Shown: positions 1 to 64,000 of the stretch, piece after piece
Layout of the letters: each line of letters opens with the position of its first letter
Position numbering within the stretch: the first letter of the stretch is position 1
Assembly (NCBI GenBank): GCA_963770895.1
Contig: CAVYRF010000002.1
Span: forward strand, 4,128,001 to 4,192,000
DNA length: 64,000 nucleotides
Direction: 5' to 3'
Source: an uncultured Acidobacteriota bacterium
GTDB taxonomy: Bacteria; Acidobacteriota; Thermoanaerobaculia; Multivoradales; UBA5704
Notes under the pieces: model-generated
Told to the model about the DNA's origin: nothing
The model's input: only the letters and a program-made list of their open reading frames with translations
Databases searched by the model: none
Made by a program: the position numbers and the translations under genes

Positions 1-1
1 C

Positions 2-304
2 GACCGGTACCGCCCGTCGCCGCTGCCGGGCGGCGGCGCGGGAGTCGCCCTGCTGCTCGCCGGCCAGGGCCCGTCGCGCCGCCCGGCGGCGGCCTGGGCC
101 GCCCTGGCCGGCGCCGGCGCCGAGGTTGCCGTGCTGCCCGGCGATCACTATTCGATCGTGCGCCCACCCGCCGTCGCGACGCTTGCCGCCGTGGTCCGCC
201 GCCTGCTCGCCGGCGCCGGTTGTCGATGTCGCGGCGCCGCCGGCCTCGGCCCCGCGCACCCCGCCGGCGCCATCCCCATCGTCGAGATCGTCGAGCGGCC
301 GTAG
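2..304 (+). CDS. C-terminal end of a thioesterase domain (probably NRPS/PKS terminal TE), partial at window start
   Basis: Hand translation of frame 2: DRYRPSPLPG..ALLLA..W..EVAVLPGDHYSIVRPPAVATLAAVV..; PGDHYS is the typical TE catalytic-His motif; TAG at 302-304. Not in the ORF track. Confidence 0.75.
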   Translation, partial: DRYRPSPLPGGGAGVALLLAGQGPSRRPAAAWAALAGAGAEVAVLPGDHYSIVRPPAVATLAAVVRRLLAGAGCRCRGAAGLGPAHPAGAIPIVEIVERP

Positions 305-715
305 CCGCAGCCCCCGCGGCCGGCGGCGCCCAGTGCGCCCGGCGCGCTGCGACCCGCCGCGGCGCCGCCGCCGTACCAGCGCCGTAACGTGATCGAAAAC
401 GTTATTGTCCTGAAGGATCATGCCCGGTGGTCGATCGCCGGCACCGGCGGCGGAGAGTTGCCCGCAGCGCGACGACGGGGTGAACATTCGGTGACGGCGG
501 CACCAGGTTGCGAAATCTGACTCTTGCGGCCCCTGGGGGGGGCAAGGTGTCACGATTTTGGGACCAGGCGGCACACGTGGAAGAGAGGAGCGCACCAGGC
601 AATCCATCCCGCCCGCGGCCAGGGAAGGAACCGGACAGCGCCCGCAGGCAGCTGAACGTATGGGTAAGGTCGGAAACACATCTCCCGCCACTTGCTGGCA
701 TGGTGAGGTCTTCGA

Positions 716-1159
716 ATGCATCAGGTAACGCAATTGAACGGCACGAGCGCCGCCATCGGTTCGCCGATGCCATACTTCGTGAACCCTGAGCTGAGCGCCA
801 AGGCGCTCGAAATCAACTGGCGGTCGTTTGAGTACTACCCGCCGCTCGATCGCATCAAGCGCTACACCGAAGAGCATTACCAGGAAGAGATCCCGCTGCC
901 GTGCGCCGCCGAGGTGGCGGGCATGGAAGCCACCTACTTCTCGGCTTTCTTCCGCAAGAAAGTCGGCATTCGCTATACCGACTGGCTGTGCTGCCTGCGC
1001 ATCTCGCACGCGATCCGGCTGATCTCCAGCCGCGACCAACCGATCGCGGACGTGGCGCTGGCGGTCGGTTTCAGCGATTTGCGGACGTTCCAGCGCGCGT
1101 TCAAGCGCGTCACCAACATGACGGCGCGCGAGCTGAAGGAGCGCGTCCGTCCGGCGTAG
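716..1159 (+). CDS. AraC-family transcriptional regulator (short, essentially DNA-binding domain only)
   Basis: AAEVAGMEATYFSAFFRKKVG and IADVALAVGFSDLRTFQRAFKRVT double-HTH signature; start could be 767. Confidence 0.9.
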   Translation: MHQVTQLNGTSAAIGSPMPYFVNPELSAKALEINWRSFEYYPPLDRIKRYTEEHYQEEIPLPCAAEVAGMEATYFSAFFRKKVGIRYTDWLCCLRISHAIRLISSRDQPIADVALAVGFSDLRTFQRAFKRVTNMTARELKERVRPA

Positions 1160-1256
1160 CAGCCGGTTGAAAACCCCTGGACCGGCGGCAGCTCCGCCGC
1201 GTGAGCGGCGGGCGCTGCCGCGCCGGTGTCCCCAATCAGTGAATGGAGCGGCGGCG

Positions 1257-2780
1257 ATGTTAATTCGCAAGGTCAACCCCGACGAGTTCGTCGATGCGTA
1301 CGACGTCAAGGAACAGATGTTCTATCCCTGGAGCGACGTCGTCTCGACGCCTTTCGGCGCCGCATGGCTGGTGGTCGAACCGGGACAGCGCACCAAGCCG
1401 CACAACCACCACGAGCAGGAGACCTTCTTCATCGTCAGCGGCCGCGGCAAGATGACCTACGACGGCGAGAGCCTGGACGTGGAGCCGGGGCACGTGGCGT
1501 ACTTCCCCGCCTTCGGCGATCACATTTTGGAAAATACCTCGGCGGACGAAGATCTGCACTTCCTCACCATTTGGTGGGAAGACGAATCGGTCGTCTCGGC
1601 GCTCAAGGACGGCAGCGCCGCCGGCAAGACGTCCGGCGCCGTCAAGGACCTGGTGGCGGTGTCGCTCGCGGCAGCGCCGGCGGCGCAGTCCGCGGCGGCG
1701 GTGATGGCTCGTTACCTGCTGCTGCGCGGCGCCCGCGCACGGCTGGCCCTGACGCCCGCGCCGGCGGCCGCGGGTGCGGACGCCACCGCGGCGGCCCCGG
1801 CCTGCGACCTGCTGCGGCGTCTGGCCGCCGCCGGCGCCATCACGGTCGACGCGCAGGGCGTGACGTTCGCGCCGGCACAGTTCGCCGCGGCGGTGCGCAG
1901 CCACTACGACCAGGCGACGATGAGCCCGCGGCTGCGCGCCCTGGTGGATGCCCAGCTGTTGCGCGGCGCCGCCGTGGCGACCCTGGCCCGGCCGGCCGCC
2001 GCCGGCGCGCCGGTGCCGCTGCCGGGCTTCACCGATCACCGCCTGGAACCCTGGTTCGAGAGCGCGGCGCGGGTGCTGGCGACGCCGCGCGGCGAAGAGC
2101 GGCCGGTGGTTTTCGTGGGCGCCGAAGGTTGGAGCGAAGCCGGCCTGCTGCCGGCGCTGGCCGCCGCGGCGGGCAAGACCTGGGCGCCGGTGGCGCTGGT
2201 CGACCTGACCGAAGCCGGGGCCGCCCTGCCCGAGTGGGCCGCCACCGGCGAGCCGCCTGCCGCCTGGACCGCCTGGCTCGGCAACCTGGGCGCCAACCTG
2301 GTGCGCGACGATGCCGGCAAGGTGCCGCCGACCCAGGCATGGACGACCGAGCAGCAGCGCTTCATGGCGCGCCTGCTGCGCTACGTCGACGAAGCCGGCG
2401 CCGCCTACGATCCCGCCACCTTCTCGCCGCGCGAAGCGGCGCGGGTGCTGTCCGACCTGGTGCGCACGGCCGGCGAGTACGCCGACCGCGAGCGCCCCTG
2501 GAACGGCATCGCCAACCGGCGCGAAGAGCGCAACACCGCCGTGGCGCTCGAAGCCCTGGCGGCCAAGGTGCTGGCCTTCCTGGCCCAGCCGCTGCTGCCG
2601 GCGTGGAGCGACCGGCTGTGGCAGGCCCTGGGATACAGCCGGCCGCTCGGCGCCGGCTCCTGGGAGACGACCCCGACCTTCGTGCCCACCGGCAGCGCGG
2701 CGGCGGGCCTGGCAGAGCTGGCGGGACCGGCGCCGGTGCCGGCGGCGGCGCCTCTCGCGGTGGCGGGGGCGCCTTCCTGA
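1257..2780 (+). CDS. Cupin domain fused to a degenerate MetRS-like domain (hydrazine synthetase cupin component)
   Basis: ATG 1257 after GGAG; cupin PW..PFG..VEPG..PHNHHEQETFF..H..N..WW; C-terminal part resembles the 5681-7372 protein but lacks HIGH, KMSKS-like and Zn-knuckle motifs. Confidence 0.85.
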   Translation: MLIRKVNPDEFVDAYDVKEQMFYPWSDVVSTPFGAAWLVVEPGQRTKPHNHHEQETFFIVSGRGKMTYDGESLDVEPGHVAYFPAFGDHILENTSADEDLHFLTIWWEDESVVSALKDGSAAGKTSGAVKDLVAVSLAAAPAAQSAAAVMARYLLLRGARARLALTPAPAAAGADATAAAPACDLLRRLAAAGAITVDAQGVTFAPAQFAAAVRSHYDQATMSPRLRALVDAQLLRGAAVATLARPAAAGAPVPLPGFTDHRLEPWFESAARVLATPRGEERPVVFVGAEGWSEAGLLPALAAAAGKTWAPVALVDLTEAGAALPEWAATGEPPAAWTAWLGNLGANLVRDDAGKVPPTQAWTTEQQRFMARLLRYVDEAGAAYDPATFSPREAARVLSDLVRTAGEYADRERPWNGIANRREERNTAVALEALAAKVLAFLAQPLLPAWSDRLWQALGYSRPLGAGSWETTPTFVPTGSAAAGLAELAGPAPVPAAAPLAVAGAPS

Positions 2781-2837
2781 CGCCTGCGGCGCCGTCGCGC
2801 CCGGCGCGGCGGCAGCGGGTCGCGGAGCCCATGCGAA

Positions 2838-4199
2838 ATGCTGCTTGAGCCGAAGGACGATGCGGAGTCGGGGTGGATCGGGATGCTGCCGCCCGCGCCC
2901 GCGCTGTGCCCGCTCAGCGGCGACGAGCGCTGCGACTCCGCGATCATCGGCGCCGGGTTGACCGGCCTGGCCATCGCCCGCCGCCTGGTCGAGCTGCGGC
3001 CGGGCGAGCGGGTGGTGATCGTGGACGCCCAACGCGTCGGCTATGGCGCCTCGGGGCGCAACGCCGGGTTCGTCGTCGAGCTGACCGACTTCGCGGCGCG
3101 CATGGCGCCGGCCGACCGCCAGCGCTACGTGCGGGTGGCCCGGTTCGGCATCCGCTGCCTGCGCGAGCAGATCGCCGAGCACGGCATCGACTGCGGCTGG
3201 GACGACCAGGGGGTGCTGCGCGCGGCGGCGGGGGAGGAGGGGCACCGCGCCCTGGCCTCCTGGCCTGCATGGCTGGACACCGCCGGTTCTCCCTACACCC
3301 GCCTGGACGCGGCGGCCACCGCGGCGGTGACCGGCACCCCTTTCTATACCGGCGCCATCCGTTTTGGCGGCACCGCCAACGTGCAGCCGGCGGCGCTGGT
3401 GCGCGGCCTTGCCGCCGCGCTCCCCGGCGAGGTGACGGTGTTTGAAAACTCGCCGGTGCGGGCGATCCGACGCCAGGCCCTCGGCAACGGTGGGGATCGG
3501 AGCCATGGCGGCAACGGCAAGAGCGGCGCCGGCGGCGGCGCCGGTTTCCACCTCGAGGTGGGCGGCGGCACGCTCACCGCTCGGCGCCTGTTCGTGGCGG
3601 TCAACGGCTATACCCCCGGCCTGGGCCTGCTGCGCCAGCGGGTGTCGCCGCTGTGGAGCTTTGCCAGCCTGACCCGCGTGCTGAGCGCCGGCGAGCAGGC
3701 GGCGGTCGGCGGCGATCCGCAGTGGGGAGTGCTGGCGACCGATCCCTCGGGCTCGACCGTGCGGCGCACGGCGGACCAGCGCATCATGATGCGCAACACC
3801 TTTCACTTCACCTCCGAGCTGACGGTGCCGCCGGAAGTGCGCCAGGCGGCGGCGGTGCGCCATCGCGAGGCGGTCGCGGCGCGCTGGCCGGCGCTCCAGG
3901 ACGTGCCGTTCGAGTACACCTGGGGCGGGCTGATGGGAGTTTCCAGCAACGGCCAGGCGTACTTCGGCGAGCTGGAACAGAACCTTTTCACCGTGGCGAT
4001 CTACAACACCGCAGGGCTCGCGATGAGCGCCGCGGCGGGCCGCCTGCTGGCGGACCTGGCCCTGGGCTTGCGGTCGCCCCTGCTGCAAGACATCGGGCAG
4101 CTGCCGCTGCCCTCCTGGTTGCCGCCCGAGCCGCTGCGCTCCGCGCGCGGGCGGCGCAAAGTCGCGAAGCTGAACAGCCAGGCCGGAGCCTACCTGTAG
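2838..4199 (+). CDS. FAD-dependent oxidoreductase, DAO/PuuB-like family (candidate Spb39/Tri27-type C-N cleaving oxidase)
   Basis: IIGAGLTG, GASGRNAGF, VQPAALVRGLA, EYTWGG motifs; role inferred from context. Confidence 0.85.
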   Translation: MLLEPKDDAESGWIGMLPPAPALCPLSGDERCDSAIIGAGLTGLAIARRLVELRPGERVVIVDAQRVGYGASGRNAGFVVELTDFAARMAPADRQRYVRVARFGIRCLREQIAEHGIDCGWDDQGVLRAAAGEEGHRALASWPAWLDTAGSPYTRLDAAATAAVTGTPFYTGAIRFGGTANVQPAALVRGLAAALPGEVTVFENSPVRAIRRQALGNGGDRSHGGNGKSGAGGGAGFHLEVGGGTLTARRLFVAVNGYTPGLGLLRQRVSPLWSFASLTRVLSAGEQAAVGGDPQWGVLATDPSGSTVRRTADQRIMMRNTFHFTSELTVPPEVRQAAAVRHREAVAARWPALQDVPFEYTWGGLMGVSSNGQAYFGELEQNLFTVAIYNTAGLAMSAAAGRLLADLALGLRSPLLQDIGQLPLPSWLPPEPLRSARGRRKVAKLNSQAGAYL

Positions 4200-4261
4200 G
4201 CCGCACCGCGGCGGCTCCGCACCCCACGAACGGTAGACCTCAGAAGGAAAGGCGACGAGCG

Positions 4262-5668
4262 ATGAAGCAGCGGAATCGGATCGAGGATGCGGAAGCCCGT
4301 CACACAGGCGCGCCTCTCGACGTGATCGGCATTGGGTTCGGTCCTGCCAATCTCGCCCTGGCCGCGTGCTTGAAAGAGCAGCCGGAGATGATCGAAGGCC
4401 GGCTGGTGCAGAGCCTCTTTTTGGAGCGCAAGCCGCACTACGAGTGGCACCCCGACATGCTGATCCAGGGGGCGGAGATCCAGGTGCCTTTTCTCAAGGA
4501 CCTGGTGAGCCTGCGCAATCCGATCAGCCGTTTTTCTTTCCTCAACTACCTGCACGTGCACGGCAGGCTGCTCGATTTTGTCAACCTGCGCACGTTCTTC
4601 CCCACCCGCGTCGAATTCAACCAGTACTACACCTGGGTGGCGGGGCAGCTGTCCGACCGCGTGCGCTACGACCGCGAAGTGCTGTCGGTGCAGCCCGTGC
4701 CGGCCGAGGAGGACGGCGTGGTCGAGCTGCTGCAGGTCAAGGCGCGGCACCAGGCGACCGGCCGCGTCGAGGAATACCTGACGCGCAACCTGGTGGTGGC
4801 GACCGGCGGCTCGCCCTACATCCCGCCCGGCATCGACATCAGCACCACCGACAAGGTGTTCCATTCGCAGACCTTCCTTGCCGGGCTGCGGCAGCACTTC
4901 CCCGACCCCGACGCGCCCTACCGGTTCGTCGTCGTGGGTTCGGGCCAGAGCGCCGCGGAGATCTTCCAATACCTGTTCTCCAACTACCCCAACTCCGACG
5001 TGACGGCGACGATGCGGCGCTTCGCCTACAAGCCGGCCGACGAAAGCGAGTTCGTCAACGAGATCTATTCGCCGGCGATGACCGACGTGTTCTTCGGCCT
5101 GCCCGAAGCGGAGCGGCGCAGCCTGCACGCGGCGCACGCCGACACCAACTATTCGGCGGTCGACCTGGAGCTGATCCGTTCCATCTTCCGCGCCATGTAC
5201 CAGATGAAGGTGAACGGCCAGAGCCGCGTGCGGGTGCGCGCGATGTGCGAGCTCAAGCAGCTCGAAAAGAGCGGCGACAGCCTGGTCGCCACGGTGTGGA
5301 ACAAGGTGGCGGCGCGCATGGAAACCCTGGAAGCCGACGGCGTCGTGCTGGCGACCGGCTTCACCCGGCCGCGCCGCCATCCGCTGCTGCGCGAGCTGAA
5401 CAACCACCTGCTGACGACGCTTGACGGCGCCTACGACGTCCACCGCGACTACCGGGTGCGCAGCGTGCCGGGCTTCACGCCGGGCATCTATCTGCAAGGT
5501 TTCTGCGAGACCACCCACGGCATCAGCGATTCGGTGCTGTCCATCCTGCCGGTCCGCAGTCAGGAGATCGTGCAGTCGATCGTCGGCGGCACTTGCAGCC
5601 GGGCCGAGGACCTGGAGACGGCGGTGGCGAGCGCCGCCTATCTGCCGAGCTCGGGCGAACCGCTGTAA
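4262..5668 (+). CDS. Lysine/ornithine N-hydroxylase (SidA/IucD/PvdA family)
   Basis: IGIGFGPANLALA, WHPDML, FLKDLVSLRNP, VVGSGQSAAE, KPADESEFVNE, TNYS, LATGF, HGISDSVLS. Confidence 0.95.
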   Translation: MKQRNRIEDAEARHTGAPLDVIGIGFGPANLALAACLKEQPEMIEGRLVQSLFLERKPHYEWHPDMLIQGAEIQVPFLKDLVSLRNPISRFSFLNYLHVHGRLLDFVNLRTFFPTRVEFNQYYTWVAGQLSDRVRYDREVLSVQPVPAEEDGVVELLQVKARHQATGRVEEYLTRNLVVATGGSPYIPPGIDISTTDKVFHSQTFLAGLRQHFPDPDAPYRFVVVGSGQSAAEIFQYLFSNYPNSDVTATMRRFAYKPADESEFVNEIYSPAMTDVFFGLPEAERRSLHAAHADTNYSAVDLELIRSIFRAMYQMKVNGQSRVRVRAMCELKQLEKSGDSLVATVWNKVAARMETLEADGVVLATGFTRPRRHPLLRELNNHLLTTLDGAYDVHRDYRVRSVPGFTPGIYLQGFCETTHGISDSVLSILPVRSQEIVQSIVGGTCSRAEDLETAVASAAYLPSSGEPL

Positions 5669-5680
5669 GGCGGGGAGGAC

Positions 5681-7372
5681 GTGATGAAGAGAGTGCTGAT
5701 CACCGCCACGCCGCCGACTCCCAACGGCGAGCTGCACGTCGGACACCTTTCGGGTCCGTACCTGGCGGGCGACGTGTTCAAGCGGTTCTGCCGGCTCAAT
5801 GGGCGCGAGGTGCGCTACATCACCGGCGGCGACGACAACCAGAGCTACGTCGCCACCAAGGGCGAGCAGCTGAAAATGACGCCGCAGCAGACGGCCGACA
5901 AGTTCAACGGCGCCATCGCCGACATCCTGCGGCGGGCGCAGATCGAAGTGGACGTGTACGTGCAGCCGTTGCACTCGGCGCACCATCCGCAGTTCATCGC
6001 CGAGTTCGTAAAGCGGCTGTACGCCGCGGGCCACCTGGTGGGCAAGGACGTCGCGGCCGCCTGGTGCGGCCAGTGCGAGCGTTACCTTTTCGAGTCGTAC
6101 ATCGGCGGCATCTGCCCGCACTGCGGCGCGCACTGCGACGGCAACGTCTGCGAAGCGTGCGCCGAGCCCAACCAGTGCACCGACATGATCGACGCGACCT
6201 GCAAGAAGTGCGGCAGCCCGGCGCTGGAACGCTCCTACCGGCGGCTGTTCTTCCCGCTGGCGCCGTTCGCGTCGCGCCTCGCCGACTACTTCTCGCGGGT
6301 GAGCATGGGATCGCACCTGGCGGCCTGCTGCGACCGCATGCTCGCCAAGGGGCTGCCCGACATCCCGGTCAGCAACCTGGCGGACTGGGGCATTCCGGTG
6401 CCGGTGCCCGGCTTCGAGGGACAGCGGCTGTACGCCTGGTTCGAGATGGGGCCGGGGTATCTGAGCGCCATCAACGAAATGTTCGCCCAATCGGGGCGCG
6501 GCGACGCCTGGGCGGACTGGTGGAAGTCGGACGACGCCGAGGTGGTGCAGTTCTTCGGCTACGACAACGCCTACTTCCACACCACCCTCTTCACCTCGGA
6601 AATGATGGCGTACGACCCGGAGATCCGCCTGCCGGCGGCCTTCGTCACCAACGAGTTCTACCGGCTGGACGGGCTCAAGTTCTCGACCAGCCGCAACCAC
6701 GCCATCTGGGGCAGCGCGGCGCTCGACCACCTGCCCTCGGACGTGTTGCGCTACTTCCTCTGCCTGGACCGCCCCGAAACGGCGCAGACCAACTTCCGCT
6801 GGCAGGACTTCCGGCGCGCCGTGCACCGCGATCTGATCGAGGGCTGGCAGCCCTGGCTGCTGCAGGTGGCGCGCTCGGTGCGCGAGGAGCACCAGGGGAG
6901 CGTGCCGCAGATGGCGCCGCTGTCCGCCAACGAGCAGCGCTTCGTCGCCGAGATGGCGGGGCTGGTAGTGGCGGCGACTGCCGGCTATCAGAAGGAGAGC
7001 TTTTCGCCGCGGCGCGTGGTGGCGGCGCTCAACCAGCTGGTGGAGTCGGCGCGCATGTTCGGCGAGGCGGCCGGCTACTGGCGCAGCGGCGCCCACGAGC
7101 GGCGGCGCAATGCCGCGGCGCTGTCGGTCAGCGCCGTCGCGACGCTCGCGGCGCTGGCAGCGCCGATCATGCCGTCGCTTTCGGCGCGGCTCTGGTCCGA
7201 GCTGGGCCTGGGCCAGGCGCCCGCCGCGGGCGACTGGCCGACGCAGCCGGTGATGGTGCCGGCCGGCCGGCAGCTGCGCGGCATGGACAGCGCCTATTTC
7301 ACCGGTATCGACAGCGGGTGCGACGCGCTGGAGGCGGCGCGAGCGCCGGCGGGGGCCGCGGCCGTCGCCTGA
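5681..7372 (+). CDS. Methionyl-tRNA-synthetase-like adenylating enzyme of secondary metabolism (hydrazine synthetase activation component)
   Basis: PPTPNGELHVGH (HIGH), four CxxC pairs, WGIPVP, KFSTSR (KMSKS-like); sits beside an N-hydroxylase and a cupin, so unlikely to be housekeeping metG. Confidence 0.9.
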   Translation: MMKRVLITATPPTPNGELHVGHLSGPYLAGDVFKRFCRLNGREVRYITGGDDNQSYVATKGEQLKMTPQQTADKFNGAIADILRRAQIEVDVYVQPLHSAHHPQFIAEFVKRLYAAGHLVGKDVAAAWCGQCERYLFESYIGGICPHCGAHCDGNVCEACAEPNQCTDMIDATCKKCGSPALERSYRRLFFPLAPFASRLADYFSRVSMGSHLAACCDRMLAKGLPDIPVSNLADWGIPVPVPGFEGQRLYAWFEMGPGYLSAINEMFAQSGRGDAWADWWKSDDAEVVQFFGYDNAYFHTTLFTSEMMAYDPEIRLPAAFVTNEFYRLDGLKFSTSRNHAIWGSAALDHLPSDVLRYFLCLDRPETAQTNFRWQDFRRAVHRDLIEGWQPWLLQVARSVREEHQGSVPQMAPLSANEQRFVAEMAGLVVAATAGYQKESFSPRRVVAALNQLVESARMFGEAAGYWRSGAHERRRNAAALSVSAVATLAALAAPIMPSLSARLWSELGLGQAPAAGDWPTQPVMVPAGRQLRGMDSAYFTGIDSGCDALEAARAPAGAAAVA

Positions 7373-7435
7373 GGCGGCAGGCCGGCGACCGCGGATCGAG
7401 GAACGACCCAAACGAATGACGAAAGGGATGAAGCC

Positions 7436-8863
7436 ATGAGCGAGACCTTCGACGTAATTATCATTGGCGGCGGCCCCGCCGGCACCACGGTCGCGACCAA
7501 GCTGGTGCAGCGCGGCCGCAAGGTGCTGCTTTTGGAGCGCGAAAAGTTTCCGCGCTTCCATATCGGTGAATCGATCACCGCCTTCGGCTTCACGGTGTTC
7601 AAGGAGCTGGGGGTGTTCGACGAGCTCAACGCGATGAACGAGGTGAAGAAGAAGGGACTGGAATTCGTGTTGCACGAGAAAAAGTACAAGGTCTTCTTCT
7701 TCCAGGAGAACCGCGACGAGCCGGCGCGCTGGGCGTTCCAGATGGCGCGCGACAAGTTGGACAACGTGCTGCTGCGCAACGCCCAGAAGGTCGGCGTCGA
7801 CGTGCGCGAAGAGCACCTGGTCAAGCGCGTCCTGTTCCAGGGCGACAAGGCCATCGGCGTGGAATTCAAGGATTACTCGATGGGGCCGTCCGAGGAGCTC
7901 AAGTACGCCTACGCCAAGTGGATCGTCGACGCGTCGGGGCAGGGGGCGCTGCTCAACCACCAGCTGAAGGACAACTGGTACAACGACCCGCTGCTCGACA
8001 ACAAGATGGCCATCTTCTGCCACTGGAAGGGCGACATCACGGTCAAGAACACCGACGACGAGCTCAACTTCAAGCTGTGCGTGCACAAGAACCGCCGCGA
8101 CTGGTGCTGGTACATCCCGATCGCCAAGGACACCCTGTCGCTGGGCGTGGTGCTGAGCCCCGAGACGGTGAAGCGCGAAACGCAGACCAAGTCGCTGGAA
8201 CAGATCTTCTACGAGTACGCCAAGGACATCCCGTTCATCAGCGACATCCTCAAGAACACCACCCTGGAAGCGGTGGAGAAGTTCCGCATCGTGCGCGACT
8301 ATTCCTACCGCTCCAGCCGCTACTACGGCAACCATTGGGCGATCGTCGGCGACAGCGCCGGCTTCATCGACCCGATCTTCTCGACCGGCCTGCAGGTGGC
8401 GTTCAACAGCGCCTACGCGCTGATCGACCCGCTCAACCAGCTGCTCGACCACGAGGGCCCCGGCGAGGTCGACCTGTCGGTGCTCAAGGGCTACGACTAC
8501 GCGGTCAACCGCTACTACCGCATCAATTCGATGCTGGTCTACCTGTTCTACCTGTGCCGGCTGGACTACGCCAACTACAACTTCTGGTACATGTGGAAGC
8601 ACATCGAGTGGGCCGGCTGGAGCGACCGGCTGAAGTGCGCGCGACTCTACATCCGCTACATCATGGGGTCGGCGCAGAACAAGAGCAAGTGGTTCAACCA
8701 GGTCCTGTTCGGCAATCCGGGCGCCGAAAACCCGCTGGGCGACGTGGCGATGGCGCTGTCGGCCAACTACGATAAGGTATTCAGCAAGCGCGCCGCGCGG
8801 CCGCCGCGCGAAGAGAAGGAAAAGCGGGAGCAGTGGGTCGGAGCCCAGGCCGGCGCGGCCTAG
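7436..8863 (+). CDS. Flavin-dependent halogenase (PltA-like family)
   Basis: IIGGGPAG, PRFHIGES, candidate catalytic Lys in VKKKG, WCWYIP (WxWxIP), GDSAGFIDPIFSTG. Confidence 0.85.
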   Translation: MSETFDVIIIGGGPAGTTVATKLVQRGRKVLLLEREKFPRFHIGESITAFGFTVFKELGVFDELNAMNEVKKKGLEFVLHEKKYKVFFFQENRDEPARWAFQMARDKLDNVLLRNAQKVGVDVREEHLVKRVLFQGDKAIGVEFKDYSMGPSEELKYAYAKWIVDASGQGALLNHQLKDNWYNDPLLDNKMAIFCHWKGDITVKNTDDELNFKLCVHKNRRDWCWYIPIAKDTLSLGVVLSPETVKRETQTKSLEQIFYEYAKDIPFISDILKNTTLEAVEKFRIVRDYSYRSSRYYGNHWAIVGDSAGFIDPIFSTGLQVAFNSAYALIDPLNQLLDHEGPGEVDLSVLKGYDYAVNRYYRINSMLVYLFYLCRLDYANYNFWYMWKHIEWAGWSDRLKCARLYIRYIMGSAQNKSKWFNQVLFGNPGAENPLGDVAMALSANYDKVFSKRAARPPREEKEKREQWVGAQAGAA

Positions 8864-8950
8864 CCACGGCGCCAACCGCGCCGTACCCGGCCGCTGTCGG
8901 CCGCGACGTGTGACGCCGTATGCCACAGGCCCTTTGAGCAAGGAGACGCG

Positions 8951-11392
8951 ATGATTTCAGATATCCGGCAGGCGCTGCGCCAGATGGCCGCCCACCCCGG
9001 CTTCACTCTGGTGACCGTCTTGACCCTTGGCCTTGGCATCGGCGCCAACACGGCGATCTTCAGCATGGCGCGGGGGGTGCTGATGCGCCCCCTGCCCTAT
9101 GCCCACGGCGCCGCCCTGGTGCACATGGTGCCGCGCATCTCGGGCGCGGTCGGCGACCAGGTGTACTTCCCGGTGTTGGAGGTGCTCGACTACCGCCGCG
9201 AAAATCAGACCCTGGCGGCGGTGCTCGAATACCACTCGATGACGTTCAACCTGCTGGGCGAGGGCGAGCCCGACCGGGTGCAGACCGGCGTCGTCTCGGC
9301 CAACTTTTTCCGCGGCTTCGGCATCGCGCCGATCCTCGGCCGTGACTTTCGCCCGGACGACGACGCGCCGGGCGCCAACCCGGTGCTGCTGCTGTCCTAC
9401 GACTACTGGAAGGACCGCTTCGGCGGCGATCCCAAGGTCGTCGGCAAGCGGCTGCGCATGAACAGCCGTGAGATCGAAGTCATCGGCGTGCTGCCGCGGC
9501 TGCCCGCCTATCCCGGCAACGACCGGGTGTTCATGCCGACCTCTTCGTGCCCCTTCCGGTCGTCGGAAGGCACCAAGTCCAACCGCAACATCCGCATGGT
9601 CAGCATGTGGGCTCAGCTCAAGCCCGGCGTGACGCTCGATCAGGCGCAGGCCGACATCTCGACGCTGACGTCGCGCGAGCTGCGGTCGTTCCCCACCGCC
9701 TCGACCGCCGGCCTGCGCGTCGACCTGGTGCCGGTCAGCCAGGAGCTGACCGGGCACTTCCGGCCGACGCTCCTCATCCTGCTGGGGACGGTGGCCCTGG
9801 TGCTGCTGCTCGCCTGCGCCAACGCCGCCAACCTCACCTTTGCGCGGCTGCTCAGCCGCGAGCGTGAAGTGGTGGTGCGTGCGGCGCTGGGCGCCAGCAA
9901 GGCGCGCCTGGTGCGCCAGCTGCTGACCGAAAGCGTCCTGACGTCGCTCATGGGCGGCGTCCTGGGGTGCCTGCTGGCGGTCTTCGGGCTGGACCTGCTG
10001 GTCTCCTTCGCGCAGCGCTTCACGCCGCGCGCGGTGGAAATCCGCATCGACGGCGTGGTGCTGCTGTTCTCGCTGGGGCTGTCGCTGCTCGCCGGGTTCG
10101 CCTCGGGATGGCTGCCGGCGGTGCAGGCGCTGCGCCACAACCTGGCCGCCTCGCTCAAGGAGGGGGCGGGACGCTCGACGGCGGCAGCCGGCAAGCGGCG
10201 TTTCCGCGACCTGATGGTGGCGGCGCAGGTGGGGGTGTCGCTGGTGCTGCTGATCGGCGCCGGCCTGATGGTGCGCAGCCTGGTGCGGCTGATCGAAGTC
10301 GATCCCGGCTTCCGGCCGGAGCGGGTGCTGACCGCGACGCTGGAGCTGCCGTTCTCCAAGTACCCGCCGGGCGGGCCGCAGATCGCCAACTTCTTCACCC
10401 GGCTCTTGCAGGACATGGCGACCGATCCCAACGTCATCTCGGCGGCGGTGTCGAGCGACGTGCCGATGGGCGATTCCGACCTGATGACGCCGGACTACAA
10501 GGTCGAGGGGCAGCCGACGCCGGTCGGCCAGCCGGCGCCGCGCGCCGACGTGCACATCGCGAGCGAGGACTACTTCACGACGCTCGGCATCCCGATGGGC
10601 GAGGGGCGCTCGTTCACCTCGCAGGACAGCCTGCACGCGCCCGCGGTCATCGTCGTCAACCGCGAGATGGCCAAGCAGTGGTGGCCCAACCGCAGCCCGA
10701 TCGGCCAGCGCATCGCCATCAACTGGGCGCGCCATCCTGAGATGCGCACCATCGTCGGGGTGGTGTCCAACGTCCGCCACGAAGGGCTGACGGCCAAGGA
10801 GCACCCGACGATCTACCTGCCCTTCCAGCAGCTGCCGGGCGACGGTTCGCAGATCTTCGTGCGCACCCGCACCGACCCGTCCACCTTCCTGGCCAACCTG
10901 CGCGGGGCGGTGGCGACGATCGATCCCGAGCAGCCGGTGGCCAACATCCAGACCCTCGAACAGGTGCGCAGCAGCGCGCTGGCGCCCACCCGGCTGATCG
11001 CCATGCTGCTGTCGCTCTTCGCCGCCCTGGCGCTGATCATCACCGGCATCGGCATCGGCGCCGCCGTCTCCTTCGCGGTCGCCGAGCGCGTCTCCGAGAT
11101 GGCCATCCGCATGGCCCTCGGCGCCGACGGCGGCAGCGTCCTGTCGCTGCTCTTCAAGCGCGCCATGGGCCCGGTCTTCATCGGCTTGGCCCTGGGCCTG
11201 GCCGTCGCCATCACCCTGACCCGCGTCCTGGCCAGCAGCCTGGCCGGCATCGGCCTCTTCGGCATCGGCGCCACCGACCCCCTGGCCGTCGCCGCCGCCC
11301 TGGTTGTCCTCCTGGCCATCGGCGTCGTCACCTGCTTCCTCCCCTCCCGCCGAGCCGCCAAGGTCGACCCAGCCTCCGTCCTCCGCCAGTAA
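8951..11392 (+). CDS. ADOP-family duplicated ABC permease (MacB/FtsX-like)
   Basis: DIRQALRQM..PGFTLVTVLTLGLGIGANTAIFS start, LLLACANAANL, RAALGA..RLVRQLLTES, IRMALGA, ..RRAAKVDPASVLR end. Confidence 0.95.
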   Translation: MISDIRQALRQMAAHPGFTLVTVLTLGLGIGANTAIFSMARGVLMRPLPYAHGAALVHMVPRISGAVGDQVYFPVLEVLDYRRENQTLAAVLEYHSMTFNLLGEGEPDRVQTGVVSANFFRGFGIAPILGRDFRPDDDAPGANPVLLLSYDYWKDRFGGDPKVVGKRLRMNSREIEVIGVLPRLPAYPGNDRVFMPTSSCPFRSSEGTKSNRNIRMVSMWAQLKPGVTLDQAQADISTLTSRELRSFPTASTAGLRVDLVPVSQELTGHFRPTLLILLGTVALVLLLACANAANLTFARLLSREREVVVRAALGASKARLVRQLLTESVLTSLMGGVLGCLLAVFGLDLLVSFAQRFTPRAVEIRIDGVVLLFSLGLSLLAGFASGWLPAVQALRHNLAASLKEGAGRSTAAAGKRRFRDLMVAAQVGVSLVLLIGAGLMVRSLVRLIEVDPGFRPERVLTATLELPFSKYPPGGPQIANFFTRLLQDMATDPNVISAAVSSDVPMGDSDLMTPDYKVEGQPTPVGQPAPRADVHIASEDYFTTLGIPMGEGRSFTSQDSLHAPAVIVVNREMAKQWWPNRSPIGQRIAINWARHPEMRTIVGVVSNVRHEGLTAKEHPTIYLPFQQLPGDGSQIFVRTRTDPSTFLANLRGAVATIDPEQPVANIQTLEQVRSSALAPTRLIAMLLSLFAALALIITGIGIGAAVSFAVAERVSEMAIRMALGADGGSVLSLLFKRAMGPVFIGLALGLAVAITLTRVLASSLAGIGLFGIGATDPLAVAAALVVLLAIGVVTCFLPSRRAAKVDPASVLRQ

Positions 11393-11408
11393 CCCCCCAG
11401 GAAAGTCC

Positions 11409-11438
11409 AGGGGCCGCGGCACGTCCGCGGCCCCTTTT
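11409..11438 (+). terminator. Intrinsic terminator after the permease
   Basis: AGGGGCCGCGG-CACGT-CCGCGGCCCCT stem followed by a short T run. Confidence 0.7.
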
Positions 11439-11487
11439 CCACCCCCCCACCAGAAGCCCCGCGCCGCCGGCGCAACACCTTCCCTCA

Positions 11488-11540
11488 TCGCCCCCCGGCC
11501 CGAGCGCGGTCGCGCCGTCAGGCGCGCCGCGGTCGGGGCA
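11488..11540. repeat. ~53-bp palindromic (REP-like) repeat, copy 1
   Basis: tcgccccccggcccgagcgcggtcgcgccgtcaggcgcgccgcggtcggggca; near-identical copy at 11931-11983. Confidence 0.85.
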
Positions 11541-11930
11541 ACCAAGGAGGCGAGGGGCACCTTTCCTGCCAGCGAGTCTCCACAGCTGATGGCGCAGCCT
11601 GGCCCTGCGGCCGCCCCACCCGAGGCGGCAGCTCCGGGGCGGCTGCCGGGAGGGCTCCCCTTGTCGTCGCGCTGCGGGCTCGTGGGGCGCCAGCGACTTG
11701 GCGGTGAGCCGTATTGCCAGCGGAGCCCACATTGCCTCGCCCCAGAGCGCCGCCAAGTGGACCCTCCCGTCAGCCGCCCCTCCCCGGACTGCCAGCGACG
11801 ACTCCGGCGGCGGATGGGTCGCCTGCGAATCGAAGGCACCGCCGGCCGCAAGTGCGTGAGTACAGCGCAGCTCACGCTCCAGAGCCAGGCCGAAGCCAAG
11901 GTGCCCTCGTCGCGGCAAAACCTTCGCTCT

Positions 11931-11983
11931 TCGCCCCCCGGCCCGAGCGCGGTCGCGCCGTCAGGCGCGCTGCGGTCGGGGCA
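11931..11983. repeat. ~53-bp palindromic (REP-like) repeat, copy 2
   Basis: One mismatch versus 11488-11540. Confidence 0.85.
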
Positions 11984-12056
11984 TTCCCGCCTCGCGACCC
12001 ACAGCAGGTTCCGGGGAAAAAGGCGAACCAGATGGGCAGATGACACATTGCACGCA

Positions 12057-12182
12057 CGTCCTGTCGCTGCTCTTCAAGCGCGCCATGGGCCCCGGTCCTC
12101 ATCGGCCTGGCCCTGGGCCTGGCCGTCGCTATCGCCCTCCCGCGTCTTGGCCAGCAGCGTGGCCGGGGTGCGCCGAGCCGCC
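12057..12182 (+). pseudogene. Degenerate duplicate of the 3' end of the ADOP permease gene
   Basis: cgtcctgtcgctgctcttcaagcgcgccatgggc..ggccctgggcctggccgtcgc..cccgcgtc.tggccagcagc matches about 11137-11247 with indels; then cgccgagccgcc matches about 11348. Confidence 0.85.
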
Positions 12183-12249
12183 GGGCCGTCCACGACGGCG
12201 GTTTCCTGGCAATCGGCGCGCAGGGTGTCGCATGTTACAGTAGTGTCTT

Positions 12250-12738
12250 GTGAGCAACCGTGAACTCGATTTGCGCCGTTTGTCGGATGGCATTCCCCAG
12301 ATGCCACGCAGGCTGACTGCGCGCGAACGCCTTGCGGATCATGTGTTCTTCTACCTGCAGATGGCGTCGTGGTTTACCTTCCTGGTTGGTGGCATTGTCG
12401 GCTATGCGGTCAAGGGTCTGATCGGCTGCGTTGTCTTGCTTGGCGCCGGCACGCTGTTCGGCTTCTGGATGCGCAGAAGCCTCGGCAGGCGAGGCCGAGA
12501 TCCATTTCATGGGTTCTTCCGGCGTCTCAAGGAGCGCGCCAACGGCTCCCGCCGCGGACTGCTCGAATGGGCTATTGAAACCTTGCGTGGCAGTGGTTTT
12601 ACGCTCTCCAAGTGCCAAGCCATCACTGCCGCATACGAGCGGGCCATGGCGCAGGGTCGTTCGGCATCGCCAGCGGAGAGACAAGTTATCCTCCAGCACC
12701 TTGACGCAGAGGTTAAGCGTATCTCCTATTCGAGTTGA
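12250..12738 (+). CDS. Hypothetical membrane protein
   Basis: 162-aa ORF with two hydrophobic segments in a lower-GC region. Confidence 0.55.
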   Translation: MSNRELDLRRLSDGIPQMPRRLTARERLADHVFFYLQMASWFTFLVGGIVGYAVKGLIGCVVLLGAGTLFGFWMRRSLGRRGRDPFHGFFRRLKERANGSRRGLLEWAIETLRGSGFTLSKCQAITAAYERAMAQGRSASPAERQVILQHLDAEVKRISYSS

Positions 12739-12754
12739 CGCGCAGGTGCCGCAT

Positions 12755-13735
12755 ATGTCCTGGTCGCAGCGCCGGAAAGTGGTGTGGCGCGTGCTCGTAA
12801 CTGGCAACGCACTGCTGATCTTTGCCGCTATTGCCTCCACGGCCCTGGGGATCACAGCGGCATGGAATGCAACCAAGACTGAATTCTTGCACGCTCTGGT
12901 GAGCCTACTTTTCACTTTCGGCTGCTGGTCGTGCAGCCTGGTAGGGTGTTGGTATGGAGGTCTTGGGTTGCTCCAATGGCGCGAGTCGGGGCGGATTTTG
13001 CATGGAGTTTCGTCATCGGAGAGACGGGCGATGTCGGCTCTGTGCCGCATCTCGGACGCAAATCAGGTGGTTTATGGCTCTCAGCCAATGATGCTGATCC
13101 CTGGTGCAATTGCCCTGGGTGCTGCTTTGCTATTGAAGGAGCCGCGTTGGCTTGGCATCGTTGTCATGATGGCTGGTCTTCGATGGTGGCTTTGGGTACG
13201 CACCACGACGCCGCCGTTTGTCCTCTTCCTTTCCACCTCACACTCTCGAAGCATAGAGATGCATCGGCAGACCAAGCGCTTGGTGAGCCCGCTGCGGGTC
13301 GTGACGCTGCTGGACCTGGGCGACAGCCCGTCCCGCGTCGTGGACGAAATCCGCCTGGATTGCTTAAGAAGCGGCAATGACGCCGATTGGTGGAACGTAA
13401 TAACGATTCTAATCGAGGTGACACCACTGATCGTCATCAACGCCGACACGGAAAGTCCCGGCGTGCTGAGGGAAGCCCGGTACCTGATTTCGGAGGGCCT
13501 TACGTTCAAGGCATTCTTTCTGACCAAGGGCGACGCTTGTCTCCTCCGACGCGAGCCAGAACCAGCCGCCAGCGCATCAACCTGTCGTGTTGGTTCTGCT
13601 GCGTCACTGCAAGAGCTCATCATGGCGATTCTCAACAGCGAGAAGCTTCCGGAAAGAGGGCAGACCCTTGGGCCGCCTATCCGGCACGGAGCTTTTCCCG
13701 GATCACCCGGCAGGGACTGCGGACCCGGCGTGTGA
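12755..13735 (+). CDS. Hypothetical multi-TM protein with a C-terminal alpha/beta (possibly TIR/NDT-like) domain
   Basis: About four hydrophobic helices, then PFVLFLST..DWWNVITILIEVTPLIVIN..SPGVLRE; lower GC. Confidence 0.55.
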   Translation: MSWSQRRKVVWRVLVTGNALLIFAAIASTALGITAAWNATKTEFLHALVSLLFTFGCWSCSLVGCWYGGLGLLQWRESGRILHGVSSSERRAMSALCRISDANQVVYGSQPMMLIPGAIALGAALLLKEPRWLGIVVMMAGLRWWLWVRTTTPPFVLFLSTSHSRSIEMHRQTKRLVSPLRVVTLLDLGDSPSRVVDEIRLDCLRSGNDADWWNVITILIEVTPLIVINADTESPGVLREARYLISEGLTFKAFFLTKGDACLLRREPEPAASASTCRVGSAASLQELIMAILNSEKLPERGQTLGPPIRHGAFPGSPGRDCGPGV

Positions 13736-13827
13736 CTGCAGATCAACTCTGGCGGTTTGCTCAGGCCGGGCGGGTCTGGTCGGTGGTGCGGCCCTACGTG
13801 GAAGCGATCGTCGCCGATGGCTCTTGA
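13707..13827 (+). pseudogene. C-terminal remnant of a type IV TA antitoxin (AbiEi-like)
   Basis: RQGLRTRRVTADQLWRFAQAGRVWSVVRPYVEAI resembles AbiEi C-termini; overlaps the AbiEii-like start. Confidence 0.65.
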
Positions 13828-14176
13828 ATCTCGCAACGTGGGTGCTTCCGTCCGTTCGCGTCTCCTCGACCGGGCTCGCGCCCATGGCTCCGAGTTCGAT
13901 CGATCTTTGCTGACGGCAGCGCTCCGCCGAACGTTCGAGCGGCGCCGTACCGCCTGGCCGGCGGCAACGCCGACCGGCCTTGGTGAAGCATTCGCGGCCG
14001 ATAAGAACGTGCAGTGGCGTGCGTTCCTCGGGCGCGAGCGTCTGGGCGCAGCGCCTGATGCGTTTTGACGCGTCATCGCAGACCTGCGCGTTTTCCTGGC
14101 GCCGCTGGTCGCCGAATACAAAGATGGCGAGCAGTGGATGCCTGGGGGTCCGTGGGCTCGCGAGGAGGGTGCCTGA
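13817..14176 (+). pseudogene. Internally deleted AbiEii-like nucleotidyltransferase toxin
   Basis: N-terminal NVGASVRSRLLDRAR joins directly to C-terminal AALRRTFERRRT..P.GL..FAAD..QWRAFL; in-frame TGA at 14066-14068, then RVIADLRVFLAP..WMPGGPW. Confidence 0.75.
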
Positions 14177-14220
14177 GGCGGCGCCGGTGTTCCGGCGCCG
14201 GTTTGGTGGTGGGGGCTGGG

Positions 14221-15327
14221 TTAGCGGGCTTGGTCGGGGGTGCGGTCGCGGTCTTGCCAGTCGACCATCCAGCCGGGGTATTCGATGGGGAGGGCGCTGG
14301 CGGCGTCGAGCTTGGCGATGTGTTCGGGAGCCAGGGTGACGTCGCTGGCGGCGAGGTTGTCGTGCAGCTGGTCGCGGGTCTTGGCGCCGATGATGACGCT
14401 GGTGACGAAGGGGCGGGTGAGGACCCAGGCGAGGGCGATGCGGGCGACGGAGAGGCCTGATTCGGCGGCGACCTCGCGCATGGCCGCCAGGACGGCGCGG
14501 GCGCGGTTGCGGTCGACGGGGGGGAAGTCGAAGGAGGTGCGGCGGCCTTCCTGCGGGCCGGTGGCGCCGGTGGGGGCTCCTGGGAGGGCGTGCCCAACGA
14601 CGGACGCGGGTTTGGCTTCGGCGGCGTCGGGGGCGGATGGATCGATCTCGTACTTGCCGGAGAGGAGGCCGCCGGCCAGGGGGCTCCAGGGGAGAATGGC
14701 GATGTGCTGGTCGGTTGCCAGCGGCACGATCTCGCGCTCGATGTCGCGGCCGGCGATCGAGTAGTACATCTGGGCGCTGACGAAGCGGGCCAGGCCGTGG
14801 GCGGTGGACAGGGTGACCGCCTGCGCCGCCTGCCAGGCGGGCAGGTTGCAGAACCCGACGTAGCGCACCTTGCCGGCGCGGACGACGTCGTCGAGGGCGC
14901 GCAGGGTCTCTTCGATCGGCGTCTGGCGATCCATGCCGTGGATCTGGTAGAGGTCGATGAAGTCCAGCTTGAGGCGCCGCAGGCTGCCGTCCACCGAGGC
15001 CAGGATGTGGGAGCGCGACAGGCCGTTCTGATTGGGGCCGGGACCGGTGCGGCCGCGCACCTTGGTGCCGATCACGATCTGGTCGCGCGGGCGCCCGAGC
15101 GAGGCCAGCGCGCCGCCCAGCAGCGTCTCGGATTCCCCTTCCGAGTAGACGTCCGCGGTGTCGATGAAGTTCACGCCGGCGTCCAGGGAGGCGCCGACCA
15201 GCGCCTCGGCGTCGTCGGCGCCGAGCGCGCCGATGGCCTGCCAGAATCCCTTGCCGCCGAACGTCATGGTGCCGAAGCAGATCTCGGACACGTACAGACC
15301 GGTGTTGGCAAAACGGCGATACCGCAT
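14221..15327 (-). CDS. Aldo/keto reductase
   Basis: MRYRRFANTGLYVSEICFGTMTFG, FIDTADVY, IDLYQIH, LPWSPLAGGLL. Confidence 0.95.
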   Translation of the reverse strand: MRYRRFANTGLYVSEICFGTMTFGGKGFWQAIGALGADDAEALVGASLDAGVNFIDTADVYSEGESETLLGGALASLGRPRDQIVIGTKVRGRTGPGPNQNGLSRSHILASVDGSLRRLKLDFIDLYQIHGMDRQTPIEETLRALDDVVRAGKVRYVGFCNLPAWQAAQAVTLSTAHGLARFVSAQMYYSIAGRDIEREIVPLATDQHIAILPWSPLAGGLLSGKYEIDPSAPDAAEAKPASVVGHALPGAPTGATGPQEGRRTSFDFPPVDRNRARAVLAAMREVAAESGLSVARIALAWVLTRPFVTSVIIGAKTRDQLHDNLAASDVTLAPEHIAKLDAASALPIEYPGWMVDWQDRDRTPDQAR

Positions 15328-15750
15328 TCGGTGTTCTCCCGCTGGGGCTCGGCGCCGCCGGGCGCCGGGCCTGCCCTGAGCCCCGGCGCCATCGTGGCGC
15401 CGGGCGATCAGTATCCTACGCGCAGGTGACAGGGGTATTGCCGGTGGAGGCGTGCGACCGGTCGGCTCGGCCCGGAGCGGCCGCACCGCTGAGCCACGTG
15501 CCTTGAGGGGCCGCCGGCGGCGCCCAGCTCCCGGTGCCCCTCGCCTCGCGGTGGCAAGCCGGTCGACGGGTTCCGCGAAGCAAGACGGGTGCGGGGGCAA
15601 GGCGGGTTGTGGGAAACAGAGGCGCGTTTTTCAGTTCGTGGTGCACAGATCTGTGTAGGGAATGCTCTGTTAGCCATGGATGGGAAGCGCGCCGGCTTCG
15701 GCGGAAGGGCGTGCTGCATTTGGCGCTTTGTCTCTTCAAAGGAGAATTGC

Positions 15751-16986
15751 ATGAATACGACGTGGGGGAAGCGATGCAAGTCCATGCTCAGGCTCTGGCC
15801 GGCGTTGTTGCTGATCGCCCCGGCCGGGGTCTACGCGGTGACGGCTCCCGATGCGCCCAGCGGCTTCGACAACCTTACCAACGGGTTCGAGGTGCAGGCG
15901 TCGATGGATGCCGATCGTGCCACGTTCGACGAGATCGAACAGATCTCCGACGGGCTGGGACCCATCTACAACGCGCAGTCCTGCCGCGAGTGCCATCAAA
16001 ACCCGGTCAGCGGCGCCACCAGCCAGGTCACTGAGCTGCGCGCCGGCTCGTTCAACGGCAGCACCTTCACCAACCACCCCGGCGGTTCGCTGATCCACGA
16101 CCGGGCGATCGACCCGTCGATCCAGGTGCGCGTCCTCGGTTCGGACAACGTGACGACGTTCCGCACCTCCCTCAACATCCTGGGTGACGGCTTCATCGAG
16201 GCGTTGCCCGACAGCGTGTTCACCACGATTCAGTCCGGCCAGCCGCGCGGTATGCAGGGAACGATCATCAAGGTCGCGGTGCTGGAATCGCCGGGCACCA
16301 CCCGCATCGCCCGTTTCGGCTGGAAGAACCAGCACGCCAGCATCCTGTCCTTCGCGTCGGACGCCTACCTCAACGAGATGGGGATCACCAATCCGCTGAA
16401 TCCCACCGAGGACACCTCCAACACGACGGACGTCTCGTACTTCAACACGCAGAACGGCGTCCCCGCGATCCAGGACCCGGCCACCCCGACCGATCCGTTC
16501 GGTCACGACATCGACGCCTTCACCCGCTTCATCCGCTCGACCAAGACGCCGCCGCGCGACACGGTGCTGGAAGCCACCAGCGACGCCCAGGCCGGAGCGC
16601 AGATCTTCACCTCCATCGGCTGCAACATCTGTCACGTCCCGTCGATGGTCACCGCTCCCGCCGGCACCTCGTTCAACGGCGGACAGTTCATCGTCCCGGC
16701 GGCGCTCGGCAGCCAGACCATCCACCCGTACAGCGACTTCCTGCTGCACGACGTGGGCACCGGCGACGGCATCGCGCAGGTCAGCCAGGCCACCATGAAC
16801 ATGATGCGCACGCCGCCCCTGTGGGGTCTGCGCACCCGCACCCGCATGATGCACGACGGAGAGAGCCTCACTCGCAACGACGCCATCCTGCGCCACTTCG
16901 GCCAGGCCAACCCCGTCATCGAGAACTACATCAACCTGACGCTCAACCAGCAGAACCAGCTGGTGACGTTCCTCAACACCCTGTAG
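15751..16986 (+). CDS. Secreted di-heme oxidoreductase (DHOR/DUF1111-like)
   Basis: Signal peptide; GLGPIYNAQSCRECH and GCNICH (two CxxCH); RFGWK; YSDFLLHD; RTPPLWG; HDG. Confidence 0.9.
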   Translation: MNTTWGKRCKSMLRLWPALLLIAPAGVYAVTAPDAPSGFDNLTNGFEVQASMDADRATFDEIEQISDGLGPIYNAQSCRECHQNPVSGATSQVTELRAGSFNGSTFTNHPGGSLIHDRAIDPSIQVRVLGSDNVTTFRTSLNILGDGFIEALPDSVFTTIQSGQPRGMQGTIIKVAVLESPGTTRIARFGWKNQHASILSFASDAYLNEMGITNPLNPTEDTSNTTDVSYFNTQNGVPAIQDPATPTDPFGHDIDAFTRFIRSTKTPPRDTVLEATSDAQAGAQIFTSIGCNICHVPSMVTAPAGTSFNGGQFIVPAALGSQTIHPYSDFLLHDVGTGDGIAQVSQATMNMMRTPPLWGLRTRTRMMHDGESLTRNDAILRHFGQANPVIENYINLTLNQQNQLVTFLNTL

Positions 16987-17224
16987 TCGCTGCCGTGGGG
17001 ACCGGTCCGGCCGCCGCCGGATCGGTCCAGCTTGCCACTCCGCCCACCCCCGGCCCATCGCCGCCGATCGCCGTCGTTCGCCGCCGTTTGCAGGCGTGCT
17101 CGTCGTGCCCCGCTCGAAAACAGAGCGGCGGGGGCCCTGGCCCGCAGCCGCAGTGCCCGCCAAGCCCGCATCGCTGCCGGTGCGGCGGTCTGGTGGCGGC
17201 CGGCGGTCAGGTGGCGGCGGGTGG

Positions 17225-17617
17225 TCAGGCGGCGGCTGGCGGGGCCGGGAGGGGTTGCGGGATTGGGGCGGTGATGGTGGCGAGCCAGTGTTCCAGGCCG
17301 CGGTCGCCCAGGCCTTCCATTTCGAGGAACTGGACGCCCATGCCGCGGGGCTTGCCCCATTGGCGGCGCCAGCGGACGATGGCCTTGGCGCAAAGGGGCC
17401 TGGTCAGGGCGATGTCGGTGCCGCTGTAGATGTGGAGGCTGAGGATGGTGCCGGTGGCGGGGGGGTGGCGGACGGTGACGAAGAGGCCTCCCAGGCTCAT
17501 GTTGTCGGCGACGCCGACCAGGTAGCGCTGCTCGGGCGGGGAGGATCGCTCGCAGCGGTAGAAGACCTGGGCTCCCTGGGCGAGTGTGCGGTATTCGGCG
17601 CGCTGGTCGGAATGCAT
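17225..17617 (-). CDS. PilZ-domain protein
   Basis: QRAEYR (RxxxR), NMSLGG (D/NxSxxG), GMGVQF. Confidence 0.85.
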   Translation of the reverse strand: MHSDQRAEYRTLAQGAQVFYRCERSSPPEQRYLVGVADNMSLGGLFVTVRHPPATGTILSLHIYSGTDIALTRPLCAKAIVRWRRQWGKPRGMGVQFLEMEGLGDRGLEHWLATITAPIPQPLPAPPAAA

Positions 17618-17755
17618 GGGCCACCTCTTGCGGTATGTGCGCGTCTCAGCAGGTGCGTAACCAAGCGCATCTTACCTGGGCAGGTGGTGCGGGGGAAGGG
17701 GCTCGCGCCGCGAAAGGGTGTCAGCCGCGGGCGACGGCGCGTGTCGGGGTTTGTC

Positions 17756-19603
17756 CTACAGGGCGTCGACGCGGCGGCTGAGGGCGGTCAGGCGGGCGGC
17801 CAGGCCGGCGAGGGTGGCGGCGGTGGATTCCAGGTGCTCGCGCTCGGCGCGGATGAAGCGGGTGTAGGGGGTGATGGCTTCGTCGATGCGGTGCTGGCTG
17901 CGCTCGGTTTCGCGTTCGAACTGGGTGGTGAGGGTGGCCATGAGCTGGCTGCGCAGGGCTTCGATCTTGGCGGCGAGGTCGCGCTTGGCGGCTTCGCGGC
18001 GGCTGGGGATGATGAACAGGCCCAGGGCGGCGATGACGCCGCCGGCGAGCAGGCCGGTGGCGTCGGCGGCGGCGCCGACCAGGACGTGGGCCAGCAGGGC
18101 TCCCAGGCCGATGGCTCCGACTTCGACCAGGGCGGTGGAGGTGACGGCGGCCTGGACGTCGGCGGCCAGCCGGGTGGCTTCGTGGTCGCGATCGTAGGCG
18201 TCGACGGCGGCCTGGGCGGCGCGGCCGACGCTGGCCAGCAGGCGGTCGCGCTGCAGCTCGAAGGCGCCGCCGACCTGGCCGACGATGCGCTCGGCGTGGC
18301 GGCGGCGGCGGTCGTCGATGCGGGCCATGACGGCCTGCCACTGGCGCAGGTCGGCGGTGACCATCCAGTCGATGATCTCGTGGACGCGCTGGTCGATCAG
18401 GCGCGGCACGTCGGCGACGACCTTGGCGGCGAACTCGGCCTTGATGCGCGACTTGTTGACCAGGTCGAAGACGCGGGCCAGGCGCATGGTGTCGTCGAAG
18501 AAGCGCACGCCGCGCTGCTCGAACTCGCTCAGCACCAGGGCGACGTCGGCGAGGCGGAAGCGGAACTCCCGGCCCAGGTCTTCGCCATAGAGGGCGAGCT
18601 GGCGGTCGATGTCGTCGATCGTGGACAGGTCGTCCGCCAGCAGCGCCAGGCGTGCGGCGGCGTCGTCGCGGTAGCGCTGCGCCAAGCGGGCGGCGACGCC
18701 CAGCGGGTTTTGCAGCTTGAGGCGCAGGCGCTCGGCCTGGTCCAGGGTGCCGGTGATGAAGCGCTCCAGGTCGGCGAAGCGGCTGGTGGCCAGCAGCGCG
18801 GCGTCTGGGGTGCCGGGGGTGCCGGAGGTGCCGGAGGCGGCGGGGTTGGCGGGGTCGGCGGCGGTGGCGGGTGCGGCGGCCGCGGCCTTGGCGCGCTGCG
18901 CCTGGCGGGCCGAGACGGGGAAGATGTCGGGGGCGGCGCCCAAGAGCGCCGCGGCGTGCTGGGCGACGAAGGCGCGGACCTGCTCGACGTCGGCGTCCGA
19001 GGCCAGGATGTCGATCTTGTTGATCACCACGACGATCTTCTTGCCCCAATCGCGGATGCCTTGCAGGAAGGCGCGCTCGCTTTCGGTGAAGGGGCGGTCG
19101 GCGGAGGTGACGAAGAGCACCAGGTCGGAGCGCGGCACGAATTCGCGGGTGATCGCTTCGTGCTCGCGATGGATGGCGTTGGTGCCAGGGGTGTCGACGA
19201 TGTGGATCTCGCGCAGCAGCTCGACCGGCGCGGTGACCACCCGGACGTCGGCTTCGGCGGTCGCGGTCGGGGCCGGCCCTGGCGCCTGGCCGGCGGCGCC
19301 GGCGGTGGGGGTGTTGGCGGCGGCGTAGCGCAGCAGCTGGACCTGGGTGGTGGTCGGCGTCACGCCTTCGGCGAGCACCGGGCTGCCGAGGAGGGCGTTG
19401 ATGAAGGCGCTCTTGCCGGCGTTGAATTCTCCCGCCACGACCAGCAGGAAGAGGTCGTCGAGCTGGGCGCCCGAGCGCCGCAGCACTGCGCGGTCTTCGG
19501 GCGTCGCGCCGCAGTCTTCGAGCGCCGCCGCCAGGTCGGCGAGCAGCTGGCGCTCCTCCTCCAGGAGCACTTCCTGCTGCGGGGCGAGCAGGCGCCTCAG
19601 CAT
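17756..19603 (-). CDS. Dynamin-family GTPase
   Basis: GEFNAGKS, TPTT, DTPG, NKID; C-terminal hydrophobic paddle and coiled coil; start MLRRLL. Confidence 0.9.
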   Translation of the reverse strand: MLRRLLAPQQEVLLEEERQLLADLAAALEDCGATPEDRAVLRRSGAQLDDLFLLVVAGEFNAGKSAFINALLGSPVLAEGVTPTTTQVQLLRYAAANTPTAGAAGQAPGPAPTATAEADVRVVTAPVELLREIHIVDTPGTNAIHREHEAITREFVPRSDLVLFVTSADRPFTESERAFLQGIRDWGKKIVVVINKIDILASDADVEQVRAFVAQHAAALLGAAPDIFPVSARQAQRAKAAAAAPATAADPANPAASGTSGTPGTPDAALLATSRFADLERFITGTLDQAERLRLKLQNPLGVAARLAQRYRDDAAARLALLADDLSTIDDIDRQLALYGEDLGREFRFRLADVALVLSEFEQRGVRFFDDTMRLARVFDLVNKSRIKAEFAAKVVADVPRLIDQRVHEIIDWMVTADLRQWQAVMARIDDRRRRHAERIVGQVGGAFELQRDRLLASVGRAAQAAVDAYDRDHEATRLAADVQAAVTSTALVEVGAIGLGALLAHVLVGAAADATGLLAGGVIAALGLFIIPSRREAAKRDLAAKIEALRSQLMATLTTQFERETERSQHRIDEAITPYTRFIRAEREHLESTAATLAGLAARLTALSRRVDAL

Positions 19604-19837
19604 GCGCGGGGGCCTGGCGTGTGCCGTGGCTGGAGGGTGCCGTGCCGGTGCCGCGGGGTGTCCCTGGGAAGGGTCGCCGGGCGTACGCCGGTGGAGACGT
19701 CGCCGGCGCCGGTGGCGGGCCGCGCGCTGGGCTTTGCCATGCGCCGGAGTATGGCATGCCTTTAGCACTGGTAGGATTGCGACGCTGACGCCGCGCTTGC
19801 GCCCTCCTCCGGCGGCGTCCCCTTGAAAGGTGAACCG

Positions 19838-21115
19838 ATGAACGCGAAGATGCTGCTGGTCCTGGCCGGTGTAGGCCTGCTTGGCGCCGGCTGTGCCGTA
19901 TATGTGCCGTTGGGGCCCCCGCCGGGCCCGCCACCCCCGTCGCCGTATACGCAGGGCGGCCCGCCGCCCTATCAGCCACCGCCGCCGGGAGCGCCCGGCG
20001 ACCAGGGGTATAACCCCGCCGGCGCCGACCAGCCGCCACCGCCGGGAGCCGACCAGCCGCCGCCGGGAGCCGATCAGCCGCCGCCGGGCGACGACCAGCC
20101 GCCGGCGGGCGCCGCGCCGCCTCCGGGCGACCAGGACCAGGCGGACGTCGGGCAGTTCTACAACCAGCTGTCGCCCTACGGCGAGTGGGAGCAGGTGCCT
20201 TCCTACGGCTGGGTGTGGGTGCCGCGCGGCATGGCTCCGGGCTGGCGACCCTACAGCGTCGGCCACTGGGTCTACAGCGACGCCGGCTGGGCCTGGGTGT
20301 CGGATGAGCCCTTCGGCTGGGCCTGCTATCACTATGGGCGCTGGTTCGACGACCCCGGCTTCGGCTGGGCGTGGGTGCCGGGTCCGGTCTGGGCGCCGGC
20401 CTGGGTCGCCTGGCGCAGCGGCGGCGGCTACATCGGCTGGGCGCCGCTGCCTCCCGCCGTCGGCTGGCGCGCCGGATTTGGGCTGCAGCTGGGCGGCGTC
20501 GATCTGAACGTGGCGATCGGGCCGACGCACTTCTGCTTCGTCGGCGAGCACGACTTTCTGTCGGCGCACGTGCACGACGTGCTGCTGCCGCCTTCGCGCG
20601 GCGTGACCCTGATGCGCAACACGGTCAACATCACCAACTACACGGTGGTCAACAACCGCGTGGTCAATCGCGGCGTCGCGGTCGATCACATCGAAAAGGC
20701 GGTCGGCCATCCGATCCAGGCGGTCCGCCTGGCGTCGTCGTCGTCGCCGGAGCGGGCCGGGGTGCGCGGCGGCACCGTCGCCTTCTACCGGCCGCCGGTG
20801 CCCGCCGGCCGCGCCGCAGCGGTGGCGCGTCCGCCGGCGCGCGTGGCGCCCAACTACAGCGCCGAAGAGCTGGACCGCCGGCACCAGGCGGAACGGCAGG
20901 ACCTCGAGCGCTACCAGCAGTCGCAACGCGAAAACCTGCAGGCGTTGCACCAGCGCGAGATGGCCAGCCAGTCGTCGGAGGCGGGGCGCAGGCAGCTGGC
21001 GCAGCAGCACGCCCAGGAGGTGCAGGCGCAACAGCAGCTGCACCAGCGCCAGGCGCAGGTGATGCAATCCCGCCAGCAGCGGGAGCGCGCGGCAGTGCCC
21101 CACCCGCACCACTGA
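19838..21115 (+). CDS. DUF6600-like Trp/Gly-rich lipoprotein
   Basis: Lipobox LGAGC; LSPYGEW..YGWVWVP..GWRPY..GHW..GWAWVSDEPFGWACYHYGRW; Gln-rich tail. Confidence 0.85.
   Translation: MNAKMLLVLAGVGLLGAGCAVYVPLGPPPGPPPPSPYTQGGPPPYQPPPPGAPGDQGYNPAGADQPPPPGADQPPPGADQPPPGDDQPPAGAAPPPGDQDQADVGQFYNQLSPYGEWEQVPSYGWVWVPRGMAPGWRPYSVGHWVYSDAGWAWVSDEPFGWACYHYGRWFDDPGFGWAWVPGPVWAPAWVAWRSGGGYIGWAPLPPAVGWRAGFGLQLGGVDLNVAIGPTHFCFVGEHDFLSAHVHDVLLPPSRGVTLMRNTVNITNYTVVNNRVVNRGVAVDHIEKAVGHPIQAVRLASSSSPERAGVRGGTVAFYRPPVPAGRAAAVARPPARVAPNYSAEELDRRHQAERQDLERYQQSQRENLQALHQREMASQSSEAGRRQLAQQHAQEVQAQQQLHQRQAQVMQSRQQRERAAVPHPHH
20024..20110 (+). repeat. In-frame tandem repeat (G-A/D-DQPPP, four copies)
   Basis: gccgaccagccgcc.ccggg units of 21-24 bp. 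Confidence 0.8.
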
Positions 21116-21248
21116 TCCGTCGTCGCTTGTTTGGCGGTTTCTCCAGCACCGGCCGGCTTGATGAGCCGAACGGTGCCGCGAGCGCCGGCGATGGCGTGCG
21201 TGCCAGCCGCGGCTTCGACGTCGGAGCCGGCGGTGCCTGCCCGGCGGA

Positions 21249-22430
21249 TCAATCAGGCGGATCAGGCGGATCGGCAGCCAGCGGGGCCAGGCAATAGGCT
21301 GGATCGTGGCGGCGGCGCCAGAAGGGAGCGTCGGGCCAGCGGCGCTCGTCGGCGTAGCAGCGGCGCTGCAGGTCCAGGTAGGCGCCGTAGGTCGTCTGCA
21401 TGACTTCCAGGTAGGCCCAGCGGGCCTCGTCGCGGCCGGCGAGCAGGTCGGCGGCGGCATGGCCGCCGTAGAATCCCGATCCCATCGCCGAGCCGATGCC
21501 GTGCGACGACAGCGGATCGTAGGCTGCCGCGGCGTCGCCCAACGCCAGCCAGCCGGGGCCGGCGATGACGTCCAGGCGCGAGCTCTCCGCCGGCGCCACC
21601 TGGAAGCCGGCGGCGACGGCGCGATAGCCGTGGCGCTCGATCCGCTCGCGGGTCGCCGCGGTGGCGGCGAGCCTTTGGTGCCACAGGTCGGCGGCGCTCG
21701 CGGGGCGGAGGAGGGCGGGCGGCAGCAGGTCGCCGTCGCCGAAGAGCGCCGCCGCCATGCGGCCGCCGGGCAGCACCGCCGTGTACCACCAGCCGTCCGG
21801 CGTCGCCTCGACCAGCGTGTACGAATCGGCTGCCGGTGTGGCGCTGGTCAGCAGGGCGCTGATCCCGATCAGCCGGTCGTAGCGCAGGCGGCGGGCTCCC
21901 GCGCGGCGGGCGACGCGCGCGCGGCGGCCGGTGGCGTCGGCGACGAACTGGACGGCAAGCTCCTCCCGGCCGCAATCGTGCGCGACCTCCAGGCGCCAGG
22001 CCGGCGGGCCGGGCGCGCCGCGCGGAAGCCGTGTCACCCGCGTGACCCGGCACCCCCAACGCCAGGTGGCGCCCGCCGCGCTGGCATGCGCCGCCAGGCG
22101 GGCTTCGAATCGCTGGCGATCCAGGTGCCAGCCGTCGCCGCGCGTCCCGGCCAGGAAAGACCGCTCCTGCGGCTCCGCGCCGCCCCACAGGAAGCGGTTG
22201 CCCAGCGATCGCAGGTGGCCGTCGGCGGCCAGGCAGTCCTCCAGCTGGAGGTGGCGCAGCAGCGGCGTCACGCCCGGCGGCAGGCATTCGCCCGGCCTGG
22301 CCGCGGGGGCCTGGCGCGCCTCGAGGACGGTGACCTGCAGGCCGCGCCGGGTCAGCACCAGGGCGGCGACCGCTCCGGCGGGGCCGCCGCCGACCACCGC
22401 CACGTGCGCGCCGCCCTGGGGGGGCGTCAC
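21249..22430 (-). CDS. LodB/GoxB-like flavoprotein for CTQ maturation
   Basis: VVGGGPAG, GECLPP, GWHLDR, DATGR, GWWY, GDAAAAYDPLSSHG; GTGA overlap with the lodA-like gene. Confidence 0.9.
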   Translation of the reverse strand: MTPPQGGAHVAVVGGGPAGAVAALVLTRRGLQVTVLEARQAPAARPGECLPPGVTPLLRHLQLEDCLAADGHLRSLGNRFLWGGAEPQERSFLAGTRGDGWHLDRQRFEARLAAHASAAGATWRWGCRVTRVTRLPRGAPGPPAWRLEVAHDCGREELAVQFVADATGRRARVARRAGARRLRYDRLIGISALLTSATPAADSYTLVEATPDGWWYTAVLPGGRMAAALFGDGDLLPPALLRPASAADLWHQRLAATAATRERIERHGYRAVAAGFQVAPAESSRLDVIAGPGWLALGDAAAAYDPLSSHGIGSAMGSGFYGGHAAADLLAGRDEARWAYLEVMQTTYGAYLDLQRRCYADERRWPDAPFWRRRHDPAYCLAPLAADPPDPPD

Positions 22431-24439
22431 CGCTCGTCGCGCCGGACCGGGTGCTGCGGCTCTTCTTCCTGCGGCGTGGTCGCCGGCGCCACGCTCTTGA
22501 GGAGCGCCGAATGCGGCGGCGCGGCTTCGTCGTCGGCGACGACGTGCTCGGCGCGCAGCACCTGCCGCCAGGTCGGGTCGTGGGCGCTGCGGGTGCGGCT
22601 GCGCTCGGTTTCGACCCAGTAGCGGTGCGGCCAATCCGGCGGCTGCTTGGCGGCGGGCGCCGGGTGCTCGGCGATGATGCCCAGCAGGTGCCACTGCTGC
22701 ACCATGTTGTTGATGCGCCCCTGGTAGCTGCTGCCGGCGCCCTTGGTCAGGTCGCGCATCCAGAACTGGCGGTAGGCGAAGTGCTTGCTGCGCTGGAGCT
22801 GCGTCAGGTCGGCGTCGCCCAGGCGGGCGTACGACTGCATGCTGAGCACCTCGTTGGGAACCCGCGCCGCCCAGAACGACGGCAGCGGCAGGTAGGTGTA
22901 GGTGTCGTAGCCGTCCAGGCAGCTGGCTTCGTCGGTCTGCCAGGGGACGCCCATCCAGCGCGTCAGCGTGCCGGGGCCGCTCGCGGCGCAGGGGCCGTTC
23001 GCGGCGAGCGCGATGTCCGGCGTCAGGTAGGGCCCGTAGTCGTCCTCCGGCTCGACGTCGGGAGGCAGGATGTTGAGCCGGAACGGCAGCGGGTCGGGCT
23101 GCTGCCAGAGGGTCGGCACGCGCATCGGCCAGGTCAGCTCGATGCCGGGGTGAAACGGCCCGCCCAGGCAGTTTTCGAGCGGCGTGCGGTCGAGCGCCGC
23201 CGGCTGCTCGGCAAGCGGGATGTCGTCCAGGCTGGGCGGCGGCGGCTGCCGCTCGCCGGGCACGAAATCCCCTTCGGCCCAGCGGCGCAGCCAGTCGTAT
23301 TGGGTGGTGGTGAGCGCCAGGTCGTAGATCGTCGTCGTCTGGTAGTCGACGCCGTCGCCGTAAAACGGCGGCAGCTTGGCGTGGCGCGGCGGCGGCAGGT
23401 GGGCCCGCTGGCCGGGTGCATCCCAGGGGGGCGGCGGCTTGCGGAACCAGCGGAAGAGCGACTCGCGCACGGGGCGGTGCACGGCGTCGGGGTTGGATAG
23501 CCGCGCGCTCACCCGCGGGTCGGTCAGGTCGCTAGGGGAGCCGGCGCCGAACAGCATGAACATGCCTTCGCTCACCCACTGGTTGCCCACCATGCGCTCG
23601 AACAGCGGATAGATGTCGCGCCAGAACGTGAGCTCCGGCGGTGCCGCGATCCAGCCCTGGCGCAGGTACAGGTCGTAGACCACGTCGTACATGGTGACGA
23701 CGCCGTACAGGCCCTGGCCGAAGTTGGGCGGCGTCACCACCGCCATCGCCGGCGCAGCCTCGAGCGTGCGGCCGTCGGCGAGCTGCACGCGGGCGCGCAC
23801 CGGGCCGTCCGCCACGTCGTCGTACCAGCCGTCGTTGTTGGCGAAGGTGGTCGCCGGCGCGCCGGTGTCCGACGCCGACTTGCCGTGCCCGCCCAGGACG
23901 ATCAGGCGGCCCGCCGGGTCGGTGCGCAGCTCGCCCAGCGGCACCTGGTGCGGGCCGTTGCCGGCGCTGAAGTTGATGTAGGCCTGGTCGAAGCGGTAGC
24001 GGGCGCCGTGCTGGTCGCGTCCGGAGATCTGTTTGGGCCCCGGATCGATCACCAGCTGGTCGCGCAGCGCGCCGGTGACCGAGGCGTTGCGAAAGGTGCT
24101 CGACATCGCGTACTGCTTGAGATCGAGCGCGTTGTTGAACTGGTACCAGGCCGCCTTGCGGTTGGCGAGGTGGACCTGCCAGTGGATGGTGGCGTTGTCG
24201 GCCGACAGTTCCTGCACCACCTGGCCCGCCGCGTCGTAGCCGTAGACGCGAAAGCGCACGCCTTCGCGCTTGACCGCGCCCGCTTCGGTCTTGAAGCCGG
24301 ACGGTCCCGGATCGGCCGTCTGCCCCGGCACCTCCGGCGCCAGGAAGTAGTCTTCCGGCGCGTTGCCCACCCTGGCGATACCGATCGAGGGGTGGATGGC
24401 ACAGCTCACGACGCGATCGCTACCGTCGGCCTTCGGCAT
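22427..24439 (-). CDS. LodA/GoxA-family CTQ-dependent amino-acid oxidase
   Basis: IHPSIGIARVGN, W.VHLANRKAAWY, LGELRTD, NNDGWYDD..DGPV, GGPFHPGIELTW, PWQTDEASC, W.ARVP, MVQQWHLLG. Confidence 0.95.
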   Translation of the reverse strand: MPKADGSDRVVSCAIHPSIGIARVGNAPEDYFLAPEVPGQTADPGPSGFKTEAGAVKREGVRFRVYGYDAAGQVVQELSADNATIHWQVHLANRKAAWYQFNNALDLKQYAMSSTFRNASVTGALRDQLVIDPGPKQISGRDQHGARYRFDQAYINFSAGNGPHQVPLGELRTDPAGRLIVLGGHGKSASDTGAPATTFANNDGWYDDVADGPVRARVQLADGRTLEAAPAMAVVTPPNFGQGLYGVVTMYDVVYDLYLRQGWIAAPPELTFWRDIYPLFERMVGNQWVSEGMFMLFGAGSPSDLTDPRVSARLSNPDAVHRPVRESLFRWFRKPPPPWDAPGQRAHLPPPRHAKLPPFYGDGVDYQTTTIYDLALTTTQYDWLRRWAEGDFVPGERQPPPPSLDDIPLAEQPAALDRTPLENCLGGPFHPGIELTWPMRVPTLWQQPDPLPFRLNILPPDVEPEDDYGPYLTPDIALAANGPCAASGPGTLTRWMGVPWQTDEASCLDGYDTYTYLPLPSFWAARVPNEVLSMQSYARLGDADLTQLQRSKHFAYRQFWMRDLTKGAGSSYQGRINNMVQQWHLLGIIAEHPAPAAKQPPDWPHRYWVETERSRTRSAHDPTWRQVLRAEHVVADDEAAPPHSALLKSVAPATTPQEEEPQHPVRRDER

Positions 24440-24623
24440 GCAGTCACCCTCCTGGAAGAGCCCGAGACATCAGTTGCGACAATTCTACCGTAAAGTGGGC
24501 GTCGCCGGCGACCACCCGGCGCCGGCGGTGCCGGCTCGCGCCGTGCGGCCGGGGCGGCGTGCGCGAAGGTGCGCAAGGTGCGCCTGGGCGGCGGCGTGTG
24601 TGCCGTCCGGCCGGGGCGGCCGG

Positions 24624-26636
24624 TCAGTCGGCCAGGGTCGACAGATCGCCGGGGTCTTCGCCCAGGGCGCGCGCCTTGAGCAGGCGGCGGACGATCTTGC
24701 CGGAACGGGTCTTGGGCAGCGCCGCGATGAAGTCGATCTCGCTCGGCTGGGCGATGGGGCCCAGGTCGCCGCGCACGTGCTCGCGCAGGGCGGCCGCCAG
24801 GTCGGGGCCGGGGCCGGGGGCGGCGCCGGCTTTCACCACCACGAACGCCTTGATGCGCTCGCCCTTGATCGGGTCGGGCAGGCCGACGACGGCGCTTTCG
24901 GCGACGGCGGGGTGGCGCAGCAGGCAGCTCTCGACGTCGGCGGTGCCGATGCGGTGGCCGGCGACGTTCATCACGTCGTCGGCGCGGCCGAGGACGGCGA
25001 AGTAGCCGTCGGCGTCGGCGACCGCCACGTCGCCGGCGGTGTAGCGGCCGGGGATCTGGCTCCAGTAGAAAGCGTAGCGGTCGGGGTCGTTCCACACCGT
25101 GCGCAGCATGTAGGGGAGCGGCTGATCGATGGTCAGCAGGCCGCCCTGGCCGGCGGCGACGGGCTGGCCCTGGCGGTCGACGACGGACGCCTGGACGCCG
25201 GGCAGGGGCTTGCCGACGCGGCCGGGCCGCGCCTCGAAGCTAGGCAGCGTGCCCAGCACCGGGCCGGCGATCTCGGTCTGCCACCAGTTGTCCATCACGA
25301 AGCCGTCGGCCTGGCCGACCAGGTGGCGCTGCGCCCAGCGGTGCGCCTCGGGGTTGAGCGGTTCGCCGGCGCAGGCGAGCAGGCGCAGGCGCGACAGGTC
25401 GTGACGGTCGGGCGCCGCGCCGCCGTGGCTCATCCACATGCGCACCGCCGTCGGGGCGGTGAACAGGATGTCGACGCCGTAGCGCTCGCAGATCTCCCAG
25501 GCGACCTCGGGCGAGGGGTGGTCGGGGGCACCCTCGCGACACAGCACGGTGGCGCCCAGCGAGAGCGGCCCATAGACGATGAAGGAGTGGCCGACCACCC
25601 AGCCGATGTCGGAAGTGCTCCAGTAGATGTCGTTGTCGCCGATCTGGTAGAAGGCGCGCGCCAGGTAGGTGGCGCCCACCAGGTAGCCGCCGGTCGCGTG
25701 CACCACCCCCTTGGGTCTGCCGGTGGTGCCGGACGTGTACAGGATGAACAGCGGCTGCTCGGCATCGACGAAGGTGGGCTCGCAGTGGATCTCGTGCGGC
25801 CGCTGGATGGCGTAAAAGTCGCGCTCGCGGGCGGCGCCGGAGACGGCTTCGGCGCTGGTGTCGGCGTCGGCGTCGGCGTGGGGAAAGCCTGCGTTGGCGT
25901 TGGCGGCGGGGGCGAAGGCGGGAGCGGCCTGCCGGTGGTGGACGACCACGTGCTCGACCAGGGGCAGGTCGCGCACGGCTTCGTCGACCGCCGGTTTGAG
26001 CGGCACCGCCTTGCCGCGCCGCCAGGTGAAGTCGGAGCAGATCACCACCCGCGCCCCGGCGTCCTCGATGCGCGCCCGCAGCGCCTGGGCGCCCATGCCG
26101 GCGTAGACCACCGAGTGGATGGCGCCGAGGCGGGCGCAGGCCAGCATGCTGGCGACCCCTTCGGGCGTCAGCGGCATGTAGATCACCACCCGGTCGCCGC
26201 TGCCGACCCCCAGGCGCTTGAGGGCGTTGGCCAGCCGGTTGACGCTGCGATAGAGCGCGTCGTAGGTGTAGACGCGCTCCTCGCCGTTTTCGCCCAGCCA
26301 GATCAGCGCCGCCTTGGTGCGCCGCGGGCCGCGCACGTGGCGGTCGAGCAGGCTCACGGTGGCGTTGAGCTTGCCGCCGAGAAACCACTGGTGGTGCGGC
26401 GGCGTGAACCGGAACGTTTCGGTGAACGGTTCCCGCCACTCGATCAGCGCCGCCTTGTCCGCCCAGAAGGCGGCTGGGTCGGCCGCGGCGCGCGCCCGCT
26501 CCGCCACGTCGTCGATCGCCGCCTGCCGGCGCAGCCACTCCGGCGCCGGGATGGGCGCTTCGCCCTGTTGCAGCGCCTCGATCGACGCGCGCTGCTGGCG
26601 GCTGATCTCAAGCTCTTCGTCGCCTGCCTGGCCCAT
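24624..26636 (-). CDS. acs: Acetyl-CoA synthetase
   Basis: LYTSGTTGRPKG, SDIGWVVGHS, DNWWQTE, GRADD, PKTRSGK. Confidence 0.9.
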   Translation of the reverse strand: MGQAGDEELEISRQQRASIEALQQGEAPIPAPEWLRRQAAIDDVAERARAAADPAAFWADKAALIEWREPFTETFRFTPPHHQWFLGGKLNATVSLLDRHVRGPRRTKAALIWLGENGEERVYTYDALYRSVNRLANALKRLGVGSGDRVVIYMPLTPEGVASMLACARLGAIHSVVYAGMGAQALRARIEDAGARVVICSDFTWRRGKAVPLKPAVDEAVRDLPLVEHVVVHHRQAAPAFAPAANANAGFPHADADADTSAEAVSGAARERDFYAIQRPHEIHCEPTFVDAEQPLFILYTSGTTGRPKGVVHATGGYLVGATYLARAFYQIGDNDIYWSTSDIGWVVGHSFIVYGPLSLGATVLCREGAPDHPSPEVAWEICERYGVDILFTAPTAVRMWMSHGGAAPDRHDLSRLRLLACAGEPLNPEAHRWAQRHLVGQADGFVMDNWWQTEIAGPVLGTLPSFEARPGRVGKPLPGVQASVVDRQGQPVAAGQGGLLTIDQPLPYMLRTVWNDPDRYAFYWSQIPGRYTAGDVAVADADGYFAVLGRADDVMNVAGHRIGTADVESCLLRHPAVAESAVVGLPDPIKGERIKAFVVVKAGAAPGPGPDLAAALREHVRGDLGPIAQPSEIDFIAALPKTRSGKIVRRLLKARALGEDPGDLSTLAD

Positions 26637-26657
26637 GGGTTCCCCTCCGGCGCCGGT

Positions 26658-27650
26658 TCAGGGCTGGCGGCCCGCGGCGAGCGGCGGGGTGGTGCCCTGC
26701 CTGGCGGCCGGCGGGTCGACTTCCGGATGCCTGGCGGCGCTGATGTTTTCCAAGCCTTTGAGCAGGTTGGTGGGGATCAGCAAGGTGTTGTTCTGCGCCG
26801 AGCGCGTCAGCTCCACCAGTACCTCCAGCTCCTTCAACCGCCAGGCGTCGGGGGTCAGCGCCGCCGCGGCCTCCACCAGCTTGCCGGCGATGTGCAGCTG
26901 CATGGCGGCGCGCACCAGTTCCGCGTCGGCTTCCTTGCCGGCGCGGGCCTTCATGGCGATCGCCTGCTGGATCTGCTCGTCGGTGATCTGCAGATCCTTG
27001 AGCTCGACCGCCTTCACCTTGACGCCCCAATCCGCCACCTTGCTCTGCAGCGACTCGCGCACCTCGACGTAGAACTGGTCGCGGTTGTGCAGGATGGCGT
27101 CCAGCTCGTGGTTGCCGACGATCTCGGTCACCGAAGCGAGCGCGCGCTGGCGGGTCGCTTCGTAGCCGTTGGCGACCTGCACGACGAATTCCCGCACGTG
27201 GTTCTCATCCACCCGCGTGGTCATGATCAGGTTGAACGAGATCGGCACGTTGTCATGCGTCTGCACGCCGGCGACCTGCAGCTGGGTGACCGTGTCGCGC
27301 ACCGCCACGTCGTCCAGCCGCCGGTGCAACACCGGATCCACCCACGCCAGCCCCGGCCCCACCGTGTTGACGTAGCGCCCCAGCAACATGATCGGCCGCC
27401 GCTGCCATTCGCTGACGACGTTGAGCCCGCTGAGCACATACAGCAGCCCCAGGCCCAGCAGATAGCCGGTCCAGCCGATGACCGGCAGCGGCGAATTGCC
27501 CGTCGCGCCCAGCGCCCGTGACACCAGGGTCAGCCCCGTCCAGGCAATCCCCCCCAGCCAGAACAGCGCCGGCCCGCCGCCCCGCATCTGCACCCCCGCC
27601 GCCCCCCTGACCGGCACGCCCGAGCGCCCAACGTTCTGTCCTGGGTCCAT
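26658..27650 (-). CDS. SPFH/Band 7 (slipin/stomatin-like) membrane protein
   Basis: TM segments; VVSEWQR..LGRY..GPGL, THDNV, WGVKV..VELKD. Confidence 0.85.
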   Translation of the reverse strand: MDPGQNVGRSGVPVRGAAGVQMRGGGPALFWLGGIAWTGLTLVSRALGATGNSPLPVIGWTGYLLGLGLLYVLSGLNVVSEWQRRPIMLLGRYVNTVGPGLAWVDPVLHRRLDDVAVRDTVTQLQVAGVQTHDNVPISFNLIMTTRVDENHVREFVVQVANGYEATRQRALASVTEIVGNHELDAILHNRDQFYVEVRESLQSKVADWGVKVKAVELKDLQITDEQIQQAIAMKARAGKEADAELVRAAMQLHIAGKLVEAAAALTPDAWRLKELEVLVELTRSAQNNTLLIPTNLLKGLENISAARHPEVDPPAARQGTTPPLAAGRQP

Positions 27651-27855
27651 ATCGTCCCCCGCACCGCGCCGCCAAGGGCGCCGGAAAAGTTCTGTTCAAG
27701 AAGTCCTTGCTGACTCTTGCCGAGAACCCGCACGCTGTCAAATCGGCGGCGGGGAGGGAGGCCATTGGGGGCTCGGCATCATTGATCATATGATAAGTAT
27801 AGGTACTCTTGTGGCGCGTTTTGCGCCTTATCGCTGATCGACATGGAGAACCAAA

Positions 27856-28935
27856 ATGGAAGACTTTGTGAAGGCCCTGGTCAAGCTCTACGAGCTTATT
27901 AGTGATAGCGCTGTTTCGACGCTACTGGCAATGACCGGCTTCTTGGTATTCGTGGTGGCGATCCTCCTGCTGCACCACCAGTCGAAGGCCAGGCCAGAGG
28001 AGGTCGCCAGGTGGCATCGGCCGTTGTTGCTCTCTTCCCTCGCGATCGCCCTGCTGCTGTCGATCGCGGCGCCGTCGCTGCGCATGCTGGAGATTTCGCG
28101 GAGCCGTGCCGAGCCCACACGCTACGCGTCCACCCGGTCGGCGATTCTTGGAGACCTCTATGCCAACAAGAAGGTCTATTGGTTGGTGCGCTTGATCCCT
28201 TACACCCCCGCCAGTCGAGACTTCCTCAACATCAGCAAGATCAAGAATCTGGGGCGATGTGACCCGGATACCTGTGGCGGCACCTGCAAGCAGCAGTATG
28301 TTTTTGTCGCCGACTACGCTGAGCTGCGCGGGCTCACGGCGGAGCAGGCAGTCCTGAAGGTAGGCGGATCGATGGACGAGGTCATCGGAGTATCGGCAGT
28401 ATTTTTCCCCCTTCACAACCATGACCTTTTTCCTGCCACCGCGCGCGGGCTTCTGCAGCTGGTGGAACGGGTCGACAATGTCTGCAAGGGGACCGCGAAC
28501 TATGTCAACTTCCCCATGACCCTGCTGCCAGCCGAAGTCACAGACCTCGAAATCAAGAAGATCCCTAGTTACAACTGGGACCAGTCCAAACGTTATTACC
28601 AGCACTACTGTCAGATTGCCCAAAAATTTCGCTGCGCCGGCGACGACAAGAAATCCTACTCGGCGCTAGAGCATATCGGCAGCTTGTCGAGTGACTGGCA
28701 CCCTTTGGGTTTCTCGCGCACAAAGCCAGACTATGACCCTTGTGACATGCGGGACATTCCGTGTTCGATCTCCAGCTGGGGGCCGCGCAACCCGCCGGTG
28801 GAGGATGTCGGCGCACGTGTTTTCCTGATCCAGAACTTCAGCCTTGATCAACTGAGCGGCAGGATATTGATTGATTTCAATAATCCGAGCCGCCAGTTGA
28901 TGCCGGAGATCGACGAGCGGCTCGATACCCTGTAG
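27856..28935 (+). CDS. Hypothetical membrane-anchored Cys-rich protein (lower GC)
   Basis: GGAG RBS; 359-aa ORF with two N-terminal hydrophobic helices; atypical codon usage. Confidence 0.75.
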   Translation: MEDFVKALVKLYELISDSAVSTLLAMTGFLVFVVAILLLHHQSKARPEEVARWHRPLLLSSLAIALLLSIAAPSLRMLEISRSRAEPTRYASTRSAILGDLYANKKVYWLVRLIPYTPASRDFLNISKIKNLGRCDPDTCGGTCKQQYVFVADYAELRGLTAEQAVLKVGGSMDEVIGVSAVFFPLHNHDLFPATARGLLQLVERVDNVCKGTANYVNFPMTLLPAEVTDLEIKKIPSYNWDQSKRYYQHYCQIAQKFRCAGDDKKSYSALEHIGSLSSDWHPLGFSRTKPDYDPCDMRDIPCSISSWGPRNPPVEDVGARVFLIQNFSLDQLSGRILIDFNNPSRQLMPEIDERLDTL

Positions 28936-29031
28936 TGCCGTCTACTGGCTTGAAAGCGTTGCCGGCCACCTGCGCCAAGAGCCGCCTGATTCGTATCTGC
29001 AGTCCGATTGAGTGAAAGGGGCACTTGTGCC

Positions 29032-29298
29032 ATGGCGACCCTAACGATTCGCTTGCCCGATGAGAAGCACGAGAAGCTGCGCCAGCTTGCAATTCGCCGC
29101 AAGATCAGCATCAACAAGCTGATGGAAGAGCTGTCGACCATTGCCCTGACCGACTTCGACGCGGAAACCCGGTTTCGTGCTCGCGCCGCGCTCGGATCGC
29201 CGCGAGAAGGGTTACGGATGCTGGAGCCCCTTGCCGATGAGCCTACGGCCGATCCAGTGCCGAGCAAGGGAAGGACGGCGCGGCGCCGGACGCCTTGA
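29032..29298 (+). CDS. Ribbon-helix-helix antitoxin-like protein (HicB-like family)
   Basis: MATLTIRLPDEKHEKLRQLA..ISINKLMEELSTIAL..FDAETRFRARA..G. Confidence 0.8.
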   Translation: MATLTIRLPDEKHEKLRQLAIRRKISINKLMEELSTIALTDFDAETRFRARAALGSPREGLRMLEPLADEPTADPVPSKGRTARRRTP

Positions 29299-29329
29299 GG
29301 CTCTCCCTCAACGAAGCGGGGCGGGCTTG

Positions 29330-29460
29330 ATGGTCGCCTCGAACAGAGCCGCCATGGTGCCGCGGCGGTCGCTCCTCCGGCTGCTTTCCACCTGGGAGCC
29401 TCTCGACGAGAGCCTGCCGGCGATCGACGAGCTTGGGCCGGTCGAGGATGTGGAGCTCGG
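29330..29460 (+). pseudogene. Possible C-terminal remnant of a VapB-like antitoxin
   Basis: PRRSLLRLLSTWEPLDESLPAIDELGPVEDVEL resembles AbrB/VapB antitoxin tails; no proper N-terminus. Confidence 0.4.
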
Positions 29461-29835
29461 TGGTGGGATAACAAACGTGGCTGTTGCGCGTATCCCTGGT
29501 TCGGGGGTATAAGGCTGGTGCGGGGCGAAAGGGGGGCGTAACAGGATGGTGACATTGGGTGGGCGCCCGGCACAAAGCGGTAAACCGGTGTATAGTTCTC
29601 CGGCGAACGAGATTCAGGCTTGGCGGGTCGAGCGCGCGAACCGTACGCGGCTGACTGGTTGGGCCTGATCCGAACGAGCTGTTGCGCCGCAGCTGTCGCG
29701 TACACCGCGACAACCATCGCGATCCTTCGTTGGCTGACCGCGTCTCTGGCGAGGCTGCGGCTTGTGCGCTCCGATCGATGCGAGCCCTGTGCGCGCGCCG
29801 GCTTTCCGTCGTTCGCCGCTACCATGGAGCCTTAC

Positions 29836-31086
29836 ATGCACTTCTTGCGATTTCCGGTTTCACGCCGCCCGCTGCCGGTCCGAGCGCTGGCGCTGTGTGG
29901 GTTGTCGATGCTGGCGCTGCTGGCCGCTGCGTGCGGCGGTGGCGCACCCGGTGGCGCCGGCGCGGCGGGCGGCCCCGGCGGGGCGCCGCAGGCGCTGCCG
30001 GTGCCGATCACCACGGTGACCGATACCGATCTGCGCGACGCGAGCGAATACGTGGCGACGCTCAAGTCGCGCCACACCTCCGCGGTCCAGCCGCAGGTCG
30101 AAGGCGTGCTGACGCGGATCTTCGTCAAGTCGGGCGACCGCGTGGCCGCCGGCGCGCCGCTGATGCAGATCGATCCTGAAAAGCAGCGCGCCACGGTGCG
30201 CAGCCAGGAGGCTTCGCGCGAGCTCAAGGCGGCGGCGCTCAACTACGCCCGCCAGCAGAAGGAGCGCATGGAGACGCTGTACAAGGGCGGCGCCGCCAGC
30301 AAGCAGCAGCTGGACGAAGCGCAGTCGGGGCTGGACCAGGCGCAGGCCGACTACAACTCCCTGGGGGCGCAGGTGCGCGAACAGGAGGTGCAGCTGGGCT
30401 ACTTCAAGGTGGTGGCGCCGAGCGCCGGCGTGATCGGCGACATCCCGGTGCGCACCGGCGACCGCGTGACGACGGCGACGCTGCTGACCACGATCGACCA
30501 GAACGACGCTCTGGAAGCCTACATCTCGGTGCCGATCGAGCGCGCCAAAGACCTGCGGCTGGGCCTGCCGGTGCAGATCCTGGGCGACAAGGGCGAGGAG
30601 CTGGCGGCGACGCAGGTCTACTTCATCGCGCCGCAGGTGGACGATCAGACCCAGCAGGTGCTGGTCAAGGCGCCGGTGCCGAACGGCAAGAACGGCCTGC
30701 GCGCCGACCAGTTCGTGCGGGCGCGGGTGGTGTGGGCCAACCACCGCGGCCCGGTGGTGCCGGTACTGGCGGTGACGCGGGTCAACGGCCAGTACTTCAT
30801 TTTCGCCGCCGAACCGGGCGGCCCCAACGGCGCCATGGTGGCGCGGCAGAAGCCGGTCAAGCTGGGCGACGTGGTGGGCGACGACTACGTGGTGCAGTCC
30901 GGCCTTGCGGCCGGCGACAAGATCGTCTCTTCCGGAGTGCAGAAGCTGTTCGAAGGGATGCCGATCGTCGCCATGCCGGCGCAGCCCCCGGCTGCGGCCG
31001 CTCCGGCCTCTCCCGGCGCCGCCCCGGCCGCGCCGGGCTCCGGAGGGTCCGGTTCCGGCTCCTCTCCCCAGGCGCCGGGCGCCTGA
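29836..31086 (+). CDS. RND efflux periplasmic adaptor (MFP)
   Basis: Lipobox LAAAC; PQVEG..I.VKSGDRV; helical hairpin; G.VVGDDYVVQSGL. Confidence 0.95.
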   Translation: MHFLRFPVSRRPLPVRALALCGLSMLALLAAACGGGAPGGAGAAGGPGGAPQALPVPITTVTDTDLRDASEYVATLKSRHTSAVQPQVEGVLTRIFVKSGDRVAAGAPLMQIDPEKQRATVRSQEASRELKAAALNYARQQKERMETLYKGGAASKQQLDEAQSGLDQAQADYNSLGAQVREQEVQLGYFKVVAPSAGVIGDIPVRTGDRVTTATLLTTIDQNDALEAYISVPIERAKDLRLGLPVQILGDKGEELAATQVYFIAPQVDDQTQQVLVKAPVPNGKNGLRADQFVRARVVWANHRGPVVPVLAVTRVNGQYFIFAAEPGGPNGAMVARQKPVKLGDVVGDDYVVQSGLAAGDKIVSSGVQKLFEGMPIVAMPAQPPAAAAPASPGAAPAAPGSGGSGSGSSPQAPGA

Positions 31087-31110
31087 GATCGCCGAGCGGA
31101 GAGCAAAGCC

Positions 31111-34100
31111 ATGGCTGACTTCTTTCTACGGAGACCCGTCTTCGCGACGGTCTGCGCGCTGCTCATCATCCTTGCCGGCGCGGTGAGCATCCCGACGCTG
31201 CCGATCGCGCAATATCCGACGCTGGCGCCGCCGCAGATCCAGGTGACCAGCGTCTACACCGGCGCCAACGCCCAGACCGTCGAATCCGCCGTCACCCTGC
31301 CGCTCGAACAGCAGATCAACGGCGCCGAGGGGATGCGCTACCTCACCTCGACCAGCGGCAACGACGGTACCAGCATCATCACCGCCGTCTTCGACATCAA
31401 CCGCAGCATCGACCTGGCGGCGGTGGACGTCGAAAACCGCGTGTCGATCGCGTCGGGACGCTTGCCGAACGAAGTCAAGACGACCGGCGTCACGATCAGC
31501 AAGACCTCCAGCGCCATCGTGCTGGTGGTCGGCGTCTACTCGGAGCACGGCGAATACGACGCCCTGTTCATGAGCAACTACGTCGACGTGTACCTCAAGG
31601 ACGCGCTCAAGCGCATCAAGGGCGTCTCCGACGTGCAGATCTTTGCCGAGCGCAAGTATGCGATGCGCGTCTGGCTGGATCCGGTGCTGCTGGCCAGCCG
31701 CAAGGTGACCGCCTCGGACGTCACCGCGGCGCTGCGCGAACAAAACGTCGAGGTGGCGGCGGGCGCGGTGGGACTGCCGCCGGCGCCCCAGGGACAGCAG
31801 TTCCAGATCAGCGTGCGCGCCGTCGGCCGCCTGTCGGAGCCGGCCGAGTTCGGCAACATCATCGTCAAGGCGCAGCCCGACGGGACGCTGGTCAAGCTCA
31901 AGGACGTCGGCCGCGTCGACCTGGGATCGGAGTCCTACTCCAGCAACCTCACCTTCAACGGCCTGCCTTCGGTCGGCTTCGCCGTGTTCCAGCTGCCGAG
32001 CGCCAACGCCCTGGACGTCGACAAGGCGGTCAAGACGGAGCTGCTGCGGCTGTCGAAGCGCTTCCCGCCGGGCCTCAAGGCGCTGGTGGCCTTTGACACC
32101 ACGACGGTGGTGGGCGAATCGATCCGCGAAGTCCTCATCACGCTGCTCGAAGCGATCCTCTTCGTCATCGCGGTCATCTTCCTGTTCCTGCAGGACTGGC
32201 GGACGACGCTCATCCCCGCGGTGACCATCCCGGTGTCGCTCATCGGCACCTTCGCCTTCATCAAGCTGCTGGGCTTTTCGATCAATACGCTCACCCTGTT
32301 CGGCCTCACCCTGGCCACCGGCCTGGTGGTCGACGACGCGATCGTGGTGATCGAGAACATCCAGCGCCACATCAAAGAGAGCGCCGGCATGACGGTGCTG
32401 CAGGCGGCGTCGATCGCCATGCGCGAGATCACCGGCGCGGTCGTCGCGACGTCGCTGGTGCTGGTGTCGGTGTTCGTGCCGGTGGCGTTCTTCCCCGGCA
32501 CCACGGGCCTGCTATACAAGCAGTTCTCGCTGACGATCGCGTGCTCGGTGGCGATCTCAGCCTTCAACGCGCTCACCCTGACGCCGGCGCTGGCGGCGTT
32601 GTGGCTGCGCCGCGAAGAGGAGGAGCACGGCGGCCTGTTCCGGGTCTTCAACCGCGGCATCGCGCGGCTCAACTCCGGCTACCACAGCCTGCTCAGCCTG
32701 TTCGTGCGCGTGCGCTGGGTGGTGGTGGTGGTCTTCCTGTGCGGCCTGGCCCTCACCTTCCTGGTGTTCAAGCGCGTGCCCAGCGCCTTCGTGCCCGACG
32801 AAGACCAGGGATATGTGATCATCATCATTCAGGCGCCGCCGGGAGCGTCGCTGGAATACACCACCGACATCGCCAACCGCGCCGGGGTGGTGCTTGCCCA
32901 CACTCCCGAGATCGATCGCGTCTTCGCCGTCACCGGTTTCAGCTTCAGCGGCAGCGCGCCCAACGTCGGCCTGATGTTTGCCAGCCTCAAGCCGCTCGCC
33001 GAGCGGCGGGGCGCCGAGCACTCGGCGCAGGCGGTGACCGGCAGGCTGTTCGGACCGCTGTTCGGCGGTATCCCCGGCGCCCTGGTGATCCCGGTCCTGC
33101 CGCCGGCGATCCAGGGCTTGAGCACCTTCGGCGGCTTCCAGTTCGAAGTCCTGGACCAGAGCGGCTCGACGGTGCAGGCGCTGGCCGCGGCGACGCAGGA
33201 CCTGCTGGCCAAGGGCAACGCCGATCCGCACCTGCACGGTCTCTATTCCAGCTACACCGCCAACGACCCGCAGCTGCTGGTGACGATCGACCGCGAAAAG
33301 GCCAAGAGCCTCGGCGTTCAGCTGGGCCAGATCACCGACACGCTGCAGGTGTTCCTGGGTTCCGAATACATCAACGACTTTGACTTCAACAACCGGTCGT
33401 ACCGCGTCTACGCCCAGGCGGCCAGCCGCTTCCGCGCGCGCGGCGACGACATCAAGCAGTACTACGTGCGCTCCGACCGCGGCGCCATGGTGGCGCTCGA
33501 CAACCTGGTGCAGATCACCGAAACCACCGGGCCGCAGGTCATCAGTCATTACAACCTGTTCCGCTCCGCCGAGATCACCGGTTCGCCGGCGCCGGGCGCC
33601 AGCTCGGGCCAGGCGATCCAGGCCATGCAGCAGGTCGCCGGCAAGGTCCTGCCGCAGGGCTTCGGCTTCACCTGGTCCGGCCTGTCGCTGGAGGAGATCC
33701 AATCCGGCGGCCAGTCGATCCTGCTGTTCGCCCTGGGCCTGCTGGTGGTGTACCTGACGCTGGCGGCGCAATACGAAAGCTTCACCCTGCCGTTCATCAT
33801 CCTGCTCGCCGTGCCGCTGGCGATCCTGGGCGCGCTGTCGGCGGCGGCGTTGCGCGGGCTGCAGAACGACATCTACGTGCAGATCGGCCTGGTGATGCTG
33901 ATCGGTCTGGCAGCCAAAAACTCGATCCTGATCGTGGAGTTCGCCGAGCAGCTGCGCGAGCAGGGACACACCATCGTCGAGGCCGCCATCGAGGCGGCGC
34001 GCATCCGGCTGCGGCCCATCCTGATGACTTCGTTCGCCTTCATCCTGGGTGTGCTGCCGCTCGTCTTCGCGACCGGCGCCGGCCAGGAAGGGCGCCACTC

Positions 34101-34281
34101 GGTCGGCACCGCCGTGTTCGGCGGCATGCTGGTCTCAACCGTGCTCAACCTGGGCGTGATCCCGGTCCTTTATGTGATCATCCGTGCCATCTTCCCCGGG
34201 GGCGGGCGCCATGCGGTTCCGGCCACGCCGGCGCCGGCCGGACACCCGGCGGACCCCGCGACCCCCGAAAGGCTTGTGTGA
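31111..34281 (+). CDS. RND efflux permease (AcrB/HAE1 family)
   Basis: FFLRRPVFA, GLVVDDAIVVIEN, LAAKNSILIVEFA, RLRPILMTS. Confidence 0.97.
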   Translation: MADFFLRRPVFATVCALLIILAGAVSIPTLPIAQYPTLAPPQIQVTSVYTGANAQTVESAVTLPLEQQINGAEGMRYLTSTSGNDGTSIITAVFDINRSIDLAAVDVENRVSIASGRLPNEVKTTGVTISKTSSAIVLVVGVYSEHGEYDALFMSNYVDVYLKDALKRIKGVSDVQIFAERKYAMRVWLDPVLLASRKVTASDVTAALREQNVEVAAGAVGLPPAPQGQQFQISVRAVGRLSEPAEFGNIIVKAQPDGTLVKLKDVGRVDLGSESYSSNLTFNGLPSVGFAVFQLPSANALDVDKAVKTELLRLSKRFPPGLKALVAFDTTTVVGESIREVLITLLEAILFVIAVIFLFLQDWRTTLIPAVTIPVSLIGTFAFIKLLGFSINTLTLFGLTLATGLVVDDAIVVIENIQRHIKESAGMTVLQAASIAMREITGAVVATSLVLVSVFVPVAFFPGTTGLLYKQFSLTIACSVAISAFNALTLTPALAALWLRREEEEHGGLFRVFNRGIARLNSGYHSLLSLFVRVRWVVVVVFLCGLALTFLVFKRVPSAFVPDEDQGYVIIIIQAPPGASLEYTTDIANRAGVVLAHTPEIDRVFAVTGFSFSGSAPNVGLMFASLKPLAERRGAEHSAQAVTGRLFGPLFGGIPGALVIPVLPPAIQGLSTFGGFQFEVLDQSGSTVQALAAATQDLLAKGNADPHLHGLYSSYTANDPQLLVTIDREKAKSLGVQLGQITDTLQVFLGSEYINDFDFNNRSYRVYAQAASRFRARGDDIKQYYVRSDRGAMVALDNLVQITETTGPQVISHYNLFRSAEITGSPAPGASSGQAIQAMQQVAGKVLPQGFGFTWSGLSLEEIQSGGQSILLFALGLLVVYLTLAAQYESFTLPFIILLAVPLAILGALSAAALRGLQNDIYVQIGLVMLIGLAAKNSILIVEFAEQLREQGHTIVEAAIEAARIRLRPILMTSFAFILGVLPLVFATGAGQEGRHSVGTAVFGGMLVSTVLNLGVIPVLYVIIRAIFPGGGRHAVPATPAPAGHPADPATPERLV

Positions 34282-34288
34282 GGTAGCC

Positions 34289-35818
34289 ATGCATCCCACA
34301 CCGTTCCGCAATTCCCGATCGTTGCCATTGCCAACGCTGTCCGCGATAGCGTTGTTGTTGATGGGGCTGGGCGCCGGCGCGCGCGCCGGCGTGGCGCAGA
34401 CGACCTCCCCAGGCCCCGGCGCCCCAGGCGCGGGCGCTGCCGCCCCGGCAGACCCGGCGATGAACCCACCGGCACCTCCGGCCACCCCGGCAACCCCGGT
34501 GGTGCCGGCAACCGCTACGACGCCGACCGCGCCGGCCAACACCGCCCCTGCCGCCAGCGACACCGAGGGCACGGTCACCGCCCCGGCGACCGCGGCAACC
34601 GCGGTCGCCGTCGTGGCCGACGCCGAGCGCATCACCTTCCAGCAAGCCGTGGACCGTGCGCTGGCCGCCAACACCACAGTGCTGGAGGCCGTGGCGGAGG
34701 TGCTGCGCGCCGAAGCGCTGATCGGCGAGACGCGCGCCACCTCGCTGCCGAGCCTCAACGCCACCGCCGCCTACACCCGCTACCAATACAACAGCACATT
34801 CGGGGCGCTGGTGATCCAGCCGTTCGGCGTCAAGACGGAGACGGCCACCCTGTCGGCGCCCCTGGTCAACTTCACCAACTGGGGCAACTGGGCGCACGCC
34901 ATCGACAACCGCACCATCGCCCAGCTCTCCGTCGCCGACGCCAAGCGGCGCGTGGCGCAGGGGGCGGCCAACGCCTATCTGACGGTGATCGCCCGCCACC
35001 GCGTGCTGGACGCCAATCGCCTGGCGCTGGACACCGCCAAGGCCCACCTGGACGTGTCGCACCAGCGCCAGGTCGCCGGCGCGGCCAGCCGCCTCGAAGA
35101 GGTGCAGGCAGCGCAGGACGTATCCAACGACGAGGTGTTGGTGGAACAGTCGGCGCTCGACCTGCGCCGCGCCCAGGAAGCGCTGGGCGTGTTGGTCCAG
35201 GGCGACCGACCGTTCGATTCCGCCGACGAGCCCACCTTCGGCGACCTGGGACCGGTTGCCGACGCACTCAACGGCGTCGACGACCGGCGCGCCGACGTCA
35301 AGGTCCTGGCCATGCGCCAGGCCGCGGCGGAGCACGTGCTGCGTGACAGCTGGCGCGATTGGGTGCCGACCCTGGGCCTGAACTTCGAAGAGACTCTGCA
35401 GCAGCCCGGTACCGTCTTCCTGCTGCCGCACGAATGGCAGGCCGAGCTGCTGCTCACCATCCCGATCTTCGAAGGCGGCCTGCGCATCGCTCAAAAGCGC
35501 GAGCGCTCGGCCTTGGTGCAGGAGGCCCAGGACAACCTGGCCGGCGGCCGCGTCCAGGCGCGCTCCGACGTGCGCATCGCCAATGACGCCATCCGCCTTG
35601 CCGACCAGGGCCTGATCAGCGCCCGCCACGCCGCCCGCCAGGCCCACGACGCCCTGGACATCACCAACCTCAGCTACAACGCCGGCGCCTCCACCAGTCT
35701 GGACGTCCTGGACGCCCAGCGCCGCGCCCGCGACGCCGACACCTCCGTCGCCACCGCCGAAGACGCCGCCCGCCAGGCCCGCCTCGACTTCCTGGTCGGC
35801 AGCGGCCGCTTCCCTTAG
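34289..35818 (+). CDS. TolC-family outer membrane factor
   Basis: Signal peptide, Pro/Ala linker, two OEP repeats (LPSLN.., WVPTLG.., YNAGASTSLDVLDAQ). Confidence 0.92.
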   Translation: MHPTPFRNSRSLPLPTLSAIALLLMGLGAGARAGVAQTTSPGPGAPGAGAAAPADPAMNPPAPPATPATPVVPATATTPTAPANTAPAASDTEGTVTAPATAATAVAVVADAERITFQQAVDRALAANTTVLEAVAEVLRAEALIGETRATSLPSLNATAAYTRYQYNSTFGALVIQPFGVKTETATLSAPLVNFTNWGNWAHAIDNRTIAQLSVADAKRRVAQGAANAYLTVIARHRVLDANRLALDTAKAHLDVSHQRQVAGAASRLEEVQAAQDVSNDEVLVEQSALDLRRAQEALGVLVQGDRPFDSADEPTFGDLGPVADALNGVDDRRADVKVLAMRQAAAEHVLRDSWRDWVPTLGLNFEETLQQPGTVFLLPHEWQAELLLTIPIFEGGLRIAQKRERSALVQEAQDNLAGGRVQARSDVRIANDAIRLADQGLISARHAARQAHDALDITNLSYNAGASTSLDVLDAQRRARDADTSVATAEDAARQARLDFLVGSGRFP

Positions 35819-36234
35819 CCGCTGGTCACGTCCGCTGGCGACGTCGCGCGTTCTGGCCCGCACGCCCGTCGCCAGCCGTTTCCCCCCAACCCTTAGCCGT
35901 CATTCTGCCGCCCGCGCCGCGCCGGCCTCCGGTTCCTGAACCCGGAGCCGGTGGGCGCGGCGCGGCTGCCACCCTCTCCGCCGCAGGCCGTCGGCCACCG
36001 GCCTGGGCTGGGCAACCCCTGCGATCCAAGCGCGGATACGTCGAACCGAAACGGGCCGATGCGCCACGGCGGGGCGAGAAGCCGTGCCGCAAGTCCGTCT
36101 AGAAAGGCGACATGGGCGCGCAACGGCACGACCCGGACACACACCAGGAGACGCGGCGGAGGGGGTTTGCTATGCTTGTCAATAGAAGCAATTTTGCAAG
36201 CGAGACCGCAGGCTCATGGCCTTGGGGAGCTGAG

Positions 36235-39200
36235 GTGACACGTCGCGGCCGGTTCTGGTTGCGGGCGCTGCCCGTCGCGGCGCTGGCGCTGGCCGTGGCG
36301 CCGCTGCCGGCGCCCGAGCTGGCGGCGGGGGACGTGCACTACCGGTCGCCCTTCGCCGCGGCATTTGAATCGCTGCCCTGCAGCGACGGGCGCCTGCGCG
36401 GCTTCGATCCCTGCGGACCCGCGGAGGAAGCGACGCCCAGTGCCGAGGCTTCCCAGGCAGCGGCGGCCATCGAGCGGCGGCAGCACGCCAACGCCACGCC
36501 GGCCAACGATGCCCTGCTGGCGACGGTGCGCCTGGTGGATAACAAGGTGTTCGAGGCGGTGACGCTGCTGGAGATCGCCGTCGCCGACACGCCGGACAGC
36601 CAGGCGGCCGACAAGGCGGCATTCCTCAACGATCTGGCGGTTGCCTACCTGGCCCGCGCCACGGCGGCGAATTCGCCGCACGACCTGGCCCGCGCGTTGG
36701 ACGCCGCCAGCCAGGCGGGCGAGCTGTCGCCGGACCTGCCCGAGCCGTGCTTCAACCGTGCGGTCGCGCTCACGCGCCTGAGCTTGACCGAGCAGGCGGC
36801 GGCAGCATGGAAGAGCTGCGCCGCCGGCGAGCACGACGCGGATTGGCGACGCGAGATCGAGCGCCGCGAGAGCGCCCTGGCGGCACCGCCGACGGCGGCG
36901 GCCGCAGCGGAGGCGCAGGGACCGGGCGGCGTCGCGCCGGCGAGCGAAGACGATCCCAAGGCGAAGCGGGAGCAAGCGGTGGAAGGGATGCTGCCCGCAT
37001 GGGGCGCCGCCTTCATCGCGGGCCGTGCCAGGGATGCCGCGACCATCGCGGACGCTGGAGCGCGCAAGGGCAGAGAGCTGCTGGTTGCGAACGGCGACCC
37101 GACGGTTGCCGAAGTCTTCGCGCCCATCACCGGTGGTGGCAGCGTGGCAGGGCCGCCAGCGCGCCTGGCGGCCCTGGCAGCGGGGGCGAAGTTGTATGCG
37201 CAGGCACGCCAGGACCTGAACAAGTATCGGATCGCCGAAAGCTTGCAGGAGTTCGAGCAGGCGCGGGACCGGTTTATCCGCGCCGCCAGCCCGCTGGCGG
37301 GCTGGGCCGAGCTGGGTTCGATCTCGTGCGAGTTCTACCACGATCATTTTGACCAGAGCCTGGCGCGGTTGGGCGCCTTGCAGAGCACCCTCGACGAGGC
37401 GCGGTATCCGGTGCTGGCCGCCTATGTGCACTGGGTGCGCGGCATGGTGCATGCCCGGCTGGGCGACCTGCGGTCGGCACAGGGTGATTTCGAGCAGACG
37501 ACCAAGCTGTTCGACCGGTCGCACGAACGGGAGAACCAGGGCGCCGGCTACCAGCTGGTGGGCGAGATGGATCACCTGCTGGGTGACGAAGACAAGGCCT
37601 GGCGCGAGCGGCAGCAGAGCATGTACCTGCTGCGGGATACGCCGCTGTCGCGCCGCCGCCTGATGCTGCTGCGCGAGGCCGGCGAGTCGCTGCTGGCGGA
37701 GAGCCGCGGCCACGCCGCGATGGTCTTTCTGGACGAAGCGGTGAGGATTGCGGGGACACCGCGTGACCGCGCCGAAGCGCTGATGTGGCGTGTACGTGCC
37801 GCCAACCAGATCGGTCGCGCCGAAAGCGCCCGGATCGACCTCCAGGACGGGTTCCTGGCGGCGGCCGAAACCGACGACGTCAACCTGCGCGACCGGGTGG
37901 TCGCGGAGCTGAACGTCGCCGAGGCTGACCTGAAGAGCCGCACCGCTCCGCAGGCTGCGCTGGCGCTGCTCGATCAGGCGCAAGAGACGTACAAGCAGAA
38001 CGGCCACGTGCTGCCGCGCGCCGCGGTCTACCTGCTCCGCGCCCGGATCGAGGGTCAGCTGCGCCAGGTCGACCGGCAGCTGGCGGACCTGGCCGCGGGC
38101 GTGGAGCTGTTCGAAAGCCAGTGGCGCTCGCTCGACGACGAGCAGAAGCGGGTCACCTTCCTGGGCACCGCCTTGGATCTCTACGACCAGGCGATCGGCG
38201 TCAATGCCCAGCTTGGCGACGACGCGGCGGCGCTGGACCTGGCGGAACGCTCGCGCGCCTTTTGGAGCGGCGCGCCGGGAGCGGTGGACCCGTCCTGGCT
38301 GCGGGCGCTGGCGGCGGCGCCGTCCGCGGCGGGCGGCGGTTGCAGCGCGGCGGCGCCGCCTGGTCTGCCGGCCGGCGTCACGATCGTCGAATACGCGGTG
38401 GAACGCGACGGGCTGCTGATCTGGCTGCTGACCTGCCGCGGTCTGCGCTTGCAGACCTTCGCGGCCGACGAAGGCCGGGTGAACGCGGTGGCCAGCCGCC
38501 TGCGGGACGCGGCGCGTTTCGGCTCGGCTGCCACCGAGTTCACCGCCGCGGCCGAGGCTGCCTATGGGGTGCTGGTGCAGCCCATCGCCGGGGATCTGCC
38601 GGCAGGAGAGCAGCTGGTCTTCGTGCCGGACAAGGTGCTGTACGGCGTCCCCTTTGCAGCGCTGCGCGACCCCGGCAGCCGGCAGTACCTCATGCAGGGT
38701 CACGACGTCAGTATCGCGCCCAGCGCCACGTTCTTCGTCAGCGCCGCGCGGCCGGCGGCGGCGCGGCGGGCGACGGACGACCAGGACGCGCTGCTGGTCA
38801 GCCCGCAGCCCGTCGACCTCAAGGCGACGACGGGCGAGATCGACGACCTGCGCAACCTGTATCCGCACGCCGTCGTGCTGACCGGCGAAGATGCCGGCCA
38901 CGACCAGGTGCTGCAGGAGCTGGACAGCCATCCGGTGTTGCACTACGCCGGCCACGCAGAGGTGAACCCGACCAATCCGTTCGCCTCGAAGCTGCCGCTT
39001 GGCGGCGGCGCCAGCGATGCAATCCGCATGGGGGACCTGGCCGGGCCGGCCTTTGCGCACCTGGACCTGATCGTGCTGTCGGCCTGCAGCACGGTCGTTG
39101 CGGCGCCCACCCGCACGGGCGGTTTCCTGGGCCTGGCGCGGCCGTTCCTCAGCCGAGGGGCGCGCGCCGTCGTGGGCACACTCTGGGACGTGGACGACGC

Positions 39201-39363
39201 GGCCTCGCGATCCGTCGTCGTCGCGTTCCATCGCGCTCTGCGCCGTCCGGGCACCAGTACACCCGCGGCAGCGTTGCGCGCGGCACAGCAGCAATGCCTC
39301 GAGATGGGGCGTCCACCCTCGGCCTGGGCCGCCTTCGCGGTGGTCGGCGCCGGGACCAACTAA
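36235..39363 (+). CDS. TPR + CHAT-domain (caspase/HetF-like) protease with a signal/TM-like N-terminus
   Basis: GTG after GGAG; TPR-like FLNDLAVAYL, FNRAVAL; CHAT FVPDKVLYGVPFAAL, LHYAGH, LIVLSACST, GLARPFL..GARAVVGTLWDVDD, ALRAAQ, WAAF. Confidence 0.93.
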   Translation: MTRRGRFWLRALPVAALALAVAPLPAPELAAGDVHYRSPFAAAFESLPCSDGRLRGFDPCGPAEEATPSAEASQAAAAIERRQHANATPANDALLATVRLVDNKVFEAVTLLEIAVADTPDSQAADKAAFLNDLAVAYLARATAANSPHDLARALDAASQAGELSPDLPEPCFNRAVALTRLSLTEQAAAAWKSCAAGEHDADWRREIERRESALAAPPTAAAAAEAQGPGGVAPASEDDPKAKREQAVEGMLPAWGAAFIAGRARDAATIADAGARKGRELLVANGDPTVAEVFAPITGGGSVAGPPARLAALAAGAKLYAQARQDLNKYRIAESLQEFEQARDRFIRAASPLAGWAELGSISCEFYHDHFDQSLARLGALQSTLDEARYPVLAAYVHWVRGMVHARLGDLRSAQGDFEQTTKLFDRSHERENQGAGYQLVGEMDHLLGDEDKAWRERQQSMYLLRDTPLSRRRLMLLREAGESLLAESRGHAAMVFLDEAVRIAGTPRDRAEALMWRVRAANQIGRAESARIDLQDGFLAAAETDDVNLRDRVVAELNVAEADLKSRTAPQAALALLDQAQETYKQNGHVLPRAAVYLLRARIEGQLRQVDRQLADLAAGVELFESQWRSLDDEQKRVTFLGTALDLYDQAIGVNAQLGDDAAALDLAERSRAFWSGAPGAVDPSWLRALAAAPSAAGGGCSAAAPPGLPAGVTIVEYAVERDGLLIWLLTCRGLRLQTFAADEGRVNAVASRLRDAARFGSAATEFTAAAEAAYGVLVQPIAGDLPAGEQLVFVPDKVLYGVPFAALRDPGSRQYLMQGHDVSIAPSATFFVSAARPAAARRATDDQDALLVSPQPVDLKATTGEIDDLRNLYPHAVVLTGEDAGHDQVLQELDSHPVLHYAGHAEVNPTNPFASKLPLGGGASDAIRMGDLAGPAFAHLDLIVLSACSTVVAAPTRTGGFLGLARPFLSRGARAVVGTLWDVDDAASRSVVVAFHRALRRPGTSTPAAALRAAQQQCLEMGRPPSAWAAFAVVGAGTN

Positions 39364-39395
39364 TCCACCTGTATTTCGTATGTTTGGGAGGCCTT

Positions 39396-40427
39396 ATGAG
39401 TTTCGATTTGACAGTTGTATTCACGGGAGTGATGGCGTTTGTCAAGAACAGCAATGCCGCGAGCAAGGCCAAGATGTGCGTGCTGGTTCCCAACGCCGCC
39501 GCGACCGGCCGCATGTCGCAGTTCGACGGCCAGCCTCTGCTCAGGCACGTGGCGTTTGTCAGGTTTCCGATCGCCAACGTGTCCGGCCTGGACGGCGTGT
39601 ACGGCCAGGACAGCCTGGGTTTGTGGTACCTGACCGGCCAGCGGCTTTTCATCGAAACAGCCCCAACCCCTGGCAGCACGGATATGGCGCCGGAGAACGC
39701 TTTCAACATCAAGCGGCTGAAGCTCAAGCCGGGCCAGGAACATCCGAGCGATGCTCTGAACCTGAACGACCCTGACGACAGCAACAGCTTTTCCTGGGCG
39801 CTCAACATGCGGAAGGTGTGCAGCGGCTTCCAGGTCGATCGGACGCTGCTGGGCGATCAGGCCACTGCGGACCAGCTGGCCGCCCAGATCTTCCTGGACA
39901 GCGGCACGGTCTCTGCCAAAACCCTCACCAATGCGGTGTGGACGTTCGACAGTTGGCTCAATCCAGGACTGGCGACCAAGCCTTACACGCGGGTGCTGGC
40001 GCAGGAGGTGATGGTCTTTTACAAAGGCATCGACGCGGCGCGGATCAAGGCTATCAGCCTGGACGGCACCAGCCGCACCAAGTACCTCGATCTCACGAGC
40101 CTGCAGCGCGACGGCCAGCTGCAGATCACGATCGACAACACCTGCGACGACAATCCGCTGGAATGGCCGCGCGACGACGCGCCGCAGCCCGACCAGGACA
40201 CCCGCTGGATTTACGAGCTGCTCAGTCCCGGCGTTGCCAGGGACGTCAAGGCGACGCTGGCGGCCCAAGGCAGGCCGCTGCCGATCCCCACGCCCGTACC
40301 CGGCATGGTGGGGGGTATCGGCTCTCCCGGCTCGGGGAACTGCATCCCGCCCCGCGTCGATGACGCCCCCTTTGTGAACACCGAGATGGACGGCAAGCCG
40401 GCCGCTGAAGCGGAAGAGGAGGATTGA
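39396..40427 (+). CDS. Hypothetical beta-rich protein downstream of CHAT
   Basis: GGGAGG RBS; 343 aa, MSFDLTVVFTGVMAFV..GNCIPP; no recognisable family. Confidence 0.85.
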   Translation: MSFDLTVVFTGVMAFVKNSNAASKAKMCVLVPNAAATGRMSQFDGQPLLRHVAFVRFPIANVSGLDGVYGQDSLGLWYLTGQRLFIETAPTPGSTDMAPENAFNIKRLKLKPGQEHPSDALNLNDPDDSNSFSWALNMRKVCSGFQVDRTLLGDQATADQLAAQIFLDSGTVSAKTLTNAVWTFDSWLNPGLATKPYTRVLAQEVMVFYKGIDAARIKAISLDGTSRTKYLDLTSLQRDGQLQITIDNTCDDNPLEWPRDDAPQPDQDTRWIYELLSPGVARDVKATLAAQGRPLPIPTPVPGMVGGIGSPGSGNCIPPRVDDAPFVNTEMDGKPAAEAEEED

Positions 40428-40429
40428 CC

Positions 40430-40954
40430 ATGGCACTCGTCCCGAAATCTATCCAACCGCCCTGGTTCAGCCAGCAGCAGCGCGAGAACTGGTGCTGGGC
40501 GGCCTGCTGCAGCATGGCGCTCGGGATCAAGCCTATCGCCAAGACGCAGTGCGCCATCGCCCAGTCGTACTTTTCAAGAGACTTCTGCTGCCCGCCGGGC
40601 GCCTGCGATGCACCGTGCCAGCTGGCCGACGTGGTGACGGTCTTCAAGAACAACGGCCTGTCCGGCACCAAGGCCATTGGCCAGGCGCTCAAATCGGGCG
40701 ACCTCATCGCCGCACTGGCGCGCGGCCCCGTGGCAGTCGGCTTGCGGGGTAACAGTGGCATGCACATGATTCTCGTGTACGGATCCAATTGGAGCACGGC
40801 CAGCCCGGGCGGCGCCGGTGCTCCCGGCAATACCGATGGCGCGCTGTTCAAGATTGCCGATCCGGCGGAGCGATCGGTGGCGGTGGTCAGCTATGCCGAG
40901 CTCCAGACCAGCAACTCCTGGACCTGGGCGCTCGCCTGGACCGATCTGCGATAG
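40430..40954 (+). CDS. Papain-like cysteine peptidase (C39-like/C70-like)
   Basis: GAGGAGG RBS; QQRENWCWAA (Cys), GMHMILVYG (His), IADP (Asp); Cys cluster TQC..FCCPPGACDAPC. Confidence 0.85.
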   Translation: MALVPKSIQPPWFSQQQRENWCWAACCSMALGIKPIAKTQCAIAQSYFSRDFCCPPGACDAPCQLADVVTVFKNNGLSGTKAIGQALKSGDLIAALARGPVAVGLRGNSGMHMILVYGSNWSTASPGGAGAPGNTDGALFKIADPAERSVAVVSYAELQTSNSWTWALAWTDLR

Positions 40955-40965
40955 GAGATACGCAC

Positions 40966-41568
40966 ATGGTGACCACAGACTCTTTCAAAAACGATCCGCT
41001 GGTGGTCCGGCGGCTGCAAAGCTTCCTTGCCGCTCTTCCTGCTTCCGTTCACGCGAGTCTGCCCGCCGCGACGACCGGGATCGCGCGAGCGCTGCAGGTA
41101 TGGACGGTGTCTCTCGCCGACTTCCGGGCCGTCCGGGGCGCGGCGCCGGCGTGGAAAGGCAGGTGGCATCTCCAGCTGCAATCGCCCGGCCTGCCGGTTG
41201 CGGGTTTTGCCCTCGTCCTGCAGACGCCGGCGACCGCCACGGAAAAGCCGGCACTCGAGGTGCGGGCGGTCTACCCCTCGTCCATGGCGGCAGAGATCGA
41301 ACGCGCCTTTGAGACCCCGGCGCTGATGGCGGGCTCGGGTCTGGCGCGGCTGCTCGAAATCCACGAAGTGCAAATGCGGGCGCTGTGGATCACGGCGCCT
41401 GGAAAAGACGACAGCTATTATCCCCTGGGGCGCTTCGGCGCCGGCGAGCAGCTGATATCCAAGCAGGCGCTGATCGACAGGCTCCCCAGCCAGCCGGTCA
41501 CCGGGATCGCGCTGCCCATGAAGGTTTCCTATCCGCCACCTCCACCGCGCAAGGTTGCGCCTGGGTAG
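40966..41568 (+). CDS. Hypothetical protein coupled to the papain-like peptidase
   Basis: AGGAG RBS; 200 aa; W.GRWHLQL..GFA..ARLLEIHEVQMRALWI. Confidence 0.8.
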   Translation: MVTTDSFKNDPLVVRRLQSFLAALPASVHASLPAATTGIARALQVWTVSLADFRAVRGAAPAWKGRWHLQLQSPGLPVAGFALVLQTPATATEKPALEVRAVYPSSMAAEIERAFETPALMAGSGLARLLEIHEVQMRALWITAPGKDDSYYPLGRFGAGEQLISKQALIDRLPSQPVTGIALPMKVSYPPPPPRKVAPG

Positions 41569-41664
41569 TGATCCTCTTCCCGGCGGCTTCTCCTGTGGGG
41601 CCGCCGGGATCGATTCCAGGTGACAGGTGGTGGGTGGATGCGCCGGGGCCGGGTGGGGAAGGGA

Positions 41665-42846
41665 TCAGTCGGTGCCGGTCGCACCGGCTTCCATCGCGGC
41701 GATGCCCAGATCCTGGTACAGGGCGTCCAGGACGCTGCGCAGCCGGCGCTCGTGGGCGTCGTTGGCGGGGGTGCCGTTGAAGGCGAGGGCGACGGCCAGG
41801 CCGTGCTCGGGGTCGGCGAAGGCGGCCGAGGAGCGGTAGCCGCTGTGGCCGAAGGTGCGCGGCGAGGCGCGGTCGCCGTAGCCGTAGGGGACGGTGGCGG
41901 CGCCGTAGCGGCTGGAGTTGACGATGAAACCCAGGCCCCAATCCAGGACGTGCTGGAAGGTGTGGTCGAGCATGCCGACGCGGTGGCGGGCGGTGAGCGC
42001 CTCGACGGCCTGCGCCGACAGGATGCGGCGGCCGCCCAGGGTGCCGCGCGCCAGCAGCATTTGATAGAAGCGGCCGAGCTGCGCCATGGGGCCGTAGCCG
42101 TTGCCGCCGGGGTGGGTGCCGGTCGCCCATTCTTCGCTGTCCCAGCCGAGCGGCCGCGGCGGTGTGGCCGGCGAGCCTTCGGTGTTGTACAGCGGGCAGA
42201 TGCGATCGGCCGCGCGCAGGTCGTGGAAGGTCACGGCAGGCATGCCGATCCAGCAGTCGGCCAGGCCCAGCGGTTCGAGGATCGCTTCGCGCGCGTAGCG
42301 TGCGTAGGGGCGGCCGTCGAGGCGCCGCACCACCTCGCCCAGCACGAACCAGCTGGAGGCGTGGTGATAGCCGGCCTTGGCGCCGGGTGTCCAGCGGGGC
42401 TCGGGGCGCATGGCGGTGATGCGCGCAACGATGGCGTCCCACGGGTCGTGCGGCCAGCCGACGTTGAGCAGGCGGATGCCGGCGGTGTGGGTGAGCAGGT
42501 GGCGCAGGGTGATGGCGTCCTTCCCCTGCGCCGCAAATTCAGGGACGTGGCGCGCCACCGGGTCGTCGATCTCCAGCAGGCCGCGCTCCCAAAGCTTGGC
42601 GATGGCGACGGCGGCCAGCGGCTTGGTCGAGGAGAGCCACAGCATCAGGTCGTCGCGGCGCAACGGCTGGCCGGGGCGCCGCTCGCCGGTGGCGGCGTCC
42701 ACCACGGTGTCGCCGTGGCGCGACACGAACAGCTGGGCGCCCAGATGCAGCCCCTGGTCGATGCCCGCGCGCAGGGCCTGCCAGGCAAGGGGGACGGCGG
42801 CGAACGCGGCAGCTTCGGCCGCCGCCGCTTCGCCGGTCGGGTCCAT
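41665..42846 (-). CDS. Serine hydrolase, beta-lactamase family
   Basis: SSTK (SxxK), ITLRHLLTHTAG, PGAKAGYH, FGHSG. Confidence 0.92.
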   Translation of the reverse strand: MDPTGEAAAAEAAAFAAVPLAWQALRAGIDQGLHLGAQLFVSRHGDTVVDAATGERRPGQPLRRDDLMLWLSSTKPLAAVAIAKLWERGLLEIDDPVARHVPEFAAQGKDAITLRHLLTHTAGIRLLNVGWPHDPWDAIVARITAMRPEPRWTPGAKAGYHHASSWFVLGEVVRRLDGRPYARYAREAILEPLGLADCWIGMPAVTFHDLRAADRICPLYNTEGSPATPPRPLGWDSEEWATGTHPGGNGYGPMAQLGRFYQMLLARGTLGGRRILSAQAVEALTARHRVGMLDHTFQHVLDWGLGFIVNSSRYGAATVPYGYGDRASPRTFGHSGYRSSAAFADPEHGLAVALAFNGTPANDAHERRLRSVLDALYQDLGIAAMEAGATGTD

Positions 42847-42856
42847 CACCAGGACG

Positions 42857-43759
42857 CTAACGCTTGCTGCCGGCGGCCGGGGCGGTGGCGCCCGGAGCGC
42901 CGCCGAGCTTGGCCTGCAGGTCCTTGGCGGCGTTGAGCTGCTGCTGCAGGACCGGCACCGTGGCGGTGGCGAACTTGTTGAGGTTGACTTCGGTGCAGCG
43001 GCGATGCGCTTCGTGCTCGAAGACCTTGAGGTCGGCGGTGTGATGGGTGACCACCGCGTCGACAAAGGCGCGATCGAAGTCGTTGCCGGACAGCGCCGCC
43101 AGCTCCGCGTAGGCCTTCTGGTTGGGTGCGTTCATTTCCCCCGGCAGGGTGACGCCGGCGGCGTTGCCGGCCACCAACAGCTGGATGTGGATCTTGGCGC
43201 CGTCTTCGGCCAGGCTCTTGCCGAACGCCTTGACGTCGGCGTTGGTGGCCTTGAAGGCGGCCAGCTTGCCCAGCTCTTCGGCGCGGATGTTGGCGACGAC
43301 GGCGGCGCGCGCAAACCTGCGGTCGGCGTGGCTGATCGCGTTGCCGCCGAAGGTCGTGGTGTCGACCAGCGAGGTGCCGCCGGTGCCGGCTTCGTCGGGG
43401 CTGGCGGCGACGGCCGTGCTGGGCGTGGCGGGCACGGCGACCGGCTGCGGGGCCAGGGTCGGGGTGTGGTCGCCGGTGGAGAGGTCACCGGGGATCGACG
43501 GCTGTCCCGCCGGAGGCTGGGCGGTCGTCCCCTGCCCCGGACTGGCTGTCGCCGGCGCTTTCGGCGGTGAGGGCTGCCACGGTTGCATCACCGGCGGTGG
43601 CGGCGGGGATGGTTGTGGCGCCGGCTGGTCCGCGGTCCCCTGACCCGTCTGGGCCAGAAGCCGCGGCGTCGGCGCGGTCAGAGCGAGGAACGCGCCGGCC
43701 GCGAGGGCCGCGAGCGCGAGGCGATGATGGCGGCGGTTGGCGTTGCCAGAGTTGCGCAT
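42857..43759 (-). CDS. Secreted DUF4142-like (ferritin-like) protein
   Basis: Signal peptide, Pro-rich linker, DRRFARAA..E.LGKLA..DVKAFG..LSGNDFDRAFV..H. Confidence 0.8.
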   Translation of the reverse strand: MRNSGNANRRHHRLALAALAAGAFLALTAPTPRLLAQTGQGTADQPAPQPSPPPPPVMQPWQPSPPKAPATASPGQGTTAQPPAGQPSIPGDLSTGDHTPTLAPQPVAVPATPSTAVAASPDEAGTGGTSLVDTTTFGGNAISHADRRFARAAVVANIRAEELGKLAAFKATNADVKAFGKSLAEDGAKIHIQLLVAGNAAGVTLPGEMNAPNQKAYAELAALSGNDFDRAFVDAVVTHHTADLKVFEHEAHRRCTEVNLNKFATATVPVLQQQLNAAKDLQAKLGGAPGATAPAAGSKR

Positions 43760-43903
43760 ACATCAATTCTAGTGGCGCCAGAGGCGGAAATCGATACCAG
43801 CCGCGGCGGCGCAGGCGACGGGGGCGGCAGCTCGCTGTGGCGTGCGCAGGCTGCTCGCGAGGCGGCCGCCAGCTGGTAGACTGCTGCTGAAAAAGGAGCC
43901 AAG

Positions 43904-45121
43904 GTGCTTAAATTCAACGACATCGAGGCGGCACGGCAGGCCATCGGCAAGCTCGTGGTGGATACGCCGTGCCTGCTTTCGGCGCCGTTCTCGCAGGAGG
44001 CGGGCGCCGACGTCTACCTCAAGTACGAGACGCTGCAGCGCACCGGCTCGTTCAAGGTGCGCGGGGCGCTCAACATGCTGAGCTCGCTGGCTCCCGCCGA
44101 ACTGTCGCGCGGCGTGGTCACCGCGTCGGCCGGCAACCACGCGCAGGGGGTGGCGTTCAGCGCCGCGCGCCTGGGCGCCGCCGCCACCGTGCTGATGCCG
44201 GTGACGACGCCGCTGATCAAGATCGAGAGCACCGAGCGGCTGGGCGGCCGCGTCGTGCTGGCCGGCGAAATCTTCGACGAGGCGTTGGCGGCGGCGCTGG
44301 ACCTGGCCCGGCAGCAGGGGCTGGTCTTCGTGCCGCCTTTCGAGGACGAGCGGGTCATCGCCGGGCAGGGCACCATCGGGCTGGAGCTTTTGGAGCAGGT
44401 GCCGCAGCTGGACGTGGTGGTGGTGCCGGTGGGCGGCGGCGGCCTGATCTCGGGGATCGCCGCCGCCATCAAGGAGAAGCGGCCCGCGACGCGCATCTAC
44501 GGCGTGCAGACCCAGGCGGCGCCGGCGCTGGCGGCCAGCTTCCGCGCCGGACGCGAGCGGCCGGAAGCGGTGCCGGCGGAGCGGTCGGTGGCGGACGGCA
44601 TCGCCGTCAAGCAGCCGGGGGAGCTCACCTACTCCCTGATCCGCCGCTACGTGGACGACGTCGTGACGGTGAGCGAAGACGCCATCCGTACCGCCATCAT
44701 CGATCTGCTGGAAACCGGCAAATCGCTGGTGGAAGGCGCCGCCGCCACCACCCTCGCCGCCCTGCGCGGCGGCGGCCTGGGCGACCTGGCGGGCAAGAAG
44801 GTCGTGCTGCTGCTGTCCGGCGCCAACATCGACATCCACCTGCTGGCCCGCATCATCGACCGCTCGCTGGTCGACCGCCGCCGGCTGGTGCGGCTGCAAA
44901 CGCACGTCGGCGACCGGCCGGGCGCCCTGGCCGACCTGTTGCGGCATGTCGCCACGGCCGGCGGCAACGTCGTGCGCATCCAGCACGACCGCGTGTTCAA
45001 GCACGCCGGATTCTGGGAAGCCGAGGTGGTGGTGACGCTCGAAACGCGCAACGAAGAGCACATCGCGGCGATCTGCGCCGAGCTGGCGCGCCACGGCTAC
45101 GCAGCCGAGCGCCTCGATTGA
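43904..45121 (+). CDS. ilvA: Threonine ammonia-lyase with C-terminal ACT domain
   Basis: GSFKVRGA (PLP Lys), SAGNHAQG, GGGGLISG, DRPGAL (ACT). Confidence 0.93.
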   Translation: MLKFNDIEAARQAIGKLVVDTPCLLSAPFSQEAGADVYLKYETLQRTGSFKVRGALNMLSSLAPAELSRGVVTASAGNHAQGVAFSAARLGAAATVLMPVTTPLIKIESTERLGGRVVLAGEIFDEALAAALDLARQQGLVFVPPFEDERVIAGQGTIGLELLEQVPQLDVVVVPVGGGGLISGIAAAIKEKRPATRIYGVQTQAAPALAASFRAGRERPEAVPAERSVADGIAVKQPGELTYSLIRRYVDDVVTVSEDAIRTAIIDLLETGKSLVEGAAATTLAALRGGGLGDLAGKKVVLLLSGANIDIHLLARIIDRSLVDRRRLVRLQTHVGDRPGALADLLRHVATAGGNVVRIQHDRVFKHAGFWEAEVVVTLETRNEEHIAAICAELARHGYAAERLD

Positions 45122-45207
45122 CCGGGCGGCGCGCGCGTCCGCGCCTGCGGACTGTCCGGACTTCGCCGGTCGACGCCGCGGCGCTGCCGCGCCTGTAGAA
45201 TCAGGGC

Positions 45208-45945
45208 ATGTGGCACGCAGACGACGCGACGGGACTCGCGGATCGAGAGCGCCGGCCCGGCGCCGCGGCTGCGGCCGCCCAGCGCGAGCTGGCCTGGCGG
45301 TTCCTGGGCCGGGTGGGGTACCGCGACGGGGTGGCGCTGCAGGAGGGCGCGCGCCAGGCGGTGCGCGACGGCGGCCGCGAGCAGCTGCTGCTGCTGGAGC
45401 ATCCGCACGTGTACACCTTGGGGCGCAACGCCGATGCTGCCGACGTGCTGGCCAGCGAGCAATGGCTGGCGGCGCGCGGCGTCCAGGTGGTGGAAAGCGA
45501 CCGCGGCGGCCAGGTCACCTACCACGGTCCCGGCCAGCTGGTCGGCTACCCGATTCTCAATCTCAGCCCCGACCGGCGCGACATCCGGCGCTACGTGCGG
45601 GACCTCCAGGAAGCGCTGATCCGCACCCTCGCCGGGTACGGCATCGTCGCCGAGGTGCGGCCGGGCGCCGCGCTGGTGGGCGTCTGGGTGGGGGAGGAGA
45701 AGATCGCCGCCATCGGCGTCCACCTGTCGCGCTGGATCACCACCCACGGCTTCGCGCTCAACGTCGCGACCGACCTGGGGATGTACGCCGGCATCGTCCC
45801 CTGCGGTCTGCGCGCCGCCGGCGTGACGTCGATGGCGCGCCAGCTCGGCGGCGCCGCGCCGCCGCTGGACCAGGTCGCGGCGCGGCTGGCCGGCCACTTC
45901 GGCGCCATCTTCGACCGCCGGCTGGTGGCATGTCCCCTCCCCTGA
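45208..45945 (+). CDS. lipB: Lipoyl(octanoyl) transferase
   Basis: EHPHVYTLGR, RGGQVTYHGPGQLVGYPI, KIAAIG, HGFALNV, IVPCG. Confidence 0.95.
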   Translation: MWHADDATGLADRERRPGAAAAAAQRELAWRFLGRVGYRDGVALQEGARQAVRDGGREQLLLLEHPHVYTLGRNADAADVLASEQWLAARGVQVVESDRGGQVTYHGPGQLVGYPILNLSPDRRDIRRYVRDLQEALIRTLAGYGIVAEVRPGAALVGVWVGEEKIAAIGVHLSRWITTHGFALNVATDLGMYAGIVPCGLRAAGVTSMARQLGGAAPPLDQVAARLAGHFGAIFDRRLVACPLP

Positions 45946-46952
45946 CGCGGGTGTCCATCGGCCTCAACGCGGTGATCGTCGCGGTCACCGACGAGGTTCC
46001 CCGCATCCTGACGGTGCGGCAGGCCGGCGACGCCCTGCCCGGCGCACCGCCCGACGATGCGCTGCCCTTCGGCCCGCTGGAGCCGGAAAGCGACCGCACC
46101 CTGGACCGCGGCCTGCGGCGCTGGGTCTGCGAGCAGACCGGCCTGGAGGTGGGCTACGTCGAGCAGCTGTACACCTTCGGCGATCGCGACCGCGAGCCGC
46201 CGGGCCGCTCCGAGGGCGCGCGGGTGATCTCGGTGGCCTACCTGGCGCTGGTGCGCGAGGGCGAGGCCGCGGTGGCGGGCGAGGCGCATTGGCGCGACGT
46301 CTATGGCTTTCTTCCCTGGGAGGACTGGCGCGCCGGGCGGCCGGCGGTCATCGACCAGGCGATCTGTCCGGCGCTGGCGCGCTGGGCGGCGGCCGAGGAC
46401 GCGGCGCCCAGGGAGCGGGAGGCGGCGCCGGCGGCGGACCGTACCGAGCGCGCCGACATCGCCTTCGGCCTGGGCGGCGCGGCCTGGGACGGCGAGCGGG
46501 TGCTGGAACGCTACGAGCTGCTGTACGAGGCGGGGCTGGTGCCCGAGGCGCGGCGCGACGCCGCGGCGCGCGGCGGTGGGGCGGCTTCGGCGCACCGGCG
46601 GGGCGAGCTGCTGGCGGGCGTGGCGATGGCCTTCGACCATCGCCGCATCCTGGCGACCGCCCTGGGGCGGCTGCGCGGCAAGCTCAAGTACCGGCCGGTG
46701 GTCTTCGAGCTGCTGCCGCCCAGCTTCACGCTGCTGCAGCTGCAGCGGGTGGTCGAAGCGCTCGCCGGCGTGCGGCTGCACAAACAGAACTTCCGTCGCC
46801 TGGTGGAGACCGGCGGCCTGGTCGAGGGGACGGGCCGGCAGAACCCGCCGACCAGCGGGCGCCCCGCCGAGCTGTTCGTGTTCCGCCGCGACGTGCTGCG
46901 CGAGCGGCCGGCCCCCGGCGTCGGCTTGCCGAGCGCGCGGCGCGGCGTTTGA
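45930..46952 (+). CDS. nadQ: NAD-responsive Nudix/wHTH regulator (NadQ/NrtR-like)
   Basis: IGLNAVIVAV, LPFGP, GYVEQLYTFGDR, PWEDWR, LERYELLYEAGL, DHRRILATA..RLRGKLKYRPVVFEL, LHKQNFRR; near nadABC. Confidence 0.85.
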   Translation: MSPPLTRVSIGLNAVIVAVTDEVPRILTVRQAGDALPGAPPDDALPFGPLEPESDRTLDRGLRRWVCEQTGLEVGYVEQLYTFGDRDREPPGRSEGARVISVAYLALVREGEAAVAGEAHWRDVYGFLPWEDWRAGRPAVIDQAICPALARWAAAEDAAPREREAAPAADRTERADIAFGLGGAAWDGERVLERYELLYEAGLVPEARRDAAARGGGAASAHRRGELLAGVAMAFDHRRILATALGRLRGKLKYRPVVFELLPPSFTLLQLQRVVEALAGVRLHKQNFRRLVETGGLVEGTGRQNPPTSGRPAELFVFRRDVLRERPAPGVGLPSARRGV

Positions 46953-48251
46953 TCAAAAGACGAACATGCCGATCGCCGCCAGGAACATCGCCAGGGTGGC
47001 GACGCCGACCGCGATGCGGTTGCGCAGCGAGCTGGGCTGGCCGTTCATCAGCTTGCGATCGGAGGCGACGATCAGGATGCCGACCATCAGGAACGGCGCC
47101 AGCAGGCCGTTGAGCACGGCGCTCCAGAACAGCGCCCGCATGGCGTCGACCTGCCCGAAGCCCAACCCGACGCCGGTGCCGGTCGCGAGCAGCAGGACAA
47201 AGTAGAACAGCGGCGCGCGGCGCAGCCGCTGGTCCAGGCCGGCCCGCCAGTGGAAGATCTCGGCAAAGGCGTACGCCGCCGAGCCGGCGAGGGTCGGGAT
47301 GGCGAGCAGGCCGACGCCGACGATGCCCAGGGTGTACAGGGTGGAGGCGAAGCGGCCGGCCAGGGGGCGCAGTGCCAGGGCCGCCTGGCGCGACGATTCG
47401 ATGTGGGTGATGCCGTGGGCGTGCAGCGTCGAGGCGGTGGCCAGGATGATGAAGTACATGGCGGCGTTCGACGACCAGGTGCCGAAGCCGACGTCGACCT
47501 TGCGGTCGAGCAGCTCCTTGGGCGTGGCGCCCTCGCGGCGGATGCGGGCGCGGCGCCCGTCGACGATCTCGCCTTCGACTTCCTGCGCCGTCTGCCAGAA
47601 GAACAGGTAGGGGCTGATGGTGGTGCCGAACAGCGCCACCAGGGTCGCCCAGGTGTCGCGGCCCGGCGGCAGGTTGGGCACGAACGAGTCGCGCAGCACG
47701 GTACGCCAGGCCGGATGGACGAAGCAGGCGGTGATGGCATAGGCCGCCAGGGCGAGCGCCAGCCATTTGAGGGTGCCGGCGATCTGGCGGAAGCGCAGGC
47801 GGATGGTGGCGTACGAGATGGCGACCCCGAAGCCGACCACGAACCACTTGGCATCGAGCCCGGAGAGCATCGACGCGGCGTCGGCCATGCCGCTCAGGTC
47901 GGCGCCGATGTTGATGGTGTTGGCGAGCAGCAGGGCGACGGCGATGGCGATCAGCACCGGCTGCGGAAAGCGCCGCCGCAACACCGTCGCCAGGCCTTCG
48001 CCGGTGACCATGCCGATGCGCGCGCACATCATCTGCACCGCCGCCATCAGCGGCCACAGGTAGAGGGCCGTCCACAGCAGCGCCGTGCCCAGCTGGGCGC
48101 CGGTGATCGAATAGGTGGCGATGCCCGAAGGATCGTCGTCCGCCGCGCCGGTGACCAGGCCGGGGCCCAGCGTGGCGAGGAAACGCCGCAGCGGCCCGGG
48201 GCGGCGGGGAGCGGGCGCGGCTGGGGGCTGGGTGGTCAGGGGCGCGATCAT
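46953..48251 (-). CDS. Nramp-family divalent metal transporter
   Basis: LGPGLVTGAADDDPSGIATYS, GTTISPYLFFWQ; start uncertain. Confidence 0.9.
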   Translation of the reverse strand: MIAPLTTQPPAAPAPRRPGPLRRFLATLGPGLVTGAADDDPSGIATYSITGAQLGTALLWTALYLWPLMAAVQMMCARIGMVTGEGLATVLRRRFPQPVLIAIAVALLLANTINIGADLSGMADAASMLSGLDAKWFVVGFGVAISYATIRLRFRQIAGTLKWLALALAAYAITACFVHPAWRTVLRDSFVPNLPPGRDTWATLVALFGTTISPYLFFWQTAQEVEGEIVDGRRARIRREGATPKELLDRKVDVGFGTWSSNAAMYFIILATASTLHAHGITHIESSRQAALALRPLAGRFASTLYTLGIVGVGLLAIPTLAGSAAYAFAEIFHWRAGLDQRLRRAPLFYFVLLLATGTGVGLGFGQVDAMRALFWSAVLNGLLAPFLMVGILIVASDRKLMNGQPSSLRNRIAVGVATLAMFLAAIGMFVF

Positions 48252-48378
48252 AGCGGAGTGGCGCGGCGGCTCTGTGGCCGTCCGAGGTTGCCCGGCGGCG
48301 CGGCGAGCCAGGCGCCGTGTGTGCATGGTCTGTGCCGGGACGCGGCCGGGACCGCCTGACCGGCCGGCTGTCACACGC

Positions 48379-48409
48379 TTGACAAGCGATATGCTCATCT
48401 CTAGTATAA
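48379..48409 (+). promoter_or_regulatory. Sigma70 promoter of nadA (probably leaderless) overlapped by a NadQ-like operator
   Basis: TTGACA (48379) - 17 bp - TAGTAT (48402), with ATG at 48414; ATATGCTCA-TCT-CTAGTATAA at 48389-48409 resembles the TTATRCTCA-N3-TGAGYATAA NadQ palindrome. Confidence 0.8.
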
Positions 48410-48413
48410 GTGC

Positions 48414-49424
48414 ATGGACCTCACATACACACCCCAGGTAGCGAGCGCGACGGCGGCGGTGGCGGAGCGAGTGCGGGCGGTCATCCCGCCGCTGGAATGG
48501 CCGGTGCACGCTCCGTACGTGGCCGCCATCGCCGAGCTCAAGCGGCAGCGCAATGCCGTGGTGCTGGCCCACAACTACCAGACCCCCGAGATCTACCACG
48601 GCGTCGCCGACTTCACCGGCGATTCGCTGGCGCTGGCGGAATTCGGCGCCCGCACCGAGGCGGAGGTGATCGTGCTGGCCGGGGTCCACTTCATGGCCGA
48701 AACGGCGAAGATCCTGTCGCCTGACAAGACGGTGCTGATCCCCGATCTGCGCGCCGGCTGCTCGCTGGCGGCGTCGATCACCGCCCAGGACATCCGGCTG
48801 CTGCGGCAGCGCTATCCGGGGGTGCCGGTGGTGACCTACGTCAACACTTCGGCGGCGGTCAAGGCGGAGTCAGACATCTGCTGCACCTCGGCCAACGCGG
48901 TGGCGGTGGTGGAATCGCTGGGCGTGCCGCGGGTGATCTTTCTGCCCGACGAATACCTGGGACGCTACGTCGCCGAGCAGACGACGGTTGAAGTGATCCT
49001 GTGGCGCGGCCACTGCGAGGTGCATGAACGCTTCACCGGCGACGAGCTGCGCGCCTTCCGCGCCGGCCACGCCGGGATTCAGATCCTGGCCCACCCCGAG
49101 TGCCCGCCCGACGTGCTGGCGGAGGCCGATTTTGTCGGTTCGACGGCGGCGATGATCCGCCACGTCGGCACGACGCGGCCGTCGCGGGTGGTGATGGTGA
49201 CCGAGTGCTCGATGAGCGACAACGTGGCGGTTGAGTTCCCCGACGTCCAGTTCGTGCGGCCGTGCCAGCTCTGCCCGCACATGAAGCGCATCACCCTGCC
49301 GAAGATCCTGCATTCCCTTGAAACGATGGAGCACCAGGTCCAGGTCGATCCGGCGATCGCGGGACGCGCCCGCCAGGCCCTGGCGCGCATGCTTGCGGTC
49401 GGCCGCCGCGAGGTGCGGCAGTGA
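48414..49424 (+). CDS. nadA: Quinolinate synthase
   Basis: LAHNYQ, GDSL, GVHFMAE, GCSLA, YVNTSA, CEVH, AHPEC, CPHM. Confidence 0.97.
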
Positions 49425-51163
49425 AAGGCCGGCTGACGGCGGTCCAGGACGTGGTGGAAGCCGACGTGCTGGTGGTCGGCGCCGGCGCCGCTGGGCTCAC
49501 CGCCGCCCTGGGGTGCGGGCCGCTGCGGGTGGTGGTGCTGACCAAGATCCGTCTGAGCGCCGCCGGCGGCGGCGGCGCCAGCGCCTGGGCGCAGGGGGGG
49601 GTGGCGTCGGCGGTAGGCGACGACGACGATCCGGCGCTGCATGCCGCCGACACGCTGGCGGCCGGCGCCGGCCTCAACGACGTGCCGATCGTGCGGCTGC
49701 TGACCGGCGAGGGGCCGCGGCGCATCCGCGCCCTGCAGCAGCTGGGCGCGTGCTTCGACCGCGACGCCTTTGGGCGGCTGGCGCTGGGGCGGGAAGCGGC
49801 GCACAGCCGGCGCCGCATCCTGCACGCGCACGGCGACGCCACCGGCGCCGAAGTGGTGCGCACGCTGGTCGCGGCGGTGCGGCGGCAGGCCGCCATCCAG
49901 GTGGTCGACGACACCTTCGCCATCGACCTGGTGCGGGTGGGCGAGGTGGTGGCGGGCGTGACGGCGCTGCGGCGCGACGGCAGCCGCGTGCTGTTCCGCG
50001 CGCCGGCGGTGGTGCTGGCGACGGGCGGCCTGGGGCAGCTGTTCCAGTACACCACCAACCCGCGTGAGGCGACCGCCGACGGCCTGGCGATGGCGGCGCG
50101 GGCGGGCGCCCGCCTGGTGGACCTCGAGTTCGTGCAGTTCCATCCCACCGCGCTGGCCGTGGGCGGCGCGGGTTCCGGCACCGCCGCCGGCAAGGTGCCC
50201 GGTGGCGCGCCGCTGCCGCTGCTCACCGAGGCGCTGCGCGGCGAAGGGGCGGTGCTGATCGACGACCTCGGCAGCCGCTTCATGGTCGGGTTGCACCCCG
50301 ACCGCGAGCTGGCGCCGCGCGACGTGGTGGCGCGCGCCATCTGGGGGCGCCTGCGGGCCGGGCGCAAGGTGTTTCTGGATGCCCGCGCCGCCGTGGGCGA
50401 CCGCTTCCCCGAGCGCTTCCCGACGGTGTTCGCGCTCTGCCGGCAGCACGGCATCGACCCGCGCGTCCAACCGATGCCGGTCGTTCCGGCGGCGCACTAC
50501 CACATGGGCGGTGTGGCGGTGGACGCCGCCGGCCGCGCCTCGCTCCCCGGCCTGTGGGCGTGCGGCGAGGTGGCGGCGACCGGCGCGCACGGCGCCAACC
50601 GGCTGGCCAGCAACTCGCTGCTCGAAGCGCTGGTCTTCGGTGCCCGCGTGGCCGAAGACATCGTGGCCGCGGCGCCGCAGCGGCGGGGCGGCGGCGCCCC
50701 ACCGGCGGCGGGGGCCGCGGCAGCCGCGGTGGGCGCGGCGGCGTGGGGCGATCGCGAAGGCCGCCCGGCGGTGGGCGAGCCGGCGCTGTTCCGGGGCGCT
50801 CAGGACCTGACCGGCGAAGTGCGGCGCATCCTCTGGGAGCAGGTGGGGCTGGAGCGCACCGGCGCCGGCCTGGCGGCGGCCGTGGGTGAGCTGGAGCGGC
50901 TCGCCCATGCGCGGCCTGAGATGCCGGACGAACTGCGCAACCTGCTGTGGGTGGGGCGGCTGATGGCGCAGGCGGCGCTCGCGCGGCAGGAGAGCCGCGG
51001 CGGCCACTACCGCAGCGACCACCCGCAGCCCGACGCCGCCTGGCAGCGGCGCCTGTTCCTGACCGCCTCGCCGGACGCGCGGGCGCGTTTCGAGGCCGGC
51101 GAGCCGGCCGAGGTGCCGGCGCCCGCTCTGCAGGCGATCGCCCAGCTGGAGCGTGGAGCGTGA
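49421..51163 (+). CDS. nadB: L-aspartate oxidase
   Basis: [54 protein letters not shown]. Confidence 0.96.
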
Positions 51164-52041
51164 TCGGCGGCCCGGCCGGCACCGGCGCTCTCCACCTGCC
51201 GCCGCTCTATCCGCTGCTCTACGAAGAGGTGGTGCGGCGCGCGCTGGCCGAAGACCTGGGGCGGGCCGGCGACCTGACCAGCGACGCCGTGGTGCCGGCG
51301 GACCTGCAGACCACGGCAGCGCTGGTGGCACGGCAGGCAGGCCGGCTGGCGGGCCTGGACGTGGCGCTGGCGGCGTTCCGCCTGCTCGATCCGACTTTGA
51401 TCTGCGAGCCGCAAGCCGTCGACGGCAGCGACGTCGCGGCCGACGACGTGCTGGCGACGGTGCACGGCGCCGCGCGCCCCATCCTGTCGGCGGAGCGCAC
51501 GGCGCTCAACCTGCTGGGCCGCCTGAGCGGCATCGCCACGGCGACGCGCGACCTGGTGGCGCTGGTGGCGCCGCACGGCGCGCGCGTGGTGTGTACGCGC
51601 AAGACCACGCCGGGTCTGCGCGCGCTCGAAAAGTACGCGGTGCGCGCCGGCGGCGGCGCCAACCACCGCTTCGGGCTCGACGACGCGGTGCTCATCAAGG
51701 ACAACCACCGCGCGCTGGCCGGCGGCCTGCGCAGCGCCTTCGAGCGCGCCCGGCGCGCCGTCGGCCACCTGGTCAAGATCGAGGTCGAAGTGGATTCGCT
51801 CGCGGAGCTGGACGAAGCGCTGGCGCTGGGCGCCGACGTGGTGCTGCTCGACAACATGCCGCCCGACATGCTCGCCGAAGCCGTGCGGCGCGCCCACGGC
51901 CGGGCGCTCACCGAGGCCTCCGGCGGCATCCAGCCGGCCACCGCGGTGGCCATCGCCGCCACCGGCGTGGCGCTGCTTTCGGTCGGCTGGCTGACCCACA
52001 GCGCGCCGGCTCTCGACATCGCCCTGGACATCGACGAATAG
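51160..52041 (+). CDS. nadC: Quinolinate phosphoribosyltransferase
   Basis: AED..GDLTS, ERTALN, TRKTTPG, HRFGLDD, KDNH, LLDN, EASGG. Confidence 0.97.
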
Positions 52042-52130
52042 GCCTGGCGCGCGCCAGGGGCCAGGGCGCCGGGCGCCGCCCGCCGGACGTCCCGCGGTAC
52101 CGCGGACATCGCGCGCGCGCCGCGGCGCCG

Positions 52131-53258
52131 TCAGGCGGCGAGAGCCTGCAACAGGTCGGCAATCAGGTCGTCGGGATGCTCCAGGCCGATCGAGATGCGC
52201 AGCAGATCGGGCGGCACGCGCGGCGAATGATCCACCGAAGCGCGGTGCTCCAGCAGGCTTTCGGGGCCGCCCAGGCTGGTGGCGTTGAGAAACAGGCGCA
52301 CCCCCGCGGCGACCCGCAGCGCCCCTTCGCGGCCGCCGGCCGGGCGCAGCGCCATCATGCCGCCGAAGGCGCGCATCTGGCGGCTGGCGACCGCGTGGCC
52401 GGGGTGGTCGGGCAGCCCCGGATAGTACACGGCGGCGACCTCCGGCCTGCCGGCGAGCGCGCGGGCGACCGCCAGGGCGTTGGCCGAGTGGCGTTCCATG
52501 CGGCAGGCGAGCGACCGCAGGCCGCGCAGCACCAGCCAGCTGTTGAAGGGCGCTGCCACCGCGCCCAGGTCGCGCCGCACGTCGCCGACCCGCGCCAGCA
52601 GCTCTTCGTCGCCGCGCCGCACCACCAGCGCGCCCCCCTGCACGTCGCTGTGCCCACCCAGGTATTTGGTGGTCGAATGCAGCACCACGTCGGCGCCCAG
52701 CTCCAGCGGACGTTGCAGCGCCGGCGTGGCCAGCGTGCCGTCCACCAGCAGGCGCGCCGCGGGCACCTGGGCGTGCACGGCGGCGGCGACCCGCTGCAGG
52801 TCCAGCACCTCCATCAGCGGATTGGTCGGGCTCTCCGCCCACACCAGCCGCGTGCTCGGCCGCAGGGCGGCCGCCAGCGCCGCCGCATCCTCCAGGTCGA
52901 CCACGTCGGCGGTCATCCCCCAGCGCGGCAGCCACTCCTGCGCCAGCACGTGCGACCCGTAATACAGGTCGCGATGGAACACCACGTGCGACCCGGCCGG
53001 CAGCGCCTGCACCAACGCCGCCCCCGCCGCCATGCCCGAGGCAAACGCCAGCGCCGCCCCGCCGCCTTCGATCGCCGCCAGCGCCTCCTCCAGCCGCGCC
53101 TGCGTGGGGTTGCTGTCGCGGATGTACAAATGCCCCAGCGGCGTTTCCCCCGCCGGACCGTGCTCAAACGTCGTCGACAGCTGAATCGGCGGCGCCACCG
53201 CCCCCGTCGCCGGGTCCACCGCGGCGCCCGCATGCACCGCCACCGTCTCAAATTTCAC
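52131..53258 (-). CDS. Cys/Met metabolism PLP enzyme (cystathionine gamma-synthase/lyase)
   Basis: FASGMAA, ESPTNP, HSTTKYLGGHSD, SLGGPESL, RISIGLE. Confidence 0.93.
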   Translation of the reverse strand: MKFETVAVHAGAAVDPATGAVAPPIQLSTTFEHGPAGETPLGHLYIRDSNPTQARLEEALAAIEGGGAALAFASGMAAGAALVQALPAGSHVVFHRDLYYGSHVLAQEWLPRWGMTADVVDLEDAAALAAALRPSTRLVWAESPTNPLMEVLDLQRVAAAVHAQVPAARLLVDGTLATPALQRPLELGADVVLHSTTKYLGGHSDVQGGALVVRRGDEELLARVGDVRRDLGAVAAPFNSWLVLRGLRSLACRMERHSANALAVARALAGRPEVAAVYYPGLPDHPGHAVASRQMRAFGGMMALRPAGGREGALRVAAGVRLFLNATSLGGPESLLEHRASVDHSPRVPPDLLRISIGLEHPDDLIADLLQALAA

Positions 53259-53331
53259 CCCAGCCCCCTTTCTCGCCAGCTCGCCCGGCACTCTACACCG
53301 CCCCAGCTCTCGGCGGCCTACCGCTGAAAAG

Positions 53332-53372
53332 CTGGGGGCCAACCGGGCCGTTGGTAACGGCGGGTTGGCCCC
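53332..53372 (-). terminator. Hairpin, possible terminator of the 53407-54630 gene
   Basis: GGGGCCAACC..GGTTGGCCCC stem with inner GCCGTT/AACGGC; short T run on the minus strand. Confidence 0.4.
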
Positions 53373-53406
53373 GGGGTAGGCAGGGCGAAGGGTGGGTGTG
53401 CGCGCG

Positions 53407-54630
53407 CTAGGGGCCGAAGTTGCAGAGGTCGTCGGCGCGCATGGCTTCGTGGCCGGAGGAGAAGCGGCCGGCGACGCTGACCAGGGAGCCGGCCCAGCCC
53501 TGGGCGTGGGTGCCGTCGGCGCGCCATAGGTCGAGCATCAGCCAGCCGGTGGCGGGGCCTGGGGCCAGGCTGGGTTCGCCGACGTGGACGCGCTGGGTGG
53601 CGACGGGGAAGGCGTTGCTGTTGGGGATCATGCCGGCGTTTTCCTGCTCGTCAAAAAAGACCAGCTGCTCTTCGCCGGGCGGGCTCCACAGGGGGGCCTT
53701 GCCGCAGGCCACGGGGACGGCGTCGGGCACGCGCGTGTCGCGCCAGACCAGCAGGTCGGTGCCGGTGAAGGGGCCGCCGTCGAAGTAGCGCACGTAGTAC
53801 AGGCTGGAGAGCGGCATGCGGTCGTCGGCGCTGTTGAAGCCGTTGTAGCGGCCGTAAAAGGTGTAGGAGCCGGGCTGGAAGAAGTCGGGGTCGGCCACCA
53901 GCGCCAGCGCCGGCTGGCTTGCCGCCTGCTTTTGCGCGGTATTGATGTAAAAGACGTCACCCCACAGGACGTTGTTGTCGCTGGCCAGGCCGGTGCCGCC
54001 CTTGGCGAAATAGGCCGGGTCGGCGGGGGTGTTGGCGATCCCCGACAGGGTTGGCGGCGAGCAGCGGTTCACCGTGTCGACCGTGACGTATCCGGTGACC
54101 GGCGCGCCGGTGGCATGGAAGCTGGCGGCGCACTGCGCGGGTTGGACGTCGGGCAGCCGGCGGCCGGTGTGGGCGGCCTTCAGGAACGCCAGCTTGGTGA
54201 CGCCCATCCGCACGCTTTGCACGACGCTCGAGCCGCAGCCGGGAAAGGCCGGGCCGCTTTGCGACGGCGGTTGCGACGGGCTGACGCCGACGCCGGTGAC
54301 CGGCAGATCGCCGCTGAACAGGTCGCGCAGATTGATGGTCTGCACGTCGTAGCCGGTCAGGTAGACGTCGAAGGCGAGCGTCGGCACGCCCCAGTCGGTC
54401 CACAGCACGACCCGCGCCAGCGTCGGCTGCGGTGCGGAGTTGTTGATCGAGATCACGGTCGTGGCCCCCTGGGGATTTTCCAGGTCGACCTCGAAATAGG
54501 GGACCAGCAAAGTGGCGGCAGGCTGGTTGCCGAAGCGGCAGTTTCCCGTCAAATCGCCGGCTGCCAGCGGCAGGCCCGCCAGCAAGAGCACAAGCAGAAA
54601 TAGCGACCCGGTGTGGCGCACGTTCATCAT
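53407..54630 (-). CDS. Secreted hypothetical protein (PAATLLVPYFEV-type)
   Basis: Signal peptide; PAATLLVPYFEVDL, WTDWGVPTLAFDVYLTGYDV, GYVTVD, NVLWGD. Confidence 0.8.
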   Translation of the reverse strand: MMNVRHTGSLFLLVLLLAGLPLAAGDLTGNCRFGNQPAATLLVPYFEVDLENPQGATTVISINNSAPQPTLARVVLWTDWGVPTLAFDVYLTGYDVQTINLRDLFSGDLPVTGVGVSPSQPPSQSGPAFPGCGSSVVQSVRMGVTKLAFLKAAHTGRRLPDVQPAQCAASFHATGAPVTGYVTVDTVNRCSPPTLSGIANTPADPAYFAKGGTGLASDNNVLWGDVFYINTAQKQAASQPALALVADPDFFQPGSYTFYGRYNGFNSADDRMPLSSLYYVRYFDGGPFTGTDLLVWRDTRVPDAVPVACGKAPLWSPPGEEQLVFFDEQENAGMIPNSNAFPVATQRVHVGEPSLAPGPATGWLMLDLWRADGTHAQGWAGSLVSVAGRFSSGHEAMRADDLCNFGP

Positions 54631-54739
54631 GGTGCTGTCTCCAAGCTTACTGGCCAACCGGAGGGGAAACGCTTCGCCGGGGAGCTGCCTCCCGACGCCG
54701 GCACTTGCGGGCCGGGGTGAGGAGGTTAGACTACCATGT

Positions 54740-55732
54740 ATGAGCGATTCTCTTGTCCAGATCGGCCCCCACTCCGCCCGCGGCCCCAGGGCCAACAGGC
54801 CGGAGTGGCTTCGTATAAAGCTTTCAACCCCTGCGACGTATCACCAGGTCCGTTCCCTGGTTGACCGGCTAAACCTGCACACAGTGTGCCAGGAGGCGCG
54901 CTGTCCCAACATCTACGAGTGCTGGGGCGAGCATGGCACCGCCACCTTCATGATCCTGGGCGACGTCTGCACGCGGCGCTGCGGCTTCTGCGCGGTGACC
55001 TCGGGGCGCCCGCAGACGGGCGTCGATCCGCTCGAGCCGGAGCACCTGGCGGAGGCGGTGGCGGCGATGGGGCTGCGCCACGCGGTGATCACCTCGGTGG
55101 ACAGGGACGACCTCGCCGACGGCGGCGCCGGCCACTTCGCGCAGGTGATCGAAGCCGTGCACCGGCGCAATCCCGGCACCGCCGTCGAGGTGCTCACCCC
55201 CGACTTTCGCGGTGTCCCGGATGCCCTGGACGTGGTTTTGGAGGCGGCGCCGGAAGTGTTCTCGCACAACATGGAGACGGTGCCCCGGCTGTACCGCAAA
55301 GCGCGGCCCGGCAGCCGCTACGATCGCAGTCTGGCGCTGCTGGCAGCGGCGGCGGCGGCAACCGCGGGCGGCGGCGGCGGTGTGCAGCCAGGCCAGGCGG
55401 CGGGCCGTGCGCCCTATGCCGGCCGCATCAAAACCGGCATCATGGTCGGCCTCGGCGAAGAGACGGCGGAAGTGCATGCGACGCTGGCCGACATTCGCGG
55501 CGCCGGCGTGGAGATCCTGACCATCGGCCAGTACCTGCAGCCGACGGCCGGGCATCTGCCGGTCGCGCGCTGGGTGCATCCCGACGAATTCGCGGCGTAC
55601 CGCGACCACGCCCTGTCCCTGGGCTTCGCCCACTGCGAGGCCGGTCCGCTGGTGCGCAGCAGCTACCACGCCCACGAGCACGTCGCGCCCGGCGCGCCGC
55701 GCGCTATGGCGCGAGCCGGCGGCGATGGATAG
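54740..55732 (+). CDS. lipA: Lipoyl synthase
   Basis: CQEARCPNIYEC (auxiliary cluster), CTRRCGFC (radical SAM), RSSY. Confidence 0.97.
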   Translation: MSDSLVQIGPHSARGPRANRPEWLRIKLSTPATYHQVRSLVDRLNLHTVCQEARCPNIYECWGEHGTATFMILGDVCTRRCGFCAVTSGRPQTGVDPLEPEHLAEAVAAMGLRHAVITSVDRDDLADGGAGHFAQVIEAVHRRNPGTAVEVLTPDFRGVPDALDVVLEAAPEVFSHNMETVPRLYRKARPGSRYDRSLALLAAAAAATAGGGGGVQPGQAAGRAPYAGRIKTGIMVGLGEETAEVHATLADIRGAGVEILTIGQYLQPTAGHLPVARWVHPDEFAAYRDHALSLGFAHCEAGPLVRSSYHAHEHVAPGAPRAMARAGGDG

Positions 55733-56198
55733 AATGGCGCTTGTGACAGACAGCACAAACGCGCCCGAGCTGCGCATCCGGCCGCTGGAGGACATGGACA
55801 TCACGCCCATCGTCGGCATCGACGAAAAGATCGGCGGGCGGTACCGGCCGGAAGTCTGGGAGCGCCATATCGGTTATTACCTGCGCCGGGACCCGGAAGG
55901 GTCGGTGGTGGCCGAATGGCAGGGTGAAGTGGTGGGGTTCATGCTGGGTGAGGTCCGCGCCGGGGAATTCGGGCTGGAAGAGCCGACCGGCTGGATCGAA
56001 GTGCTGGGGGTGGACCCCGGCCATCGCGGCAAGGCCATCGGGCGCCGCATGGCGGAGACGCTTTTGGCGCACTTTCGGCAGCTGGGCGCCCACAGCGTGC
56101 GGACGCTGGTGGAAGAAGGCGCCGGCGAGCTGGGCGACTTCTTTGCCGCGCTCGGCTTCCAACCCTCGACCTTGCGGCCTTTCGTCAAGACACTGTAG
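55725..56198 (+). CDS. GNAT acetyltransferase
   Basis: IRPL, VVGFMLGEVRAGEFG, LGVDP..RGKAIG; real start may be GTG 55743. Confidence 0.9.
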   Translation: MDRMALVTDSTNAPELRIRPLEDMDITPIVGIDEKIGGRYRPEVWERHIGYYLRRDPEGSVVAEWQGEVVGFMLGEVRAGEFGLEEPTGWIEVLGVDPGHRGKAIGRRMAETLLAHFRQLGAHSVRTLVEEGAGELGDFFAALGFQPSTLRPFVKTL

Positions 56199-56300
56199 CG
56201 CCTGGCCCGGCGCCGGCCAGGTCGGCAACCGGCCAGCGGGCGGGCGCGACGCACGAGGCGAGCGCGGCGAGCACACGATCGGAACGCATCGGAGAGCATC

Positions 56301-57677
56301 ATGAGCAACCGGACCACAAGCCTTCCCAAGAACTTCCACGCCGCGGTGGTCAAGTGGCGAGACGCCTTCCTGCCGGACTATCAATTCCTGCTCGACAACT
56401 GGGAGCGGCATTTTCCCAACGACCCCAAGTTCGAGCTGTGCGCCTACCGGCAGCTGGGGATGTGCACCGAGATCGAATGCGGCGACGCCAAGGGCAAGCC
56501 CAAGTACAACCGCGCCGCCGAGATGCCGGCCGAGCCGGCGCACCACCTGCTGGGCGCGATCCGCGCCCAGGCTTCGACCGAGTTCGGCTCCATTCAGCAG
56601 CACCGGCTCACCCTGGCGCGGGCGCAGAGCGAAGAAGAGCAGTTCTGGATCCTGCGCATGATGGCGGAGGAGCTGCGCCACGGCTACCAGATGCTGCACC
56701 TGCTGGCCGACGACGACTGGACGTCGGTGTCCAAGGACAGCAGCGCCGACATGATCGAAGACATCCTGTCGATGAACACCGGCTCGCACGTGCTGGGGGC
56801 GTTCAACATCGATTTCGATTCGTTTGTCGACAACGTGGTGTTCTGCGCCCTGATCGATCGCGTCGGCAAGTACCAGCTGACGATGCAAAAGCAGAGCGCC
56901 TACCAGCCGATGGCTGAGAGCATGCCGCAGATGCTGCGCGAAGAGGCCTTCCACCTGGCTGCCGGGGTGGTGCCGATGCGGCGGTGGGCAACCTCGGCGG
57001 CGCGGGATGAAGGCCTGGTCACCATGGACATGCTGCAGCGTGCGATCAACAAGTGGATGCCGCGCGGCCTGGAGATGTTCGGCGACGAGCGCGGCGGCGG
57101 CACCAACGTGCGTTTCGGTTTGAAGCCGATGGCCAACGCGGAAGCGCAGCGCCTCTATCGCGAAGAGGTCGAAAAGCTGGTGCGCGACCTGAACCTCCGC
57201 TACCTGCGGGCGCGCCTGCCGCGGTTGTCGCTGGCCGAAGCGCCGCCGGTGCTGGATCGCGTCCTGGGCGGCGAAGCGGTGGAGGGCGTGCTTCCCGAAG
57301 ACCTGCTGCGCCTGCCGCACAGCGATTACTTCCGTCGCCGCGGCGTCCCCGCGTTCCGCATGGTCGGCACCGGCGGCGAAACCTTCACCGACCTGCACGA
57401 GTACCGGCACCACCTGGCGCGTACGCTGCCCGAAGCGTATCGCGCCGGGCGGGACTACAAGGACTACGTGGACGCCCTGGGCAAGGTCGAGCGCGGCGAG
57501 CTGACCATCGCCGCCGCGACCTCGCAGATGCCGGCGCTGCGCCGGGTGGGCGGTGCCTGCCCGTGCGCCAAGTCGGTGCGCTGGGTGGTCGACGCGCCGG
57601 CAGATCAGGCCCATGTGGGTGATCCGGGGGCGCTGGCGGGGTCGCCGACGAGCCAAGCTCCGGCCGCCACGGCCTGA
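56301..57677 (+). CDS. Ferritin-like diiron protein, BoxB/PaaA-like acyl-CoA epoxidase
   Basis: QASTE, EELRH, DRVGKYQL, LREEAFH diiron ligand pattern; FNIDF..F. Confidence 0.8.
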   Translation: MSNRTTSLPKNFHAAVVKWRDAFLPDYQFLLDNWERHFPNDPKFELCAYRQLGMCTEIECGDAKGKPKYNRAAEMPAEPAHHLLGAIRAQASTEFGSIQQHRLTLARAQSEEEQFWILRMMAEELRHGYQMLHLLADDDWTSVSKDSSADMIEDILSMNTGSHVLGAFNIDFDSFVDNVVFCALIDRVGKYQLTMQKQSAYQPMAESMPQMLREEAFHLAAGVVPMRRWATSAARDEGLVTMDMLQRAINKWMPRGLEMFGDERGGGTNVRFGLKPMANAEAQRLYREEVEKLVRDLNLRYLRARLPRLSLAEAPPVLDRVLGGEAVEGVLPEDLLRLPHSDYFRRRGVPAFRMVGTGGETFTDLHEYRHHLARTLPEAYRAGRDYKDYVDALGKVERGELTIAAATSQMPALRRVGGACPCAKSVRWVVDAPADQAHVGDPGALAGSPTSQAPAATA

Positions 57678-57781
57678 CCGCGCACCTTGCCCAGCTGGGA
57701 ATGGCGCCGGTCGCGACCTTCGAGTACCATACTGCCGCCCATGAGAGCGCACGACCGTAGCTCCCGGCGCGGGTCCGCGCG

Positions 57782-58681
57782 TTGAGCCTGTTCAACCGGC
57801 TGCTGGTCAACACCCTGCCGGTGGTGCCGCGTCCCATCGTCGGACGCGTCGCGTCGCGTTACGTGGCGGGCGCGACGCTCGACGACGCCCTGCGCGTGGT
57901 GCGCGACCTCAACCGCCAGGGGGCGATGGCGACCATCGACCTGCTCGGCGAAGAGGTGAGCGAACGCGCCAAGGCGCTGGCAGCGGTCGACGAATACCTG
58001 CGCGTCTTCGCCGCCATCCGTGACCAGGGGCTGGACTCCAACGTTTCGATCAAGCTGACCCTGCTGGGTCTCAAGGTGGACGAAGGCTTCTGCCGCGACA
58101 ACGTCGATCGCATCGCCGCCGCCGCCCGCGAGTGCGGCAACTTCGTGCGCATCGACATGGAAGACCACACCTGCACCGACGCGACGCTACGCATTTATCG
58201 CGAGCTGCAGGCGCGCCATGGCAACCTGGGGGTGGTGCTGCAGGCGTACATGCGCCGCACTCTCCGCGATATCGGCGAGCTGCCCGAGCAGGGCGCCAAC
58301 GTGCGCATCTGCAAGGGCATCTACGTCGAGCACCGGCGCATCGCCTGGAAGGGATATGAGACGGTGCGCGCCAACTTCGTGCGCGCGCTCGAAAAACTGA
58401 TCGATCGCGGCGTCTATCCGGCGATCGCCACCCACGACGAATATCTGAGCGCCGCCGCCGTGGCACTGGTCGACAAGCACGGCCTGGCGCGCGACCGCTA
58501 CGAGTTCCAGATGCTGCTCGGCGTCGATCAGGAGCTGCGCGACATCCTGATCGCCGGTGGCCACCGCCTGCGCGTCTACGTGCCCTACGGCGGCGACTGG
58601 TATCCCTACTCGATCCGGCGCCTGCGCGAAAATCCCGAAGTCGCCCGCCACGTCCTGCGCGCCCTGCTGGCCGGCCGCTGA
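57782..58681 (+). CDS. Monofunctional proline dehydrogenase
   Basis: RYVAG, DLLGE, SIKLT, RIDME, RICKGIY, IATHD, EFQMLLG, YVPYG..WY.YSIRRLRE. Confidence 0.95.
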   Translation: MSLFNRLLVNTLPVVPRPIVGRVASRYVAGATLDDALRVVRDLNRQGAMATIDLLGEEVSERAKALAAVDEYLRVFAAIRDQGLDSNVSIKLTLLGLKVDEGFCRDNVDRIAAAARECGNFVRIDMEDHTCTDATLRIYRELQARHGNLGVVLQAYMRRTLRDIGELPEQGANVRICKGIYVEHRRIAWKGYETVRANFVRALEKLIDRGVYPAIATHDEYLSAAAVALVDKHGLARDRYEFQMLLGVDQELRDILIAGGHRLRVYVPYGGDWYPYSIRRLRENPEVARHVLRALLAGR

Positions 58682-58714
58682 GCGCGGCGCGCCGCCGCCT
58701 GCCTGTCGCTTACG

Positions 58715-59572
58715 CTACGCCGGCGGCTCGACGTCGCCTTCCGGCTCCTCGGCCGCGGCGGCCGCTGCCGCGTCGGGGCCGCCGGCCGGCGCCACCTTGC
58801 CGTTGAGCCGCCCGATGACCAGGTGGCGCTGGTCCGGGGTGTAGATCTCCGACGCCTTGGTGAGGCTCCACGCGTAGGCGACGACGGCGCCCGAGGGGTC
58901 CACGTACAGGCGCATCGTCCCCTCGCCGACACCGGAGTGGTAACGCCCCTTGGCGAAATGGCGCGTGTCCAGCGGGCCGTGGCCGGAGCGCGAGGAGTCG
59001 ATGACTCTCAATTCGTACTGGGTCGTGCCCGCCATCGCCGGCTCGGTCGCGGCGCGCGCCGCCGGCGGCGCGGCGACGACCAGCACGTGGCCGGTGGGGT
59101 GGTGCCCCGGCGGATAGCGGATCGCCACGACGTCGCCCGGCCGGATGGCCGCAACCGTCGTTACCCGGTCGAAGCCGTTCCCCGCGGCGATGGCATTGTG
59201 GAAGTCCGCCGCCTGGGGGAACGTGGTGTGCATCCAGCGCTTGAAATCCGCCCGGTTGTAGCCGTACGCCTGCATCATCAGGTGCGCCACCAGGGAACTG
59301 CACACGCTGCGGTTGCGCGTTTCGCCGCTGCCCGCCACCCCCGTCCAGGTGACGATCGTCGGGTGCGATGCGTATTCGTTGGTCGCCGGCGTCACGCCGT
59401 CGATCAGCCGGTGCGCCCACAGCAGATGGGAGGGACCGGAACCGCTGCCCGCGCTCCCGGCGGCCCCGGCGCCAATGCGGGCCGTCAGGCCGAGCACCAG
59501 CCCGGCGATCAGCAGCGCCTGCGTGAGCCGCGGTCTGTTGCGGGTCTGGCTCAGCTGCATGCGCTTTTCCAT
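58715..59572 (-). CDS. Secreted protein with a papain/NlpC-P60-like Cys-His-Asp pattern
   Basis: Signal peptide; SVCSSLV, IRPGDVVA, TGHVLVV, VIDSS; start may be 59560. Confidence 0.65.
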   Translation of the reverse strand: MEKRMQLSQTRNRPRLTQALLIAGLVLGLTARIGAGAAGSAGSGSGPSHLLWAHRLIDGVTPATNEYASHPTIVTWTGVAGSGETRNRSVCSSLVAHLMMQAYGYNRADFKRWMHTTFPQAADFHNAIAAGNGFDRVTTVAAIRPGDVVAIRYPPGHHPTGHVLVVAAPPAARAATEPAMAGTTQYELRVIDSSRSGHGPLDTRHFAKGRYHSGVGEGTMRLYVDPSGAVVAYAWSLTKASEIYTPDQRHLVIGRLNGKVAPAGGPDAAAAAAAEEPEGDVEPPA

Positions 59573-60483
59573 TCGTGGTAGGCCCTGGACGCTTCGGCGG
59601 GGAAGCTGGTGCGCTCGGGGCGCCAGCCGATCTCGCCGGCGCGGCGGGTTTCCACCACCTGGTCGAGCGCCAGCGCGTCCGCGAAGCCGCCCAGGCCCTG
59701 GCGCGCCTGCTCCAGCGGCACCGAGCGCGTGGCGCCGCCGGCGCCCGCCGCCTCGCTCGCCGAGCGCGCCACCTCCGCCAGCGGCACGGCGTTGCCGTCC
59801 ACGGCGTGGAACACGCCGCGCGCCGACCGCTCGACGACCAGGCGATAGAAACGCGCCAGGTCCTGGACGTGGATCATCGGCAGCCGGTTGCTGCCGTCGC
59901 CCACGAACCGCGCGGCGCCCTCCTTTTCGGCCGAATCGAAGTAGCTGCCGGGAATGCCGCCGCTGCCGCCGTAGACGATCCCCGGCCGGATCACCGCCGT
60001 CGCCAGATCCTTGCCGGCAGCGCCCAGAACCCGCGCTTCATGGCCGACCCGCCAGGCCACCAGCTCCAGCGGGTGGTCCGTCGGCGTCTCCTCGGACGCC
60101 GCCTGATCGCCGGTCGCGCCCAACACCCACACTCCCGACGTGTAGACCAGCGACCGGAGCCCTTGCACCTGGCTTGCCTGGCTGGCCGTCACCAGCGTTT
60201 CGACCGCCTTGGCATCCGCCCCCGGCGCCCCCTGCGCGTCGAACGCCATGTGCACCACCACCTGGTGCCGCGCCGCCTGGTCGCGGTACGTCTCCGGGTC
60301 GCCGATGTCGCCCACCACCGTCCGCACCCCCAGCCCGCGCAGACGTTCGCCCGCCTCCCCACCGCCGTCGCCCGCTTCGCCATGCCGCCGCACCAGCGCG
60401 GTGACCTGGTGGCGTGCCTGCGCCAGCTCCGCAGCCACCGCCTGCCCGATATACCCGGTCGCACCCGTCAGAAACACGTCCAT
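59551..60483 (-). CDS. NAD-dependent epimerase/dehydratase (atypical SDR)
   Basis: MDVFLTGATGYIG, YTSG, IRPGIVYG, IHVQDLA. Confidence 0.92.
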   Translation of the reverse strand: MDVFLTGATGYIGQAVAAELAQARHQVTALVRRHGEAGDGGGEAGERLRGLGVRTVVGDIGDPETYRDQAARHQVVVHMAFDAQGAPGADAKAVETLVTASQASQVQGLRSLVYTSGVWVLGATGDQAASEETPTDHPLELVAWRVGHEARVLGAAGKDLATAVIRPGIVYGGSGGIPGSYFDSAEKEGAARFVGDGSNRLPMIHVQDLARFYRLVVERSARGVFHAVDGNAVPLAEVARSASEAAGAGGATRSVPLEQARQGLGGFADALALDQVVETRRAGEIGWRPERTSFPAEASRAYHEWKSACS

Positions 60484-60677
60484 GCTCGCGCCCTCCGCGC
60501 CGCATCTTAGCAGCGCGCCGCGTCGCGCCGCGGTCGTGGTCGCACCGGTTGCAGCAGCCCGCCCGCGGCCTCGCCACCGGTGCGCGCCATCGATATGGCG
60601 TAATAACATTTTTGTGGTATCATGGGTCCACACCTGAAAGACGACGCGCCCTCTTCCTGGCGCTGAGCGGAGGGATC

Positions 60678-63530
60678 ATGCGGACACCGGCACCGACTAC
60701 GACAGCCCGCGCCTGGGCAGTGGGGCTCCTCGGAACATGGCTTTGCTGTTGTCTGCCAGCTCGCGGGCAGGAGCTTCATTGGACGGCACTGGGACCCGGC
60801 GGCGGCGCGGCGGCGCGGGTGGCGACGGTAGCGGGACAGTCCGGAGCGGCCTACGCCGCGATGATCAACTCCGGCATCTGGAAGACGATCGACGGCGGCG
60901 CGAGCTGGCAGCGCGTGCTGACACTGCCGAACGAGGGCACCTATTCCTTTCTCGTCGTGGCCCCCGACAACCCGCTGGTGGCCTTTGCCGGGACCGTGCC
61001 GGGGATCTGGCGGACTGCGGACGGCGGCGGCAGCTGGACCCTGCTGCCGGTGCCGGCAGCGGCCACGCTGGCCATCGCTCCGTCGCAGCCGAGCGTCGTC
61101 TATGCCATCGGCGCCACCGGCGTCTATCGCAGCCAGAATGGTGGTGTGGCCTGGAGCCGGGGTCCGGCCCTCCAGCTCTCGGTCGCGACCTCGGCCGTCG
61201 ATCCACAGAATCCGAATCTCGTATATGCGGCCGGCGACGAGCCGGCCTCCCTCACCGCCGCCCTTATGCGCAGCACGGACGGTGGCCAGACGTGGTCGCA
61301 GTTGGACAGCGGTTTTTTCTCCGCCGACCTCTTCGTTTCGAGCGTCGTCGCGACGGCGGACAGCCCGGCGACGCTCTACGCCTGCCTGAACGCCCAGATC
61401 TTCGCCGCGGCCGGCGCGGGGATCTACAAGAGCCGCGACGGCGGCCAGACCTGGAGCGCGGTGCTGCCTCTGCCGAGCCACCAGCCCAACGGCATCCTGG
61501 TGCCGGTCCCGGGGGCGCCGGGGACGCTTTACGCCGCCCTCACGCGCGATCAGGAAGGGGCATCCGGCGGACTTCCGGCAGCCTACGAGATTTGGCAGAC
61601 GACCGACGGCGGTGCCACCTGGGCGATGGTTTTCAGCACCCTCGACCCGATCGCCAGCCTGGCGGTCGACGCGGTATCGCCGGGGCGGATCTATGCCGGC
61701 CTCAGCTATGAGGGCGTCGTGGTGAGCCAGGATGGCGGCGCTGACTGGGCCTCGGCCGCGGCGACCCTCCTTGCCTCGTCGGCGACCGCGGTGACGGCCG
61801 ACCCCACCGCCGCCGGCACGCTCTACACGGGGGCCAACGGCGGGGTGGAAAAATCCACCAACGGCGGCGCCACCTGGACAACCACAGGCGCGGAGATCAC
61901 CCTGTCGTCCGCCGGGCGCGTGACCAAGCTGGTCGTGGACCCCACCTTCCCGAACCGTGTCTACGCCGCGACCAACGGGGCGCAGACCTCCAATGCCGGC
62001 ACCGGCCTCTTCCGCAGCGTCAACGGCGGGCAGACCTGGCAGGCGACGGCGCCCGGCATGCCGGCGGTCTTCGACCTGGCGCTCGATCCCAGCACCAGCC
62101 CACCCCGCATCTACGCTGCCGGGGCCGGCACGCTGCCCAATAGCTCGAACGTGCTGGAGTGGAGCGACGACGCCGGCGCCACCTGGAACGTGCCGACGGC
62201 GCCGCCGTTCATCTCCTATCCCCCGGGCACCCCCGCCGCCTACGAGCTGCTGAGCGCGGTCGCGGTCGATCCTGCCAACCCGTCTCGCTTGTACGCCTCG
62301 GGCAACGGTTTCTGGATCAGCGCCGACCGCGGCCATACCTGGCAGCTGATAGACACCGCGCCGAACCTCCAGAAGCTGCGATTCGCCTCCGGCGCGGCAG
62401 GTGCACTCTACGGCATCGCCGCGGCCGGCCCGCACCTGGTCTACAAGAGCCTCGATCACGGCGCGACCTGGACCGCCGCCGACCCCGGATTTCCGTCCAG
62501 CCTGGAGGCGCAGGACCTCGCGATCGACCCGCAGACCTCGGCGATCTACCTCGCGACCTCGCTCGGCGTCTACGTGTCGCGGGACGGCGGCGCCACCTAT
62601 CAGGTCGAGGACGACGGCATGGGCGACCTCTCGGTCGCGGCGCTGGCCTTCGCTCCGCTCCAGCCGGGAGAGCTCCTCGCCGCCGCCTACAACGGCGGCG
62701 TTTTCGCCGCCAACGGGAGCTGCGCGACGGGGCCGCAGGCGCTTTGCCTCCAGAGCGGCCGGTTTCGCGCGACGATGAGCTGGGCGGCGCCGGGAGTGGG
62801 GACCGGGAGCGGGGCCGGGATCGCAACCGCGCTCTCCGACGACAGCGGCACCTTCTGGTTCTTCAGCCCCGATAATCTGGAGCTGGCGGTGAAGTTGCTC
62901 GACGGCAGCGCCGTCAACGGCAACTTCTGGGTGTTCTATGGGGCGATGAGCAACGTCGCCTACACCTTGACGATCGCCGATCTCACGACCGGGGCGCAGA
63001 AGAGCTACGTGAATGCCCAAGGCGATCTGACCAGCCTCGCCGATACCGCGGCCTTTCCCAGCACGGCGCCGGCGGTCCACGGCGCTGCTGCACCGGTGCC
63101 CGCGGCCCCGCCGGAGTCCGCTGTCCCCGGTCGTGACGAGAGCTCTTCCGGCAGCACCCCGGGGCATGAGGGGCGGGACGCCAGCACCCCGGCATCCTGC
63201 GAGCCGGACGCGGCAAGCCTCTGTCTCGCGGCCTCGCGCTTCCGGGCCAGCGTCAGCTGGACGACCGCGGGCGGCGCCACCGGCTTCGGCCAGACGGTGG
63301 CGCTCACGGCGGACTCGGGAGGCTTCTCGTTCTTCGCCTCGGCGGACCTCGACCTGATCGTCAAGATCGTCGACGGCCGGGCGCTGAACGGGCACTTCTG
63401 GGTGATGTACGGTTCGCTTTCGGATGTCGCCTTCACCGTCACCATCGTCGACTCCGTGACCGGGGCGCGGCGAACCTACGCCAATGAGCAGGGAGAGCTG
63501 GCCAGCGGCGCCGACACGGCCGCATTCTGA
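60678..63530 (+). CDS. Secreted Asp-box (BNR/VPS10-like) beta-propeller protein with two C-terminal repeated domains
   Basis: GGAGGG RBS; signal peptide; many S.DGG.TW Asp-boxes; two LCL..RFRA..W..DSG.F.FF..L.VK..DG..NG.FWV.YG..S.V.. domains. Confidence 0.9.
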   Translation: MRTPAPTTTARAWAVGLLGTWLCCCLPARGQELHWTALGPGGGAAARVATVAGQSGAAYAAMINSGIWKTIDGGASWQRVLTLPNEGTYSFLVVAPDNPLVAFAGTVPGIWRTADGGGSWTLLPVPAAATLAIAPSQPSVVYAIGATGVYRSQNGGVAWSRGPALQLSVATSAVDPQNPNLVYAAGDEPASLTAALMRSTDGGQTWSQLDSGFFSADLFVSSVVATADSPATLYACLNAQIFAAAGAGIYKSRDGGQTWSAVLPLPSHQPNGILVPVPGAPGTLYAALTRDQEGASGGLPAAYEIWQTTDGGATWAMVFSTLDPIASLAVDAVSPGRIYAGLSYEGVVVSQDGGADWASAAATLLASSATAVTADPTAAGTLYTGANGGVEKSTNGGATWTTTGAEITLSSAGRVTKLVVDPTFPNRVYAATNGAQTSNAGTGLFRSVNGGQTWQATAPGMPAVFDLALDPSTSPPRIYAAGAGTLPNSSNVLEWSDDAGATWNVPTAPPFISYPPGTPAAYELLSAVAVDPANPSRLYASGNGFWISADRGHTWQLIDTAPNLQKLRFASGAAGALYGIAAAGPHLVYKSLDHGATWTAADPGFPSSLEAQDLAIDPQTSAIYLATSLGVYVSRDGGATYQVEDDGMGDLSVAALAFAPLQPGELLAAAYNGGVFAANGSCATGPQALCLQSGRFRATMSWAAPGVGTGSGAGIATALSDDSGTFWFFSPDNLELAVKLLDGSAVNGNFWVFYGAMSNVAYTLTIADLTTGAQKSYVNAQGDLTSLADTAAFPSTAPAVHGAAAPVPAAPPESAVPGRDESSSGSTPGHEGRDASTPASCEPDAASLCLAASRFRASVSWTTAGGATGFGQTVALTADSGGFSFFASADLDLIVKIVDGRALNGHFWVMYGSLSDVAFTVTIVDSVTGARRTYANEQGELASGADTAAF

Positions 63531-63658
63531 GCGGCGGGCGCCGGCCGCGGCCTCTCTCGCACCGCGTTCCTGCGCGCGATCGCTGCCTCGACGTCATGAG
63601 CGTCCGCGGCTGGCGTGACCGCGCCCTACGCACCAGCGCCTCCTGAGGAGATCACGCG

Positions 63659-64000
63659 ATGAAGATTCATGCTGTCCAGACAGGATCGGTGCGGATCAAG
63701 AGCGCCCAGGTGGTGGGGCGCGGGCAGGGCTTGCGCCGTCGGCTGGCGATCTTCGGCGACCGCGAATGGACGGACTGGCTTCCCACCTTCGTGTGGGTGA
63801 TCGATCATCCCGAAGGCGTCATCGTGATCGATACGGGCCAGGGCGTGCATCTTCTTGCGTCCGGCAAGTCGCTCCACCCCTATGTGCGATTTGAAGTGGC
63901 GTTTCGCATCGATCGTGAAGAGGAGATCGGCCCGCGGTTGCGTGCGCTGGGCATCGGCGCGCGGGATGTGAAGATGGTTTTGCTCACGCATTTGCACATG
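63659..64000 (+). CDS. Metallo-beta-lactamase-fold hydrolase (AHL-lactonase-like), partial
   Basis: Hand translation after GAGGAG: MKIHAVQTG..WLP..IDHPEG.IVIDTG..LRALGI..DV..VLLTHLHM (start of HxHxDH); runs off the window; not in the ORF track. Confidence 0.85.
   Translation, partial: MKIHAVQTGSVRIKSAQVVGRGQGLRRRLAIFGDREWTDWLPTFVWVIDHPEGVIVIDTGQGVHLLASGKSLHPYVRFEVAFRIDREEEIGPRLRALGIGARDVKMVLLTHLHM

Follow-up and report, generated by a model that had tools for sequence, protein, structure and literature searches.

Among enzymes that form N-N bonds, hydrazine synthetases are the largest family known, and their development as biocatalysts is under way. The closest described systems, Spb38/39/40 (s56-p1), Tri26/27/28 (triacsin) and AzsL/M/N (azaserine), come from Streptomyces hosts and share four activities: an N-hydroxylase, a MetRS-like O-aminoacyl-hydroxylamine synthetase (aaHS), a cupin and a DAO-type oxidase. 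In these pathways, one protein holds both the cupin and a working MetRS-like domain, to which AzsN adds a carrier domain. PyrN of the pyrazomycin pathway is described as a didomain enzyme, with a saccharopine-dehydrogenase-type enzyme releasing its product (PMC8664883). Separate polypeptides for the cupin and the active enzyme are reported from Rhodococcus jostii RHA1 (the RHS1 cupin, 5UQP, and a standalone MetRS-like protein; PMC8664883) and from Burkholderia ubonensis (AsnHS-cupin and AsnHS-aaHS; bioRxiv 10.1101/2025.08.22.671884). By these papers' descriptions such cupins are small and free, with a 5UQP chain of 125 aa and a cupin domain of about 100 residues (bioRxiv 10.1101/2025.08.22.671884). 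In the PyrN cryo-EM map the cupin is invisible (bioRxiv 10.1101/2025.08.22.671884), and how the labile O-aminoacyl-hydroxylamine reaches it from the MetRS-like site is a question that the field has yet to settle.

We analysed a 64,000-nucleotide stretch of DNA (the window) from a soil acidobacterium of the class Thermoanaerobaculia. This class is known almost only from metagenomes. With a probability of roughly 0.7, we propose that the locus encodes a glycine-type hydrazinoacetic acid (HAA) pathway that is attached to an NRPS in a Thermoanaerobaculia-class host and uses a split hydrazine synthetase with a scaffold domain.

The cassette, its host and its neighbours

Four co-oriented genes on the + strand of the window (1257-7372) encode a cupin protein, a DAO-type FAD oxidase, a Lys/Orn N-hydroxylase and a MetRS-like enzyme (Table 1). 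Their reading frames are all intact and strongly codon-biased, with a third-position GC of 0.86-0.98. The cassette lies 3' of the thioesterase end of an NRPS gene and 5' of genes for a flavin halogenase and an ADOP permease.

Table 1. Features of the locus, in window coordinates
Feature	Position	Strand	Details
NRPS 3' end (thioesterase domain)	1..304	+	7,495-aa NRPS gene, start G000:C2:4105817
AraC-family regulator	716..1159	+	HTH_18 E 6.5e-19, HTH_AraC E 4e-11
Cupin fused to catalytically dead MetRS-like domain, 507 aa	1257..2780	+	Cupin_2, Anticodon_3
DAO-family FAD oxidase, proposed Spb39/AzsM-type C-N oxidase	2838..4199	+	PF01266 E 2.8e-45, 155.8 bits
Flavin N-hydroxylase, probably L-lysine N6-hydroxylase	4262..5668	+	PF13434 E 1e-108, 363.9 bits
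Standalone MetRS-like aaHS, predicted glycine-specific	5681/5684..7372	+	PF09334 E 4.4e-89
Flavin-dependent halogenase	7436..8863	+	Trp_halogenase E 2.4e-26
ADOP-family duplicated MacB/FtsX-type permease, possible exporter	8951..11392	+	TIGR03434 869.9 bits, cut-off 622.3

The original prediction had described a hydrazine cassette following the Spb38/39/40 and Tri26-28 logic, downstream of a thioesterase, upstream of a halogenase and probably acidobacterial. The gene set bears this out and also follows the AzsL/M/N logic, comprising an N-hydroxylase, a PyrN-C-like aaHS, a cupin with four PyrN residues and a DAO-type oxidase. Both flanks were likewise placed correctly, and the acidobacterial origin agrees with the ADOP permease next door and with the closest relatives of the housekeeping MetG, which in all 80 loci listed come from Acidobacteriota MAGs, mostly Thermoanaerobaculia, at up to 82% identity. 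Two points had to be revised. The predicted cupin is present (Cupin_2, E 1.4e-15), but it is part of a two-domain protein with a dead MetRS-like domain rather than a plain cupin protein. The match to characterised pathways stands, but homologues are not rare beyond Actinobacteria: species-representative genomes yielded at least 591 confirmed related stretches, with Acidobacteriota supplying many of the best 80.

The AraC-family gene also adjoins the gene for the cupin and dead domain in one related locus (L024). A scan of the + strand between 1 and 12000 for terminator-like sites, which performs at chance level, returned none.

The standalone MetRS-like enzyme and its predicted substrate

Judged by its sequence, the 5684-7372 protein is the MetRS-like component of a hydrazine synthetase (Spb40/Tri28/PyrN-C/AzsN type) and is predicted to be the O-aminoacylating enzyme. 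Its best solved relative in a PDB sequence search is PyrN-C (9L8V, E 4.5e-87, residues 5-509), with true MetRS structures scoring more weakly (1rqg, E 8.3e-73; E. coli MetRS, about 4e-38). With MetG, aaHS shares a Rossmann fold of class I, a C-terminal helix bundle, the HxGH motif and zinc knuckles. However, the adenylate-site motif HVGH (residues 19-22) is accompanied by KFSTS where MetG has KMSKS. HxGH occurs in 40/40 standalone relatives and KFSTx in 39/40. Four CxxC motifs and two zinc knuckles are present, and PyrN (PyrN-C structures 9L8V, 9VQ4, 9VQJ and 9VR2) shares the two knuckles, HxGH and KFST(G/S). The PyrN versions are reported as HLGH and KFSTG (bioRxiv 10.1101/2025.08.22.671884), and the first lysine of the latter (K458) is described as essential, the K458A variant being inactive (PMC8664883).

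A housekeeping MetG would have overturned the hydrazine reading, and the check went in favour of the hydrazine reading. The protein falls below the curated NCBIfam cut-offs for MetG (TIGR00398, 289.5 vs 336.35; NF001100, 324.1 vs 587), and a true MetG is encoded elsewhere in the genome (G000:C2:5757720-5759150, 469.5 bits), to which aaHS is only 24% identical. Together with the closeness to PyrN-C and the KFSTS motif, this led us to reject the housekeeping assignment.

The substrate pocket was mapped via the PyrN-C alignment and a further alignment. Its eight residues read TPDQWMNH, the motif reported for AzsN, which uses glycine and forms HAA in the azaserine pathway (PMC12376268, PMC10445470). 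The pocket positions are inferred from the PyrN alignment and the glycine call rests on this eight-residue motif; the mapping is supported because the letters reproduce the published AzsN motif exactly. Pocket codes differing in one residue are common among the relatives. PyrN binds D-glutamate via R390 and R425, whereas aaHS has glycine (G259) and histidine (H300) at these positions. The backbone- and hydroxylysine-binding residues D295, N296, N15, T13 and Q54 are kept (PyrN D420, N421, N143, T141 and Q182). One member of the glutamate pair that contacts hydroxylysine in PyrN is also kept (E286, here E158), while the other is replaced by valine (E284, here V156).

The pocket code and the DAO-type oxidase therefore point to HAA as the probable product of the cassette. 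As described for characterised pathways, it is the DAO-type oxidase, not the saccharopine-dehydrogenase-type enzyme, that typifies the glycine/HAA route (PMC10445470, PMC8664883). The 2838-4199 oxidase, with a GAGLTG motif, is proposed to be an Spb39/AzsM/Tri27-type enzyme releasing the hydrazino acid, a likeness based on DAO family and gene context. DAO relatives of at least 41% identity occur in 20 of the 80 hydrazine synthetase loci, and among the 120 oxidase hits listed, those with names are all from Acidobacteriota MAGs.

The hydroxylase is a class B flavin N-hydroxylase with FAD and NADPH sites (motifs GFGPAN and GSGQSA), and its likely start is the ATG at 4262, 3' of a GGAAAGG ribosome-binding site. 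It may be an L-lysine N6-hydroxylase: its best solved relative is the lysine N6-monooxygenase MbtG (E 9.5e-101), but ornithine enzymes score nearly as close (PvdA, 4e-95; SidA, 5.9e-90), and the scores do not set lysine apart from ornithine as substrate.

The cupin and its catalytically dead MetRS-fold domain

The 507-aa protein divides into a cupin (about 1257-1620, residues 1 to about 120) and a pseudo-MetRS domain (about 1644-2780). The MetRS-type anticodon domain Anticodon_3 matches residues 386-491 of the ORF starting at 1167; because this match lies within the cupin protein, the locus holds two MetRS-derived proteins. At the metal and catalytic positions of the cupin, H49, H51, E55 and H89 do not vary among 32/32 family members; they correspond to H50, H52, E56 and H90 of PyrN as reported (PMC8664883), so that the metal ligands of the two cupins match. 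In the PDB, the cupin sequence matches plu4264 (4mv2, E 1.2e-19), 4rd7 (E 2.1e-13) and RHS1 (5UQP, E 6.8e-7), and a Foldseek search with the protein model gives a TM-score of 0.81 to both 4mv2 and 4rd7. A search of the genome found no other hydrazine-synthetase-type cupin.

The remainder of the protein retains a MetRS-like fold. PyrN-C (9L8V) matches residues 329-461 (E 4.3e-6), and the AF2 model (pLDDT 81.9) gives Foldseek TM-scores of 0.55-0.61 to MetRS and PyrN-C. HxGH, KFSTx and GxDN are all absent from this domain, and the zinc knuckles are also lost in the window's copy. This loss extends to a conserved family, with members mostly in Thermoanaerobaculia: HxGH and KFSTx are each found in 0/32 members and GxDN is lost, while 31 columns specific to the dead domain are invariant. 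We thus rejected a canonical didomain hydrazine synthetase, as no competent MetRS-like domain follows the cupin. Instead, we take the 507-aa protein to supply the cupin half of a split hydrazine synthetase, with a zinc cupin predicted to form the N-N bond.

Compared by description with Spb, Tri and Azs, the active domain is separate here, while a dead copy is attached to the cupin. In the RHS1 and AsnHS systems, too, cupin and active enzyme are separate polypeptides; unlike their free cupins, the one in the window has a MetRS-fold pseudo-domain of ~380 aa attached. We read this fusion as an unreported split of hydrazine synthetase, an architectural variant of a known system.

All five other genomes that were checked and have the cupin-pseudoMetRS family also encode a standalone aaHS, at 65-69% identity. 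The gene order of the window is repeated in two loci (L019 and L023), and orthologues at 64-77% identity keep the order in other genomes. The DAO gene lies directly 3' of the cupin-pseudoMetRS gene in 6/6 related loci with sequence there. Because aaHS sits on a different contig from this pair in 3/5 related genomes, tight linkage of the two halves is not required, a separation that fits a dead domain serving the oxidase equally well. In a metagenomic protein of 1,155 aa (P0160), a single chain runs through the cupin, the dead domain and a complete aaHS, with cysteine replacing the lysine of the KFSTS motif. In the tree, whose base is without resolution, the dead-domain clade is not placed beside the aaHS clade. 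PyrN-C is reported to crystallise as a dimer (bioRxiv 10.1101/2025.08.22.671884). We infer that the dead domain is a docking scaffold that pairs with its active paralogue aaHS and thereby mimics the PyrN-C homodimer.

Proposed pathway and alternatives

In the pathway that we propose, the N-hydroxylase would form N6-hydroxylysine. The standalone aaHS would then adenylate glycine and transfer it to the N-OH group, yielding the labile ester O-glycyl-N6-hydroxylysine, which the N-terminal zinc cupin of the 507-aa protein would rearrange into N-N bonded N6-(carboxymethylamino)lysine. Pairing of the dead domain with aaHS would hold the cupin near the release site of this short-lived ester. The DAO-type oxidase would oxidise the lysine C6-N bond, and hydrolysis would free HAA. 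HAA or a derivative may finally enter the product of the adjacent six-module NRPS, a product that would be N-methylated, probably halogenated and perhaps exported by the ADOP permease. HAA-handling genes described in known clusters encode an N-acyltransferase, an AMP-ligase, a free carrier protein and a KAS III (PMC10445470). None of these, and no HAA-loading genes of the Tri29-31/AzsP-S type, were seen beside the cassette, where the neighbours are the NRPS, halogenase and permease. The observations behind this pathway are the gene identities, motifs, fold, conservation, co-occurrence and three-part fusion in P0160; its substrates, the order of its steps, the scaffold function and the connection to the NRPS are proposals drawn from them.

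A bolder version, which we hold only tentatively, is that the 507-aa protein and aaHS form an obligate pseudo-heterodimer derived from a duplicated synthetase domain. In this case, the dead copy would be a docking arm that channels a minutes-lived ester, and an NRPS module would take HAA directly to give a lipopeptide-like product with halogen and an N-N bond, of which Acidobacteriota would thereby have provided a first example. Under the proposed pathway itself, the Thermoanaerobaculia NRPS cluster is a likely source of a new N-N-containing, probably halogenated peptide. A cupin permanently mounted on a dead partner copy provides a natural experiment on the ester hand-over, and this lineage may offer a more rigid complex for structural work.

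The same pathway may operate with a different role for the dead domain, a possibility to which we give a sizeable minority share. The domain could bind the DAO-type oxidase for hand-over of the adduct, dock on an NRPS carrier domain, or be no more than a remnant in slow decay that supports the cupin structurally. The constant adjacency of the cupin-pseudoMetRS and DAO genes, the location of aaHS on another contig in 3/5 genomes and the in vitro activity in trans reported for the two parts of PyrN, cupin and MetRS-like (PMC8664883), favour such a role. The three-part fusion in P0160 and the dimeric state described for PyrN-C (bioRxiv 10.1101/2025.08.22.671884) speak for pairing with aaHS instead, and the invariant columns and confident fold of the dead domain argue against mere decay. 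It is unlikely that the cassette uses other substrates, with glycine replaced by another amino acid, N6-hydroxylysine by N5-hydroxyornithine or a different hydroxylated diamine, or both, and makes a different hydrazino acid. Ornithine hydroxylases match the hydroxylase almost as well as MbtG does, near-identical pocket codes are frequent, and Orn, Dab, putrescine and several amino acids have been described as substrates of hydrazine synthetases (PMC12376268), but the full identity with the AzsN code (PMC12376268) and the DAO-type enzyme (PMC10445470, PMC8664883) are those of the glycine/HAA route.

A non-functional relic would explain why one of the two MetRS-derived domains is dead and is in keeping with the DDE transposase and PIN genes upstream. 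We consider it very improbable, given the intact, codon-biased frames, the orthologues that hold the gene order and the intact catalytic motifs in aaHS, cupin, hydroxylase and halogenase. Least credible of all is that the hydroxylase feeds an NRPS-made hydroxamate siderophore, with the MetRS-like gene as a spare or resistance copy of MetG. Lys/Orn hydroxylases beside NRPS genes do typify hydroxamate metallophores, yet the antiSMASH metallophore rule, as described in the same paper, uses a MetRS-like gene as a negative marker (PMC12971057). Moreover, aaHS scores below every MetG cut-off and resembles PyrN-C, it is inherited together with a DAO oxidase and a cupin of the hydrazine-synthetase type, and neither a TonB receptor nor an N-acyltransferase was seen among the genes examined.

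The NRPS to which the HAA pathway would be attached contains Condensation, AMP-binding, PP-binding, Thioesterase and FkbM methyltransferase domains (Pfam). Jackhmmer searches, with seeds drawn from the same protein, give the order T-C-A-T-T-C-(no A)-T-C-A-T-C-A-T-C-A(MT)-T-C-A-T-TE. A C-T module lacking an A domain occurs in both neighbouring NRPS lines; the upstream interval between these lines holds genes for a DDE transposase and a PIN protein. In the permease, MacB_PCD and FtsX are each matched twice. Flavin-dependent halogenases are marked by GxGxxG and WxWxIP motifs, and the halogenase of the window has GGGPAG at 11, WCWYIP at 223 and FIDPIFSTG. It scores 158.8 bits against the CmlS model, far under the cut-off of 900. 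In L019/L047, L043 and L045, the aaHS orthologue is likewise succeeded by a halogenase gene, at 76% identity.

Gene content and genomic setting of the cassette

The window has a G+C content of 70%, and real reading frames were picked out by the GC content at third codon positions. Gene calls and codon bias confirm the four cassette genes, their order and their flanks as given in the original prediction (see table). From position 1257 onward, the intergenic gaps measure 12 to 87 bases. A terminator scan of positions 1-12000 found six terminator-like sites, all of them minus-strand and none plus-strand, an outcome at chance level; a promoter scan of the same region returned no site, and Rfam gave no match at the gathering threshold across the whole window.

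Genes in and around the hydrazine cassette (window coordinates)
Feature	Position	Strand	Remark
3' end of very long gene (NRPS)	last 304 bases of the gene lie in the window	+	
AraC-family regulator	716-1159	+	
507-aa cupin protein	1257-2780	+	ORF open from 1167; ATG at 1257 is the start matching all homologues
DAO-family FAD oxidase	2838-4199	+	
Lys/Orn N-hydroxylase	4262-5668	+	
MetRS-like protein (aaHS)	5684-7372	+	
Flavin-dependent halogenase	7436-8863	+	
ADOP-type duplicated permease	8951-11392	+	

The window spans G000:C2:4128001-4192000 of a genome that comprises 8.16 Mb in three contigs. A look-up of sequencing runs listed no RNA run that carries the sequence; the DNA runs listed are soil metagenomes and one coded organism. 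The closest relatives of its housekeeping MetG (80 loci listed) are all found in Acidobacteriota MAGs, mostly Thermoanaerobaculia, at identities of no more than 82%, and the ADOP permease reaches 869.9 bits (cut-off, 622.3). The acidobacterial origin originally proposed is therefore upheld.

The gene ending at window base 304 encodes a 7,495-aa NRPS (G000:C2:4105817-4128304, on the same contig as the window). Its domain families were assigned with Pfam, and its domain order, T-C-A-T-T-C-(no A)-T-C-A-T-C-A-T-C-A(FkbM methyltransferase)-T-C-A-T-TE, was obtained by jackhmmer mapping with domains of the same protein as seeds. Two 5'-open frames at the start of the window (2-304 and 3-392) had no Pfam match, and the identity of the TE there is taken solely from the full upstream gene. 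Farther upstream lie a 12,745-aa NRPS (G000:C2:4060873-4099110) and a 909-aa A-T-TE protein. Each giant NRPS gene contains one C-T module without an A domain, with 118-136 residues separating C from T, and the nearer one has a tandem T-T pair. The A-less modules, which would have to be loaded in trans, are candidates for incorporating an unusual unit, for example hydrazinoacetic acid (HAA).

Several further features were observed in these regions. Between the two NRPS lines, the region L014:2998-4656 (G000:C2:4101635-4103293) contains a PIN-domain gene and a DDE transposase of the IS type; its opposite strand encodes an 828-aa protein in which a luciferase-like monooxygenase is joined to a partial AMP-binding domain. 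Window positions 58-212 and 317-371, at the end of the NRPS gene, recur at 26 further sites in the genome with 71-96% DNA identity; the probable explanation is shared sequence, either NRPS/TE-coding or a GC-rich repeat. On the 3' side of the ADOP permease, a stretch of ~2.8 kb (11400-14200) has no ORF supported by codon bias. Its four longest ORFs have no Pfam match, the stretch has no Rfam match, and G+C is 0.56-0.62 across 12200-13600 versus ~0.70 in the surroundings. A 1,234-aa ORF with dynamin-family GTPase matches (17756-21460, minus strand) is antisense to an ORF matching DUF6600 (19823-21115, plus strand); both pass the codon-bias filter loosely, and one call is probably false. ARAGORN called an unusually sized tRNA-Pro(GGG), 98 nt, at 24578-24675. 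Elsewhere in the genome, a second halogenase (G000:C2:3429064-3430506) shares 59% identity with the one at window positions 7436-8863.

The MetRS-like enzyme and its predicted substrates

The standalone MetRS-like O-aminoacyl-hydroxylamine synthetase (aaHS) falls short of all curated MetG cut-offs (TIGR00398, 289.5 versus 336.35; NF001100, 324.1 versus 587). The true MetG of the genome, at G000:C2:5757720-5759150, lies above the cut-off with 469.5 bits and is only 24% identical to aaHS. The best solved relative of aaHS is 9L8V/9VQ4 (E 4.5e-87, residues 5-509), whereas matches to true MetRS are weaker (Pyrococcus, 8.3e-73; E. coli, ~4e-38). 9L8V is described as the C-terminal domain of PyrN (PyrN-C), the pyrazomycin O-aminoacyl-hydroxylamine synthetase, with the motifs HLGH and KFSTG (bioRxiv 10.1101/2025.08.22.671884). 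The corresponding motifs of aaHS are HVGH and KFSTS, accompanied by four CxxC motifs, and the equivalents of PyrN T141, N143, Q182, D420 and N421 are kept in the alignment to PyrN-C. A role as housekeeping MetG is ruled out by the sub-cut-off scores, the closeness to PyrN-C and the separate true MetG. The predicted function of aaHS as a hydrazine synthetase component thus holds, and the interpretation of the genes as a hydrazine cassette is supported overall.

A pocket 'specificity code' has been described for these enzymes, reading SFVQALNR in PyrN, TPDQWMNH in AzsN (glycine, azaserine) and SADQWYGH in ThzN (threonine) (10.1101/2025.08.22.671884, PMC12376268). We inferred the eight code positions from the PyrN alignment (S138, F139, V179, Q182, A384, L387, N421 and R425). 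Their counterparts in aaHS, T10, P11, D51, Q54, W253, M256, N296 and H300, were confirmed on the alignment of aaHS relatives and spell TPDQWMNH. This mapping is supported by the result, which equals the published AzsN motif letter for letter; the same code occurs in 23/40 aligned standalone relatives. In contrast to PyrN, the arginines that serve the glutamate side chain are replaced in aaHS, R390 by Gly and R425 by His. The glycine route is reported to end with a FAD oxidase (Spb39, AzsM) that releases HAA (PMC10445470), and the glutamate route to use a saccharopine-dehydrogenase-type enzyme instead (PMC8664883). The DAO gene of the cassette fits the glycine route. Each of the 120 oxidase homologues listed of 503 matches is either unnamed or from an Acidobacteriota MAG, and none is a characterised oxidase (Spb39/AzsM). 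For the hydroxylase, the nearest match is the lysine enzyme MbtG (9.5e-101), with ornithine enzymes not far behind; lysine is its likely substrate.

The same pathway acting on another pair of substrates is a minor possibility, with a probability of roughly one in seven. A siderophore pathway as the destination of the N-hydroxylated product is very unlikely, given that aaHS is a hydrazine synthetase component rather than MetG; moreover, 'MetRS-like' is described as an excluding marker in the antiSMASH metallophore rule (PMC12971057). The cassette could alternatively be a relic, which is unlikely because frames and motifs are intact and synteny is conserved. Elsewhere in the genome, a second N-hydroxylase (G000:C2:674600-675916; L018:10480-11943), 66% identical to that of the cassette, lies next to a MoeA gene; siderophore, cupin and MetRS-like genes are absent within 10 kb on either side of it.

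A cupin fused to a degenerate MetRS-like domain

The 507-aa product of the first cassette gene had been predicted simply as a cupin protein. It has an N-terminal cupin, with matches to plu4264 (E 1.2e-19) and to the characterised N-N-forming cupin RHS1 (5UQP, E 6.8e-7), and the cupin's H49, H51, E55 and H89 are counterparts of PyrN H50, H52, E56 and H90 (PMC8664883). What the prediction missed is a dead MetRS-like domain of ~380 residues behind the cupin, with weak likeness to Anticodon_3 (E 1.8e-5) and PyrN-C (E 4.3e-6). An AlphaFold model based on 32 homologues was confident (pLDDT 81.9, pTM 0.71), and Foldseek matched it to MetRS and PyrN-C at TM 0.55-0.61. When the domain was aligned to an active enzyme and one canonical didomain protein, the PxPNGxxHxGH segment was found replaced, the KFSTx segment deleted, the zinc-knuckle insert gone and the GxDN motif altered. 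Because these motifs are lost, and because PyrN K458A, a substitution within the KFSTG motif, is reported to be inactive (PMC8664883), we conclude that the domain is unable to adenylate.

A word-index search gave 34 proteins, 32 of which were aligned; the two omitted are P0034, a fragment of 395 aa, and P0036, which is a didomain enzyme of the canonical type. HxGH and KFSTx each occur in 0/32 dead-domain proteins, as against 40/40 and 39/40 active standalone relatives; at least three CxxC motifs are still kept in 5/32. The dead domain also has its own set of 31 invariant columns. This form is that of a family, not a one-off accident. When the dead domain by itself was used as query in an exhaustive HMMER search, 16 cluster representatives matched at E ≤ 1e-30. 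Similarly built but more distant proteins also turned up (P0157, P0162, P0164, P0166, P0167, P0172, P0174, P0178, P0180, P0184, P0186 and P0246), all 12 of which possess the cupin motif HxHxxxE and lack HxGH and KFSTx.

In a tree of the MetRS-like domains (47 rows of our choosing together with the MetG of this genome, cupins removed), the dead domains group as a single clade (SH-aLRT 97) that sits on a long stem, within a hydrazine synthetase radiation whose base is unresolved. This tree, which carries long-branch and composition warnings, does not identify the active clade from which they descend. The Matsuda papers reportedly contain a list of 401 synthetases. The supplement of the PyrN structure preprint lists 830+884 mined homologues (10.1101/2025.08.22.671884). 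In the main texts of open-access papers and of bioRxiv preprints, we found no account of a cupin joined to a MetRS-like domain that is inactive, a variant that supplementary homologue lists may name unremarked; the same literature, including a term search of PMC11705231, yielded no description of acidobacterial hydrazine synthetases. Beyond the original prediction, the analysis thus adds a known hydrazine synthetase system in a new architectural variant.

Proposed partnership and distribution of the dead domain

The genome encodes one hydrazine-synthetase-type cupin and one aaHS only, and if an N-N bond forms at all, the two must therefore cooperate. Across species-representative genomes, the family occurs at seven loci (L019-L025). 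The DAO gene is immediately 3' of the cupin gene in 6/6 loci with downstream sequence, and the full order of the cassette recurs in L019, together with a halogenase, and in L023. A standalone aaHS, 65-69% identical, is present in 5/5 genomes searched, on another contig in 3/5. In the metagenomic protein P0160 (1,155 aa), cupin, dead domain and complete aaHS form one chain, in which a cysteine replaces the lysine of KFSTS (CFSTS). PyrN-C is reported to be a dimer in the crystal (bioRxiv 10.1101/2025.08.22.671884). On the grounds of the lone cupin and aaHS, the gene order, the co-occurrence, the P0160 fusion and the PyrN-C dimer, we infer a pairing between the dead domain and its active paralogue. 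A predicted complex between aaHS (562 aa) and the cupin protein (residues 125-495), run without controls, scored 0.02 versus a mark of 0.32 and speaks neither for nor against this. Given the constant adjacency of the two genes, the dead domain may instead serve the DAO oxidase.

A pattern scan with the active-enzyme alignment confirmed at least 591 related stretches. The best 80 loci of these were classed by tblastn as didomain (58), with separate cupin (12) or without cupin within the flank (10). Many of these 80 come from Acidobacteriota; finding a hydrazine synthetase in the phylum is therefore unremarkable in itself. The dead-domain arrangement is limited to the clade of the window's aaHS.

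Other arrangements were also observed. In P0169 (819 aa), an aaHS is preceded by two cupin motifs, and two tandem cupin matches lie upstream of the aaHS in L088 and L102. In L042 (G002:C5:1806001-1825000), from a well-assembled relative, the aaHS orthologue is flanked by an MFS transporter and two giant ORFs (>2,300 aa) and lies on a different contig from the pair of cupin and DAO genes; one hydrazine pathway may be split across two loci in this genome.

Follow-up and report, generated by a model that had tools for sequence, protein, structure and literature searches.

The window analysed here is a stretch of 64,000 nucleotides (G000:C2:4128001-4192000) from a genome of 8.16 Mb assembled in three contigs; its GC content is about 70%, and an Rfam search of the window gave no match. 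The sequencing runs that contain part of the stretch are all soil-metagenome DNA, with no RNA run among them. Positions 716-11392 are occupied by seven genes on the + strand, spaced by 12-97 bp. The first encodes an AraC-type HTH regulator (716..1159, +; Pfam HTH_18, E 6.5e-19, and HTH_AraC, E 4e-11) and lies 97 bp upstream of the gene of main interest (1257..2780, +), whose 507-aa product joins a cupin to a methionyl-tRNA synthetase (MetRS)-like domain that alignments and Pfam indicate to be catalytically dead. Directly downstream follow a gene for a DAO-family FAD oxidase (2838..4199, +; Pfam DAO, E 2.8e-45) and one for a lysine/ornithine N-monooxygenase (4262..5668, +; Pfam Lys_Orn_oxgnase, PF13434, E 1e-108), the latter starting at ATG 4262 with GAAAGG upstream. 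The next gene (5681..7372, +; likely start ATG 5684) encodes an intact, stand-alone MetRS-like enzyme, by type an O-aminoacyl-hydroxylamine synthetase. The two remaining genes, both syntenic with the cassette, encode a FAD-dependent halogenase-like or monooxygenase-like protein (7436..8863, +; Pfam Trp_halogenase, E 2.4e-26) and a duplicated permease of the ADOP/MacB type (8951..11392, +; NCBIfam TIGR03434 ADOP, 869.9 bits, cut-off 622.3; Pfam MacB_PCD and FtsX). The former reaches 158.8 bits with the NCBIfam CmlS-type model, far under the cut-off of 900, and its orthologues are 77-79% identical and keep their position; orthologues of the permease were found in the loci L016, L018 and L026.

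The published hydrazine-forming cassette, as laid out in the accessible text of three reports, comprises an N-hydroxylase, a cupin, a flavin oxidoreductase and a MetRS-like enzyme (PMC8664883; PMC13149037; bioRxiv 10.1101/2025.08.22.671884). The operon is read as a hydrazine-synthetase cassette because the DAO-type oxidase and the N-hydroxylase sit between the 1257-2780 and 5681-7372 genes.

A cupin joined to a MetRS-like domain without catalytic motifs

The open reading frame at 1257-2780 (+) begins MLIRK, like its homologues. Its first 115 residues (1257..1601, +) form a zinc-cupin domain (Pfam Cupin_2, aa 38-106, E 1.3e-15), hence this cupin is not a free single-domain protein. In phmmer comparisons with cupin structures the domain matches 4mv2 (E 1.2e-19) and 5uqp/RHS1 (E 6.8e-7). 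The metal ligands H49, H51, E55 and H89 are invariant in the family alignment A4 and have the spacing of H50, H52, E56 and H90 of PyrN, in which the E56A substitution is reported to abolish activity; judged by these residues, the cupin is intact. A low-confidence linker (aa 115-129; 1599..1643, +; pLDDT <50) follows, and the cupin of PyrN is itself described as flexibly tethered in the part of that report available to us (bioRxiv 10.1101/2025.08.22.671884).

The rest of the protein consists of a Rossmann-fold core remnant (aa 130-330; 1644..2246, +), which in the alignments has neither HIGH nor the CP/zinc-knuckle insertion, GxDN or the KFSTS loop, and a helical bundle (aa 331-480; 2247..2696, +), homologous to the anticodon-binding domain of MetRS and the best-conserved part. 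Anticodon_3 is the only Pfam match after the cupin (aa 356-461, E 1.7e-5, 25.2 bits for a cut-off of 23.5), and no match to tRNA-synt_1g was obtained in this protein at E <= 0.01. BLASTP aligns it with the 5681-7372 protein at 34% identity over 149 aa (E 1e-16), a segment that corresponds to the helical bundle, and at 24% over 222 aa (E 4e-9); the bundle is also recognised in the PyrN-C structure 9l8v by phmmer (E 4.3e-6). A sequence-only reading of this DNA had quoted three blocks shared by the two proteins, and all three lie inside the BLASTP alignments. It had also described an open frame with the C-terminal helical part best kept relative to the paralog, as is the case, and the absence of HIGH, of all four CxxC pairs and of KFSTS, which the paralog-anchored alignments bear out: gaps or unrelated residues stand in the 1257-2780 protein at PTPNGELHVGH, at the CxxC insertion of about 70 residues and at GLKFSTSRN, and the CxxC count is 0 as against 4 in the 5681-7372 protein. 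In the family alignments the GYDN pocket motif is replaced by EGW and the KFSTS site is deleted. All of the ligand contacts given for PyrN-C in the accessible text of its report are made by HLGH 147-150, KFSTG 458-462, G418/D420/N421, T141/N143 and E284/E286 (bioRxiv 10.1101/2025.08.22.671884); the dead domain lacks the elements that make every one of them, and therefore neither ATP nor the amino acid nor N6-hydroxylysine can be bound there in the manner described. That the MetRS-like domain is catalytically dead is thus supported at the level of its residues.

An AlphaFold2 model of the 507-aa protein, built from a 34-row alignment, has a mean pLDDT of 84.4 and a pTM of 0.71, with disorder limited to the linker (115-129) and the tail (493-507), and the core (aa 130-330) is modelled as alternating strands and helices at a pLDDT of about 75-94. 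The top Foldseek matches in the PDB are a MetRS (2x1l, E 5.7e-14) and PyrN-C (9l8v, E 3.5e-13, TM 0.59). The dead domain is confidently modelled as retaining the MetRS fold. An ESM Atlas search with this domain returned generic MetRS clusters only, at scores <=0.89, and serves as a lead only.

The 5681-7372 protein (563 aa) matches tRNA-synt_1g across aa 5-388 (Pfam, E 4.4e-89) and PyrN-C (9l8v) over aa 5-509 (phmmer, E 4.5e-87), and keeps PTPNGELHVGH, the four CxxC, GYDN and KFSTS. It falls under the NCBIfam MetRS cut-offs (323 bits vs 587), and a housekeeping MetRS is encoded elsewhere in the genome (G000:C2:5757561-5759120). The pairing of a pseudo-enzyme with an intact paralog, proposed from the sequence, is therefore found within a single operon.

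Distribution, ancestry and selection

A word-indexed search yielded 33 relatives of the 1257-2780 protein at 34-67% identity, those with names deriving from Thermoanaerobaculia/Acidobacteriota MAGs, and a second search, exhaustive and profile-free, in which the dead domain served as the sole query, yielded 226 proteins at E <= 1e-3. When 122 gathered proteins of 430-900 aa were assigned to classes by alignment columns, in proportions that are biased by the query, 45 were cupin-plus-dead-domain proteins, 49 intact didomain proteins, 21 intact stand-alone enzymes and 7 other. The cupin-plus-dead-domain proteins range from 447 to 645 aa, and 10 of the 45 still carry the CxxC knuckles.

A match to the query is present in seven of the nine other in-genus genomes. 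The genome G005 is uninformative on the co-occurrence of the two genes, because its contig begins inside the oxidase gene; an orthologue of the partner is present there. The search for the same pair in other genomes, suggested by the sequence-only reading, found a separate intact MetRS-like gene in all nine genomes with a dead domain (G000, G004, G006, G007, G008, G001, G003, G041 and G042). The dead-domain gene is followed in the same order by the genes for oxidase, hydroxylase, intact MetRS-like enzyme, flavoprotein and permease in G008, G004, G007 and G006, with the provisos that in G004 synteny runs through the MetRS-like gene, where the contig ends, that the G007 contig starts within the dead-domain gene, and that the synteny in G006 spans two contigs; the six-gene arrangement is seen again in the metagenome loci L078 and L103. 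The oxidase gene is the immediate downstream neighbour of the dead-domain gene in all in-genus loci long enough to show it. The arrangement is looser elsewhere. G001 and G003 have a dead-domain gene with its knuckles kept, together with the oxidase gene, and an intact MetRS-like gene, 65-66% identical to that of the window, at another site; in G001, G003 and G041 the partner gene lies on another contig or behind NRPS genes, which part the two groups in G041, and NRPS modules flank both sites in G003. G042 carries a distant dead-domain gene (37% identity) directly followed by an intact MetRS-like gene of its own (HIGH, KFSTT, four CxxC), and no oxidase was found in this 12.5-kb locus. Around the deep-branching P0046-type locus L090, neither hydroxylase, oxidase nor MetRS-like gene was found within 13 kb, the neighbours being a penicillin amidase and a TonB receptor, and the match of the metagenome copy L118 is spread over three different frames.

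In a tree built from 75 MetRS-like domains with the housekeeping MetRS added (LG+C20 PMSF, quick search), a single clade holds 29 of the 30 dead rows (SH-aLRT 97), with identity down to about 35%. The thirtieth, P0126, adjoins an intact didomain protein (SH-aLRT 97) and by its placement represents a second, independent decay. Presence of the zinc-knuckle (CP) insertion switches at least six times inside the dead clade, a pattern indicating that the insertion was repeatedly lost after catalysis had already gone. Across 14 sequences reaching down to 35% identity, 30 columns of the dead domain are invariant.

Substitution rates were estimated by NG86 from six in-genus orthologues, and at about 90% GC3 the ratios are rough. 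For the dead domain (codons 125-480) dN/dS is 0.25-0.72, below 1 in all 15 pairs, which answers the question of selection on the pseudo-domain that the sequence-only reading had posed; the two closest pairs give 0.25 and 0.30. The values are 0.10-0.27 for the cupin (15 pairs) and 0.17-0.51 for the full-length active partner (21 pairs), and the helical bundle of the dead domain (0.18-0.61, 15 pairs) can be set against the bundle region of the active partner (0.30-0.76, 21 pairs). The middle of the dead domain, the core remnant of aa 130-330, evolves fast (0.27-0.80 in 15 pairs). At a dS of about 0.6-0.9, each of the six in-genus genes still has an open frame reaching into the common C-terminal region. 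These ratios support purifying selection on the dead domain, and the open frames and invariant columns agree with them. Recent decay, which intact motifs in the relatives would have betrayed, does not fit: a deep clade has the dead state in common, 45 of the 122 gathered proteins show the layout, dN/dS is below 1, and a separate intact gene is present in all nine genomes. The fast middle region and the repeated loss of the CP insertion are also compatible with slow decay.

A part of the sequence-only reading that lacks support in its original form is the origin of the pair by duplication and subfunctionalisation. The partner clade (five rows, SH-aLRT 100) groups with other stand-alone enzymes and is not the sister of the dead clade. 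The latter falls in with P0059, an intact didomain protein, and with another stand-alone paralog, the second one in G005; the values supporting this placement are only 81-87. A constraint that unites the dead and partner clades worsens the fit by 84.3 lnL units (AU p = 0.035), a result that is marginal because the AU test used fast searches and the simple LG+F+G4 model. With the partner clade placed elsewhere and the AU test marginal, duplication in situ is not supported. Our tentative reading is that catalysis was lost in a didomain ancestor to which another sub-lineage's stand-alone enzyme was available; a tandem duplicate splitting the work appears less likely.

A proposed division of labour and its alternatives

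By analogy with the described cassettes, the N-monooxygenase (4262-5668) would make N-hydroxylysine, and the 5681-7372 enzyme would activate an amino acid with ATP and esterify it to the N-hydroxylysine, the substrates of both enzymes being presumed ones. The cupin of the 1257-2780 protein would then rearrange the unstable O-aminoacyl-hydroxylamine to a hydrazine, from which a free hydrazino acid is probably released through cleavage by the DAO-type oxidase (2838-4199). It is highly probable, given the motifs kept and lost in each protein, that the labour is divided in this way, the cupin acting in the 1257-2780 protein and adenylation and esterification being carried out by the 5681-7372 partner. 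What the dead domain contributes is a more delicate question. We propose, as the likeliest reason for its retention, that it may be an assembly module standing in for one of the subunits in an ancestral dimer of MetRS-like proteins, and therefore would keep the tethered cupin beside the active partner. PyrN-C is reported, in the available part of its description, to crystallise as a dimer (bioRxiv 10.1101/2025.08.22.671884), and the ester intermediate to have a half-life under 10 minutes, failing rearrangement being diverted to a shunt product; a dimer, a flexible cupin tether and a short-lived ester make the dimer-mimic scaffold the most economical idea. This reading as a whole, an N-N bond synthetase whose two chemical steps are divided between two MetRS-family proteins with the dead one as the assembly module, seems to us evenly poised, and the same can be said of its physical core, a putative heterodimer in which the dead domain docks to the active partner. 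A complex prediction with residues 1-548 of the 5681-7372 protein and dead-domain residues 128-492 scored 0.00 against a mark of 0.32, in a run without controls and with one dead-type row (P0064) in the partner alignment, and so counts neither for nor against docking. In any case docking would not be required for the chemistry and would bring at most a gain in efficiency, since separated cupin and MetRS-like pieces, as well as E56A and K458A variants, are reported to function in trans in vitro, and natural systems with free cupins of about 120-130 aa have been described (PMC8664883, as far as its text was accessible). The distant partner genes of G001, G003 and G041 and the lack of cassette neighbours at L090 also weigh against the assembly module. 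A stronger version, entertained tentatively, makes the dead domain an obligate 'prozyme' that replaces one subunit of the ancestral homodimer, giving an asymmetric heterodimer in which a single active adenylation site would be paired with a single tethered cupin; such a heterodimer would hand over, and possibly activate or gate, the unstable O-aminoacyl-hydroxylamine.

The same facts that make docking dispensable also speak for a self-contained module, in which the dead domain stabilises or homodimerises the cupin without touching the active enzyme and the ester simply diffuses. That trans complementation and free cupins work, that linkage to the partner gene is missing in G001, G003 and G041, and that full-length E56A was, in published work, expressed better than the truncated MetRS-like domain, from which it follows that neighbouring domains can aid expression, are all in keeping with it, and purifying selection fits it equally well as docking. 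It has to contend, however, with free cupins of the family that are stable alone, with solved structures of 125-128 aa (4mv2, 5uqp), with the dimerisation of PyrN-C, and with an intermediate so short-lived that proximity should be an advantage, and we consider it a real but distinctly less probable explanation. A functionless relic, decaying slowly toward a free cupin and held open only by the upstream cupin and too little time, would account for the six or more losses of the CP insertion within the clade, the length variation of 447-645 aa, the middle-region dN/dS of up to 0.80 and the three frames of the L118 copy. On that account nothing would be lost if a stop or frameshift arose behind the cupin, yet none of the six in-genus genes has acquired one at the divergence given above; moreover the clade extends to about 35% identity with its invariant columns, dN/dS in the bundle is no higher than in the bundle region of the active partner, and the predicted model is confident, so that a relic is judged quite improbable.

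A new binding role, such as docking of the DAO-type oxidase, of an NRPS carrier or condensation domain, or of the product via the bundle, is suggested by the oxidase gene, which adjoins the dead-domain gene even where hydroxylase and MetRS-like gene are elsewhere (L019/L033, L021/L028, L113), by the NRPS modules that flank the genes in G003 and G041, and by the bundle being the most conserved part. The G042 locus, in which the MetRS-like gene comes next after the dead-domain gene and the oxidase was not found, points the other way, as do the conserved residues of the bundle, most of which the active members of the family have conserved too; we regard this role as improbable, if somewhat less so than a relic. 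Pseudoenzymes occasionally turn out to be active, and adenylation or another reaction by non-canonical residues would make the domain still an enzyme; here the HIGH segment, which binds the nucleotide, and the KMSKS-type loop have been lost by outright deletion and not by substitution, the GxDN amino-acid pocket motif is gone and an intact paralog is always present, which leaves this explanation scarcely credible. The assembly module thus remains the reading that we favour.

A third layout among hydrazine synthetases

Among the known families of enzymes that form N-N bonds, hydrazine synthetases are the largest, and they are being mined as biocatalysts. The literature searched gave only fused and fully split hydrazine synthetases, in agreement with the earlier impression that the layout had not been described; no description of a dead-domain cupin fusion was found in it, supplements and the Matsuda et al. 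2024 phylogeny of 401 hydrazine synthetases being outside its scope. The cupin-plus-dead-domain protein with its separate active partner is a third layout, conserved and lineage-wide. It offers a natural experiment on whether physical association matters for an intermediate with a half-life of minutes. The relatives bear database names such as 'methionyl-tRNA synthetase' and 'mannose-6-phosphate isomerase-like cupin', and under such names, or in mining blind to motifs, the dead-domain fusions would be mistaken for plain cupins or for didomain enzymes that are active. The dead clade also documents a stepwise reduction of the aminoacyl-tRNA-synthetase fold, with motifs missing clade-wide and the CP insertion then repeatedly lost. 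Should the obligate-prozyme heterodimer prove true, natural-product biosynthesis would have its first pseudo-aminoacyl-tRNA-synthetase scaffold.

With the didomain enzymes Spb40, Tri28 and PyrN the 1257-2780 protein shares an N-terminal zinc-cupin with four ligand positions, a linker, a MetRS fold ending in a helical bundle, and the genomic company of an N-hydroxylase and a FAD oxidase; unlike them, it has a MetRS-like domain without HIGH, the zinc-knuckle CP insertion, GxDN and KFSTS, and its 507 aa compare with a median of 673 aa in the gathered intact didomain proteins. With the two-protein systems (RHS1 of Rhodococcus jostii, FuzE/FuzG and AsnHS) the operon shares the division of catalysis, in which one protein bears the cupin and the intact MetRS-like protein is a separate one. 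With the Fuz cassette, as far as that is described in the accessible text, it also shares the number of four genes, an N-monooxygenase and a flavin oxidoreductase among them; the cupins of those systems are free proteins of about 125 aa (5uqp), whereas the cupin here is joined to a MetRS-like domain of about 380 aa that is dead but conserved. The retention of a dead paralog beside an active paralog of the same fold recalls the AdoMetDC prozyme of Trypanosoma brucei, and for prozymes heterodimerisation and activation have been demonstrated, according to the portion of the source available (PMC5201418). Unlike the AdoMetDC prozyme, the dead paralog described here bears a second catalytic domain of its own, the cupin, and would enter into a heterodimer that is for the present putative.

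Decay of the MetRS-like domain on a second branch

The loss of catalytic motifs from the MetRS-like domain has happened more than once. The database protein P0126, like P0192 and P0193 from its cluster, is a cupin protein of 645 aa, near full length, in which the alignment shows the four CxxC kept, a degenerate HIGH motif and no KFSTS. P0126 adjoins the intact cupin and MetRS-like didomain protein P0090 in the tree (SH-aLRT 97), and the MetRS-like domain of this group represents a separate, second decay event.

Relatives and further copies of the dead-domain gene

The nearest stand-alone relative of the dead clade in the tree is an intact MetRS-like paralog, the second in the same-genus genome G005 (locus L025, 3233-4852, contig G005:C76), which shares 47% identity with the intact MetRS-like protein of the window and lies beside a MacB-type permease gene on the opposite strand. 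Two metagenome contigs carry further copies of the cupin-fused dead domain. The gene at 3328-5118 of L090 is a deep-branching form of the P0046 type that has retained its zinc knuckles; a penicillin amidase gene and one for a TonB-dependent receptor lie next to it, and no hydroxylase, oxidase or MetRS-like gene was found within 13 kb of it. The copy at 1025-2382 of L118, adjoined by divergent oxidase and hydroxylase genes, was recovered as tblastn pieces spread over three frames and is possibly a truly broken dead-domain gene.

Other features of the window

A LodA-type L-lysine epsilon-oxidase gene is found at 22427-24469 on the minus strand (Pfam LodA_N, E 5.5e-78; LodA_C, E 6.6e-38), about 15 kb from the cassette, and both loci encode lysine-modifying enzymes. 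The similarity of the 7436-8863 flavoprotein to LodB/GoxB maturases is weak, with a score far under the cut-off. GC content drops in 11400-14200 (0.615 across 12001-14000), a stretch without any Rfam match and whose ORFs of 271-434 aa have no match in Pfam. A tRNA-Pro(GGG) of 98 nt, called by ARAGORN at 24578-24675 on the plus strand, is probably false. It finds no support in Rfam at gathering score, and an acetyl-CoA-synthetase-like ORF of the minus strand runs into it with its 3' end. The window also encodes a dynamin-family GTPase (1234 aa; 17756-21460, minus strand), an RND efflux set of HlyD, AcrB and OEP (29596-35818) and a CHAT-domain protein (1086 aa; 36103-39363, plus strand).

NRPS surroundings of the hydrazine genes

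No NRPS gene lies within 12 kb of the window's own cassette. The hydrazine genes of genomes G041 and G003 sit among PCP-C-A NRPS modules (L029, 9431-16675; L020, 1-6729; L019, 11534-16003), and at locus L066 of G041 a thioesterase stops shortly ahead of the MetRS-like gene.
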